A stretch of 64,000 bases of DNA from Lytechinus pictus (lineage: Eukaryota). Under the pieces are notes generated by a model. It did not search any database. It was not told the origin of the DNA and saw only the letters and a program-made list of their open reading frames with translations. The position numbers and the translations under genes were made by a program. The stretch lies in contig NC_087248.1 in assembly GCF_037042905.1 (NCBI RefSeq), positions 22,134,001 to 22,198,000 of the forward strand, read 5' to 3'. Of this stretch, positions 1 to 64,000 are shown piece after piece (position 1 is the first letter of the stretch; each line of letters begins with the position of its first letter).

Positions 1-204
1 AGAAGAAGAAGGAGGAGGAGGATGAGGGAGGGTGTCATGAAGTGAAAACAAGACGAAATATCTTTGCGATGATCGAACGACCAACTCTTTCCCATCTCCA
101 ATAACTTTAGCACACTACTATGGCACGCTCATAGGGAAACAATTAAATATATGTTTCACTTGAAAAAAATATGTTTCTCTTTCACTAAACCATTTCACTC
201 AAAG

Positions 205-565
205 AAATTTATATTTCACTTATCAAAAAAATATGTTTCACTTTAAAAAAAAAATTTATATTTCACTTTTCAAAAAAATATATTTCACTTTTCAAAAAAA
301 ATATATTTCACTTTTCAAAAAAATATATTTCACTTTTCAAAAAAATATATTTCACTTTTCAAAAAAAATATATTTCACTTTTCAAAAAAATATATTTCAC
401 TTTTCAAAAAATAATATATTTCACTTTTCAAAAAAATATATTTCACTTTTCAAAAAATATATATTTCACTTTTCAAAAAAATATATTTCACTTTAAAAAA
501 AAAATATATTTCACTTTTCAAAAAAATATATTTCACTTTTCCAAAAAAATATATTTCACTTTTCA
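205..565 (+). repeat. Tandem ~21-22 bp repeat (TTTTCAAAAAAATATATTTCAC)n, outer domain of left foldback arm
   Basis: Directly visible tandem array, mirrored at about 6775-6950. Confidence 0.9.
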
Positions 566-654
566 ACAATTTTTTTTTTAATTTTGAGAGAAAACAAATC
601 CTTTCACTTTTGTTGGATAACACATGCGGCTGCCGTATTCGACCGTACGTAGAA

Positions 655-1270
655 TTCATCTATCTACCTACATGATATATCTATCTATCTATCTATCACT
701 CTGCCTAATATATATCTATCTGTTTAAATATGTCTATCTATCCATCCATCTGTCTGTCTGTTTATCTATCTATCTCTCAAACTATTTATTTTTCTATCTA
801 TCTGTCTAATAATTATCTGATTAAATATGTCTGTCTATCTATCTACGAATCTATCTATCTGCCTGTCTGTCTCTTTATCTATATATCTATCTAATATTTT
901 TTAATATGTCTGTATATCTGTTTATTTATCAATCAGTCAATCTATCTATCTATCTATCTTATGATTTATCTGTCTTTTTATCTATCTGCCTATTTATCTT
1001 TATCTATCTATCTTATGTCTATCTGTTCAAAATATGTATGTCTATCTGTATGTCTACCTTTCATCTTTCAATCTAATATCTATTGATCTGTTCAAATAAT
1101 CATGTCTGTTTATTTGACTGTTTATCTATTTAATATATATCTATTAAATATGTTTAATATGTTATTCTATCTGTCTATCTATCAATAAATATATCGATCT
1201 ATTTTCTCTCTATCTATACATCTATCCATCTATTTATCTATCTGTGTATGTACCTATGTATCTATCTGTC
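655..1270 (+). repeat. Degenerate (TATC)n microsatellite domain of left arm
   Basis: TATC/TGTC runs that continue at about 3250-3500 after the insertion. Confidence 0.85.
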
Positions 1271-1277
1271 TCTGAAT

Positions 1278-3131
1278 CAGGGGCGGAAATCTCTCCCAAA
1301 AGGTAGGGGGGACACAGGGGCGGATCCAGCCTTCGCCAATAGGGGGGCGGAAATTTGTTTCAGCCATATTTTCCCCGATCGGCAGCTCGAAGAAGATTTT
1401 TGTTTGTTTCTTTGAAGGGGTAGTCCTCATTAGTCACTTCTTAGCTTTATTCTTATAAATTAATATATAGTATCATAATCCTTATTTATATGATGCAAGC
1501 GCGAAGCGTGAGCTAATTTTTTTGGAAATTTTATGTATTTTTTCCTTAAATTTGAACATTCTGGGCAATGTTTGTTATCCTGAAAAAGATGTGTATGCAA
1601 CTTAATAATTACTACAAGCGCAAAGCGCGAGCAGAAATAAACTGATGGAAAAGATACCTGTTAAAGTAGCATTTAACAATCAAATAATGCGAGCGAAGCG
1701 CGAGCTAATTTTTTTTTGACATTTTCACCTAAAGAATTGAAACTCAAGCAGAATAGGTATATAAGTAAACAATTGATGCGAGCGCGAAGCGCGAGCGTAA
1801 AATTTCGAGATTTAGTCCTATAATATTTACTGAACGAGACACTCTACTCATGTTTTGTAAATCATGAAAAGGATGAGTATTAATAATGCGAGCGCAAAGC
1901 GCGGGCAGAAAATTTTTATATACGTTTTAAACTGGTACCTGTTGAAAAGGTAACTGTTAAGGACTGCTTGCACTTAGCCATGAAGGCGTTACATATTTCA
2001 ACAATAAAAAAAATGCGAGCACGAAGCGCGAGCTGAAAACTTTTGAACTTTCTAAAGAAAGAATGAAAAATTTTAATCAGTTTTTGTAATCGTGAACAGG
2101 ATAGCTATATAATTTAATAATTGAAGCGAGCTCGAAGCGCGAGCAGAAAAAAAAAACGAGATTTAGACCTAAAAATGGGCCACTCTGTTCATGATGTACA
2201 AAAGGATGAGTAATATTGGGCCTTCCCACATTAATAATGCGAGCACAAAGCGCGAGCAGAAATATTTTGATATCATATTGTGATCTGAAACTGGATAATG
2301 ATTTAAATAGAGAACAAGTTGAGTATCTGAATAAACACGCGCGCGCGTGTTTCATAAATTATTTAGACCTAGAATCTAAGCATTCTATATACATGTAAAT
2401 CATGAAACTTTGATACTCCGATCTGAAAAAAGAGTCAATTTCCGCTTTATATTTCAAGCACTTTGTAGAAAAATTGTAAGGCAAGCAGCAAATGTTAATA
2501 TTCAAACCATAAAACTGACATTTTTACAGAGCACTTTTTAAAAATCAATTTGTAAATCACACAAAATAATGAAAGTTCGATTTCCAAGGTGAAATATGTT
2601 TTGTATATTGACTTCCAAACTTGACATTCGAGCTCCATATTGAACAAGATATGTAAATCACCTAACAGGCAATGCGAGCGCGAAGCGAGAGCTAAAATGT
2701 TATATATAGTGGCACGAAAGATTCTTTTTATTTTCCAAGTCTTCCCCTCATCTTGTTTTATGCACTCGTCGTCCTCTTCTTTTTCTCCTCTCTTTTCCCT
2801 CTTTTATTCCTTCTTTCTTTCCGTTTTTTTCTTTTTTTTGCTCCGCCAAGAGGGGGAGGGGGGCGGGCCCCTCGGCCCCCTGTGCCCCCTGGTCCGCCTA
2901 CGGGGACAAGGGGCGGGAACATTTGACAAGCAAAAAAAAAGGTTATCCCAAAAGTAAGGTCATCTTGTCCCAACTCGTCCCAAATACATGTTTTATTTCG
3001 ATTTAGAATGATGTATTTCTTACCATCATAAAAGACCAAAAATAGTAGGGGGACATTTGATATTGTGTCCCCCTACTATTTTGAGTAGGGGGGACACGTC
3101 CCCCCTGTCCCCCCTGGGATTTCCGCCCATG
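1278..3131. mobile_element. Non-autonomous hAT-like element inserted in left foldback arm
   Basis: TIRs CAGGGGCGGAAATC / GATTTCCGCCCATG with a perfect 8-bp TSD CTCTGAAT (1270-1277 and 3132-3139). The right arm keeps the empty site (ATTCAGAG, 5701-5708). Confidence 0.88.
1315..2902. mobile_element. Nested non-autonomous element with repeated GCGAGCGCGAAGCGCGAGC motifs
   Basis: Ends CAGGGGCGGATCC and GGTCCGCCTACG, flanked by GGGACA on both sides. About nine copies of the GC-rich motif lie between 1493 and 2693. Confidence 0.65.
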
Positions 3132-4847
3132 CTCTGAATCTATGTTTAGATCAAATATATCATAATCACCGTTATCATCATCATCATATTTGCCATCAAT
3201 CATTATCAGCATCATCCTCCTCATCATCGTATATTTTTTCGTCAATCAATATCTATCTAATGTCTGTCTATCTATCTAATACCTATTTATCTGTTATATA
3301 TATATATATCTATCTATTAATATATATCTATCTTCTATTAATCTATCCACCTATCATTTATCCCTCCATCCATCCATCTATTTATCTATCTTTCTTATAT
3401 GTATCTGTTTAAATATGTATGTCTATCTGTCTGTCTATTTATCTTTCATACTTATATCCACTCATTTGTTTAAATAATTATGTCTGTTTATCTATTTATC
3501 TACGACAGGCCACCTAATTCGTCCGCACGACGAATTAAAATCTAGTTTCACTTGTTACATTTTAAATCTGAGAGAAAACAAATCCTTTCACTTTTGTTGG
3601 ATAACACATACGACGGCTGCTGTATTAGACCGTACGTAAAGTTCATTCCTCACGTAAAATCCATTCCTCTCGCTCCGAAAAACATTTCACTCTTGTTGCA
3701 AAATTCATTTCACTCAATTGCAAAAAATACGTTCCTCTTTTTTCTCGGCCTGTAGGCGGCGCGCTTCATTGTTGGCGGGAAATAGAGATGGTTGCAAAAT
3801 TTTCGCTGTGCTGAGGGGAGAAATCATGAAAGCGGTTGCAACTCACAAAATGACAAGGATGTGGGGATATCAGCGAACGCAATTACGTCACTTTCCCACG
3901 TGCACGAGAATGCACCACGAGGTGGGCCCATGAACACAAAACGTAAAGTTTGATTTTATCGCTGATTATGCACAATAGCCAGTGCAATCAGCCGTTGCAT
4001 TCTGCCCTACGATCAATCACTAACCTTAGCACGGTCTGGCTATACGTTTTGTAGGCATGGGGCATGAATACTTTATACATACACTATCTACAGAGCTGAA
4101 TGGTCAAGGTAAGTGTTGAAATTTCCCTTTTCTCCATTCCGTCTGTCTTTTACTTCATTGACATACGATGATCGTAATGATTGATTAAATGAAGCTTACA
4201 AAGAGCTACAATTCACTGGTCAACTCGCTTGTACCTGCACTGCAAAACCAAATTCTCTCCAGTTTGTCCGAGACATGAATGGGGGGGTTTTCCAATGCTA
4301 CTCTCAGAACGGGCAGTACTTCACCGTCTTTTGAACAGACATGAAAAGTGAGTATACGGGACTGAAGTTAAGTGATGACGTCATCGCTCAACCCTAAAAA
4401 TTTGGTGTTAGCCGAAAATGTCCACCGAAAGCGATGACGTCTTCACCCATTCAGTCATGTATGCTTTACCGCCTATGTCTGGTTTGAAGAAGCACTACCC
4501 GTGACAAAATGGTGAGAATTTGGTTTTGCAACGGAAGTACAAGCGAGTTGACCAGTGAAATGTAGCCTTTTGTAAGCTTCATTTCATCAATCATCGCGAT
4601 TATCGAATGTCAATGAAGTAAAAGACAGACGGAATGGAGAAAAGGGAAATTTCAACACCTTGTCCATTTAGCTCCGGAGATGCTTCATGCGCATGCTTCA
4701 TATCATGCCTACAAAACGTTAGTGATTGATCGTAGGGCAGAATGCAACAGCTGATTGCACTGGCTATTGTGCATAATCAGCAATAAAATCAAACTTTATG
4801 TTTTGTGTTCATGGGCCCACCTCGTGGTGTATTCTCGGGCACGCGTG

Positions 4848-4908
4848 TAGTCCAGATTGGACCTTGTTGTTTGGAAGTGCTTTTTCCACAAGGTCCAATC
4901 TGGAGCTA
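4848..4908. mobile_element. 61-bp hairpin mini-element in right foldback arm
   Basis: TAGTCCAGATTGGACCTTGT ... ACAAGGTCCAATCTGGAGCTA, flanked by the direct repeat GCACGCGTG (4839-4847 and 4909-4917). Absent from the left arm. Confidence 0.7.
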
Positions 4909-5339
4909 GCACGCGTGGGAAAGTGTCGTAATTGGGTTCGCTGGTATCCCCATATTCTTGTCATTTTGTGTGTTGCAACCGGATTCATGATTTCTCCCCT
5001 CAGCACAGCGAAAATTTTGCAACCATCTCTGTTACCTCGTCCTGCCAACAATGATGTGCGCCGCCTACAGGCCGAAAAAAAAGAGGAACGTATTTTTTTG
5101 CGATTGAGTGAAATGAATTTTGCAACAAGAGTGAAATGTTTTACGTAGCGAGAGGAATGGATTTTTACGTGAGGAATGAATTTTACGTACAGTCTAATAC
5201 GGCAGCCGCCGTCGTATGTGTTATCCAACAAAAGTGAAAGGATTTGTTTTCTCTCAGATTTAAAATGTAACAAGTGAAAAAGAAACTAGATTTTAATTCG
5301 TCGTGCGGACGAATTAGGTGGTCGGTCGTAGATAAACAG

Positions 5340-5972
5340 ACACAATTATTTATACAAATGAGTGGATATAAGTATGAAAGATAAATAGACAGACAGATAG
5401 ACATACATATTTAAACAGATACGTATAAGAAAGATAGATAAATAGATAGATAGATCGATGGATGGAGAGATAAATGATACGTGGATTGATCAATAGAAGA
5501 TAGATATATATTAATAAAAGGGATTAATATATAGATAGATATAAACATATAAATAGGTATTAGATAGATAGACAGATAGACATTAGATAGATATTGATTG
5601 ATGATAAAAAATACGATGAGGAGGATGATGCTGATGATTGATGGCAAATATGATGATGATGATAACGGTGATTATGATATTATATTTGATATACACATAG
5701 ATTCAGAGACAGATAGATACATAGATACATACGCAGATAGATAAACAGATGGATAGATATATAGATAGAGAGAAAATAGATTGATATATTTATTGATAGA
5801 TAGACAGATAGAATAACATATTTAACAGATTTAATAGATAGATATTAAATAGATAAACAGACAAATAAACAGATCAATAGATATTAGATTGAAAGATAAA
5901 AGGTAGACATACAGATAGACATACATATTTTGAACAGATAGACTTAAGATAGATAGATAGATAGATAGATAT

Positions 5973-6024
<52 letters not shown>

Positions 6025-6760
6025 AGATAAATAGGCAGATATATAGAAATTAAGACAGATATACAGACATTTAAACAGCCGGATAAATCATTAGATAGAT
6101 AGATAGATAGATTGAATGATAAATAAACAGATATAGACATATTAAAATAAATAAATAGATATTAGATAGATAGATAGATAGATAAAGAGACAGACATATA
6201 GATAGATAGACAGACATATTTAAACAGATAATTGTTAGACAGATAGATAGAAAAATAAATAGTTCGAGAGATAGATAGATAAATAGACAGACAGATAGAT
6301 GGATAGATTGATAGATTTAAACAGATAGATATATATTAGGCAGAGAGATAGATAGATATATCATGTAGGCAGATAGATAGAAAGACAGATATACAGACAT
6401 TTAAACAGCCGGATAAATCATTAGATAGATAGATAGATAGATAGATAAAGAGACAGACAGGTAGATAGATTTGTAGATAGATAGATAGACAGACATATTT
6501 AAACAGATAATTGTTAGACAGATAGATAGAAAAATAAGTAGTTCGAGAGATAGATAAATAAATAGACAGATAGATGGATAGATAGAAAGATAGACATATT
6601 TAAACAGATATATGTATATTAGGCAGAGAGATAGATAAATAGACAGATAGATGGATAGATAGATAGAAAGATAGACATATTTAAACAGATAGATATATAT
6701 TAGGCAGAGAGATATAGATAGATAGATATATCATGTAGGTAGATATATAGATAGATGAAT
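5340..6760 (+). repeat. Degenerate (GATA)n domain of right foldback arm
   Basis: GATA/GACA runs with internal ~180-300 bp duplications. Reverse complement of the left-arm (TATC)n. Confidence 0.85.
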
Positions 6761-6774
6761 TTTACGTTTTTATT

Positions 6775-6950
6775 TTTTTGAAAAGTGAAATATATTTTTT
6801 TGAAAAGTGAAATATATTTTTTTTGAAAAGTGAAATATATTTTTTTGAAAAGTGAAATATATTTTTTTGAAAAGTGAAATATATTTTTTTGGAAAAGTGA
6901 AATATATTTTTTTATAAAGTGGAATACATTTTTAAAAGTGAAATATAAAT
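6775..6950 (-). repeat. Tandem ~21-22 bp repeat, outer domain of right foldback arm
   Basis: (GAAAAGTGAAATATATTTTTTT)n, the reverse complement of the 205-565 array, with fewer copies. Confidence 0.9.
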
Positions 6951-8410
6951 TTCTTTGAGTGAAATGGTTTAGTGGAAGAGAAACATATTTTTTTCAAGTG
7001 AAATATATATTTAATTGATTCCCTATAAGCGTGCCATACACTACACTAAATATTCACTGAATGTCGCCATTAAATAACACTTTCCTAATCGCTTTTTCTA
7101 GGTGATCGCAAGCCAGCGACATACAGAGTTCATAACTCAATTAATCATCAGGATTTCAATCAAAAGTACATCTTGGATCGGTCATTTAGTAATAGCTTCC
7201 GTCAAACGTGTTTTAAATCTATCTGTATGATCTGTCCAAGGGCCTTTTCACACGTGAATCTTAAATCATCATTGTAATGATGATTGCTATTGTTATCGTG
7301 ACGGTGATTATCGTTCGTGATTCTAATCATGTTCTACTTTGGTTTCACACGTACTAAATATTCATCATTAGCCGTATTTTTCACTGGAATCATTCAAATT
7401 ACGATTTTTTTTTTCCCGTGTGAAAGGGCGGCAAGTGATCTTCATGAATGGTGCTTCTTCACCTACTGGGGCTGAGCCACATGGGTGGGGTTAGTGGGTA
7501 TATCGCCTTTATGATTCCTGAAGCAGTGCTGAAAGGGCGAGAGAAGATACAAGGAAGGGGACAAAGAGAGAATGTGGAGAAAGGAGAAAGAAGAATATAG
7601 AAATGAAATGGTATGGGCCTTATCTTTGAGCTATTAAAAAAGACATATATATGACGTCACATTAATTCGTCTTGCCTTCCCCCATCAAAATATCCTGGAG
7701 CTGCCCCTCTTCACCTATTAAATAGAAAATTTGCCAGGTGGGGGACATTTCCAGTCCATACAGCCCTCTTAGCCATTTGTTTTTTTCATTCGACCACTTA
7801 TATATTCAGATTGTTCAATTTCCCTCTTGAAAACAATAATTTTTTGGCTCGGTACTAAGCTGCATATAGTACAAGAGGTTGAAACTTTTTTTACTTCGAG
7901 ATGATGCCACAGACCCCCATCCAGGTTGAAACCTGTCCTTTCAGTAAATTATAAAAATCGAAGCCCCTGGTGACAAGAAGGGGAGCATAGGGGTGAATCT
8001 CTACCCCTGTCGGAACTTTAGCACTCCATTTGCCTCCCCCACTCCCCCACTCCCCCCCCCCCCCTCTCCTCTCCACGTCTAAAAGGCGCGGTGTCTCCTG
8101 CTAGTTATCACTTTATTGTGGAAGTGCTAATCGCTCATTCGAGTGGGTCCCTGGTTTGATCCTCGATCACCTTCCCATATTGCAGGAGAAATATTTCTTT
8201 CTTTTCGATTATAGGGTCTAACACATAAGCCTAGATTCTAAAAAGTGTCCTCTATTAAAGCCATTCAATTAGTGACGTAATTAAGCGTGTGATGCTCATT
8301 CATTTATGCAACGTTGATTTCGTATGAACTTGATCTCTATTACATTATCCTTTATATACCAAGAGACTATTCTTAACGGTAATTATGGGAGAATGAAGAG
8401 TGGCCCCCAT

Positions 8411-9096
8411 TCCACAGAACGGAGACCATTGAAAGACCACTGAAAGAACTATTTCTTGTCTTACTGGTCTTAGACTAGTCCTATAGAGATCTTTCAATGG
8501 TCTTTTAGAGATCTTTTATGAAACAAGTGATCTTTCAGAATTCTTTCCATGGACTTTGCCTGGTCTTTCAATGGTCTTTCAATGATCTCTCATGAGTCTT
8601 ACAGTGATCTCCGCAAAAATCTTGAGAGACTGCCGAAAGATCATTGAAAGACTATGAAGACCTTTGAAAGTTCATCGAAAGACCGCTGAAAGACTGCTGA
8701 AAGACCACTAAAAGACCATTTTCCTGTAAGACCGTTGTAAGACTGTTTTGAACCGTTTAAAAAAGTTTTGGAGCCCATGAAGACTAGTCTGCTGGGCAAA
8801 CCCTTCGCTCGAGTTAAGGGTCTGAATGTGCAGCCTACTCATGCCTTGTGTACTGAAGGCTCTGGAACAGCAAGTTTTGTATGTGCTAGTCTTTGCGTGG
8901 AGGCACACTTGTTGATCAAAGTTCCAATGAGGGTCTGTGCCTGCAGACTACATGAAGACCACGAAGACCACTGAAAGATTGGTCAGGACTCCTGTAAGAC
9001 CTCAAAGACCATTTTAAGTTCATTGAGAGACCTCTGAAAGATCAACCAGAATTCATGGTCTTTCAAAGGTCTTTCAAAGGTCTTGTTCTCTGTGGA
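8411..9096. mobile_element. MITE with TIRs and many subterminal GAAAGACC / GGTCTTTC repeats
   Basis: TCCACAGAAC..AGACCATTGAAAGACC at the left and GGTCTTTCAAAGGTCTTGTTCTCTGTGGA at the right. An ~11-bp motif is repeated in both orientations. Confidence 0.7.
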
Positions 9097-9707
9097 TATC
9101 TTTCTGCAACAAATTAAAATGAAGATATCTTTCTGCAGCAAATCAATCGAAAGGAAATTGTGCGATTATCGTTGCGAATGGAGTCTAAAACGGTACAACG
9201 TATTCATCATCACTCATTTATATCCCCCTTTAAACTGGGCTCAATATAAGCCCATCGTTTAGCTACCAATTAAAAAGAATGTCTATTTAAATCTCAATCG
9301 CATATGTCCATAATTTCCCCTAATTAATTCACTAATTACTCATCACATAAATCATTTGACCGAGCAGTACTGAATAGCAGGATATCGTCATTTAGCAGTC
9401 TCCCAAAATGTGTGACGTCATATGAAGGCCTACTTATTTAAAGTGTGTGGTACATAATTTTCATAGCAAATTAATTTGGAAAGTTAATTTTTCTTCGCGG
9501 TGATAAGCACTATATTTTGTATATAGACAATGTTGTTTGAATGTGCGTGTGTGTGCAATAGTAAAGTTGAGAGTGATAGTTGTAGTTTATGCGGGCACAT
9601 GGATTGCATATTGTCCGAGACAGGCAGAAACTCATTCCTCTGTTAAATGTCTTATTTTAACTTTTGATGTTAGAACTGTAAATTATTCGTTTAATTGCTT
9701 TATAATA

Positions 9708-10190
9708 TAAGTTATTGAAGTATAAAGTTAAGCAATATTTTGTGAAAACAGTCGTCATGAATATTCATTAGATGGGCTGATGATGTCACATCCCCACTTT
9801 CCGTTTTCTTATGTTATTACATAAAATCATAATTTTTTCATTATTTCATACTTGTGTGAATAATATGTCTCCCTTATAATAAAATAAGTTGCAGCAATAA
9901 ATATCTAATGCACTAAATCAGTTGTCAATCCAATTTTTCTAGTTCTTGGAGGAAAAAATTTGAATAAACCTAATTTCACATAATAAAATACAAAAGAACA
10001 AGTGGGGATGTGACATCATCAGCCCACCTAATGAATATTCATGACAACTGTTTTCACAAAATATTGCTAAACTTTAAAATTCAATAACTTTGTTATTTGT
10101 TATCCGATTTTGATGAAATTTTTGGCATTTTGCTCAGTGAATTCTACTCTATTTATTAAGTTCTAAATACTTTCAGCCCGGATCATCCCT
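9708..10190. mobile_element. Kolobok-like (TTAA) MITE, left end truncated
   Basis: Long internal inverted repeat (CATGAATATTCATTAG..GATGATGTCACATCCCCAC), ending ATCCCT+TTAA. Same family as 46635-47233. Confidence 0.75.
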
Positions 10191-10300
10191 TTAAGTTTAA
10201 AGGCCCAGTCTTCTCCACATGACAAATTAGATTCCCATTCTTAAACTCTAAAATATCTAAATTTTACCAATTTTTGCTCTAGATGTCAGATTTGGTTAAT

Positions 10301-10418
10301 AATAGCAATATTGACTGGCCTGGGGGTGAAAGGACATATATTGCCCTCACTAAATTGATAAATCTAGTTTGGGCAATATATGTCGTATCGCCCCGAGGAC
10401 AGTCAATGTTGCTTTATT
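10301..10418. mobile_element. ~120-bp imperfect hairpin (MITE-like)
   Basis: GCAATATTGACTG..GACATATATTGCCC / GGGCAATATATGTC..CAGTCAATGTTGC. Confidence 0.55.
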
Positions 10419-11542
10419 GTTATACCTCTGTAAATGCATACATTTCAGTTTTTAGCTGCAGTATGTGTATGATTGTTTTACTGGAAATGAATAAACCATG
10501 ATGAAATCAATTATGGTGGAAAAGTGCGTAGGGTTCGGGGAAGGGGAGGGGTGTCAGCAATTTTCTCGCTTGAAGGAGAAATTACAACAGGGGGTCCTTT
10601 TCATAAAGAGTTACAATTATTACAAAAAATAGCAATTTTATGGTCATTAGCAGCTACCATGGTAACAGGGCTTAATATTCAATCATAACCATGGTTACCA
10701 CTGTATTTACCATAACGGCACAATTACCGTCGTCGTAAGTACGTATGAAGCCATGCAGCGCCGGGCCTCGGCTGCTTGAGGCACTAATTTAATTGAACAT
10801 ATTTTTAGAGCAAATGATATATAGAGGGAAAATAGTAGTCTCGAATTTACACGGTAAAATAGAAAATAATGATAAGAATAACAATGATAATTTTAATTAT
10901 TATTATGATGATGATGATGATGATGACGATGACGATAATAATAACGTTATTGGGTTTTTTTCAGCCACTTCAGTTCCGAAAAATGTTCTACCAGCGGGCC
11001 CTGCTTAACATGGTAATGCATGGGCGTACGTGCGTGATTAAACTGACACGTCACTTGATGCAATCGCTATTATAGAATTGAATTTTACATTCAATTCATC
11101 TCTATTCAACTAGTATAATGCATGTTCGCCTTCGAAGAAATAGAAATATAATTGCCCTTGGATCAGTAGTTTTGAGTTTACCGAAAAGTGAAAAGAAAAT
11201 ATACTCGAAAGACTCTCATGCATCATTTTGAATTGGCAAGAGGAATAAATTTCAAAAGGAAGACAGGAATGGGGCTCTTGGTTGTACGTGTGTCGATGAA
11301 ATCACGTGATCAAGATTGCAAAATACATGAATTTAAAAGTTGACTGAAGACAGCTCTTTTCCAAAAGTACGTTCTTCCAGGCTTCTGCCTTGTGTAAATT
11401 TCTCCAAGCACGTATTACAATGTATATACAAAACATGCGGAAGTCTTAATGTTGAAATCCTGTCGAATTTAGTAAAGTTTTCAAATCATGCAGTGACGTA
11501 AAATATTGGTACTTTAAGTATTCAAGTATTAATGTCGGGGGG

Positions 11543-11760
11543 CAGTGGCGTACCTAGGATTTTCCACAGGGGGGGGGGCAAATTCGTCCGCCAAAAAAAA
11601 TGACAAGCATAAATAAAGGATTTCGTACCAGGAAAAAATTTGACAAGCAAAAAAAAAAAAAGGTCTTCAACCACAAATGGATTTGATTTGACAAGCAAAA
11701 AAAAAAAAGTCTTCAAGACTCGTCAGGGGGCAGGGATATGTCCCCGTAGGTACGCTAGTG
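11543..11760. mobile_element. Short hAT-like MITE
   Basis: Ends CAGTGGCGTACCTA / TAGGTACGCTAGTG with internal TTTGACAAGCAAAAA repeats. Confidence 0.65.
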
Positions 11761-14244
11761 GGGGGGGGGGCAAAGCAAATCGAGGAAGTGAATGGTTTTG
11801 ATTATGGTGTTTGATTAACACCCTCCCACCCCTCCCCTTTCCTCATGCATGAGCGGGGAGAAAGCTTTATGATTTTTTTTCACGATACAATATTGAAGGA
11901 ATGGGGGTCTACGTACAATGCCCCCCCCCCCCCCTCACAAACACTGAAACCTTTGCAATGTCATAATTTAAATTCATGGTTCATGTTAGATTCCACAATA
12001 TTATCCTGAAAATTTACATACAAAAAATACAACCACGGAATGGGTGTACGGGTAGTCCCCGCCCTCGCCCCCAGAAAAAAATCTTCATTTTCATACAACG
12101 ATGGGACAGGGGAAAGGGTGCATCGGCATCGCCGTAATTAAGCGCTCCCCCCCCCCCCCTTCCCTACTTTCTGAGGACATATGGGCGATAGAGCCTTCCA
12201 AATGGAAAAGGTAATAGTTCTTGAAACGTCTTGGGCAGCGGGGGGGGGGCAGGGTGTTGGGTTTTTTCCCCCTTTTTTTGGTAATCACAGTCACATTCAG
12301 AGAAATACGTAATGATCTAATTTAGAACCGCTAATTATGCTCGAAAGTAATCTACCTAATGACACATTACATTACTTGCCCCGGGGAATGAGGGTTCAGG
12401 TGTCATGTGAACGCCATAGCCAAGAGAGTATCTGGTATGTAAACATGGTGTTTCCGAGCATGGATCAAAGAACATCGAATCATTTCGGTAAACATTGAAT
12501 ACTGTCACCGTGAATACCGGATAACAATAAGTGATATAGAGAAATTTTCGCTTTTTCGCAAACAGTGACCAAAAAATGTGTTTTTCGCTTGGAAATGTGA
12601 TTTTCCGTCAACTCAGCATTTGAGAGGCGTCGGTTTCTGAAAAAACATGTTGCCAAGATTGTAAACATTTTTTTTCAAATATTGCGTGGAAAATAGCGTT
12701 GGATACGGACATACTGGAGCTTTTCGACATGCATTCATCAGTTTAAATATCGCGTGAAATATAGTTTTTTGATACAAATTAAAAGCCCTTGGAACTTGAT
12801 ATAAGCAGGAAATTGCCAGTCAAGTTTTATTCCAGTGAGATTTATTAAAGGTGAGAGAAAATATGGACAATTCTCTGAGGCTTATACATGTAGGTATGTT
12901 ATTGTTGTTGAGAGTTTACAATGTGCCGAGTGGTGTTTCAATCGACGTGGAGAGGTTCCGTGGTCAAGTGATGTATTTGTGACCCACATGGTTTATGGAT
13001 CGAGTACATACCGTAATCATGGTAGTATTGATAATATATTTTTTATTATTTTATGGTACGTTAATGTACATAATCCACTCTCGAAAACAGAAGAATGAGG
13101 TCTCCTTTAAAAACATGTGAGCACAAAATAGGAGCTTCGTTATATCTGACCACCCCCTCCCCCCCAAAAAAAAAGGGGGGTGTCCAGATTTTTTTCCGAA
13201 GGGATGACCCATACTAGGGTTATTTTGATGGAAATGGGTAGCTAAAAGCGATTTTTTTTTTTTGTTCCAGAAAATTTTACTTAAGCTCTAAAGTAACAAA
13301 TATACATAAAAAATATATGTATTGTGCAAACAATTACACTTTTCGTTCCTCTTTGACTTTGGTTATAAGTGAATTATGTCCAATAAAGATTGATTATGTA
13401 TGAGGCTGTATGAGCAGTGTGATTTTCTTTTACATAAATTTTCATACCGGTCGCTCCATTTCTTTGTATTACCTAATGTTTTTATGACAATGGGAAAGGC
13501 TCACAATAACACTACCATGGAAGTACCATAGTGATACTACATGTACACCACATTGGATGTTGTAGTTTCTGGCAGCTTTCCTTCCGTTTTCCTTTCCAAA
13601 ATATATGTTTTAAACCGAAAATAACCTTACATTTTCTTTCTCTTTCCCTATGCGTATCTGTCTCTTTCTTTATAGAATTACGAAACTTTACACGACAGAC
13701 TTAAAATTTAAAAAAAATATATCATCCATTAGTCTCCATTTTAAATCAGTTTTGAGCTTGATCACTTTATAAAATGTATTTATTTATTTATTTATGCAAT
13801 TATGTACATTTAATTTAATTCTATTCAAATAACATTATACCATTGTACCTTTATCAGAAATGTTTTTGACTAAGTTATGTTAGGCTTACCATAACTTCTT
13901 CTTTCTTCCATATATACTTGTATGGTTTTTTAATTGATTTTTGTCCATAGTTGATGTTTATTTATGTTGTGAACTTGTAAAATACCATCCATTTGGCTGT
14001 ATATGACACATTGTTTTTTTTTTATATGTACACCATTGATCTGAATGTTAATTCTTTTTCTCTCCCTCCCTCTCTCTCTCTCTCTCTCTCTACCTACCTA
14101 CCTACCTATCTATTTCATTTTCCCTCCCTATATCCTCACTGCCCCCCCCCCTCCACAATCCCCGCTCTCCCCTACTCTCTCTTACTTTCTCTCTCCCACA
14201 ATTTCATTATATTTCACAGTATTTGAAGGATAAATGTTGTTTCC

Positions 14245-14356
14245 ATGGCGACCGTCATCCCATCAGCGCTAAGCATATTTCTTCTCGCCGCCATCTTCTC
14301 CAGGGCATCGGGTTGCGAATGTGCCACGGAACCGGCTTTCTGCTCTTTAGGATTTG
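14245..14356 (+). CDS. TIMP-like gene A, coding exon 1 (signal peptide + CECATEPAFC)
   Basis: MATVIPSALSIFLLAAIFSRASG|CECATEPAFCSLGF. Upstream acceptor TTTCACAG at 14219; phase-1 GT donor at 14357. Confidence 0.85.
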
Positions 14357-14400
14357 GTAATGAAAACTGTTTTTTTTTTTTTTTTACAAATGACATTAAG

Positions 14401-14619
14401 CACTGGCGGATCAAGGGGGGGGCAAAGCTGGCCCGTGCCCCCCCCCCCTCTTGAGAGGCGCAATTAAAATTAAAATTTGTAATGTAAACATGCCTTAAAA
14501 CAGAAGCGTGCCCCCCCCCCCCCTTTGAAAGTGAAGACTTTTTTTTCTTGCTTGTCAAATTTTTCCTCGGGAAAATGTGCCGCCCCCCCCCCTTTGGAAA
14601 ACTCCTGGATCCGCCCCTG
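14401..14619. mobile_element. hAT-like MITE in intron of TIMP-like gene A
   Basis: CACTGGCGGATC / GGATCCGCCCCTG, flanked by CATTAAG on both sides. Confidence 0.75.
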
Positions 14620-15055
14620 CATTAAGGATGGGGGAAGGGTGACTGTAAGACATGTCATAAGTGCGACGGAGGGAACATCGTACCCATCAAAAATTCGTTA
14701 GAAAATAATTTGATATTTTTTTTGCCCCGGCCCCCGACCAGATGTTCCTGCAGCTGCAGTATAGCATATAAACCTAAATGATCCCTTTTATAACTTAAGT
14801 ATGAACAGACCACTTGAACGCTTGTTAGAGGCGTAAATTATTGGAGACCACTGGGATAGCGCCATAAACCCTAATCCAACGAGGGGGCGTCCCATTATGT
14901 TTTTTTTTTTCAGATTGAACCTATAGTCATATGGATCAATTTGCTTAAATTGTTTTGTTCTAAAAGTACAAGGTGATAATACACCTGTTTACATGCATTT
15001 TGCTGGTTTTTATATTTCAGAAAGATAAACCTTTAATTTGTACAACCCTATATAG

Positions 15056-15259
15056 GTATCAGAGGAACGGTTACGAATATCCGAGGCAATGTCACTGCCG
15101 GCGATTTCATCACATACACTGTTCGGATAGCCGAAGTATACCGCAACTCAACAGACGGCATCTCCGTCGGCAATTCAATCGACATCATTACTATCAGTTC
15201 AGCCAAAGCTTGTGGTATACCCGACTTAAAAGAGAATGTGACGTATCTACTTTCTGGAG
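15056..15259 (+). CDS. TIMP-like gene A, coding exon 2 (NTR domain core)
   Basis: TAG|..|GTAAG, 204 bp, phase 1-1. Encodes GIRGTVTNIRGNVTAGDFITYTVRIAEVYRNSTDGISVGNSIDIITISSAKACGIPDLKENVTYLLSG. Confidence 0.85.
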
Positions 15260-15469
15260 GTAAGCCACAGGGCGTTTTTTTTTTCAAAGAATCGTGTCAA
15301 ATTGTTTGTTTTATTCCCTTGTTTTATTTTCTTCTGCATTCATAGTGAATACACAACTTGTCAAATTATAACAATGCACATTTCAAAACGAATATAGCGA
15401 ACAGTGAAAAATTGTACGCGTCATTAAAATCTCTCTCTCTTTCCCTCTTTCTTTCTCCCTCTCCTCACC

Positions 15470-15505
<36 letters not shown>

Positions 15506-15616
15506 GATGACCCCCTTCCTCTATTATCCTCGCCTCTCCCCCCCCCCCCCACTTTTTCTTTTTATATTTCCCATTCTCCTCCTCCTACCTCAACCTTATC
15601 CCTTCATCACACTCAG

Positions 15617-15804
15617 GTGTCGTGTTCGGTAGCTATCATCTGCATACATGCAATTCTGTGGTCGTCGAATACAGCGACTACGTCGACAACAAGGATCACC
15701 ATGAAGATGTCGACATTCCTTGCTCAGCGACATCGTCGTCGATGGCCACCAGTGCCGTAGTCGTCGTCTTTGTCGCTCTACTCGACCATGTTTTCTTCCA
15801 CTGA
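15617..15804 (+). CDS. TIMP-like gene A, coding exon 3 (end of NTR domain + GPI-like signal); 167 aa total
   Basis: Polypyrimidine tract + CAG acceptor. Encodes GVVFGSYHLHTCNSVVVEYSDYVDNKDHHEDVDIPCSATSSSMATSAVVVVFVALLDHVFFH*. Confidence 0.85.
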
Positions 15805-15928
15805 CGCACAAAGATTATCCTTAAACAGGAGATGACAGATGTCGACTTTATAGGCTTTGTATTTTTATTGGTAAGGCATATACACCTCACTTACGAAAGG
15901 CTGTTATCAGTATGGAAGATGCATCCGA

Positions 15929-16065
15929 GGTGTGTGGCCGAGTGGTCTTAGGCGCTTGACTGGACATTTGAAAGTCTGGGGTTCGATCCCTGAACACGGT
16001 ACCTATGCCCGTGAGCAAGGCATTTAATCGACAATATTCTCTGTTATCCTGCCTTTGAATAAATG
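15929..16065 (+). mobile_element. tRNA-derived SINE fragment
   Basis: A box TGGCCGAGTGG and B box GGTTCGATCCC followed by SINE body. Confidence 0.6.
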
Positions 16066-16185
16066 GAAATGATATATGCATTCTTGTAAACTCGGTGTAT
16101 TTACTAATATTGTTCAAAAATCCTACGGTTGATACGAAGGACATTTTGAACTGCTTTCTAATTGATGAGATGGCGAGAAGCTTCA

Positions 16186-16461
16186 TCTTGCCAATTCGAC
16201 ATGATATACTTTTCTTGTTGACTTAGTAAAATTATTAATCTATGTTGCCAAGTCGACTTCTAAATAAATACTTTTTGTCGTGACACAGAAAGGTCTCTTG
16301 CCATGTCGACTTCTACGAAGTTACATGTCATCATGGCAAAGGAAAGTCTCTTGCCATGTCAACTTCTACAAAGTTACAAACACGTCTCGCCATGTCGAAT
16401 TTTGAAAGTGTTAAATGTCGTCATGTCGACAAAATAATTCCTGCAAAGTCGACTTGGCAAG
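16186..16461. mobile_element. GTCGAC-rich MITE
   Basis: Ends TCTTGCCAATTCGAC / GTCGACTTGGCAAGA with internal TTGCCATGTCGACTT repeats. Confidence 0.5.
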
Positions 16462-17952
16462 ATATCTCCTCATCTCGACTTTCGCACGTTGTGTACCTGC
16501 TTTTAGTGCCATTCTGCACTGCAAATCTTTTAGTCTTTAATGGGCATGTCTTATAGGATTTTCTTTTCAATGTGGAAGATGACTTGTGTTACATACTGTT
16601 TTTATCGTGATTTTGGGATAGGAAAATAATATACGACTACTATACATAACATTACATTATAGACATTTCAAAAACATGGGAAATTGAAATAAAATTTAGC
16701 AGTGGCAATGAAGCAGATAGAATACTGTCTATATAATATTATGTCTATGTGCTTAGCCTCGAAATAAACTCATGTGATCACGCCATGTAAATAGATAAGG
16801 TTAAAATCTTAATTAGTTTTATTCCATGCGATCTAACATTTCAACTGTTTATCTATATACTTTTTAATAAAATTATGTTATGTATTTGCGATATTTGTGA
16901 TAATGATACAAGTAACAACTTAGCTTTTTATCATTTGACGCATTCTTACCACTCTAACAAAAGAAAATGCAGCATACGGCCTCATTTATTTTCGTTATTG
17001 TGTCATTTGCATAATATTTGTTAATGTTCATTTTGTTATTGGTAAAAATGAAAATAAATTATTTGAAAAAAAAATCATATTCAGCTTACATTCATTGTAC
17101 ATTTTGTGTGGTTTTAAAATTCAAACTCATAATAAGCTTGATCATATATGTTGCAACATCTTTGTGTGCTCATTTTGTAATGTTTTTATGTAAAGTCACT
17201 CATTCTGTATATTATATTAGCAATACTGTCATTATTAACATTTATGGATGAAAACGTACATGGCACCCTTACATTCATGTGACGTCACTCTTTTGAAGAT
17301 CGAAGAATTAAAATAACAATTTCCGAGACATATTCAATAGAATGTTTTTGTATATTGTTGTATTTTATTGAGTGTCCACCATGCGCACTAAGATTTAAAA
17401 ACAACCCATAAAGTGACCAAGGTGCAAAATATCACTTTTTTCTTCTTGTTTGCACCAGAAAATATCCGGTTTGCATCCTGAATAAAAGCACCTTCCATGG
17501 AGCATCTTTTTTTTATGTTGTTGCGTTAAAAATCGTACCTTGTTTTGAAAAGATACAACTCTGCACCCCTAACAGGGTGCAAAATGTCACTTACTGCCTC
17601 CTGAAGTTTCCTTTGACTGAAAAGTTGCATCCCAACAGGATTTTTAACAGTTTTGTTTATTTGAAAGGTGCAAAATTGCATCTTATTTCTTACTATGTGT
17701 ATTTATTTAGATGAATATTAAGAAAGATAATTTTCAAAAGAGGAAAATGTTTGAAGAATCATCTCGTGGAGCTATTGTGTAGGGGATGTGGCTAGGGGGG
17801 GGCAGGGGTAAAGTGCCCACCCGGACGGAATGGTGATAACCCTTTTTGTGTGTTTGTTTGTCCAAAAAAAATCGTGCTCCTCCTGACATGTCTGACAGGA
17901 ACGCTAATGGTATTTTTAAGAGGCAAATTAAATGTCCACCCTCTTCCTACAA

Positions 17953-18414
17953 TAGCGAGTTTTCACAATCGCGACGGGGACGGATTCTACAACATTGTAA
18001 ATCTATTGAAAATGCTCGTCATATCACAATGAACAGCTGAGAGGTCTTTGTCGAAAATTTGTGAACCGGCAGCAGATTGCCGTAGGATTCTGAGCTGACG
18101 AAAAATTGCAAATATGTTGTTTGTCCAGAGTCCTGGTGGGTGTTTCATAAAGCTGTTCGTGAGTTAAGAGCGACTTTAAGAACGACTGGTGATCCTTTCT
18201 TGTGGTATATGGTAGATTCATTGGCAATGGTCTAACACGTAAGAAAGGATCGCCAGTCGTTCTTAAAGTCGCTCTTAACTTACGAACAGCTTTATGAAAC
18301 GGATCCCAGGACGAAACTGCTGCTTTGATTCACCAATTTTCGACAAAGACTTCTTTGACAATAGATTTTCTATGTTGTAGAACACGTTCCCGTTGCGATT
18401 GCGAAAATTCCCTA
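17953..18414. mobile_element. Harbinger-like MITE carrying a nested MITE
   Basis: TIRs TAGCGAGTTTTCACAATCGC / GCGATTGCGAAAATTCCCTA. Related copies at about 22385-22640 (inverted) and 24457-24720. Confidence 0.7.
18136..18306. mobile_element. Palindromic MITE (CWG target)
   Basis: GTTTCATAAAGCTGTTCGT..AGAGCGACTTTAAGAACGAC and its inverse, with CTG/CAG flanks. The empty site GAGTCCAGGACG is seen in the sister copy at about 24637. Confidence 0.8.
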
Positions 18415-18499
18415 ATGTCATAAGGGGAAAAACATACAACCGAACACAAAGCGAAGTCTAAGAAAAAAGAGAAAGTACGGAAACAATTCTGTTTCTTCA

Positions 18500-18810
18500 A
18501 TAGCCGTGGTGTAGTGGGTCTGACTCTTGCCTTGTAATCAGAGGGTCGCGGGTTCGAATCTGACCATGGCCTTTGGCAAAATTCGCCCTTCTCCATCCAG
18601 GAGCTAAATGAGTATCCGGTAGGATGTGAAAATCACTGAAGCTTGTCCAGCATTGTATGCGCCTGGTTAGTGGCTGGATGGAATACTCCCCAGGGAGTGA
18701 ATGGTTTGCAATCGTTGTGTGTCGGACACTTTTGAATCCGATGGCTAGGATGATAACAAAGTACGCGCTTAGATACCAACAATTCTTAAGTTCGATCGTT
18801 ATAAACAAAA
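18500..18810 (+). mobile_element. tRNA-derived SINE
   Basis: Head GCCGTGGTGTAGTGG..GGTTCGAATC, SINE core, ATT-rich tail. Confidence 0.7.
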
Positions 18811-21097
18811 TCCAGATTATTATCATTATTCATTCAGATTTCGAAATAATGTTTTCCAGTCGACAAATCCCATTTGGGGGATTGATAATCACTATTTCCT
18901 TTTCTTTCTAATAAGCTATCTCTTACAATAACATTGAAGACTTAATATATATTGAATATTAATGACGAAGACACGTGACAAAGTTTGACAATAGAACACA
19001 GTCACTTTTTATTTTACTCGATAACGAAAGGGTAAAACTCTGGTCGGGTGATACGTGAGCATAATTATGCTTCCGGATTTCCTTTATACAACACAGATAT
19101 GATATATGTTCACGTATGTCATAAAAAAAATAACACACATCGGCTTGTGACATACATGTACAGCGCAAGACTCTACTACATTGTGTTAATTTAGTAGCCT
19201 TACTTTCAGTCTCAAAATACATGTGTTTTTTTAATTCTTAGAACAAATTATCATTTGTATCGATTAATATACAGTTTCGAAATGAACTATGATTCTATTT
19301 AATCAAAGCCTCTTGCAACTGTGGTTTCGATATATAACTATCTCGTTGGGGCGTGATCATATTCAAGTACCAAGTACGTATAGGTCTAAGTGTACAGAGC
19401 GTTGGAAGTATATCACGCGTCGCTTTGACTTAAGACTTTTATCAAAAAAGCCATCGCACGCGAGGCAATACAAAATACTATTCAACGCGAGGAATTGTGA
19501 TTCTCAGGCAAACAATGATAGTGATGTATTATGAACCATTATCAACAATAGGCAATGCAGCAGTATCATTTCAATAAAACCTCAATCGGACCTGCTACCT
19601 ACTTGCTATAATATCTCAAAAAATATGCTTTTCCAACAAAATATAACGGGCAGGCATGGGATATATTGCTTTTTAAAGAGGTAGTGGACATCGAAACTGA
19701 ATGCGATCCATTATTCTGATGTATGTATGGCTTCGCCACCACAATTTTAGCAGTGTGTATCGAGGTACGTATAAATGTTATGTGTAGATTTGATCCGGTT
19801 CGGTGTGGTAAGTGGGCACCCGTCATAAGTAAGTGGCGTGCATTTTCTGGCGCAGACATGGCATGCAGAAGGCACCATAAAAGGCACAATTTGGCGGATG
19901 TGTAGAATTGTGTGGAATATTGAATTGTATTCGTGCTTTTGATATGCGAATGAACCGCGTATGCAATTTCATTTTAGGGAAGTAACGAAGAATATATTAT
20001 TTATGGCCTTGGTTATATTTCAACATTGTCTGTGCATGAGCAATACCATCATTACATTATTCACATTAGTGACAGTTAGCCCATTAGTCACCTTGAAGCA
20101 CATTTTGGTGCATTTCGGGTACATCTAATTATGAATAACATTTGAAATCAATTCCATTATATTATACTGTTACTTATGTACGCCATGTCTTTACAACACA
20201 TTAATGAATTAAAAGTAGCTGAATGATAACCACATGATAACAACGGGGCTGTCTTTCGAACATTTGATTACCATGACTACAGTGATAGTAACGGCGCAAA
20301 AATGAAATGAAAAAAATGTATATATAAAATATTTTCTAATGTACCTCAAATATATCCCAATCAAGTTCAAGTCCAAGTTCAAGTTTATTCAAACCAATCA
20401 ATAAAATAGTAGGCCATATATGAAAATAGTTTGACAAAAAAAAATCAAACAACATGAATAATTATCACTTCTGATATGACCACTACTGTTACCCATTGTG
20501 AGGTCAGATAATTTTTCTTTTAGATAGACTTTTTAATCTTGTTTATATATAGTTCTAACGCTATACGGTTAGTCATTTTGCAGTGATTTGCCCGGCATCT
20601 TTGCTTTTTGGGATTATTCATACCTGTTCAGCTACTTTGTATTCATTTCTTTTCTTTTTTATTTGGTGTGTCCTTCAGTTTATTCAATTGAAATTTCAAA
20701 GACGAAAAACAATACTTTTGTAATTCTGAAACATCACTACGTGCAACCCTTACAATTTACTTTCATATGATTCTATATTTTTCCTATGTATTTTTTTCAT
20801 TGTTGATTATAAAACCCTTTTACTTTACTTGTATCTCAATTTCAACCCCCTTAATTAAATTAACCTGAATTTGAGAAAGAGCAAATTAAGTTTTGATCGG
20901 ATTAATTATACTTTATCATGAAATAGTCTCGAATTATTGATTTTTTTAAATAAAAGCTTTTATTAAGTACCTTTCTTGTAACGTCTTCTTTATAATGTAC
21001 ATGTATATCATGAAATTCTTATTGTCTTTGATTCCTCTTCAATGGTAATTTTGTTTTTCAATCCAGAATCAGTCAGAATTTCACCGGTCAAGTAAAC

Positions 21098-21230
21098 ATG
21101 GCAAAGTCTACCTTCATTGCTTCTATGTTCCTCGTTTTTGGTATCATCTGTGGTGTCATCTTGCAGCCGATATCAGGATGCTCCTGCGGACCCGGATATA
21201 AAGACCCAGCTTTTTGCTCCTTCGATTTCG
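21098..21230 (+). CDS. TIMP-like gene B, coding exon 1 (signal peptide + CSCGPGYKDPAFC)
   Basis: MAKSTFIASMFLVFGIICGVILQPISG|CSCGPGYKDPAFCSFDF. Phase-1 donor GTAAT at 21231, at the same position as in gene A. Confidence 0.85.
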
Positions 21231-21479
21231 GTAATAATCGTAAATTTTCACGAGGATCTCGAAACTTGTTGAGAAATACATGGTATAGCTTGGTGTATAA
21301 AAAGTTATACTTCAGTACTTACCGACGCATCAACATGTCATTATATTAACGAGATCATCAGATCATTTGACGACAATGATAGCCTTATAATATCGAATTT
21401 ATTGTGTGTTTTTTTAAATTCTATTAATGTTTTTATTATAAATCATCAAGAATCACAATATTTACAACATACTGGCTTA

Positions 21480-21628
21480 ACAATTTTTTTTTTGCTTGTC
21501 AATTTTTTGGGGGTACGAAATATCCTTTATTTTGGGCTTAAAACCTTCTTTTTTTTTTTTGCTTGTCAAAATTTTCCTCCGAAAAATTTGCCCCCCCCCC
21601 CCTTTGGAAAATCCTGGATCCGCCCCTG
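21480..21628. mobile_element. Partial hAT-like MITE
   Basis: TTGCTTGTCAA repeats and right end GGATCCGCCCCTG, same family as 14401-14619. Confidence 0.6.
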
Positions 21629-21976
21629 ATCTTGAATAATTATGTAGTTGATTTGCGTTCATCTGCAATCCAACTTTCTTGCAACGCCTCCATACGACTG
21701 ATTTGGAGGACTTGTGCTTGATTTGCATTTGAACCTATTACTGAGTGCCATCTAATTAGGAGCCCGTTTCATGAAGAGTTATAACTATTGTAACTTTGTC
21801 ATCAATGACAACTACCATGGTAACAAGGCTCAGCAGTCAATCACAATAAAGGTTTCCATGGAAGTTACAATAATGGCAAATTCACAATAGTTGTAAGTCC
21901 TTATGATAACATATCCCAGATCGTGATTTTAACATATTTAACCTAAACTGGTCTTAAACTCCTCTTTTTTTAACAG

Positions 21977-22174
21977 GTATCAACGGAACCGTGGTTGATA
22001 TTAATGGAAACGTCACTTTGCAAGAAGATCTGGTATACAGCGTCAATGTACATGACGTATACCGAAACACATCGGAGGGAATATTTCTCAACGAAATCCT
22101 GGATATAAGAACATCAGCAACCTCCTGCGGCTTCCACTATTTTGAAAGGGACAAGGTCTACCTGATTGCGGGAG
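21977..22174 (+). CDS. TIMP-like gene B, coding exon 2
   Basis: CAG|..|GTATGT, 198 bp, phase 1-1. Encodes GINGTVVDINGNVTLQEDLVYSVNVHDVYRNTSEGIFLNEILDIRTSATSCGFHYFERDKVYLIAG, which aligns with gene A exon 2. Confidence 0.85.
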
Positions 22175-23178
22175 GTATGTCTGACATATCACCAATCGAT
22201 GTTGAATTTTCATTAATCACACAGGAGTTTCCGAAATGAAGACGGATTATAGGTGTGGTGTGGGATTATATGAAAATGCTGCCTTAATAATGCACACTGC
22301 TCACTCGTTTTTCTACCAGTACTTACCGTCGCAGTTTCGAAAATTAGGTGTTTTTGTTCTGCGAATAGAGTAAATTTACTGTCAGTTGCCCTTTATGACA
22401 AAGCATGGCCAAGAAGCCTTTGTCGAAAAATTGGTGAATCAAAACAGCAATTAAGTCCTTGACTATAGACAAATGACGTATTTGCAATATTTTGTTAGCT
22501 CCGAAGCTTAGGACGACTGCTGTTTAACGATTAACCAATTTTCGACAAAGACTTCTTGTTGTTCTTTGTCATGACGGGCATTTGACGAGTCATTCACTGT
22601 TTTTTAATCGACCGTACGCCGCTGTGCAAAAACTCCCTCATCGGTCGAATACAGGTAGTTCGTTTCAGGGAGATGTAAACACCCATTAATTCCAAAACAG
22701 TTCTGACATAACCAAATAAAAAAGGACCACAAGTGTTTGTACATGTATGTACAAATAAATTATGTTGATAAATAAATAGGCCTAATGTCATCGAATGAGC
22801 AAAATACGCGAGGTACCGTAATCTAAAAAAGGGTATTTTCTGACGGACAGGCTTTTACAGATAAAAATCGGAAGGACCCCAAGAAAAGCACAGCTTGCGA
22901 GGATGGGGACGTGTACAAAGAATAAAAAAAAAGACGCTTAAATTTCATAACTATCGATTGATGTATTATACTTGTATCATTGCGGTTGTTTAATGTTTTC
23001 ATTATCATTATAATGATAGTTATTATTATTATTAGGACCAATATTTGTTACTCTTAACCTTGTAAATAATATTATTGTCATGTATATTATTATCACCTAT
23101 GCTAGTATTGTCATCATCATCATATCTGTCACAAAATTATCATCTATATCATTATTTGTCTCCTGTACTATATTTCAG

Positions 23179-23345
23179 AATTTTCTGGAGTCTACACTCT
23201 CCATTCGTGTAATGCCATCGTCATCGGATACAATGATGACGGGGAGCCGGATAGGGATGTCGACATACCGTGCTCGACGACGTCGGTAACCATCGCCTCA
23301 TCGGTCGTCGTCATATCATTCATATTCACTTTCCTATTCGTATGA
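23179..23345 (+). CDS. TIMP-like gene B, coding exon 3 (GPI-like signal); 165 aa total
   Basis: TTTCAG acceptor. Encodes EFSGVYTLHSCNAIVIGYNDDGEPDRDVDIPCSTTSVTIASSVVVISFIFTFLFV*, sharing LHxCN and DVDIPCS with gene A. AATAAA at about 23458. Confidence 0.85.
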
Positions 23346-24071
23346 ACTCATGAAAGCATGAATTTTTAACACGCACAGATCTACAGAGAGATCTAAAGCG
23401 TTCCTCAATGTTTGAGCCCTGCGCGGCTCTATGCGATCCGATGCGACGCGATTTTTTAATAAATCGCCTCTTGCATTAAATGTGAAAGTTCCAAGAAGTA
23501 AGATTTGTTCATGTTAAGTTCGGCATAATATCAGGAATAATAAAATCATGATTTTACTTTGCGGCAAGCCCTGTGGTCGGAGTAAGGTCTACACAGCTTC
23601 AAGTCGCAGCCGATGAAGACGACATTACGATTTGGATTTGAATTTGCTTTAATTCCTACAGGGATGCTCGAACTAGACTGAATTTCGATCTCAGTAATCC
23701 TACCTCTAATCGCTAAGATTAGAATGTCCATATCAAATTTTATTACATTTTTTTTCAAATTCGGATCGCAGCGAATCGCAGTGTCCGCCGGGCTTTAGAG
23801 CCCCCTGACTTCATCCATAAAGATACGGCCTTGTCCGGCTACAATGTTTCTAAGCGCTTAGGCCGGCTGTATCAAGCTAAATAATTTCATTTTTATTATA
23901 TTTACAGACAATAAATACCCCGCCGGGCAGTGTTCAGTATTGTCAATTCTTATGCACATTTTCAACTCCCTTGGGAGTATTCCAGCGAGTCGCCATGTAT
24001 AGATGTGAGGCAAATGTACTGTGCATGACAATATGCAATGACTGTATCATTCTGCTGCGTACCCAACGCCT

Positions 24072-24243
24072 AGGGCCGTTTCATAATGCTGTTCGTAAGA
24101 TAAGAGCGACTTTAAGAACGACCGGTGAACCTTTCTCACGCGCTAAACCATCGCCAATGAATATACCATTTACCACAAGAAAGGATCACCAGTCGTTCTT
24201 AAAGTCGTTCTTAACTAACGAACAGCTTTATGAAACATCCACC
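24072..24243. mobile_element. Palindromic MITE (same family as 18136-18306)
   Basis: Same TIR sequences. Confidence 0.75.
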
Positions 24244-24456
24244 TGGATGGAGAGTGGCAAATACAGAGTGTGGTAAATGACTAGTATAAGAACGCTAAAG
24301 GTGTTATGATTGGACCCCCCTCCCTCATAAGACTTACAAAACAAAAACAGCTAAACGACTGTTTAATCAGGAATATTATGTATTCATGCTGGCCGGAGAT
24401 GAAACATGACCCTATATAAGGGGGATAAAAAGCAGAAATTTAATTTGAGTAAATCA

Positions 24457-24720
24457 ATAGGGGGTTTTCGCAGTGGGACGCAGAACGTTTTCAAGAACAT
24501 AGAAGTTGCATTGAAAGATGCCCGCCAATGACAATGAACGACTGGGTGGTCTTTGTCGAAAATTGGTGAACTGGAACAGCAGATTCGTAATAAGTTACGA
24601 AACCGACGAAACAATGCAAATATGTCGTTTGTCCAGAGTCCAGGACGAAACTGTTGCTTTGATTCACCAATTTTCGATAAAGACTTCTCGGTCGCGCTTT
24701 GTCATGAACGTCATTTGACA
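24457..24720. mobile_element. Harbinger-like MITE copy (family of 17953-18414)
   Basis: Shared GTCTTTGTCGAAAATTGGTGAA..TTCACCAATTTTCGA core. Confidence 0.65.
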
Positions 24721-25693
24721 ATATATTTTCTGTGTTTTTTTACTTCTCCCTACGTCGCAGAGTGATCAACAACTCTCCATTCATCAGGCAGACCAACAAT
24801 CTGCGGGGTTCGAATTCTTTCACCAGTTTACTGCGCTCGATCTTCATTTTTTTTTTTTTTCATTCATTGAAATTCTTGCATCGTATTGTACCCATGCACG
24901 GTCAACCATGCATGCCTTGCGAGAGGACGAAGCGTTGTCAAGTAGTGACGGAGTTGCTAGGAAACAATGAGATAGGCATGTTTGGTATTAAAGGAGCTGG
25001 ATGTTTTGTAATACTCCTTGGTGAAGTGTGGCACTTTCTTCGTAGTTACGGAAACGACAGAGATGAGGGCAGATCATATCTTTGCGGAAGGCTTTCCTAT
25101 CCCGGACGAGTGTACGTCGGGAGAGGTATTAAGGCCAGGGATTCGCACTGCTTTGTCAGGCAAGCTGTTTTGAAGTGGGATTTTGATAACCATTGACAGG
25201 TCGTGATGCATAACACTGGCGTGACATGAAAGTCAAGACGGACCGTGCAAGGACCAAGTTAAGAAGATAAAGATGTGAGTGACTAATTGTTATTTTATTC
25301 ATTGCGATCGGCAAGTGAAGGAGGATAGTGAAAAACGAGAGAAGATTGTGAAATTATTATTTTGTATGTCTATTATATAAAGGCTTGATCCCACTGCACT
25401 TACGGATGCAAAGCGGACGTGAAACGTAAAAAGAAATCTTGCCATCCGTTGAAAAACGCTATGCATCCGCTGCGTACTCATTGCATACGTGTTGCATACG
25501 CTCTATATCCATCGAGCGTCCGTCCACTGTGTTTTCATTTGTTCACCAATTGTATTCCTTTTCTGGAGCGGATGAAAATGGATGGAGCCAGCCCGAAATT
25601 GAGCCTTGCTCATCAAGGACTCACTGCAGCTATCGTAGCCTCTACGATTATGTGTGAAGTTTGAAAAATGCTTTAAATACATATATATATATA

Positions 25694-25832
25694 ATGTAAG
25701 GGGGTACTCAGCACAACGAGTAGTGCAGGTACTCATAATTTAGTGTATATATTTCTTTGTAGGCCTGACGAAGGCCGATGATGGCCGAAAGCTTGCAATA
25801 AAAAAGGAAACCTAAGAACTACGTCTCACTCG
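25694..25832 (+). mobile_element. Penelope-like pseudo-LTR fragment with minimal hammerhead ribozyme core, inserted in (TA)n
   Basis: CTGACGA-A-GGCC-GATGAT-GGCC-GAAA-GCTT (25765-25794) followed by AATAAA, with (TA)n on both sides. Confidence 0.65.

Positions 25833-25890
<58 letters not shown>
25833..25890. repeat. (TA)n microsatellite
   Basis: Directly visible. Confidence 0.95.
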
Positions 25891-25891
<1 letters not shown>

Positions 25892-28339
25892 CATTGTATA
25901 AAGTCCTAGCCTATAGACTTGTGGTAGAGCGTGAAGTAGAAGTAGGATCTTCAGAGCACCTTACGAAGGTTGCGCTGATCGTACACTGGTCGTAGGGTTT
26001 GGGGTAGTACACAAAATCCTACGGAATTCGCAAGCTAAGGTCTCTGAACAATCTGAATACAAAATCGTACGGAAAAACAGGAATGTGATAGGTGGCAATA
26101 GACTATAGTGGTGGTTTCACGGTTCTTTTTACGAACTCTGCGCAACATGTACAACCAAGCCCAAGTATCCGCTAAATTCGTTGTATGAACACATAGACCG
26201 CACCCATATACGACACCTCCAAAATTGAAGATGAAGTTATCGTATAACGTCTGCAGACAGAATAAGTCAATCGTCTATTGCGATAACCGTTATGTTTTTC
26301 AACGTAAGCGCATTTATACCAAAAAAAAAGAACTTCGGCATTTTTTGTTCATTCTTCAACGCTTTCGATGACTTGAAAATTAACTAAATTCGAATACTAG
26401 TACGATTTTCTGAAATTCCCCAATTCAAATCAAAATCTCCCTATCGACTATGCAATATTCTCCCTTTATCCATGCGATAAATCATCCCGTCCCTTCCCTC
26501 TTCTCTTCTCTTTTCTTCTAATCTCCCTCTCACACACTCCCCCTTTTCTCTTTTCTTTGTCTCCCCCCCCCCCTATCATCTCTCTTTCTCACTCAAGTAC
26601 CCTGTCCATTTCATAAGGCTTCACATAAATTGCTCCTTTCCTGAGATGCATTTTAGTAAAGTTTTGTTCTTGTTTCAATATTTGTGAAAAAAGTGCAATG
26701 AGTAGACTTGCCACTTGAAGCAAGGATTGCATTTATGACCCCTCCCCTATTCTGCGTCAAATTTCTTTTAAATTCGTATCTGAAAATATCTGAACATTGT
26801 GTGTCTGCAATGAATAAAATAGATTATAATGCCATCATTTGACCCACCGTAAGTTTGTTATCATCGTGACTTTTCCCAAATTCAAAGGCAGTGCTTGAAT
26901 CACTGTCATAATTATGTCACATCCTGATCAAATAATTTCTCGAACTGGAAAACAATTGTCTCAAGCCGAGCAACAGGTGCATCTAATTTAATTCTAGATT
27001 TTCTTTCAGCAATATTATATATGCCATTGTCTGTGACTTACAAACAACTGCACCACTTTTATGATGACGTAATCATCCGAATTAATCATGGATTACCCGT
27101 GAGTAATAATTGCTCATTAGGAAAATATAATGTAGCCTTTGTTATAGGATTTTTATATAACGTGCTTTTATTATTAAAATGTTGATTATTTTTACTCAAA
27201 ATTACTTCTTTAATGAATAGGTGCATGCAAAATTAATTATAAGTTATATGAACATCATGCAATGTTTCTTTTTACAATATTCTTTTAAAAGATACACAAA
27301 TTTTAATATTACGAATTTTTCATTATTGCATAAACCATTTTGTGGTAATTATCAAAATTTCCTCGTGGTTTAAAACTGAATAACATATGTAGATATCGTG
27401 GACTATCACATTTCTTTTCCATTCTGCAACAGTACTAACTTGCAGTTTTTGTGTATTTATTTATTCCATATTTTATATCTGCATTCCTCTGTGAATAGCT
27501 GTGAAGTTATGTTATTGCAGAGATCCACTGTCAATCGATTTGATATAGAAAGTGGATGCCATCTGCAAATTTATCTGAAATGAAATAAAGCAAATCAAGA
27601 ACCTTTATACTTGATTAAAATTGATTGGTTGCTTGATTTATGTATTGATTGTCGATTTAGTGCTTGGTTGATGGATTGGTTTATCGCTCGATCGCGAGCG
27701 ATCGTTCGATTAATTGGTTGGATTGATTTTTTTGGGTTAAAAAACTTCTGTCGTCATTTGGTTTTATTTGCATTTTGGTTCTCTTGATACATTTAAGATA
27801 TCGCTTTCATGAATAACTATCATATTTCGGTTAAATTTTTCTTCAACTCTCAATAGTTTTCCAAAGTTTTATTTTCCCCATGAAACACCTTAGAGTATAT
27901 TGATAAAAGCAAGAGAGAGATAATCAATGAGAGCTTGAGAAAAATAAAGGTTATTAACTTTTTTTGTTTTTTGACGTCACGTGCAAAGGAGATTCCTCGG
28001 ACGTCATGTAACATTGATATTTCCCTTCGCAATGGTTCATGATGACGTGAAATAACATGTTTAGTGATACACTGAATGAACAAGTGAAATCCATTCTTAC
28101 CTTCTAAGAGGTGTGCTTGCATGTGACGTCACAAAATTAGAATTTCCGAAATCAATTTTGTAATTCTTTTGGTATAGGTTTTCGCATAACTTCATGAGTA
28201 TGTTTCTTCCACATTCTTTCTTTAAAGCAATCTAGATGTCAATGTGGACTTCCCCTTTAAAAACATTACGGTCTTTTTCCGTCAGGGCAAGACGGTCTAA
28301 AAGTACTTGCCTGTTCGGGCAATCATCTCAACGTTTTAA

Positions 28340-29275
28340 GGACGTTCCACAGTTATGTTTGTGCGCATTATGATCTGCGCATAGTTTACACTCTGCGCGC
28401 TGACGTCACAATGGATGAACAGGTGATTAATTAGCTGCGGGTATGAGCTGATTTTTCTCATCTTCTGCACTTTAACTGCAGATCCGATGTGTTATTTCAT
28501 GAAGCTATAAAGTGGAATTATTCCATGGACCATTCAAAAAAACATTCTCTACAATTTCAAAATACTTTACTCTGCAGTGCTGCCAAGAATCACGAATATT
28601 ACCCCGAGTTTGAATAAATGGTTGAGTGGTTTTGATTTTTTCTTCACATAGATACAAAGCATTCGGCGCATTTTTGGTGTTTTAAAAAGCACATTTGCTC
28701 TAATAAAAATGCTGATAGTTTAAAAACAAGCACATGAACCCCTATTTTTTAATGTTTGTACCGCTTAGGTATACCTTCCTCTACAACTCTGCAAATTTTG
28801 GTGAAAATGACATGGATTTTTAATAAAGTGCAGCATTTATTGTACGTTTGTAGTTTGTAACTGAAATTTCACGTTTTTTAGATTGGGATTTTGTTATCTT
28901 TTATGCAATTTTTAAGAAATGGCAGTGCTGTTAAACTTAAAATTGCAAATAAATAGCACTATAAATAGATTCTCCATTCTAACGATACAATTATTAACTC
29001 TCTTGCGAAATTTGATGACTTTTTCATGTATTTTGACTGAGTAATAGAGGTTTAAACTCATTGTAGTAATCTTGGGTGGTCTAAAAATGCCAAATTCTTT
29101 TGAATGCGCAATTTTTAAGAACATCAATTTGGGTGAACTTTGAAGCTCTATAGCAAAAAATCAAGCACATGGACCTATGTTAATTTTTGCATATTTCGAA
29201 TATTAAGGTTCTAAAGTATCTATGTGCAAAGTTTGGTGAAAATGACATGGATTTCACTTTAACTGTGGAACGTCC
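28340..29275. mobile_element. Non-autonomous Kolobok-like DNA transposon (TTAA TSD)
   Basis: TTAA|GGACGTTCCACAGTTA ... TAACTGTGGAACGTCC|TTAA, a perfect 16-bp TIR. Internal direct repeat TTTGGTGAAAATGACATGGATTT at about 28797 and 29232. Confidence 0.85.
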
Positions 29276-29372
29276 TTAAGTAGAAGGTATTTAAACTCCT
29301 GATTGGGCATGACGTTGGTTATTTCCTCTGATTATTGAGTTCAACGAGCAAGGGGTTATGTGTTGGTATATA

Positions 29373-29732
29373 CTTTGGCGGATCCAGGGGGGCACAGCCG
29401 TCCCGTGCCCCCTTCCCCCTTTTGAGAGACAAAATGAAATACGTAAAGTAAAAATGCCGTTAAAACAGAAGTGTGCCCCCCCCCCCTTTGAAATTGAAGA
29501 CCTTTTTTTTATTTTGCTTGTCAAGTATTTTCGTGGACGAAATAGCCTAAATTTTTTGTTAAACCCTTTTTTTCTTTATTTTTTTTTTTTGCTTGTCAAA
29601 TTTTTTCATGGACGAAATCTCCTTAACGTTTGGTTAAAACCCTTTTTTGTTGGTTTTTTTTTTTTGCTTAAATTTTTCCTCGGGAAAATGTGCCCCCCCC
29701 CCCCCTTTCGAAAAATCCTGGATCCACCCCTG
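29373..29732. mobile_element. hAT-like MITE
   Basis: TGGCGGATCC / GGATCCACCCCTG with flanks GGTATATA / GGTATAAT. Same family as 14401-14619. Confidence 0.7.
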
Positions 29733-31487
29733 GGTATAATACACTGACTGAATATCTGAGGTGGATTAAAAGGAAAGAGAAATTAAATGAAAGAGAGGAA
29801 GATTATTTCCTTCAGCATGTCTAGTCCAATAAGCAAGAGGCTATATGCTGGTAAACATTGACTAAATAAATGAAGTGGATGAAAAGGAAGAGAAAATTGA
29901 AGCGAGCGAGAGAGAGAAAGATATTTCCTGTATGCCTGTTTGTTGGAGGTCAAAGGGCAAGATGCATTATATATACATGTAATTCTGCTGGTAAGTATTG
30001 ACTGAATAACTGAAGTGGATGATAAGGAAGGAAATAAAGAGAAAGAAAGAGGGAGAAAAGAGGGCTGGACGATGACTGCATGGGAGAGGGAGAGAGGAAG
30101 GGAGGAGAGAGAAAAATATAATGAAAGAGAAAATGAAAAAGAGTGAGAGAGGGGAAGGAAAGAGGAAGATTGGAAAGATAGGAGAAAAATAAAGAGACTG
30201 GAGATATTAGGAGAATGGAGAAAGCGAGAGAGCGAAGCAACAGAGAAAGGTCAAGAAAGGCAGATAGGCAAACTATAATTATGAAACTGCAGGGGCGTCG
30301 TGACTTCATGAACGGGTTATAGGATGTATAAATATACTCCATGTCTATTGACAAGGCATTAATCCGAATTCGCCACACTCTACCTATGAATAATGAACTT
30401 GGTAGGAGTCATATTGCTAAATTATTATGACAGGCTTACGTTTTCTCGATTAAAGCAAGGGTAATGAATATGTATTATCAATTTGGCATGAGGGAGATAG
30501 TATAGAAGACAGCACCCTCTTTACAAAAAATGATAAATGATAATTTACAGAGCGCTTATTATAAATAAATGTTTCTAAGCACCTTACATTGCAAATGTTT
30601 TACATTGTATTTACATTTAAAATTTACTCAAATTTGTTTCTCCAATTGGCCAGATTTGTCATCTTTGCATATAGTAAGCCTGGAAATCATATATAATATA
30701 ATTAAAATCAAATTTATTCAATATATTAAGTTGATCAGTATCATCAATAAATAATTCCTTTCTCGAAAGAAGTCCCTCTCGTTGTGAAGCATGCCTTTTA
30801 AGCATTGACATTTTGTGCATACTTAAAACAAAATCTTCTCTCGATTTCTGCACAATCAATTTTCTTATAAGTATTACACCGTCTTCAACGGTTTCGTCAA
30901 GTATAATAATTACAAGGAAATTTTCGGGAAGAAAAATAAGTCATGAAGGCTTATTGCGGGCTTATTGAGCTATGTGTCGTCACCTTAGTAAGCTTTCCGT
31001 ATCGAAAATCAATCTTGCAAATTTGAAGTGATTATGGACACGATTTTGTCTGCGCGCCAATTTGGCAGCTATCTTATCTCATCCCGACAATCGCTAGATT
31101 GACATTAGAAAGATCGAAAAATGGGAGATGTACCCCCCACACTTTGTACCTGTCTCTATCTCTCCTTAACAACCCCCCCCCCCTTCCCCTCTTTCTACAT
31201 CTCTCTCTCTCTCTCTCTCTCTATTTCTCTCTCTCTTTCTGTCTATCTCCCGGATGTGAGTTTCAATATGTATTTTTTAAGAGTTAATTTTTGCAGAGTA
31301 ATAACTAATTACTAGTCTTATTCAATCGAGTTCTTATAATTACATTGATATTAATTTAGATGTACATTTTATGAAATGTTTTGCTTCATAATATTGTTTT
31401 CAGTCAACTCCAATCCATTATCATTATTATAATCATTAATTACATCCAAACTGCTCAACCGTCCATCACAAACTCTAATTATAAGAG

Positions 31488-31679
31488 AAAGGTTTCACCC
31501 AAAATGTAAGGTCATTTAGTCCAAAATACATGTATTATTTCGATTGTGAATGATGTGTTTTTCTCCATCATAACAGATCAAAAAATAGTAGGTGGACATT
31601 TGATATTGTGTCCCCCTACTATTTTGAGTAGGGGGGCGCCCCCCCCCCTGTCCCCCCTACCCTGGGATTTCCGCCCATG
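31488..31679 (+). mobile_element. Solo right end of the hAT-like element seen at 1278-3131
   Basis: Closely matches 2938-3131 and ends GGGATTTCCGCCCATG. Confidence 0.75.
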
Positions 31680-34600
31680 ACCCCCAAAATAGAAAAACAA
31701 GATGCAAGACAAAGCATGATTATCTTAAAAATTATATACTTTATTCACTGATATGCTACTATACATCACTTCATAAAATACACCCAGTGGTAAAATAAAA
31801 CACTCTCATAAACTATGAAAATCATTTACAAAAATGATAAGTAATTTTGATTTAAAATTATACTCAATAGACTAAGTTGCATCGTTCGCACATCAAATAT
31901 ATAAAATGTAAATGAAACCGATAGAGCAATCATACAAACACAATCACATAAATCTTTCTGCAATTTGAGAACTTTTATATAAATACATTTTGAAAGTTCT
32001 TTAATAGAAAAGACTGACGAGATTTACCTTGTATACGAAAAGGCACGTATGATAAGAGTGATGTAAAACAAATATACTTATATTTATGAGGTAAAACATA
32101 TTTGTAATCAATGCCCATATATATATATCAAAATTTCATAAAGTATTCAGTATAATCACAATCATATAGATACAAATTAAATCCCCCCCCCCCCCAGTTG
32201 ATCAATGGTTGATCTCGAATTCGTAGTTACTAGGTGGGGGTACATTCTCTGGGGCAAAGATTTGACAAGCAACAGAAAAATGACCATCACCTCTTATGAT
32301 TTGCATTTTTTCCGCCCCCCCCCCAAAAAAAAAAAAAATAATAATAATAATAATAATAATAATAACCGCAAAAAAGAAAGATAAAAAAAATAATATTGGA
32401 GGTTTGGGCTGGTACTCCACCCCTCCCCGATCCACCACTGTTTGTAATTTCATAGAAATAATTCATTCATGACCATAACTGCGTGCCATAATTCATTCAG
32501 AGCGCAACTTGTGTAGCAACCAACTGTAATGCATTTCAACAAAAAACTTCGATACATCGATAAATAAGTAAAACCATCAGATGCGTAATATTCAGGATTA
32601 CCTAGAGATACACTGTAAAAAATGAAGTGCTACTTTATACTAGTCTTTGCACACAGACGACCAAGAGGGGGGGGGGGAGCGGGCGGGGGGGGCATGCACA
32701 GCCAGGCAGGGAGGGGGCATGGGTGGTGATTTGATTCAACTTTTCATTCGAATGTCAATCCGTTCAAATGCCAAGGAAGTCGACTTCCTCCTGCTCGTAA
32801 CCAACTCAGCCCTCTTGTTTCCGATTTCTGGAAGCTCCCCCTTTCCTGTGTCTATACCCTCTGTCTTCATCATTCCCCCATGCACCGATCCAGGGACAGC
32901 CCTCACCTCTACAGGGTGTCTCAAAAGAAATGGATTTCATGTTGCTATAATTATGAGTGCAAATAGATGAGGCACAGATCGGGCAAGGTAATCATCAAAT
33001 TTAATTATGTGGCGATTTATATGTGAGACATATACAGGATCGAGAGTTTTTTTATTATAATTTTCAGTCATTTTTCAGTGACAAGTTTTCTCTGACCTAA
33101 TCAGATGCAAGGATTTCGGTAGCTTATAACAATAGTCAGTGGAAATTTGTAAAATGAAATGCTCCCCCGATCGTCTAATAGAGAGAAGTTTTTACCGTCT
33201 TCACTTTTAAGTGACGCAAGCCATCATTAACTGTTTTACATGGTGTCTCAAAAGAAATGGATATTTCACTGTGCATCATTACAAATCAATGTACAGCGCT
33301 GCATCTGAACACAAATAATTACGTAAGTACTCCTTCAAACGTTTAACGGATGATGCTCGTAATATGATTTCGAATCTTACGGAAATCTTTCTTAAAGTTG
33401 TGATTAGACCTTTTTTTTTCCTTTATATAATTGCTTTTATCAATATCAATAAACTTCCCTGAAGAACTTTCAATTGAATATTTACCATCTTTATTTCCTC
33501 AGCGATCACTGGACAACACTAAAATGTATGTGATTTTTTTTGTCTGAAAAGAAGGACAGATTTATGTCTAATTACAAAGGCTCAACGCTTCTAGTACATG
33601 TAGTTCACTTCTAAAATTAATTCATTCCAAATGTAACAGTTTGGTGTGTATACTTTTCTAGTTTAGGTTTGTTTCTTTTAATTTATGATAACTCAGGAGT
33701 TTTTATACACAATTATGAGAGATTCGCGATAATGGCTCAAAATTCATCTCAATTATTCCTTTCACTGGTTTTTTATATGACACGGGAAATTAAGGCAGAT
33801 ATTTTCTTATAATCAATTTGTTTAATATTCCTTGTTTTGGTAACTAACAGGTACAAAGTCTAAATACAAAATAAAAATTATAACTTTTATACCACTGTAG
33901 ACAACTAATGATTGTCGGAAAGACAATGAATTAATGCCCCATGAAAGACAATCAAAACATTAAATAATTCGATCTAATTTGACATCCTGCAACATTGTGT
34001 GATTATCATGAGAAAATACAATAGTGTGTCAGCCTGTTACGCCAAGTTACAATTACTTAACATGGTTTTTATACAAATGTATTTTTCATTATTAATGCTA
34101 AATAAATACAGTATAGTATGCAGCGTGTACAACATCAAATTTAATGTTACAATAAATTGCTATGAGTTACTCTGACTGAAAATAAAAATACATTATTTCG
34201 TCGGTCATTTCTTCATCCGCACATGTATTATTGCCCACCTTGTCCTCATTAAAAATTATATAATTAATGTTAGGTCATAGGAGGGCCCTTATTTAAAACA
34301 TGAAATTCAAAAGAATAAAAAAAAATCCAATGTAAAGAAAGCCTATTCCGATTCAGCTTGATAATTATGATAGAAATCGTTATCAGATCAAACTGTAAAA
34401 AAACACAAATAAACAAACACCGTTTGAAACCCCCTGTCCTATATCCGAGACAGATACGACACCTGTTAAGGTAGCTTGCCCTTTTGATATAATAACAAAG
34501 TAATTTTCAAAGGGACGTAAGTCCTCATTTGATAAAAAGAAGAATTTGTCATTTTTATGCTCGTTTTTTCGGAAATTGGGAACTTCATGCACCATCAAAG

Positions 34601-35394
34601 AACATTAATCAATCTTGTTAATACATGAAGTGTAGAGATACTTGATATTCCTGTTCCCTTTGTCAAAATAATCGGCAAATTTGGGGCCATCTTTAAATTT
34701 CCATGAAAAATATATTTCTATATTTTTCTAGACATTGAAAAATAATGAATTAAGATTATCATTATGTTCATTATGAATTCGATCGGGGAAACTCAGTGCA
34801 ATCGTTCATCTGAGCTATCCAACTAATATTAATTACAGAAAAGGACAATTTGTGTCATTATTTGCATGTTTATGGTTCAAAATATAATTGTATCGACACA
34901 TTTCTCTTTTATGATTAATAACAGCAAATAATGTACAATTTTACCATTCCACTTGATAGAAGACATAAGAATGTGTCTCATGCTGATATTCATGTCTTAA
35001 TAGTTTAATAGAGGGATTATGTCAAATTACTCGAAATGGCGCAGAGACAAGACGAAAGAACCACCTCCATGTTGGAGTGTCACCATTGAAATCGTAAAAC
35101 AAGCTAAAAATGTTGTCTTTACAAATTCTTTACATGTTCAACCGATTAAATTTCCTATGTGATATCTATATTTGAAGAAAAGTATAACCTAAAATTGTCA
35201 AGCATTAATACCCCCCGAAAAAGTATCATCGTCTTTCTCAGTATAGATAAGGTGCACTATTTAAAAAGAAAATAATACATAACCCCCTGAAATTAAAAAA
35301 GTATTTTAGCACCTTTTGAGGGGAAAAAATCTCTTCGTGGATCAATGATAGGTCAGGTGTTAGCTATGATGACCATGGCCAAAACATAAGGTCT

Positions 35395-35830
35395 GTCGTC
35401 ACACTTTCAAATTCATCAGAAAAAGCTGACAAGTGTACTAGGATAATAAATTGCATCCACGTGCATACACCTGTAAAAGGGTCAATTGTTATTAATCATT
35501 TGTCTTAGTCATGTGATATCGTGTGCTTCATAGCGTGAACAAGTAACACATGAGGAACGTCAAAATAGATGAAATGAAAAAAAAAATTTGGTTGTAAGAG
35601 CTTTGGACCATTTTGGGAAACGCACTATAAAAATGACAACGCTTTCAAATTCATCAGAAAAATCTGACAAGTGTACAATGACAATTAATTGCATCCACGT
35701 TGCATACACTTGTATTATTAGCCATTTAATGTTGTGTGCTTGTAGCGTAAACAAGTGACACATGACGAAAGAAATTAAATGTGAAAGTTATATTCCTGGC
35801 TGTAAGCGCTTTGGACCATTTTGGGAAAAT
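35395..35830 (+). repeat. Diverged ~210-240 bp tandem duplication
   Basis: CTTTCAAATTCATCAGAAAAA..TTGCATCCACG at 35403 and 35642; GCTTTGGACCATTTTGGGAAA at about 35600 and 35808. Confidence 0.75.
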
Positions 35831-37051
35831 GTAGTATAAAATAATTAATGATAATAATGATTATGATAAAAGTTAAAAGATTAACCAAAATAATGAAAGA
35901 AATTGCGGAAACTGGTGAGAGTTTAATATTATTGTTTAGTTCAACAATTGATAGAGGATTAGCATTGGCATCAAATGTGATCAAAACGTGATCAAATCTT
36001 TACATGCTAAACTAACCTTAGACTGGTTAAAGAAACATTCTCAAATAAATATCCTTCGTAACGAAATTTATTTCTATATTAATTTTTTGCATCATTTTTT
36101 TTCATGTCCAAGCATCTTTTGGCAGTTACTTTTAAGAATATTCAATACTGTATGTTATCTAATCTATCAAAACCGCAGTGGTGTTTTTTCCCTTGAATCT
36201 TTCATAAAATCAAGATTATTTATTATCCCTTTTCTATATTATCCTGCAATATTTTGTGGAAAACTATCATAATTTGTGTCGGGCTTTGAAGAATAGTCTG
36301 AAAATGAAAATACATAAGATTCTTTTTAGATTAATGAAGAGCACTCACTCGTGGACTTCAGTGTAGAAAAAAAAACTTAAAATAACGTCACTATTCAACC
36401 TGTACAATATTATTTACACCGATTTATACAAAGTTTACATGTTTGACACACCAGAAATAGAAATAACGATTCAAAATGTCTTGTCACTATGACAAAATCT
36501 ATATCCCGCTTAATACGTTTTGAACAGATTGAACGCTCTGTCCGCAAATTGTACTTTCTGGGAGAATTTCAACAGGATAAGCGCTTCTAAGATCAGTTGC
36601 TACTCGTACTTCATTGGCTTTGATTCCTTTACCATGTACCCGTTCAAAACATGGCAAAATGTAGATTGACTTCTTGTCAAATGACGCTAGTGCCGCGACG
36701 GGTTTCGAACACACGACCATCTAATTGCAAGGCAAGAGTAAGAACCTTTACTCCACGACACGTCCACTATTACCTATTCTTTTCTGGATGAAACCTAATG
36801 AATTAAGCACCTTGTTCCAGATTTATATAACTAATGTAAGGCATCTCAATGATGTTCCAAACTGGTTGAACAAGTATAGAACTTCATTTTTTCTGCAGCA
36901 GCCGACTAGAATTCAATACTGCAGCACAGTGTGTAATATCCAACTCCAATAAACTGCAAAAACATCACGTATTTGTCTCACGTTTCGGGCTACCAATAGG
37001 CCCTGATAGAGAGGAGTTGTTTTCGATGTTCAACTGAATACCTCTTTACGA

Positions 37052-38914
37052 TCACGTGGATGGCGTCGAAGTCGCTTCTTTGCCGTGTTTTTTATATAGA
37101 AATACCGCTAAGGCACTGAGCGCGACGACGACGAGGAGGAAGACGACGAACAACCCCGCGATCAGCCCCCAGTTCGGATTCCCGCGTAATCGGTCGGTTT
37201 TGTTCGGCGGTGGCAGTTCTTGATCTGTAAAAATGTTTGTCTCATCAATCGGAATGCCAATACTGTCACCACTACCCACCTCCATGACATCAGTTGCACT
37301 TGTAGATGAGGTTACAGAAACATTTACAAGGTTATTCGTTGAGTTTTCAACGGGATGGGTTGCGTTTAGGATAATATTTGCATTTGTTTCTTCCTGAGTT
37401 TCAGTAGGAGTCAGGTCGTTACCAGACATTTCTGGAGGCTGTGTCTTGGTTACCTGTGTCGTAGATGCTTCGGTAGGTGCGCTGGTTTCAGTTGGAAGTG
37501 AAATGTCTACTAGGCCGGTAGTCTCGCTCTCGGGAACTTCTATCTCGTTGTCCGACGAAAGCGATGAAACCGAACTTAAACTGGAAAATATATCAGATGA
37601 AACCGACGACGACGACGAAGACTCGTAAATCACAATATTTCCATCGTTGACCACAAGAGGCACTTGGGGAATTGTAGGTCGTTCCGTTATTGCTTTTGAT
37701 GTCGGTTTCATTGTCGTTGCCTTTGTTGTAGGTATTGTGGTGGTTGGAGGTGATGATGTGGTTGAAAGCGTTGTCGTTGCGAGAGTGGTAGGCGCTGTTG
37801 TTGCCTTTGCTGATGTGGTAGTTGCTCGGACTTTCGTCACGATGTTTGCTGTGGCTATCCCGCGTGGTGAGGGTGCTTCGGTTGCAGCTTCCTGGACATC
37901 GGATGTGCTAATCCTGTTGGACTGCACCCAAAGGAGACCCACTGCCGATCCTGAATAACTGTAATCCTTCTGGGTGACCTCACATTTAACCAGAGCATAG
38001 TCGTCTTCCATGGTGACGGCCTCGATCAGGAGTCTCTGACCTCCACGGAGGTAGGTGAATCGCGATTCTCGCCCGTCGATGAGTTCGTTGTTGATGTACC
38101 ACTGGTACGCAAGATTAGGCATTCTCTCTGTGATACAGGCAAATGTGAAAGCTTGGCCAACCTCCACGCTGGCGACTACAGGTCGAAGTAAGACACCCAG
38201 GCTGCTACGAAGTGGGGTCAGGGAACATGTTATCGGTTGCTCCAATGCAGAGTTGGTAGCCACGCACGTGAAACGGACGTCCGAATCTTCTTCTGTCAAC
38301 GTCATGGAATAATGGACAATCGGGTCACCTTTGTGGTGGCGCCCTCTCTTCGTGATCAACCGCGTCGTTCCTCGAACCCAGGACAACGTCGCCGGCGGAT
38401 CACCCCCACGGGACTCACAAGACAATGTGATGTTATCGCCGACATTGGCTCTCTGGATGGGATCAATAGCGCACTTTGGGTAGCCACGATCCGGTGGTCG
38501 AACTACCCTAACCTTGGCAACTTGACTGTAGTAATTAAAGTTAAGAAAGAACACACAGGCATACCTGCCTTCGTCGGCCTTCGAAACGTTGGTGATCTGT
38601 AGATGGTACTCGCCTCTTTCAACATTGCCTGTCACTTCAAATCTGCTCAGTTGTTCTTCTCCAATCTGGCCGTAGGGGTTCATCCTTCGGTTTAAGCTGA
38701 TGTAGGAAGCGGTATCAAGGTTCTGCCAGTAGAGAGGAATATCGGCTTGGTTGTTGACAGCGCAGTGAAGTACAACGGTCTCCCCACCGATGGCTGTTAT
38801 ACTTTCTGGTTGTTCCCGAAACGATATGGCTCCTACACTGGTAACGGCCACCACGAGCCACATCCAGGATAAAATCATGTTTGAATGGATCGTTATTCCT
38901 TTTAATATTGCCAT
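37052..38914 (-). CDS. Intronless type I membrane IgSF protein: signal peptide, 3 Ig domains (CADM/nectin/KIRREL-like), Ser/Thr mucin stalk, TM, short tail
   Basis: 620-aa ORF with Ig motifs LHC..W..DEGRYAC, LSCESRGGDPPATLSW..FTC and FAC..YQW..VKC, a Thr-rich stalk, and TM WGLIAGLFVVFLLVVVALSALAVFL followed by YKKH. Confidence 0.92.
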   Translation of the reverse strand: MAILKGITIHSNMILSWMWLVVAVTSVGAISFREQPESITAIGGETVVLHCAVNNQADIPLYWQNLDTASYISLNRRMNPYGQIGEEQLSRFEVTGNVERGEYHLQITNVSKADEGRYACVFFLNFNYYSQVAKVRVVRPPDRGYPKCAIDPIQRANVGDNITLSCESRGGDPPATLSWVRGTTRLITKRGRHHKGDPIVHYSMTLTEEDSDVRFTCVATNSALEQPITCSLTPLRSSLGVLLRPVVASVEVGQAFTFACITERMPNLAYQWYINNELIDGRESRFTYLRGGQRLLIEAVTMEDDYALVKCEVTQKDYSYSGSAVGLLWVQSNRISTSDVQEAATEAPSPRGIATANIVTKVRATTTSAKATTAPTTLATTTLSTTSSPPTTTIPTTKATTMKPTSKAITERPTIPQVPLVVNDGNIVIYESSSSSSVSSDIFSSLSSVSSLSSDNEIEVPESETTGLVDISLPTETSAPTEASTTQVTKTQPPEMSGNDLTPTETQEETNANIILNATHPVENSTNNLVNVSVTSSTSATDVMEVGSGDSIGIPIDETNIFTDQELPPPNKTDRLRGNPNWGLIAGLFVVFLLVVVALSALAVFLYKKHGKEATSTPST

Positions 38915-40869
38915 GTTTGCACTTCTATATCCGCAGAAGCTCTTATCCAGGTTATCACCACTTCACATAAAACTTGTAGCAGAAGGTTCTGGGGAAAAGA
39001 AACTTAGTTTCCCGCGATACCACTTTCGGTTTAGATAGTTCCAAGATTCTTTGAGAAGTTATCAGCACTTTTCAAAAAAATATAAAAATCATTCGTAGAC
39101 CATTTTGCGTACAGTCCTTCTTTTGCCTCCAAGAGGCCCACGGAAGTTCGAGAAAACGCTTGATTTATATAAAAAAAAATATGTTGATGCTTTCCGTTGA
39201 GAGATAACTGCTGATCGAATATTTTTTGTAGAACTCAATGAAAGTTTAGAAAGACTTGATTGAACCAATATCTCGCAGTCGAACTGTAATAATCAACAAA
39301 TATTTGCACTATCCAAGTTCTCAAGAAAAAGTTTTTTATCCTGAAAATGTTTCAATGAGCCGTGGAAAGTTTTTCTAGAGAATCCAGTTAGATATTAACT
39401 CTGATTAAGTCAGTGATCTCCTAGTTAACCTGCAATGAACCAATAAATTGCAGTACTCTCAAAATTCTGACGAAAAAAAAACTTCGAGGCCCTTGTCATC
39501 AAGGCAAAGACGTTTTCACTTGATAGTGTTTGGCTTTTGGACTGTTTGATGGCTGTCACTTGCTATGACTAAACTTCCCGAGAGTGATGTATTTAGATGA
39601 TGGCTCAAACTGATTTCCACTGCGGCCACGACGAGCATCGCAGACGATCAAAACTAAATTAAGATGAAAATGCACGCGCGCGCCTTTACTCCGCTAAAAA
39701 TTATCGCTTTGGACGAGACGCGGGTAACTGTTTGAAACGGTGTCTTATCTTCAGCACTCGGTGATTAAGTGATGACGACAGCAGTGAGCTCGTCTAATCG
39801 TGCAATCATTAAAATATTTCACCGTCAAGTCTGACTGTTTGTCATCACATCCCACATGACTTGTTGCTCATCCGGCGTCTTGACTGTTTGGTAGAATGGC
39901 TTATAAATATTTTGTAAACAGAGAAAGACGAGAGAAGGGTATTTTGTACACATTTCATCGAACTTTCCTCATTACTTAGATTTCCCATCTCTATGTATTA
40001 TTGTTTATTTATTTGCATAACAAATTATTATATATGTGTACATGATAACCCTACTTGACGGTTTAAGTTCTTTTTAAAAAATACCACTGCACGTCTCGCT
40101 GAGTTTTATTCGAGTGTTTTTAAACTGTGATTTTAGTCTTTTCAATCGAGTTAATTTGATTTTATTGATGATTTTGATTCCTACATGCTATCATTAACCA
40201 CTATTACAAGTTCATTTTCAAAAATATTTTTCTTTCAAACAAAGATGAAAAATTAAAGATCTAATCCAAGCAAAGACATTTGACTGTTGCCACGATTGAC
40301 ATGAAAAACTTTTTCAGACAAGTATACACTGTCCCGTTTCCGATAAAAGATGGCGCTGTGTATTTCATTTCAAAGCCGACATTGATATTGACGAATGTAC
40401 ACGTTGAGGAAAGCAACAACTTTGAAAGGTGAAAATTGTTCAATCGTAAAACGCTTGAAAGTTGTAGTCTTAAGAGCTACTGCATAAAATTCCAAAGAAA
40501 TCAATAAATTATCAGATTCCTCAGATTTAATATTGAAAATGTTTATGCTATTAATTTAGTGACTATCAAGGGTAATCATCCCGAACTTATCTGAGCTGAA
40601 TAACAGTTGCAAACAATTTTGCTTTGCAATCTGAAAGTTCATATACATGTATGAAAAGCTGCAACTGTTCATCAATATCGTAGTGAATATCACCATTGTT
40701 TTTATTTGGCGTGATATGATTTGATTTTTTTTTCTACACCCCTTTTCAACAACTGAAATACAATATACATGTACATATTGAACAAATTCATTAGAGTACA
40801 AAGTGAGAATGATTATACCACACTGACATGATTACGATGTTTGTAAGGAGTGTGAACCAATATAGTACT

Positions 40870-41665
40870 TTCCTTTCCATTCTTATCCCTTTCTCACTCT
40901 TCCCTTCCCTTCCTTTCTCTCTCACTTTCACTTCTTTTCCCTTTCCTTTCCACCTTCCTTTTCTCTCCCTCTCCTTTTTCCCCCATCTCTTTCAATCTTT
41001 TTCCCTTATTCATCTATATCTACCTTCCCTTTATCTAACTTTTGTTTTTCTCTCCCTCTCTCTCTCTGTTTCCTTTCTTTCCTCTTTCCCTTACACTTCC
41101 CTTTTCTATTTTTTCTCTCCCTTTTCCTTATTCGTCTCCTTTCCTTTCTTTCCCTCCTTTTCTCCTTTCCTTTTTTTTCATCAGTCTCTTCCATTGCCTT
41201 CTCTCTCTTCTCCCCATTTCCTTCATTTATTTCATCTCTCCCTTTCCCTTTGCTCTCTCTCTCTCCCTCCCCTTCTTTTCTTTTCCCCTCTCCCTTTCCT
41301 TTCTCTCGCTTCTCTTATTCTGTTTCTTTCCATTCTCAGTTTTCTCCTTTTCTCTATTTGTACCCGTTTTTCTTTCCTTTCACCCTCTCTTTTCTTTCCT
41401 TCTTCTTTTCTGTCTTCCTTCCATTTCTCTCACCTCCCCTTTCCTTTTCCTTTCTTTCTCTCTTTCCCTTCTCTCTCTCTCTTTTCCCTTTTTTCTTTCC
41501 TTCCTTTTCCCTTCTCCCTTTCCTTTCTTTTCCCATCTCCCTTATCTTATCGCTTTACTTACATTTTTTTCTTTTCTTTCTCTCTCTCTCTCTTCTGTCA
41601 TTTTCTTTCCTCTCTTCAATCAATGTTTCCTTCCCTTTCATTCTCTCCTCCTTCCCTCCTCCTTT
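40870..41665. repeat. Polypyrimidine low-complexity tract
   Basis: About 800 bp of almost pure C/T. Confidence 0.9.
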
Positions 41666-41987
41666 TAAGGGGGACGAGGCCCCCCCCCCCCCCCCACGGA
41701 CCCCCGTCTTGCGACTGCTACATCATGAAGCAATTTTCACGTCTAATTATAGGTGCTTGGATGAGGCCCTACGGATTTTCCTTTTTTCTTTAAAGGGGTA
41801 CTTCAGGCTGAAAATATTTATATCTAAATAAGTAGAATAAAATTCACAGAGGAAAATGCTTTAAAAAATCATCAAAATCTTATAACAAATAGTGAAGATA
41901 TTGATTTTTGTGAAAACGGTTATATGCACGTCGTCATGAATATTCATTAGGTGGCCTGATGATGTCAGGTGGTGATTGATTATGTGT

Positions 41988-42253
41988 GTGCGTCGTGGTC
42001 TAGTGGTTCTGACTCTCGCCTTTCAAACATAGGGTTGTGGGTTCGAATCTTAGCCATGGAGTATTTTCCTTCAGCAAGAAATTTATCCACTCTCACTGTG
42101 CTATGCTCAACCCAGGTGAGATAAATGGGTACCGGCAGGAAATAATTCCTTAAACAGCTGTGTGCACCTGAATAGGTAGCCTAGCTTAGCCGGGTAATAA
42201 TAATAGCAGGGCCCGCTGGGAGAAAAGTTTTCGGAACTGAAGTGGCTACCCTG
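41988..42253 (+). mobile_element. tRNA-derived SINE
   Basis: Head GCGTCGTGGTCTAGTGG..GGTTCGAATC, closely similar to 43663-43930. Its tail also occurs inverted at about 10962-11008. Confidence 0.8.
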
Positions 42254-42445
42254 NNNNNNNNNNNNNNNNNNNNNNNNNNNNNNNNNNNNNNNNNNNNNNN
42301 NNNNNNNNNNNNNNNNNNNNNNNNNNNNNNNNNNNNNNNNNNNNNNNNNNNNNNNNNNNNNNNNNNNNNNNNNNNNNNNNNNNNNNNNNNNNNNNNNNNN
42401 NNNNNNNNNNNNNNNNNNNNNNNNNNNNNNNNNNNNNNNNNNNNN
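42254..42445. other. Assembly gap (N run)
   Basis: Run of N. Confidence 1.
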
Positions 42446-43662
42446 NTCCTTTTTCTTCTGTTATTATATGAAATCATAACTGTTTCATTTTTGTATACAT
42501 GTGTGAATGATATGTCTCCCTTGTAATGAAATAAGTAGCAGCAATGAACATAACAATACTCTAGATCAAGTTGCCATTCCAATTATTTTGGTTCTTGAAG
42601 GAAAAAAATTTGATAAATCTAATTTTATATAGTAAAATACAAAAAAACAAGTGGGGATATGACATCATCAATTTGCTCATTGAATATTCATGAAGACATG
42701 CCTAGAACTGTTTCACCGAATAATAGAAATCTTTAAATTGCCATAACTTTTTTGTATTCCTTGTCCGAATTTGATTAATTTTCAGTGTTTTGTTTGTCTG
42801 ATTTTTCTTTATCTGTTCAAATATTATTTTCTGTCTGGAGTACCCCCTAAAGGTGGATTTCCATTACGTTATTACACCTGATCCAGTTCACCGAACGCCA
42901 GTGGCGTAATGAGCCCCCAAAAATGAGGGGTCCAGACATGGCAAATTTACTAAAAATCTGCGATCGAGCAAGAAAATAGACCTCTCTAATAATGAAAATA
43001 TGATTTTCGTGATGTTTTTTTTTCTTCATAATATTCAGAAAATGATATATTATCGCCGTTCATCTTTTCTTTTTCTCTCCTTGACTCCCCTTTTTTCTTT
43101 ATGGTGACAATTTGTTGGGGTCCATGGCCCCCAATTCCCCCACCTCCTGGTCATTAAAAAGGGCTTTTTTCCGTGCCATTCCCTTCAACAGTGACCCACT
43201 TTACATCACAGAAGAAAATTAAATACCCCCCCTCCAAAAAAAAAGTTCAGTTCATACGCTACTTTCCAGACAACATCATCCGGTGGAAGCCTTTGTCTTC
43301 CGGTCAGTTCCTGGGAGGTAAATAAAAAATGAGTTATCTTCACCAATATATAGGTGATTATCTAATAAGTCGTTTAACATCTTGATTTCTTCATAATAAA
43401 TGATTTGGAAATTGGTCAATACTGGTCGACGTCTTATTCAGATACATGCGTCTGCGTTATGATGATAAGCCCCAAAGCGAAATATCAGTAAAATCAAGCT
43501 AGGAGACGTTTAATTTCTATTAATCTGTATATCCATTTCTTAAAAAAGACACCTTTAGATATGATTCGAAGGCCCAAGGGCATAAACCTAACATGTTAAA
43601 AAATAATTACATCACAATCGTAGATGAAAGGAAATTTATTCATAACGATTCATAATTATGTG

Positions 43663-43930
43663 GGGGCGTCGTGGTCTAGTGGTTCTCGCCTTTCAAACAG
43701 AGGGTCATGAGTTCGAATCCTAGCCATGACGTGTTTTCCTTCAGCAAGAAATTTATCCACACTGTGCTGCACTCGACCCAGGTGAGGTAAATGGGTACCG
43801 GCAGGAAGTAATTCCTTAAAAGCTGTGCGCACCAGAATCGGTAGACTAACTTAGCTGGGGTAATATAGGAGCGCCTTGAGCACCTAGCAAGGTGGATACG
43901 TGCGCTATACAAATCCTATATTTATATAAC
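43663..43930 (+). mobile_element. tRNA-derived SINE, near full length
   Basis: A/B boxes, core ACCCAGGTGAGGTAAATGGGTACCGGCAGG, 3' end GCGCTATACAAAT. Confidence 0.8.
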
Positions 43931-46634
43931 AACAAAACAAATTAGTGAGTAGCATTAAGTCAATAGTAAGGTCTATATACTGACCTCGCATTAGAGTGAG
44001 TAAGGTAGGCAGATACAACGGGACAAAAGCAAGAAAATACGTCCAAAATATAATTTGTAGATGAATGAAAACTGCCACAACTAGCAAAACTCATCAATAA
44101 TGAAATTCGAAGATTGTTAAAGTAGCGGAATACATAAAACATAAAAAAACATAATATTTAACATTATCATAAAGTATGTGTATAGGGTATTAAAACATTA
44201 TTTACAAGAATAAACAGGGCTAAATAACGCATAAGTATAAAATACATATAAAATTGAAAGCGCTGAGAGGTAAAAAGTACGTGGAACAAAAGAGCAGACG
44301 ATGTTCCAGACCCTCTCTCCCCCTATAACAAGAAAAGAAAGAGAAGGGAAGACAAGAGACAAAGGATTAAATCTTGGAGAGGAAGGTGTGAGGGAGATAG
44401 TGGGGGAGAGAAAGAGAGAGAGGGAGAGGGAGGGAGAGAGAGAGAGAGATGGGGGAGAGGGGGAGAGAGAGAAGGAGGGGTTATTGACCGCCCTTAAACT
44501 TGGAAATGGCTGAATTTTGATACCGGCTAGTTCTACAACTGGTAGCAACCAAACCTTTATCATTTATCACTCGGGTGTTTCATCGGTACCATGACATTTG
44601 CTCTGGCGACGATTGCTCTGATGTAAAATCTGCACGTTAAGCCATACATAAAAACCTTACATCCAAAACTAGATAAAACCTAACCCTAATATTTACATTA
44701 TTCTGAACCAAAAACTCTTATAATCCTTAATCTAAGCCTATGTCCTCTGATATATTTGACCAGAGCAAATGTGGCAGGAGCATTTATGTCGTGTCACCGT
44801 TTCGTCTTCCACGTAAGACCTACAGAAATTATGGAATTAGACACAGGATTATATAATTCTGAAGAGGATCATATATGTAATATGTAAATATTTTTGATAA
44901 TGTATTGTGAACGCAGAAATAAAAATAAAAACAAAAAACAAAAAAACACAATATATTTCAGGACTATACGGATCAACATAGCATTGAATGTAATCGACAG
45001 TGTTTAATATCCAGTCCGGGAGAAACTCCGCGAATATAATGAATGAATATAACAATTGCCCGAGGTGCCCTGGTGACACATAACAATGAAAGATTCGGTA
45101 CGCATTCACATAAACTGAAATCAATAATAACTATCGTATTTTTATTTATGTATTTTTTTTTTAATTGGGTAGGGGAATCAATCACTCACATCTGAGATGG
45201 TGATCTAAAAGAATAATGAGCTTTTCGGCTCTGATCTATTATCAAAAGTTTCGGTAAAGTTATTTACGAGGTTAATACTTTTTCGAAATCTGTTCCCCTA
45301 TTCTGTGACATAATTGTTAAGAATAATCGACCCTGCATTGAAAGATCATATTCTGGGAATATCTATACGAGTGAATACTCCAATTGAAATCAATTGATTA
45401 GTTTCCAAAAGTTCCATGACCGACGGAGGAAAAAGAAGAGTGAAATAAACATAAAAATGGTGAAAGATGACATTATTTTCTGAATATTTGTCGAATTCTA
45501 TAATAATAATAAACATTAATTTGTATAGCGCAGATTGTATATGGATATATTCAGCTGCGCTTGTTCAGAGCTCTTTTTACTTATGCCTACATTGCAAATT
45601 TTCTTAACTAAAGAGATAATGTTTTAATTTTGATTTGAAGAGAGTCAAGGCTGGAGAGCTTATTATATCAATTGGCATACTTAGATTCTTATATTAAAGG
45701 GTCAGAAGTTTCCTCGTTTTTTAAATAGAAATTTTACCCCAAAAGAACAATACAACATGGTTGTAATGCATGATTATAGTTCCATTCTACATCATAAGCT
45801 AGTGTTGATGTTATTCAATATAGTTTGTGACTGTCATGTTGTTTTCGGGCACACCATCGCTTATAATGACACAGACCTCCTTCAATTTAAAGTCATGCGA
45901 TGTTGGATGAGCCGCAATTGATACATTTGACATACATACATAAAAAGTCATACATTTGACTTTTTCTTTTTTTGCGTTTTTAAATTTACTTTAGGTATTT
46001 TTTTTTCAATATATCCTAAATTAGTTTTGAATATAAAGTTACTGCATTACATAAATTATGATGATATTACATTTTTGGTGACCATTTTTGTCTGCCAGCA
46101 TGTTGCAGAGCGTGACTATAAATAATAAAAAAATATTCATCTTACATTTATGTGTTTTCAAATTCAGCACTGCTGCTATATTGAGTTCCTGGAAGTCAGA
46201 AGTCAGTACAGGACTATCCGTAAACAACTTTAAATGAGAACTCAGCAGATGTGTTTATTGATAATCAGTATAATTATGCTTAGGTGAATAGTTTCTGTGC
46301 CAGAGGCATTCTACTTATTATATTATTATGAATACAGAAAAAGATGAGACAAACACCAATCATGGTCGATGAAGCCTCATTGTTAATATGTAGGTTAACA
46401 TCTACAGGCCACCAGTTATTATTCAAATATCAGTAGTCCTTATAAATAATAGTCCGCTAACCCCCCCCCCCTTCTTTCTTTCTTTCTTTCTTTCTTTCTC
46501 TCTTTCTTTCTTTCTTTCTTTATTTATTTCTCTCTCTCCTCTCTTCCCTTTTTTCAAAGAACGATTAATCTACACGTATTATGATATAAATCCAGAATTC
46601 GATTGGTCCCTAACTGCAGTCCGACTGGATTTAA

Positions 46635-47233
46635 ATGGATGGTCCAGGCTGAAAATATTTATATCTGTATAAATAAAGTAAAATTCACAGAGCAAAATGC
46701 TGAAAATTTCATCAAAATCGGATAACAAATAACGAAGTTATTGAATTTCAAAGTTTATACAAATTTTGTGAAAACAGTTATATGCACATCTTCATGAATA
46801 TTCATTAGGTGGGTGATGATGTCACATCCCCACTTTCTTGTTTATGTTATTACATGAAATCATAAATGTTTCATTTTTTCATACATGTGTAAATGATGTG
46901 TCTCTGTTATGATGAAATAAGTTGCGGCAATAAATAGCTCATGCACTTAAGCAGTTGTCAATCCAATTGTTTTAGTTCTTGGTAGATAAATTTTGAATTA
47001 ACTTTATTTCATATAATAAAATACAAAAGAACATGTGGGGATATGACATCATCAGCCCACCTAATAAATATTCATAAAGACATGCCTAGAACTGTTTCAC
47101 CGGAATAATGCAAATCTTTAAAATTCAATAACTTTGTTATTTGTTATTCGATTTTGGTCAAATTTCAGCATTTTGTTCTGTGAATTTTACTCTATTTATC
47201 GAGATAAAAATATCTCCAGCCTGGACCATCCCT
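46635..47233. mobile_element. Complete Kolobok-like MITE (TTAA TSD)
   Basis: TTAA|ATGGATGGTCCAGGCTG ... CAGCCTGGACCATCCCT|TTAA with long inverted arms. Confidence 0.85.
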
Positions 47234-48235
47234 TTAATTTAAATCCATGTAATTTAGACATGTTAGAGTGTAGATTCATGCGACATACAACTCCCTTTAT
47301 GCTTCTTCTTCTCTCTTCCCTTTCTTCCTCCTTTTTGCCCCATTTTTCCACACGACCTTAAAAAAAACCTGGGGGTGCTGCGTGTGTTATTCATAATAGT
47401 CAGCACCCCCTGAAAATCTGGTAGGTAAGCTTAGGCCTAATAGCAGAAATTTTACAAAATTCACCTTCATTTTGTAGTGTAACTTTTTTTGGGTCAAATT
47501 TGAACCAGCACCCCCTCGTAATACGTCGTTCCCGTTCAGGTCCCTGTCGCGCCCCCTGCCCGTAGCATAGTCCGCGGCCGTCACTATTGATTGAAAAGAT
47601 AGTTACTACTACAGAGCATGAGAGGACTACGTTTCAATCATGACATGATATCTCGGTCAATTACGTTTATATTTGAAAAATAAACTACAAAACCAAAACA
47701 ACGTAACCCCCCCCCCCCCCAAAAAAAAAAAAAAAACGAAACAAAAAAAAAACCCTCTAAACAATTACATAAAAATTCCAATCCCTCTCCTCGTGCCTGT
47801 CTCTGCCCCTATACTCCCTACGTCTCTAGGTATGGACCTTTCATCTTCATTTTAAAGCCTGCATATTTTTTTTTATTCGAGACAGCATTGCAAATTCCGA
47901 AGAGGTTTATAAGACGTTCTAGGGTTTAATTTATCTATAGATTTATCTATAGATCGGTAGATCTAGGAAAGACCCGATCTAACTCTGTATGAGGTTGGAC
48001 CATGCGTGTATAAGAGATCTCTACTGTTTCACTCTGTACGGCTGTGCTGTTTTTGTAAGCTATGAGGTAAAGAGCATATTTGTACTTATTTTGGTACTTT
48101 TGTTTTCTTTCTTTGTTGTTGTATCTGCATCTTATCCATCAAATGTATGTATTTCTCAGAAATACAGAGTGTTGATTGTCCCAAATTATTGTACGTCTAG
48201 GTCTACTTTTATTTTTCATCGCATCAAACTAGTCA

Positions 48236-48887
48236 TCATGTAGGTACGAATCGATTTTGGTACATCTCTTTGTACCATCCATCGCATTCCTTGATAATAC
48301 GGACGCAGTCTGGGGTCAACGTAGAGGGCGCACGAGGAGGCTGTGTTGTAGCCGGAGGAACAAAACGGCTGCTCTCAAACGCCCGCTTCATACCCATCGT
48401 TTCTCGCAGATTTTTGGCGCCAAGTGACTCTGATATCCCGTTCTGCCACCTCCCAACCACATCCGGTGATGCACTCCACTCCAGAAGACCATCCTGATAT
48501 CCAACACCAATCGCCTCACAGATCTTCCTCAAGCACGGTTCTGGATGGCGCAAGAGATCCGCGGTGTCCAGGATCAAGGGGTTTGGGTCGAATGTTGACC
48601 TTACATGCTTCCACAAGTCATAGAGCTCTCCAAACCAGTGATGTTCACTATAGAATGGGTGGAACTTTTGGATGTCTGCCTTCGACATGGCCTCTTCATC
48701 AAGTCGGAGAAATCCAAGGAACAGTTTCCGGAGAGATGGGAACACCTGTTTCGGATCCCTGATGAGGAACACGTGACGGAATCTGGCAGGGATCAAGTTG
48801 AAATGACCATGAATACCACAAGCCATGTCTTTTACGACTATGATCTTGCTCTTGGAAGTCTCCAATGTCTGTTTGATTCCTTTGAGT
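48236..48887 (-). CDS. Sulfotransferase-like P-loop protein, coding exon 2 (last)
   Basis: Acceptor TTTCTACCTACAG. Encodes (S)LKGIKQTLE..VVKDMA..HVFLIRDP..ILDTADLLRHPE..ICEAIG..LLEW..AFESSRF..YKEMY, motifs of the sulfotransferase-like family often annotated 'branched-chain aminotransferase-like'. Confidence 0.85.
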
Positions 48888-49477
48888 CTGTAGGTAGAAA
48901 TATAGAAAGAGAGAATGGAATTCAGCATATCTTTCTTGATCAAAAAATAAGGCTGATTAATGGTAGGCATACGGACGCACTTCTTTTCCTTTTATCTTTT
49001 TGCTTTAAACGGGAAATTCAACGGAGGTCAATGGTTTTTTTATATAAATCACGATCGATGTCTTCTTTCGAGTTAAATTACTGGATATACATTAAATGGG
49101 TGATGGCCTTCAGTATCCTCAATATCACAAGATCGTTAACTTTCTTATCCAAATTTTATGTAGTATTAGCTCAAACTAAGATTAGACCAAACGATTATTA
49201 CAACCATATGGCTATTGGACAAGACGAAATTTGTACTAATTGGCTAGTAAACATTACATTAATTGATTATTTGACCAAAATGATCCATGGATCAACAAGC
49301 CATTTTGTAGTTCCATTCTGCGTATGATCAGAAGATTATATGTGCATGATCAGGAGAAGATCATTGGTACTAAAGTGACATTGTGGTTTAATATTTAATG
49401 TGATGAGCACCACAACAATACGTCCACTAGCGACTGGTATTTCACAGTTGGCCAATACATTGTTATAACAATTTGTT

Positions 49478-49786
49478 AATGCATTCAAAATAGGAATGCA
49501 ACAAATACCTTCATAAATTGTTCATTGGTGTGCTATTCTAATTACCCGGTGTCCGTTTCATAAAGCTGTTCGTAAATTGAGAGCGACTTTAAGAACGACT
49601 GGTGATCGTGGTTGATATTCTTTATAATGATCACTGGTGATTATTTGGTGCGTAAGAAAGGTTCACCAGTCGTTCTTACAGTCGCTCTTACCTTACGAAT
49701 AGCTTTATGAAACGGCCACCAGGTAATAAGAATAGCACACCATTCTATGAAGGTATATTTGTAGCATTTCTATTTTGAATGCATTC
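49478..49786. mobile_element. Nested palindrome: CWG-type MITE (~49549-49720) at the centre of an outer inverted repeat
   Basis: AATGCATTCAAAATAG..GGTGTGCTATTCT at the left and AGAATAGCACACC..CTATTTTGAATGCATT at the right of a MITE of the 18136 family. Confidence 0.75.
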
Positions 49787-49966
49787 GATTCAATTTCTTC
49801 ATCCTGCTATGTGAGGCATACTTACGTAATATCTTGCTCTGAAATCTGCCTATCATAACGAAAGAAATGCAAGGTGATTTGACCAAAGTTGCCTATATGA
49901 AGTAACTACGAACTGGTCTATTGGGGCTAGTGTTATGATGATTGGATATGCATGCTTTTGACTTAC

Positions 49967-50364
49967 GATATCAAGTAGGGATTCGGATTTTTCAATCCTC
50001 CTGGTACCAACGGCAACATGAGATCCACCGCTTTGAGGGCGCGATAGTAGTTCTCTTCGTTGCCGTCGAGTTCTGGCGGCAACTCCTCGTTGTGGACTTT
50101 CCTGCTTGCCATCCTGACAAAACGGGACATGTTATAGGGCTCAAACCAGACCTCTGCACCATTCTCCGTTGTCGTATCTGTTCCCGAATCATCGTCCTTT
50201 TCATGGCTGCAGGTAGCGAGACCATTGCTGTCTTTGGTCGTCGGATGTTCCCGTAGGAAGCTAAGACACTTCAGCAGAGCAGTGGATCCCGAGCGCGGAA
50301 CACACCAGATGATCAGACGATGACCGGCTGCTGCAGAATTTGTACTATCTGGTGTTCCCTCCAT
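49967..50364 (-). CDS. Sulfotransferase-like P-loop protein, coding exon 1; 349 aa total
   Basis: MEGTPD..RLIIWCVPRSGSTALLKCLS (5'PSB-like loop)..VWFEPY. The phase-2 donor TC|GTAAGT joins exon 2 in frame. Confidence 0.85.
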
Positions 50365-50861
50365 TCTTTTCAAGTCAAAATTATTCGTGTCTTTTAGAGG
50401 ATGTTTTGTAAAGATAGCTCTGATCTAGATAACCATGCAGGGACGCTCAAACTATCAAGATATCTAAACTATTAAAGGCTGTTAATATTAAGGACAGAAG
50501 TTGCTGCGAGGTCGACGAAAAATAATTAACACGCGACAAGGTCTTCACGGGAATTTGTACGCTTAATTCATCCTCAATTTTTCACATTCTGTTTCTTCAT
50601 AAATTTAATTATGGTGTGAACTGCATATCAATGTCCAATTGTGAATCAATGCCGAATTCCCATACACGTATTCCAAATTCCGTGAACAGTGCACACTGTA
50701 AAACAATAACACAAATATAAGGGATCATAAATACAAGCAAACAAAACGTTACAATGTGCATTAAGGCAACATTAGCTCAAGCGATATCTCTGTAAAGGTT
50801 GACCAAAGTTGGCCATGATGTAACTAGGAACTTGTCTATTGGGTTTAGTGTTATGATGGTA

Positions 50862-51934
50862 ACAGGGGCATTTTAAGAACTACTTATAAGGAATTCATGA
50901 AGAGCACACATATCTCACCACAGTCATCTGATTTGAGCGCCAAGCGCGTGTTGATTTTTTTTTTAGAATTACACTAAACACATGAAGTAGGCCTACTTTA
51001 GTAGTCATTGTACTCATGAACATGATACTATCTCACTAATGAAATATTGCGAGCTGAAAATATTTGATAGTCAGACCTGAAGAGGGGCATTTTAAGGCTT
51101 GGTTGTAGGAATGCATTAAGACCATACGTATCTCACTAACCAAATAAAGCGAGCGCGAAGCGCAAGTTGAAAATTTTTGATATTCAGATCAGAAAAAGGG
51201 ACGTTTTGAGGACTGTTTTCGGAATTCATGAAGAGCAGACATAATTGTGTCACCAATCCACAAATGCGAACGTACGCATGAACTGAAAATGTTTTATATT
51301 CAGACCTTAAAAGGGGACAATCACTTTAAGTAGTCATGAAAAAGAAGTATATGTCAATACATAAAATAATAAAAGCTCGAAGTACGAGGATATAAATTTG
51401 ATGTATATTGACTTGAAAATTTCTTTTAATCCCAATAAACAAGATCATTTATCTCATTTAATAGACAATGCGAGCACCAGAAGTGATGAGCAAATGGGCC
51501 TAAACAAATAATTTTTTCATAAATTAATGAAACAAATTATTTCTTACATAATATATTTGATTTTATTTGATTTATTGTTTTCTTCTGCATTCATAACGTT
51601 CGTATACAATACATTTTCCATACATAACAAACATAATATATTGGTAATTGATTTTGGTATGAATAATAAAAATATACTAAATAGAAAAGTCATTCTAATG
51701 AGTATGATCTACCAGCAACAAAAAATCCTAACATTCACCGTTTGCAGGAGAAAGATTGTCATTATAAGCAGATTGCTTGAAAAAAATTACCAAAAATATG
51801 TAATATAATATGATTAATATAATCCCCACTACGTTTCTCTTTCTTTCTCCTCTTTTTCTCCTTTTCCCTTTTTTTTACTTCTTTTTTGCCAGCCGATGGG
51901 GGATGGGCACGTGCCCCCCGATGTTACGCCACTG
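50862..51934. mobile_element. Truncated element of the GCGAGCGCGAAGCGC-motif family
   Basis: Degenerate motif copies at about 50935, 51048, 51148 and 51265, with right end TTACGCCACTG. Resembles 1315-2902. Confidence 0.6.
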
Positions 51935-53123
51935 ATGTCAATTCTATAATAAAGTATTTAAAATGACCTTAATCTTTGATCCAATAAATGTCTAACAAAA
52001 ATGTCTATAAACAAGTTAAATCTAAACGTTACATTGATTGGGTTGAGAAACTTCATGCTTGAAGACTTTAATAGCGCTCAAATTAAACCTTTAAATCAAT
52101 CAACATCAACACAGGCTTAAAAGACTGAATTAATCACTTAAACATTTCAACATTATCAATCTTCTCCGTAATTCAATGCAAAACAAATTAAATCATATCA
52201 TTGTAGGTATCTGAAACTACACATATCCTCTACAGCAATAATGTACTAATGTTGTCATGCATGTGAACAATAATGTTAATTACATCAAGTACCAAAAGAA
52301 AAAAAATCATCTATTTTCCACTTTATGATTTTATTTATCTACACAAAATAATGAAGAAGCAACAAAACTAACCTCTTTGGCTGCCTTTCAGGTAGTTATA
52401 AAGTCTGACTCTCGATTATATATTGGATTTTTAAAGGATTGATCCTGGTCCTAACAACAATATGAAACGCTCAGTTCTCAATGAATATATCAAGTGCACA
52501 CATATAGGCCTATATGGCTACACAGCAATATAAGGGAGTGTAATTACAAGTACATACTTTAGGTCAAGTGTACAAATAAAAATGGTGCAAAGGTCAGTGC
52601 AAAAAATATTTTTCAAACTTTCAAGTGAAATTAAATTTTAGTCCATTTTCGCCAGAATGACCACTCTTCTGAAGTAAGCTACAGGCCTATATAGAATTGA
52701 AGAGTCTTACCCTTGTCGATGTTTGCTGAGTTCGACTTGGTGTCATCGATTGGATAAGTTTATGGGAGTAGGCCTGTAGTTTGTTCTGTACTTCGACTGG
52801 ACCATTAATCTCCTGGTAAACGTATATAGATACTAGATACAGTCGAAACCAACAGATCAAATACCATTAACAGACCATCGTGATGTTATCGGTCAGTGAT
52901 TGCTTCCGAAACGGTGGCCTTTGCTACATCCACACCAACGAAACCGATTCCAAACCAAACGTTCACCGTAATAGATTATTATTAATAGATATATTATTGC
53001 AGCTTCCGGGTAAACCTTGATTGTGATTGCCTGCTGAGCCCTGTTACCATAATGGCAAGGTTACAATACTCTTTGAGAAACGGGCCATTGATCGGTCATA
53101 GAGCAAAGAAATGAATCTATGGT

Positions 53124-53398
53124 CTGGGTTCCGTCTTTCAAAGAGTTGCGATTGATCCGATCAATCACAACTATGGAAAGCCAGCAACGCCAACATCTAA
53201 AATGCATATACATATTCAAAATATTTTCTATATGTAATGTATGTTCATACATTCATTGTTTTCGCGAAAATTCAGTGTTTTCCTCTTTGCTTACAGAGGA
53301 CACTGTGCAAATTTCCTGTAAAAAATATGACATTGATGGATTTCCATATTGTTGAGATTGATCGGATCAATCGTAACTCTTTGTAAGACGGGGTCCAG
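53124..53398. mobile_element. Harbinger-like MITE
   Basis: CTGGGTTCCGTCTTTCAAAGAGTTGCGATTGATCCGATCAATC / GATTGATCGGATCAATCGTAACTCTTTGTAAGACGGGGTCCAG. A solo end lies at about 60016-60072. Confidence 0.7.
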
Positions 53399-54214
53399 TG
53401 TTTCTCGCCGCGCCCTTGTGAGTGACTGTCAAGACTTTTCCCCAAAGAAAAACAATATCACCAGCCGTGGTGAATAGGTTTGTGCCACCGTGAATTTAGC
53501 GATTGTCTGAGGTGTCCTGGTCGACCCTTACAAATGAAAACTTCGGTACACATTCACAATATCTGAAATCAATAATAATAATTGTTTTCATATCAGGTGG
53601 AAAGAATCGAGTTTGTATTCCTGGGGTTTGTATTATTCGACCCTGACCAATTATCAAATGGTTCGATAGATTTATATGAAGTTTTAAAAGAGATAATAGG
53701 TTACTTTTCCAAGTCTGTTTTGTGACGCCGTTGTTGAGACGTACATATAGATATTGAACCTGGAATGTAATTATTAAGGAACTAAAAGATCAGAGCTAAT
53801 TGTAATTATATTTCCACTCTGCTTTTGTAATCACCTTTTGACATATTCAACGAACTTCGTCTTTGATTGTCATGTTTTCAGACACATTATGGGTTATAAT
53901 GACAATCATTCTTTAATTTGAAATTATACAATGTTGGGTGAACCACAATTAACATTTTATATTTTTCATTTTATCTTTTTTGTTGCGTTTTACGTTTTTG
54001 AAGATTTAGAACAAAGAAAAGGCCCTGTAAATCTACTCTCAGTCTATAGTCATGTCAATTTTGTACATATGTCCAAGACATTAATGTATATTTGAACCTT
54101 ACATATTTGGTACATAAGCCTTTATATACTGGGACAAGAGGAGGCGCCAGAGAAGGGGCAAGACGACTAATTTTATTATTCTCAATTAAATTATGCTACA
54201 TTTACCCCTCTTCC

Positions 54215-55410
54215 GGCCTCTCTATCACACCCCTTCCCACTTATATCTATATCACCCTTTCCCACTTATCTTTCTGTCACATGCTTTCCCATCTCTCTCT
54301 CTGTCACACCCCTTCCCTCTTATCTCTCTGTCAGACCCATACCCACTTATCTCACTGTAATACATTCTTCCCTCCCATTTGTCTCTCTGTCACACTCATT
54401 CCAACTTATCTCTGTCACACCCTTTCCCATTTATGTCATGTTCACACCCCTTCACATTTCTCTCTGTCACACCCTTTCCTACTTATCTCTCTGTCACAAC
54501 CTTTCCCACTTCCGGCTCTCTTTTATACCCCTTCCTTCTGTCACACACTTTCCCACTTATCTCTGTCATACCCACTCCAACTTATCTCTGTCACACCCTT
54601 TCCCATCTCTCTCTCTCTCTCTGTCACACCCTTTCTCACTTATCTCCATGTCACCCTTTCCCTCTTATCTCTCTGTCACACCCCTTCCCACTTCTTTTAC
54701 ATCCCTTCCCACTTCTGTCACACCCCTTCCCACTTCTCTCACACCCCTTCCCACATATCTCTCTGTCACATCCATACCCACTTATCTCTCTGTCACATCC
54801 ATACCCACTTATCTCTCTGTCACACCCCTTCCCACTTGTCTCTCTGTCACACCCCTTCCCACTTATCTCTCTGTCACACCCCTTCCTACTTATCTCTCTG
54901 TCACATCCATACCCACTTATTTCACTGTCACACCCCTTCCCACTTATCTCTCTGTCACACCCCTTCCCACTTATCTCTCTGTCACACCGGCCCCTTCCCA
55001 CTTATCTCTCTGTCACATCCCTTCCCACTTATCTCTCTGTCACTCCCCTTCCCATTTATATATCTGTCACTCCCTTTTCCACTTATCTCACTGCCACACC
55101 CCTTCCCACTTATCTCTCTGTCATTCCCCTTCCCACTTGTCTCTCTGTCACTCCCCTTCCCACTTATCTCTCTGTCACACCCATTCTCACCATCTCCCCC
55201 TCTCTGCTACACCCCTCCCCTCTCTCACACATCCCTTCTCTCCACACACCCCTTCCCTCTGTCACACCCCTTCACACTTCTGTCACACCACTTCTCTCAC
55301 ACACCCCTTCAAACTTATCCATCACACACCTCCCACCCTCATTCACACACACATACCCACTTATCCCCCCTTTCCACATCTTTCCCTGTCACACCCCTTC
55401 CAACTTATAA
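54215..55410 (+). repeat. 27-bp minisatellite (CACACCCCTTCCCACTTATCTCTCTGT)n
   Basis: Visible tandem array; gives a 9-aa periodicity in all three + frames. Confidence 0.92.
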
Positions 55411-56877
55411 CCCCCTTCTTGTCCCTTGCTCCGACCTCTCTCCATTTCTCTCCACCTTCTCTCCCCACCCTTACCCCCTTTCCTTTACAAATTCCATTTA
55501 CATCCCCCTGTTCTCGCAACATGCATGGCATTCTTCCCTCAAAAACAGAACGCAGAAAGTATGAGAAGCACAAACCATCATAATTGCAACCAGGTCATAT
55601 AATTTTCCACTTTGCTCCAGCTTCATATAATAACTTTCATAATATAAAATTGTTTAATACACATTAATAGTTTTATGCAAAAATATATATACACGATTTT
55701 GTCCAACAAAGTCCTACTTCGCACAGAAAGTGACATTTGAAGTTCGATTCACATTGTATCTAAACTGTGATCGTATCCTGCAGAGTTGTATCTCCATGAT
55801 CATACTTTGAGAACAGCAAGTAAACCAGCACCATCCTCAAGTGCAAGATATATAAGTGATGTATCAGTGAACCAGTTTACTAAACATCCTTTCAACCTAG
55901 TAGTAATCAAAGTTAATTGGATGAAAATTGGCTAAGAGATCATTTGAGTGAAGGCACATCATATGAGATATGATATATTCTGCAAAAAAGTCAAATCAGC
56001 AACTCCATTTTGCATGTTTCTTAACTTTTTGTACATTTGTACATTGTGCAATGTAAACATACATGTTATTAAGAAGGAATATTCGAGTATTGTTTCATAG
56101 CTGACACGACGTTTGCTCCAGCGATATTTGCTCTGGTCTTCATATCTCAGAGGATATACAGTAGGTTTAGAGTTAGGATTGTAACAGAGTGTTTGGTTCA
56201 GAATGATGTCAAGATGAGGATCAGGGTTTATTTAGTTTTGGAGGTTAGGTTTTATGTTTGGCTTAACACACAGATTTTCCATTGGAGCAATTGTCGCCCG
56301 AGCAAATGTCATGGGACCGTTTTATGTGGTAGAGGTCAAGCAGGTATGCAATAATACATACCTGACCTAGCAACATATGTTGTATACAACGTATATTGTA
56401 GTGACTGGATACATAATAAGCAGGTTACTATAAACATAACATCTTGCTTGAAGACCTTGGTCTCAATTCTCAAACATCACAAAAATGGCATGTTGCATGT
56501 AATTTTGTTTAATACCACAATCAAAGGTTCTTTATGTTTGTGTCTTATATATTTATCTACAATAAGTACTTCTTGCTTCTTTTCCCTTTGCATTTTTTTT
56601 TACAGTGAACTGAAAAACCATAGTATTCACCATGGTACATACATATCAAGAAAAAAAAATTGTTTCTGGGACAAGTAACCAACTTTTTTCGACAAGTTGT
56701 GCAATCGAACGACTTTCCTTGATTTTGATTGGCTGAGGCACTGTTACTATGGTAACTGTCGAATAAACATCCTACAAGTCCTTTCATGAAATGCACCCCT
56801 GATGCCAGGAAAAGCACCTACATCGCATCATCTTTTAAAAACTTCTGACACAGGTGGGCTCTTTGTAATGATTTAAT

Positions 56878-57160
56878 AATAACAATAGGCATTTATATAG
56901 CGCCATCTATCTATAAATATTCTATTCCGAGGCGCGTTGTTATTATTATTATTACCCCGGCTTTAGCTCGAGCTGCCTTTCAGCGCTCATGCATTCAAGG
57001 AATTAATCCTGCCGGGTACCCATTCACCTCACCTGGGTTGAGTGCAGCACAATGTGGATAAATTTCTTGCTGAAGGAAATTACGCCATGGCTGGGATTCG
57101 AACCCACGACCCTCTGTTTCAAAGTCAGGAGACTTATCCACTGGGCCACAACGCTCCACA
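56878..57160 (-). mobile_element. tRNA-derived SINE
   Basis: Reverse complement of the 43663 family, including GATTCGAACCC (B box). Confidence 0.8.
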
Positions 57161-58048
57161 TTTTATATGGTGGTTCATCAAATAACGTTTTCTTTTAAAG
57201 TGGGTTTTGTTTCCTGGCTTTAGCTCTTGTCTGCCCTTCAAGAAGGGTTGCCCAAGTCACATCAGAATTCACCCCCCCCCCCCCTCCCCTCCCCCTTTAG
57301 ATATTTCAGATATACCACCGAGCACAAATGACTGATGGAACATTTTCTCATATATCAAATCAAGGAGATATATATATATACTTCAATTGTTTTATTTGAT
57401 AAAAAAACCATTGCACTGTTAAAATCTACATCTTATTACAATATGTGTTATATATATATATATATATCCCTTGCAATTCCCGATGGAGAAGGTGAATATA
57501 CGTCCAATGCTACTGCTCCTAAATACCATTTTCAAAGAGTGCACATAGATAAATGTGTGGGTTTTTCGAACAACGCTAATGCAAGAATTCCCCTGAAGTT
57601 TAGTCAAAGATAATGAAAACTTGAATAATAATATGAAGTACAAGGGTGATAAGAGAAGGAGGAATAAAGGAAAAAGAAAATTAAGTACACGATATCCATA
57701 GTACATTCATTCAATCTGACATCTGGGCCCAGTTTCACAAACAAACCTTGTAATCAAATGGGATATTTCTATGACAAATTTCCAAAGAAACAATCAAGTT
57801 GCACAATTTCAGTGCCTATAGAAATAGCTTATAACTTACAGTTGATAAGAACTCACGACACACATTGCTGGTCAATTTTGCGTATAAATTATGATGCTTA
57901 CTTGTCCAGCCATGCCAATTGAGTTGGTTGTACTTTGGACAAAGGAGGGTACATATTTGGAGAACATAGTTACCACTTTGGTCTTTTTTTCAGTCATTTT
58001 TGGTACAGAATGGTATAAGTACATATCATGGGAAAACTTCAGGAAGTA

Positions 58049-58160
58049 TTGGCTCAGTTGGTAGAGCGTCCGTCTCACAACCGGGAGATCAGGAGTTCAA
58101 ACCCCGGCCACGTCAGACCAAAAAGATGTTAAAAGATGGGAGTTGCTGCTACCCGTTGGG
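58049..58160 (+). mobile_element. tRNA-like SINE head fragment
   Basis: TGGCTCAGTTGGTAGAGCG..GAGTTCAAACCC, with no intact acceptor stem. Confidence 0.55.
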
Positions 58161-59130
58161 CAAAATGAATTTTCAGAATATTTCTATTCTCAGATTTCTA
58201 TTTCGAACAATTAAATGTGGATTTTCATTTTCATTTTTATGAATGGGGCATTTGAGTTCACATCTGGGATACACTGGTAGGCCAAAAAGGTGAAGCCTGT
58301 CTCAGCTAAAGAGATGTTCATTGTGGCATTAAAGATGGGTGAAAATAAGCTTAACAGGGTGCTGTCTAGATTTAATCTATGCAGTTTTGAATGTGAACAT
58401 GGCATTGGGAGCTTCAAATCAATTAATAAACTTAGGTGCAATCTGGACCAAACCATCAAAGTCTGTGAATGTGACAGTAGCCTCTCGAGTATTTTTTCAA
58501 CAAGTTTATCAGTGAGTGATCCAGTCTTGACCTGTTTACTCCATGAGTGTGAAGGTAGCATCTGAAGTCTTTGCTGAACAAGTTAAAGTGGGTGAAGTCC
58601 AATGCATCAGGAGTCTGTTGAACGAGCTAAAGTGGGTGCGGTCAAGACTTGACCATATGGCCTGTAAATGTGAACTAAGCATCATTAAATCTTTGTTGAT
58701 CAAGTTAATATAGTCCATAGCATCATAAGTATCTGTTGCATGAGCTTCTATACTGGTGCATTCCATATTTGACGTGTTGTTAAGTCTTAGAATGTAAAAG
58801 AAGCATCACGAGTCTGTATTGAGTTGTGAGAGGAGTGCACATAGACACGTGAGAATGACACAGGTAGAATGTGTGTATAAACTAATGACTGTCTCTTCGA
58901 GTCTCTATCTCCCACACAGCCAGAAATTGTGAACGCAACAATGTCCACGGTAATCTGATTTTCCCAACCTATCAGCTTGCCAGTGTGAACACCACAAAGT
59001 TTAATGTCCAAATTTATCTCTGTGACTCTCCCTTCTACTCAAATTGCCAGTGTAAACACAGCAATGTTCAATGTCATCAGGAATCTCTGTGAGTCTCCCT
59101 ACCACTCAGCTTGCTGGTATGAACGCAGCA

Positions 59131-59352
<222 letters not shown>

Positions 59353-60193
59353 TTAGACTAAATGCAACTATAAATGCGATTTTTTCACGGTCACATAAAT
59401 GTCTTACAAAGGATGAAACTATTCAAATAATTGTTTGCTTCAAAAATTATCAAACCTGCTCAGAGGTTTAGAAGCCTTCTCTGTCATTTACCTGCTCAGA
59501 GGTTTAGAAGCCTTCTCTGTCATTTACTCACAAAATATCTTAAATTTTTTAGGTATTCTATCGAACATTTTCGCTCAGGTTTTGCACATGTTGGAAAATA
59601 AAATGAGACTGTTTTTTGGAAATGCTATTTTTTTTACATACGCGTCCTTTGCAAATCGTTTCCATGCCCTATGGAGACTACACTACACTACTACTGTAAC
59701 TATATATACTTCTACTATTAAGTTGGTTGCAATATCTGCTTTCTTGAATAAAAGTGTATTGCATAACATTTCTGTTATAAAAGTGGATTGCACTAAGCTT
59801 TATATTTCATCCTTACATGTGCATAATTCAATCAATCGTAACTATGGAAATCCATCAGTGTCATAACTTTTTCTACAGGTAATTTGCACAATGTCCTTTT
59901 TAAGCAAAGAGAAGCACAATGAATATTTAAGAAAACAATGCATGAATATACATCATAGCTAGAAAATATTTGAACAAACATGCATATTACATGTTGACGT
60001 TGCTGGCCGTCCATAGTTGCGATTGATGCGATTGATCAGATCAATCGCAACTCTTTGTAAGACGGGGCCCAGAAAATTTGCAATTAATAGCAAGACTTAT
60101 GATTGAGTTTTGACATAAATTTGACTGGAAATTGATGGCAAGTTTCTTGCAACACCCCATGCGATTGACGATAGGCTCAGTGATAATACCCAC

Positions 60194-60305
60194 CTGGATT
60201 TGCAAAGATGTTTGGCATGGTTTCTTTGAGTAGAGCACGCAACGTCCTGGGTTCCCCTTCATCATTGACCGGTTTGAATAATCTCTGAATATGCAGCTTG
60301 TCACT
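60194..60305 (-). CDS. ATG5: ATG5 internal exon
   Basis: SDKLHIQRLFKPVNDEGEPRTLRALLKETMPNIFANP; CAG/GT boundaries, phase 0-1. Confidence 0.93.
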
Positions 60306-60885
60306 CTGCCATAGAGAAAGAAATGTTACATAGAAAAAAATATTTTTTCTAGAAAGATATAGAAGTTACTTAAATGCTATGGGCAGAATTCTACAGACTA
60401 GGCCCTAAGTTGCTTATGAACAAAACTAGAACTTTGCAACACTCGCTGCTGACAGAAAAGTGCATGAATGATATCCAGACTCAAAAAACAGCTTGTTTTC
60501 TATCATGATTCAACTTTGAGGTTCAAGATTTATATGAACACATCCATGTTGTCTAACCTTATTATGGAGGGGAAGGGTTCACTTTATCAAAACGTTCTCA
60601 TAAACAAAAATGGTCGACCATGCAGGTGGAATAGGTCAACATATTTTACTTTCAATATATATATTTTTTTCCAATTTGTCTAATAATATTTTTACATGCA
60701 TATGTTGCAGAAATTTTTTACTCTTTGGGGTATTTCTTTTGGAGGGGGGTGAGATTTGTATGAATCCCTAGAATGAATCCCCTAGTAACTGCCTGGTACT
60801 TGAGTATATTGCTTTTATAAAAAAATAAGAAAATATAGATATTGGTGCAGTTTTGTCACACAAACACATCATCACAGCTTCTTAC

Positions 60886-60977
60886 CTGATATATTCTAAA
60901 TGGAATGTATTTGAATGGATCGTTGTTCAGCCTCTCCATCAATCGTCTGTTCGTCGTCCAAAACTGATCAAATTTGT
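60886..60977 (-). CDS. ATG5: ATG5 internal exon
   Basis: DKFDQFWTTNRRLMERLNNDPFKYIPFRIYQ; CAG/GTAAG, phase 1-0. Confidence 0.95.
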
Positions 60978-61626
60978 CTGGAAAAAGGACCATAGAATGA
61001 ATGGAAGAACAAATTCGATCAAATTAGTATGGAAGTAAGAAATCAATGCTAACCAATATGCTCGTCTGAATGGTGTAAAGTTGATTAGGCCTCTTTATAT
61101 TTGTATATTGGTGCTTTACGAATCTTGAATTGTACTGGAGCTATTTTACAAACTGGCACGAAAACTCCACTCACAATCCAGAATAAGTTTCTGAGATAAT
61201 TGATTTTAATACTTAGCTCCCTTGAAATACCATACTCATTAAAATATGGTACTCTCACTGAATCATCTTGAAAGTCTCCATGAGATAAGAAAATATATTC
61301 TTCTATTGTGTAATTTGTACTTAATTTATACCTGTTCATAAAATCACTCATTTGCATGTATCAAACTTAAAATTTTCATGAAAAAAACCCTCTTCACATG
61401 CCAGTTTGTAACAACCAAAAAATATAGACATCCAAATAATAAAAAAAGAAAACAAGCAATAAGAGAAGGAAAAAAAAGTGCAGATGAAATGAAAGAGAAA
61501 AACACAAGCAAAAGGGGAAAGAAAGAAGGGAAAGAAAGATAGTAAGGAGGAAGGAAGAAAAGACGGAAGGAAATAAAAGGAAGGAAGGACAGATATCATA
61601 CAAGCCTCATATTTTATTAAACTTAC

Positions 61627-61689
61627 CACTTTGTAGCCCAGTCCAAAGTTGTTTGTGATCTTTTTGCTGCAGATTGTTCATTACTTGAC
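61627..61689 (-). CDS. ATG5: ATG5 internal exon
   Basis: GQVMNNLQQKDHKQLWTGLQS; TAG/GTAAGT, phase 1-1. Confidence 0.94.
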
Positions 61690-62519
61690 CTAGCTCCACC
61701 AAAACAAAAATGAATTTTAACTATATACAGTCTGAATTACTATTCTAAATCATCGCATGAATCAAATAATATAGAAATATTGAATTCATGAATTCGTTAA
61801 TTGATCTAATTTAGCTTGCTTGCCATTTTTTCTTTGACATACGCATTCTTAATCCAATTCAATAAAATTCAAATCATTAAATTTTTTTAATTTAAGTACA
61901 AAAAACCCAAAAAAAAGGAAATCTACACATTTATGTAATGCCAGGTTTAATCTTCCTGATTCCATATTGAAGGCAAAGATAATGTACCACATTCATTGAA
62001 ATTAATCTCTTACATTCAAGCAATTTTTTTCTTTCTTTTCTTCTTCTACTCATGCTACAGTATATTGTTCCCCTCTTATTACTTTAATTATGTACACCTT
62101 TTTTCTGCAGAAGTACTTTTTTTGAAGAAAAAAAAAGAATTTTATTGCAACTGGCATTTCATAAAGTATGGTAGGGAGAGAAAATAACCATAGACATAAA
62201 GAAACCCTGGACAGAGCTTGCTGTATGCTGCCGCACACACAACCGTGAAGCTACAGGATAAGTACTCCATGACACAATAAACAGTATATGGGACCATACC
62301 AACATGAAAGAAACAAATTGAATACACACAGGCAAGACAGAACAAAGTGTGAAAATCTGTGTGTGCTTGAATTTTTGGAGTACTCTTCAGTGTTTCTGGT
62401 GGCCACCAAAGGGTGCCTTTTAGCGCTATCCATTTTTAAAAATAATATTTATATCAATGGAATTAACATACTCAATGCTACAAAAAAGTAACCCAATTTT
62501 TGTTTTTAATGGGACATAC

Positions 62520-62619
62520 CTCTGTGTTTTAGGACATCTGCTTCCTTGACGCTAGACATATACAGGGCTTCTATCACCTCTTTACTCTTACAATGAAGTA
62601 TTTCATCCTCCGGGAAATT
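62520..62619 (-). CDS. ATG5: ATG5 internal exon containing the ATG12-conjugation lysine
   Basis: NFPEDEILHCKSKEVIEALYMSSVKEADVLKHR; the K of KEAD is at 62545-62547; CAG/GTATGT. Confidence 0.95.
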
Positions 62620-63340
62620 CTGTTGAATGATAAGCAGAGATGTGAGGAAATCTTATATGAAAATTTAAAAAATGTATAAATCAATTAAATTCATTTATTC
62701 AATATTTTTTATTAAAAGCATACAAATGTAACTATATATGTACACATAAAAAAGATATTATACAAATAACAAGCCTCTATCTTTGTTCTGCAAGGAATGA
62801 TTAATGCCTTTATCAACCTTCTATGGTGGTTCCAAATGTACAAATCAGCACAAATTTCAGAAGAAAAAGCAAAGTATGATGGGCATCAGTTAAATAAGTT
62901 GTCACTAACATTTTGATCTGCTCGATTTCCCTTTCGAATATCAGAGCATATTGCACAATAGGCTGAAATCTGACAAATTCCCATAAGAATAGGCTTATGC
63001 TTAAATTTAATGTGGAATGTCATGCCATATTGTATGGTCCAGTAAATAATGATCATAATTAAAAGCCTTTGAAGGTAACAAAAATTAGGTTGGATGGCTT
63101 TTGTTCATGGGATATCAAACATGTTCAATTTGTAACAACCGATATAGCACTTGTCTTGTTTCATGCAATATTCCTAAAACTTGTGGAATATTTCTGGTAT
63201 CCCATCCTCACCTATCCAATATAACATCATTTACAATTATTACTTTCATTGATAGCAAGCTAAACAGTTCAATATTAACTTGCAGTCTTTTCATATTTGC
63301 AACATTTTATCAAATATTTCAAACTTAACTTTACAAATAC

Positions 63341-63419
63341 CTTAAAATGGACAGTTATTCTCCATGGCAAAGGCTTGTCGTGCATGTGCAGATCAAACAG
63401 TACTCCAACTGGATAATGC
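63341..63419 (-). CDS. ATG5: ATG5 internal exon (upstream exons lie beyond the window)
   Basis: (W)[26 protein letters not shown]; TTTTGCAG/GTATTT, phase 2-0. Confidence 0.95.
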
Positions 63420-64000
63420 CTGCAAAATCATTGATACAAATACAAAGGTTATTCATTTACAGGATTTTTAAAGTTGATACAAAATGTGATATTTTCTATT
63501 AAAAAAAAAAATGTTGCTGTCAAAAGGCAGAGGGGCAGACCATCGTAAAAATGCAACATATTTTCAATTCCCTTTGTTTTTGTATTCCTTTAGCAAGAAA
63601 TAAAATAAACTAAATAATTAAACATCAAATCTAAACTAAAATTTTCAATATAATGCCAATTTTTTATCGAGTAAAAGTGATTCCGAAGGATAGCAGTGAT
63701 TGCCCTTTCTTTCAAATTGATTTTCTTTTTCTTTGTAAAAGAGAAAGAGATATTTACTGGCTGATAATAATGCTCATGTGGTCTCATCCTTCATTCTTTA
63801 TTGCTTTTTTAACATACAATCAACTGTTAAGTTAAATAATTGTAAATATTGATAGTGTCTCTTCATGTAACAGGGCCCCTGTTTTTAGCACGTTCAAAAC
63901 TTTTCTGCTTGCAAATCAGATTTGCATGCACTCCTATGGCCAACTGCACGCGGGCTACTATCAATGCAGGCAACCTGCAGGTAGCAAAATTAGTTACCTG

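What the first reader, a model, noticed from the sequence alone, without database searches (positions are those of the whole stretch)
14245..23345. Tandem pair of single-domain TIMP-like genes ending in a GPI-anchor-like signal (candidate membrane-tethered metalloproteinase inhibitors)
Seen: two paralogous genes invisible as long ORFs, each with three coding exons and identical phase-1 intron positions, encoding 167 and 165 aa. Each has a signal peptide ending SG, a mature N-terminus Cys-X-Cys, and exactly six mature-domain Cys in TIMP N-domain order (CxC, AFC, xCG, xCN, PC). Immediately after the sixth Cys comes a small-residue site (SAT or STT), a Ser/Thr spacer and a hydrophobic C-terminus with little or no polar tail. 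Known: canonical TIMPs are soluble two-domain proteins whose Cys1 amine chelates the protease zinc; the N-domain alone inhibits; echinoderms have expanded TIMP families, including tensilin. Inference: here the C-domain is replaced by a GPI signal, giving cell-surface N-TIMPs, an architecture I do not know as characterised in natural TIMPs.
Basis: partly seen in the sequence, partly recalled or inferred. Interest (0 to 1): 0.85.

Follow-up and report, generated by a model that had tools for sequence, protein, structure and literature searches.

The report
Membrane-tethered single-domain TIMP-like gene pair
Two neighbouring sea-urchin genes each encode a small protein that looks like the inhibitory half of a TIMP metalloproteinase inhibitor, with a lipid-anchor-type hydrophobic tail where the second half would be. 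No natural TIMP of this design is described in the papers I could search.

Summary
The window is Lytechinus pictus, contig C4. It holds two paralogous three-exon genes of 167 aa (g1) and 165 aa (g2). All introns are GT-AG and phase 1.

Each protein has:
- a signal peptide ending in Gly;
- Cys-X-Cys at the predicted mature N-terminus;
- six Cys;
- a small-residue site right after Cys6;
- a Ser/Thr spacer and a 13-15 residue hydrophobic C-terminus with at most one residue after it.

The pair, its exon structure and both stop codons are conserved in L. variegatus and S. purpuratus. Tail-bearing relatives also occur in Diadema.

TIMP ancestry rests on three results. g2 passes Pfam TIMP, and g1 passes Pfam NTR. 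A profile built from tail-bearing members alone hits only TIMP-1 and TIMP-3 N-domains in the PDB, aligned from Cys1. Both introns match those of a canonical sea-star TIMP gene in place and phase. The predicted fold is NTR.

Three things were not shown. No RNA reads could be laid. No GPI predictor was available, so GPI versus a C-terminal transmembrane helix stays open. Inhibitory activity is untested.

The newest RefSeq model fuses the two genes through a non-canonical CT-AG junction and is probably an artefact.

Verdict: a new variant of a known kind, of moderately high interest.

The parts
14245..14356 (+). g1 exon 1. It holds the start codon, a 23-aa signal peptide (14245-14313), the mature N-terminus Cys-Glu-Cys (14314-14322) and the third Cys. 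It ends in a phase-1 GT donor.
   Evidence: Spliced translation. The same exon is in L. variegatus. P0031 residues 1-164 are identical to g1.
15056..15259 (+). g1 exon 2, the core of the NTR/OB fold, with the fourth Cys (xCG) and three N-glycosylation sequons.
   Evidence: This exon alone hits Pfam NTR at 28 bits against a cut-off of 21.9. It is AG/GT bounded.
15617..15804 (+). g1 exon 3. It holds Cys5, an acidic loop and Cys6 (15721-15723). The tail runs 15724-15801: a small-residue site SAT, a Ser/Thr spacer and a 15-aa hydrophobic end. The stop is at 15802-15804.
   Evidence: The stop position is conserved in L. variegatus and S. purpuratus.
16058..16063 (+). First AATAAA downstream of the g1 stop, 254 nt after it. 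Candidate poly(A) signal for a separate g1 transcript.
   Evidence: Pattern scan. Its use has not been verified.
21098..21230 (+). g2 exon 1, 133 nt. It holds a 27-aa signal peptide (21098-21178) and the mature N-terminus Cys-Ser-Cys-Gly-Pro, with TIMP-like spacing from Cys1 to Cys13. It ends in a phase-1 donor.
   Evidence: A canonical sea-star TIMP has an exon 1 of the same length and phase.
21977..22174 (+). g2 exon 2, the NTR core.
   Evidence: The whole g2 protein hits Pfam TIMP at 28.1 bits against a cut-off of 23.1.
23179..23345 (+). g2 exon 3. It holds Cys5 and Cys6 (23271-23273). The tail runs 23274-23342: STT, a spacer and a 13-aa hydrophobic C-terminus with nothing after it. The stop is at 23343-23345.
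   Evidence: The L. variegatus ortholog P0042 ends identically.
23458..23463 (+). First AATAAA downstream of the g2 stop, 113 nt after it.
   Evidence: Its use has not been verified.
15795..21066 (+). The stretch that RefSeq model XP_063954058.1 (P0031, 340 aa) treats as an intron, fusing g1 to g2. It starts CT and ends AG.
   Evidence: An exhaustive search of junctions found only this one that reproduces P0031.

Best explanation
g1 and g2 are two separate, tandemly duplicated genes of an echinoid family of single-domain TIMP-like proteins.

Shown:
- Each gene has three exons.
- The product carries a cleavable-looking signal peptide and an NTR/OB-fold domain.
- Cys-X-Cys lies at the predicted mature N-terminus, followed by the six Cys of a TIMP N-domain.
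- The protein ends in a short uncharged spacer and a 13-15 residue hydrophobic C-terminus with no cytoplasmic tail.

Inferred:
- After signal-peptide removal, Cys1 is the free N-terminus.
- The C-terminal hydrophobic peptide is exchanged in the ER for a GPI anchor, at the Ser or Ala one or two residues after Cys6. Less likely, it stays as a membrane helix.
- The glycosylated N-TIMP-like domain then sits on the outer face of the plasma membrane.
- There it would block pericellular metzincins (MMP, ADAM or astacin type) by the TIMP wedge mechanism. In that mechanism the Cys1 amine and carbonyl bind the catalytic zinc and residue 2 enters the S1' pocket.

g2 has Ser2, Pro5 and TIMP spacing, and is the better candidate inhibitor. 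g1 has Glu2 and a segment three residues shorter between Cys3 and the third Cys, so it may have a shifted or weaker specificity.
For: Gene models:
- The reading frames, GT-AG introns and phases are confirmed.
- RefSeq models with the same structure and the same C-terminus exist in L. variegatus: P0001 (170 aa) and P0042 (167 aa), called as two genes on L001.
- S. purpuratus has P0027 (162 aa), with the g2 ortholog downstream.
- The older L. pictus model P0005 is g2 alone.
- Exons are more conserved than the DNA around them. dN/dS is 0.66 for g1 and 0.33 for g2.

TIMP kinship:
- Pfam TIMP scores 28.1 bits for g2 and 24.5 for the g1 ortholog, against a cut-off of 23.1. Both alignments start at the CxC.
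- A profile of 15 tail-bearing proteins alone hits only TIMP-1 and TIMP-3 N-domains in the PDB (E about 5e-5), from chain residue 1. The next hit is meteorin at E 0.1.
- The six Cys are invariant in an alignment that includes two-domain echinoderm TIMPs.
- Intron 1 is at the identical codon and phase as in the Acanthaster TIMP gene. Intron 2 has the same phase and lies one codon away.

Fold:
- The AlphaFold2 core has block-mean pLDDT mostly 80-90.
- Foldseek and VIA-align place it with NTR modules, TIMPs included, at Z 8.5-10.6.

Tail:
- In 13 of the 15 family members examined, a small-residue triplet lies 4-9 residues before a hydrophobic core of 12-17 aa. At most one residue follows that core.
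- The tail is kept in Lytechinus, Strongylocentrotus and Diadema although its sequence drifts.
- The window holds no TIMP C-domain-like coding sequence.
Against: - No transcript evidence was obtained.
- No GPI predictor could be run. The best 19-residue hydropathy windows score 2.1 to 2.5 (Kyte-Doolittle), which is also compatible with a transmembrane helix.
- g1 itself falls just under the Pfam TIMP cut-off (22.2 bits) and scores higher on the generic NTR model (33.2 bits).
- The fold search does not separate TIMPs from complement C345C, PCOLCE or meteorin NTR modules.
- dN/dS for g1 is only mildly below 1, and it rests on 23 substitutions.
- Glu at position 2 in g1, and Asp, Lys or Val in relatives, is unlike the Thr or Ser of vertebrate TIMPs.
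- The newest RefSeq model joins the two genes.
Confidence: 0.6

Rival explanations
1. The genes and the domain are as above, but the hydrophobic C-terminus is not exchanged for GPI. It stays as a single C-terminal transmembrane helix, giving a type I protein with essentially no cytoplasmic tail. The TIMP-like domain would still be displayed on the cell surface.
For: From Cys6 to the end, g2 has 23 uncharged residues. The best 19-residue Kyte-Doolittle windows score 2.1 (g1) and 2.5 (g2), above the usual TM threshold. AlphaFold2 draws residues 150-164 as a helix. One relative, P0034, has a 26-residue uncharged end with no clear small-residue site.
Against: The strongly hydrophobic cores are only 13-15 residues long. 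g1 has Asp-His inside its core. No basic residues follow the segment, and nothing lies beyond it. A small-residue triplet sits at the usual distance upstream in most members. A sister subfamily (P0043, P0046) has a textbook Asp-Asn-Ser site, a spacer and a hydrophobic end. These are heuristics, not a trained predictor.
Confidence: 0.2
2. The proteins are membrane-tethered NTR-module proteins that do not inhibit proteases. The TIMP-like domain instead binds matrix or a receptor at the cell surface. Precedents are tensilin-type collagen binding, PCOLCE-type enhancement, and meteorin- or sFRP-type signalling.
For: g1 scores better on the generic NTR model than on TIMP. Structural matches to non-inhibitory NTR modules are as good as those to TIMPs. 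Position 2 is variable and often charged across the family. The echinoderm TIMP review stresses wide divergence and non-inhibitory relatives such as tensilin.
Against: All members keep Cys at the first residue after the predicted signal cleavage, and all keep CxC. These features matter only for the inhibitory wedge. g2 keeps Ser2, Pro5 and the TIMP spacing from Cys1 to Cys13. The tail-only profile finds TIMPs and no other NTR class at significant E-values.
Confidence: 0.3
3. g1 and g2 are one gene, as in RefSeq XP_063954058.1 (340 aa). The product would carry two NTR domains joined by the g1 tail, 11 residues of g2 leader and the g2 signal peptide.
For: The model exists in the newest L. pictus annotation, and its two halves are identical to g1 and g2. 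S. purpuratus has genuine two-NTR proteins in this family, P0003 and P0032.
Against: The only junction that reproduces the model is a CT-AG intron from 15795 to 21066. The linker would consist of two hydrophobic targeting peptides, unlike the Thr/Pro-rich mucin-like linker of the true two-domain proteins. L. variegatus and the older L. pictus annotation call the genes separately. AATAAA signals follow the g1 stop.
Confidence: 0.06
4. A further downstream exon exists, so the hydrophobic stretch is an internal TM segment followed by a cytoplasmic domain.
For: In g2 a GTATGA that overlaps the last codon and the stop (23340) resembles a splice donor.
Against: g1 exon 3 has no donor-like site. No annotation in any of the four genera extends the proteins. 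The stop positions are conserved.
Confidence: 0.04

Closest known systems
Vertebrate TIMP-1 to TIMP-4 (MEROPS I35, Pfam PF00965), in particular their isolated N-domains (N-TIMPs)
   Same: A signal peptide followed directly by Cys-X-Cys. Six Cys in the same order. The OB/NTR fold. In g2, Ser2, Pro5 and the spacing from Cys1 to Cys13 equal those of TIMP-2. The xCG loop is present. An N-glycosylation sequon in the AB-loop region aligns with the N-Q-T sequon of TIMP-1 in the profile alignment. The family profile aligns from chain residue 1 of N-TIMP-1 and N-TIMP-3.
   Different: There is no C-terminal domain. A GPI-signal-like hydrophobic tail starts one residue after Cys6. The HPQ motif is absent. 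g1 has Glu at position 2 and a shorter N-terminal segment. Identity to TIMPs in the structure searches is about 16-26%.
Canonical echinoderm two-domain TIMPs, clustered inside the synapsin gene
   Same: Same phylum. Intron 1 is identical in position and phase, and intron 2 is equivalent. They are detectable sequence relatives: P0015 and P0021.
   Different: The canonical genes have four coding exons and 10-12 Cys, and they are secreted. In L. pictus they lie on C3 at 58.38-58.75 Mb, inside the synapsin gene. The tail family lies elsewhere, on C4, C12 and C20. A 2010 survey stated that sea urchins have no TIMP outside the synapsin locus (PMC2825198).
Single-domain invertebrate TIMPs and NTR proteins (nematode, mussel, cnidarian, crinoid)
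   Same: One NTR domain with six Cys behind a signal peptide. Examples found here are P0013, P0020, P0023 and P0024.
   Different: These proteins end a few polar residues after the last Cys and have no hydrophobic tail. They are predicted to be soluble.
Engineered TIMP-1-GPI and other membrane-tethered designer TIMPs
   Same: The same design idea: a TIMP inhibitory domain fixed to the cell surface by a GPI anchor so that it acts on pericellular proteases (PMC3338742, PMC6359047, PMC9409782).
   Different: Those are laboratory fusions of full-length human TIMP-1 to a foreign GPI signal. The proteins here are natural and N-domain only, and they are conserved across echinoid genera.
RECK
   Same: From general knowledge, RECK is a natural GPI-anchored cell-surface inhibitor of MMPs. 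The proposed role here is analogous.
   Different: RECK is an unrelated fold (Kazal-like and Cys-knot motifs), a large protein with a different mechanism. No homology is implied, and none was tested here.
Tensilin (holothurian TIMP-like stiffening factor)
   Same: An echinoderm TIMP-derived protein with a non-canonical role (PMC8467561).
   Different: Tensilin is a secreted collagen-fibril-binding protein with no membrane tail.

Membership tests
TIMP (Pfam PF00965, MEROPS I35) | Match to the family HMM above the curated cut-off of 23.1 bits | tested here: met
   g2 scores 28.1 bits. Its L. variegatus ortholog scores 24.3. The g1 ortholog P0001 scores 24.5. g1 itself (residues 1-164) scores 22.2, just under the cut-off. 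The feature is met for g2 and borderline for g1.
TIMP (Pfam PF00965, MEROPS I35) | Cys1 is the first residue of the mature protein, within a Cys-X-Cys motif | tested here: met
   CxC directly follows an n-h-c signal sequence with small or neutral residues at positions -3 and -1 (A-S-G and I-S-G), in all 21 aligned relatives. The judgement used the -3/-1 rule only. No SignalP run or protein sequencing was done.
TIMP (Pfam PF00965, MEROPS I35) | Six N-domain Cys at conserved positions, with the 1-4, 2-5, 3-6 disulfide pattern | tested here: inconclusive
   The six positions are invariant in alignment A1 with true TIMPs. Disulfide connectivity could not be read, because no coordinates are exposed.
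TIMP (Pfam PF00965, MEROPS I35) | OB/NTR fold of the N-domain | tested here: met
   The AlphaFold2 models match NTR modules, including TIMP-1, TIMP-2 and TIMP-3. Foldseek gives E of 1e-6 to 1e-4, and VIA gives Z 8.5-8.9 for TIMPs and up to 10.6 for C345C. The fold alone does not single out TIMPs.
TIMP (Pfam PF00965, MEROPS I35) | C-terminal domain with six further Cys (the vertebrate two-domain architecture) | tested here: not met
   The protein ends 23-26 residues after Cys6, and the window holds no C-domain-like exon. Single-domain TIMPs are accepted family members in invertebrates (PMC4860685), so this excludes the canonical architecture rather than the family.
TIMP (Pfam PF00965, MEROPS I35) | Shared gene structure with canonical TIMP genes | tested here: met
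   The Acanthaster TIMP gene has exons of 133, 207, 125 and 282 nt, with introns 1 and 2 in phase 1. In g1 and g2, intron 1 is at the identical codon. Intron 2 is one codon away in the same phase.
TIMP (Pfam PF00965, MEROPS I35) | Nested in a synapsin intron (typical of the ancestral locus, not obligatory) | tested here: not met
   Synapsin and the canonical TIMP cluster lie on C3 at 58.4-58.8 Mb. The window is on C4 at 22.13-22.20 Mb.
TIMP (Pfam PF00965, MEROPS I35) | Tight-binding inhibition of metzincin proteases | not testable with these tools
   This needs recombinant protein and enzyme assays. A complex prediction was not possible, because all MMP catalytic domains in this genome are split by introns and so have no usable reference.
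NTR module, non-TIMP type (Pfam PF01759) | HMM match above 21.9 bits, and a position at the C-terminus of a multidomain protein | tested here: inconclusive
   g1 scores 33.2 bits and passes. g2 scores 18.3 bits and fails. The positional feature is not met, because the module is N-terminal and alone.
GPI-anchored protein | An N-terminal signal peptide, plus a C-terminal signal made of a small-residue site (omega to omega+2), a 5-10 residue spacer, and a hydrophobic end with no cytoplasmic tail | tested here: met
   In g1 the site is S142 or A143, the spacer is 6-7 residues, the core is 15 aa and one residue follows. In g2 the site is S143, the spacer is 7 residues, the core is 13 aa and nothing follows. 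The same plan is seen in 13 of 15 relatives. This is a hand-written rule check only.
GPI-anchored protein | Positive call by a trained predictor (NetGPI, PredGPI, big-PI) and experimental PI-PLC release | not testable with these tools

The most novel reading that the evidence does not exclude
Echinoids possess a natural family of GPI-anchored N-TIMPs. It has at least four loci in L. pictus. In S. purpuratus it includes versions on mucin-like stalks and versions with two NTR domains. These proteins would act as cell-surface, pericellular metalloproteinase inhibitors. That would make them a natural counterpart of the engineered TIMP-GPI biologics and a functional analogue of RECK, evolved by loss of the TIMP C-domain.
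Probability: 0.4. Interest if true: 0.72.

Novelty: new variant of a known kind. Interest (0 to 1): 0.6.

Why it matters
TIMPs are textbook soluble inhibitors. Fixing them to the cell surface with a GPI anchor has so far been a protein-engineering strategy for targeting membrane-type MMPs. If sea urchins do this naturally, three things follow.

- It gives an evolutionary precedent for that design.
- It provides a compact scaffold of about 120 residues that has already been selected for function close to a membrane.
- It adds a candidate regulator of pericellular proteolysis in a model embryo whose skeleton formation, ingression and hatching depend on metalloproteinases.

It also corrects the published view that sea urchins have no TIMP genes outside the synapsin locus. 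And it flags a RefSeq gene-fusion model that should be split.

Tried and rejected
RNA read evidence:
- The look-up of sequencing runs showed four runs guessed to be RNA that hold 11-17% of the sampled words of 14100-23500, but only 7% of the g2 region. This fits a g1 mRNA but is unverified, so I do not count it.

Database searches that gave little:
- The word-indexed protein searches found only the ortholog and close echinoid relatives.
- The exact g2 protein and P0005 are on no assembled contig in the collection.
- The protein-atlas look-up gave only generic TIMP, NTR and NtA neighbours.

Fold searches (Foldseek PDB, Swiss-Prot AFDB, VIA-align) confirm an NTR fold but cannot discriminate TIMP from C345C, PCOLCE or meteorin. 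I therefore rest the TIMP assignment on sequence profiles and intron positions.

Other steps:
- A family tree groups all tail-bearing proteins together, but with weak support (43/66), so a single origin of the tail is only suggested.
- I considered a complex prediction with an MMP. It was not run, because every MMP catalytic domain in this genome is interrupted by introns and has no contiguous reference.
- ARAGORN finds no tRNA gene in 13000-25000.
- The Brew and Nagase review could not be fetched.
- The earlier-findings index held nothing relevant.


Full report
**1. Observation**

- g1: 14245-14356, 15056-15259 and 15617-15804, 504 nt, 167 aa.
- g2: 21098-21230, 21977-22174 and 23179-23345, 498 nt, 165 aa.

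All four introns are GT...AG, and all interrupt a codon after its first base (phase 1). The two proteins are 41% identical (E 2e-39), and the window holds no third copy.

Every detail in the finding holds.
- The signal peptides end in Ser-Gly.
- Cys-X-Cys comes next.
- There are exactly six Cys in the mature part, in the contexts CxC, AFC, xCG, xCN and PC.
- SAT (g1) or STT (g2) follows directly after the sixth Cys, then a Ser/Thr stretch and a hydrophobic end.

Each protein also carries three N-glycosylation sequons, as expected for a secretory-pathway protein.

**2. Which genome, and are the models real?**

The window is Lytechinus pictus, contig C4, 22,134,001-22,198,000.

The g1 ortholog in L. 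variegatus is RefSeq LOC121413117 (P0001, 170 aa, 93% identical over exon 2). It has the same three exons and the same C-terminus. The next called gene on that locus, 6 kb downstream, is the g2 ortholog LOC121412772 (P0042, 167 aa, 90% identical). I rebuilt both L. variegatus coding sequences. The splice sites and both stop codons are conserved.

S. purpuratus has the same tandem pair: P0027, with the g2 ortholog about 5 kb downstream.

Between the two Lytechinus species the exons differ at about 5-6% of sites (23 and 32 substitutions). Aligned intronic and intergenic blocks are 72-88% identical. dN/dS is 0.66 for g1 and 0.33 for g2. Over the domain alone it is 0.48 and 0.21. This is purifying selection resting on few changes.

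I could not add read-level evidence. No run on record as RNA holds the region.

**3. A conflicting annotation**

The newest L. pictus RefSeq model, XP_063954058.1 (P0031, 340 aa), is made of three pieces. These are g1 residues 1-164, then 11 residues translated from the g2 leader, then all of g2.

An exhaustive junction search shows that only one join in the window reproduces it. That join runs from 15794 to 21067, an intron that starts CT. The resulting linker would be the g1 hydrophobic tail followed by the g2 signal peptide.

True two-domain members of the family in S. purpuratus (P0003, P0032) are different. They join their NTR domains by a Thr/Pro-rich mucin-like linker. The older L. pictus model (P0005, 165 aa, g2 alone) and both L. 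variegatus models keep the genes apart. AATAAA signals lie 254 nt after the g1 stop and 113 nt after the g2 stop. I read the fusion as an annotation artefact, with about 6% odds that it is real.

P0031 was still useful. It gave exact references for g2 (residues 176-340) and for g1 minus its last three residues.

**4. What the domain is**

Pfam places both proteins in the NTR/TIMP clan.
- g2: TIMP 28.1 bits (cut-off 23.1); NTR 18.3 bits (cut-off 21.9).
- g1: NTR 33.2 bits; TIMP 22.2 bits.
- g1 ortholog P0001: TIMP 24.5 bits.

All TIMP alignments begin at the CxC.

An exhaustive phmmer search of 1.84 billion representatives found 25 relatives. They fall into four groups:
- tail-bearing echinoid proteins;
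- two-domain 'metalloproteinase inhibitor-like' proteins of a sea star and a brittle star;
- a single-domain crinoid TIMP-3-like protein;
- single-domain NTR proteins of a mussel and a nematode.

To avoid circularity I built a profile from 15 tail-bearing proteins alone (A2). Against all PDB sequences it finds only TIMP-1 and TIMP-3 N-domains (E about 5e-5), aligned from chain residue 1. The next hit is meteorin at E 0.1.

The six Cys are invariant in an alignment that includes the true TIMPs.

Gene structure gives independent support. The canonical Acanthaster TIMP gene (P0015) lies inside synapsin on the opposite strand, as TIMP genes do from flies to humans (PMC2825198). It has coding exons of 133, 207, 125 and 282 nt, with introns 1 and 2 in phase 1. 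Its intron 1 falls in the codon after ...C-x-x-x-F, exactly as in g1 and g2. Its intron 2 falls one codon from theirs, in the same phase. The g2 exon 1 is also 133 nt.

AlphaFold2 models have mean pLDDT of 70 and 68, with block means mostly 80-90 across the core. They show an OB-type beta barrel. Foldseek and VIA-align match it to NTR modules: complement C345C (Z up to 10.6), meteorin, PCOLCE, and TIMP-1, -2 and -3 (Z 8.5-8.9). These scores are effectively tied. The fold therefore confirms the superfamily. The TIMP assignment rests on the profiles, the N-terminal position of CxC and the introns.

**5. What replaces the C-domain**

tBLASTn with the C-domains of two echinoderm TIMPs finds nothing in the 64 kb (all E above 1). 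The full TIMPs match only exon 2 of g1 and g2 with E below 0.01.

g1 exon 3 contains no donor-like GT. In g2 the only donor-like site overlaps the stop codon.

Both proteins therefore end 23-26 residues after Cys6. A rule check on 15 family members gave the following.
- g1: a small triplet at S142 or A143, a 6-7 residue Ser/Thr spacer, a 15-residue hydrophobic core that contains Asp-His, and one final His.
- g2: S143-T-T, a 7-residue spacer, and a 13-residue core that is the C-terminus.

The g1 and g2 orthologs, P0004, P0028, P0032 and the Diadema protein follow the same plan. A more distant subfamily (P0043, P0046) has an acidic stalk, then Asp-Asn-Ser, a spacer and a hydrophobic end. That is a classic GPI-signal layout.

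No basic 'stop-transfer' residues follow the hydrophobic segment, except Lys-Lys-Phe or Lys-Met-Phe in that subfamily.

This anatomy is what GPI signals look like. However, 19-residue hydropathy windows (2.1-2.5) would also allow a membrane helix, and I had no trained predictor. My odds are about 0.6-0.65 for GPI and about 0.2 for a C-terminal TM helix. Either way the domain is tethered outside the cell.

The tail is kept from Diadema to Lytechinus while its sequence drifts, as targeting peptides do. By general knowledge that split is more than 200 million years old.

**6. Family and genome context**

In L. pictus the tail family has loci on C4 (this window, two genes), on C12 at 26.35 and 30.42 Mb, and on C20 at 16.07 Mb. 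At both C12 loci and in the window the hits fall in the same three parts; the C20 locus gave only an exon-2-type hit.

The canonical TIMPs form a dense cluster on C3 at 58.38-58.75 Mb on the minus strand. That cluster lies inside the plus-strand synapsin gene.

A maximum-likelihood tree groups all tail-bearing proteins apart from soluble and two-domain relatives, but with weak support. A single origin of the tail is suggested, not shown.

All named tail-bearing hits are echinoids: Lytechinus, Strongylocentrotus and Diadema. Absence elsewhere is not established.

**7. Mechanism proposed**

Shown: the architecture and its conservation.

Inferred, in order:
1. The signal peptide is cleaved before Cys1, following the -3/-1 rule.
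2. The C-terminal peptide is replaced by GPI, one or two residues after Cys6.
3. The glycosylated domain sits close to the outer membrane leaflet. In some S. purpuratus paralogs it stands on a mucin-like stalk.
4. The domain blocks pericellular metzincins by the TIMP wedge. The Cys1 amine and carbonyl bind the zinc, and residue 2 sits in the S1' pocket.

Echinoderms have MMPs whose C-termini resemble those of GPI-anchored MT-MMPs (PMC8467561), which would be natural neighbours.

g2 keeps Ser2, Pro5 and the Cys1-Cys13 spacing of TIMP-2. g1 has Glu2 and a segment three residues shorter, so its specificity may differ or be weaker. A non-inhibitory role, such as binding matrix or a receptor, remains a serious rival (about 0.3).

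**8. Comparison and novelty**

The literature I could search mentions GPI-anchored TIMPs only as engineered fusions. Two reviews of TIMP diversity and the echinoderm MMP/TIMP review describe single-domain and divergent TIMPs, but none with a membrane anchor. A synapsin-locus survey stated that sea urchins lack independent TIMPs. The genes themselves are in RefSeq as 'uncharacterized protein', and in UniProt as 'NTR domain-containing'.

I class this as a new variant of a known kind: a TIMP-family N-domain with a natural membrane tether.

Confidence by claim:
- gene models: about 0.9;
- TIMP-family homology: about 0.85;
- membrane tethering: about 0.8;
- GPI specifically: about 0.6;
- protease inhibition: about 0.5.

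Noticed in passing
window 15795-21066, with P0031: RefSeq XP_063954058.1 (L. pictus LOC129258307, 340 aa) fuses g1 and g2. The only junction that reproduces it is a non-canonical CT-AG intron. This looks like an annotation merge that should be split.
   Followed up: yes
G000 contig C3, 58.38-58.80 Mb (outside the window): At least 16 TIMP-HMM exon hits lie on the minus strand, spread through the plus-strand synapsin gene. This is the canonical nested TIMP cluster of L. pictus. The Acanthaster TIMP P0015 (L002) is likewise nested in synapsin.
   Followed up: partly
P0003, P0032 and P0006 (S. purpuratus): Family variants exist with two NTR domains joined by a Thr/Pro-rich mucin-like linker, or with one NTR domain on a roughly 30-residue mucin-like stalk. 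All end in the same kind of hydrophobic tail.
   Followed up: partly
P0043, P0045, P0046 and P0018 (Lytechinus, Strongylocentrotus): A more distant subfamily has a strongly acidic (Glu/Asp-rich) spacer between the NTR domain and a textbook GPI-like signal. One member is misnamed 'histone chaperone ASF1-like', presumably because of the acidic run.
   Followed up: no
window 37052-38914, minus strand: An uninterrupted 620-aa ORF with several immunoglobulin domains (Ig_3, I-set, V-set). It looks like an intronless Ig-superfamily gene or a large exon.
   Followed up: no
window 48236-48970, minus strand: A 244-aa ORF with weak sulfotransferase-domain matches (24 bits).
   Followed up: no
window 18135-18301 and 24073-24248: A roughly 165-bp element matches the L. 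variegatus locus in both orientations (L001 about 19062-19227). It appears to be a short palindromic or foldback repeat, present in several copies near the genes.
   Followed up: no
window 15925-16010 and 18500-18570: By eye these stretches resemble tRNA-derived SINE heads (...GGTTCGAATC...). ARAGORN calls no tRNA there.
   Followed up: partly
window 24872-25693: This block is 86% identical to L. variegatus, above the typical 72-82% of neighbouring non-coding DNA. The overlapping ORF 24732-25196 has no Pfam match.
   Followed up: no
window 42254-42446: A run of 193 N, either an assembly gap or masked sequence. I left it untouched.
   Followed up: no
P0007, P0009, P0010, P0016 and P0017: These short database 'proteins' are exon 2 of family members read through into the following intron. 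Two of them share the ending ...GCKYTDIAPIII. They are gene-calling artefacts, not isoforms.
   Followed up: partly
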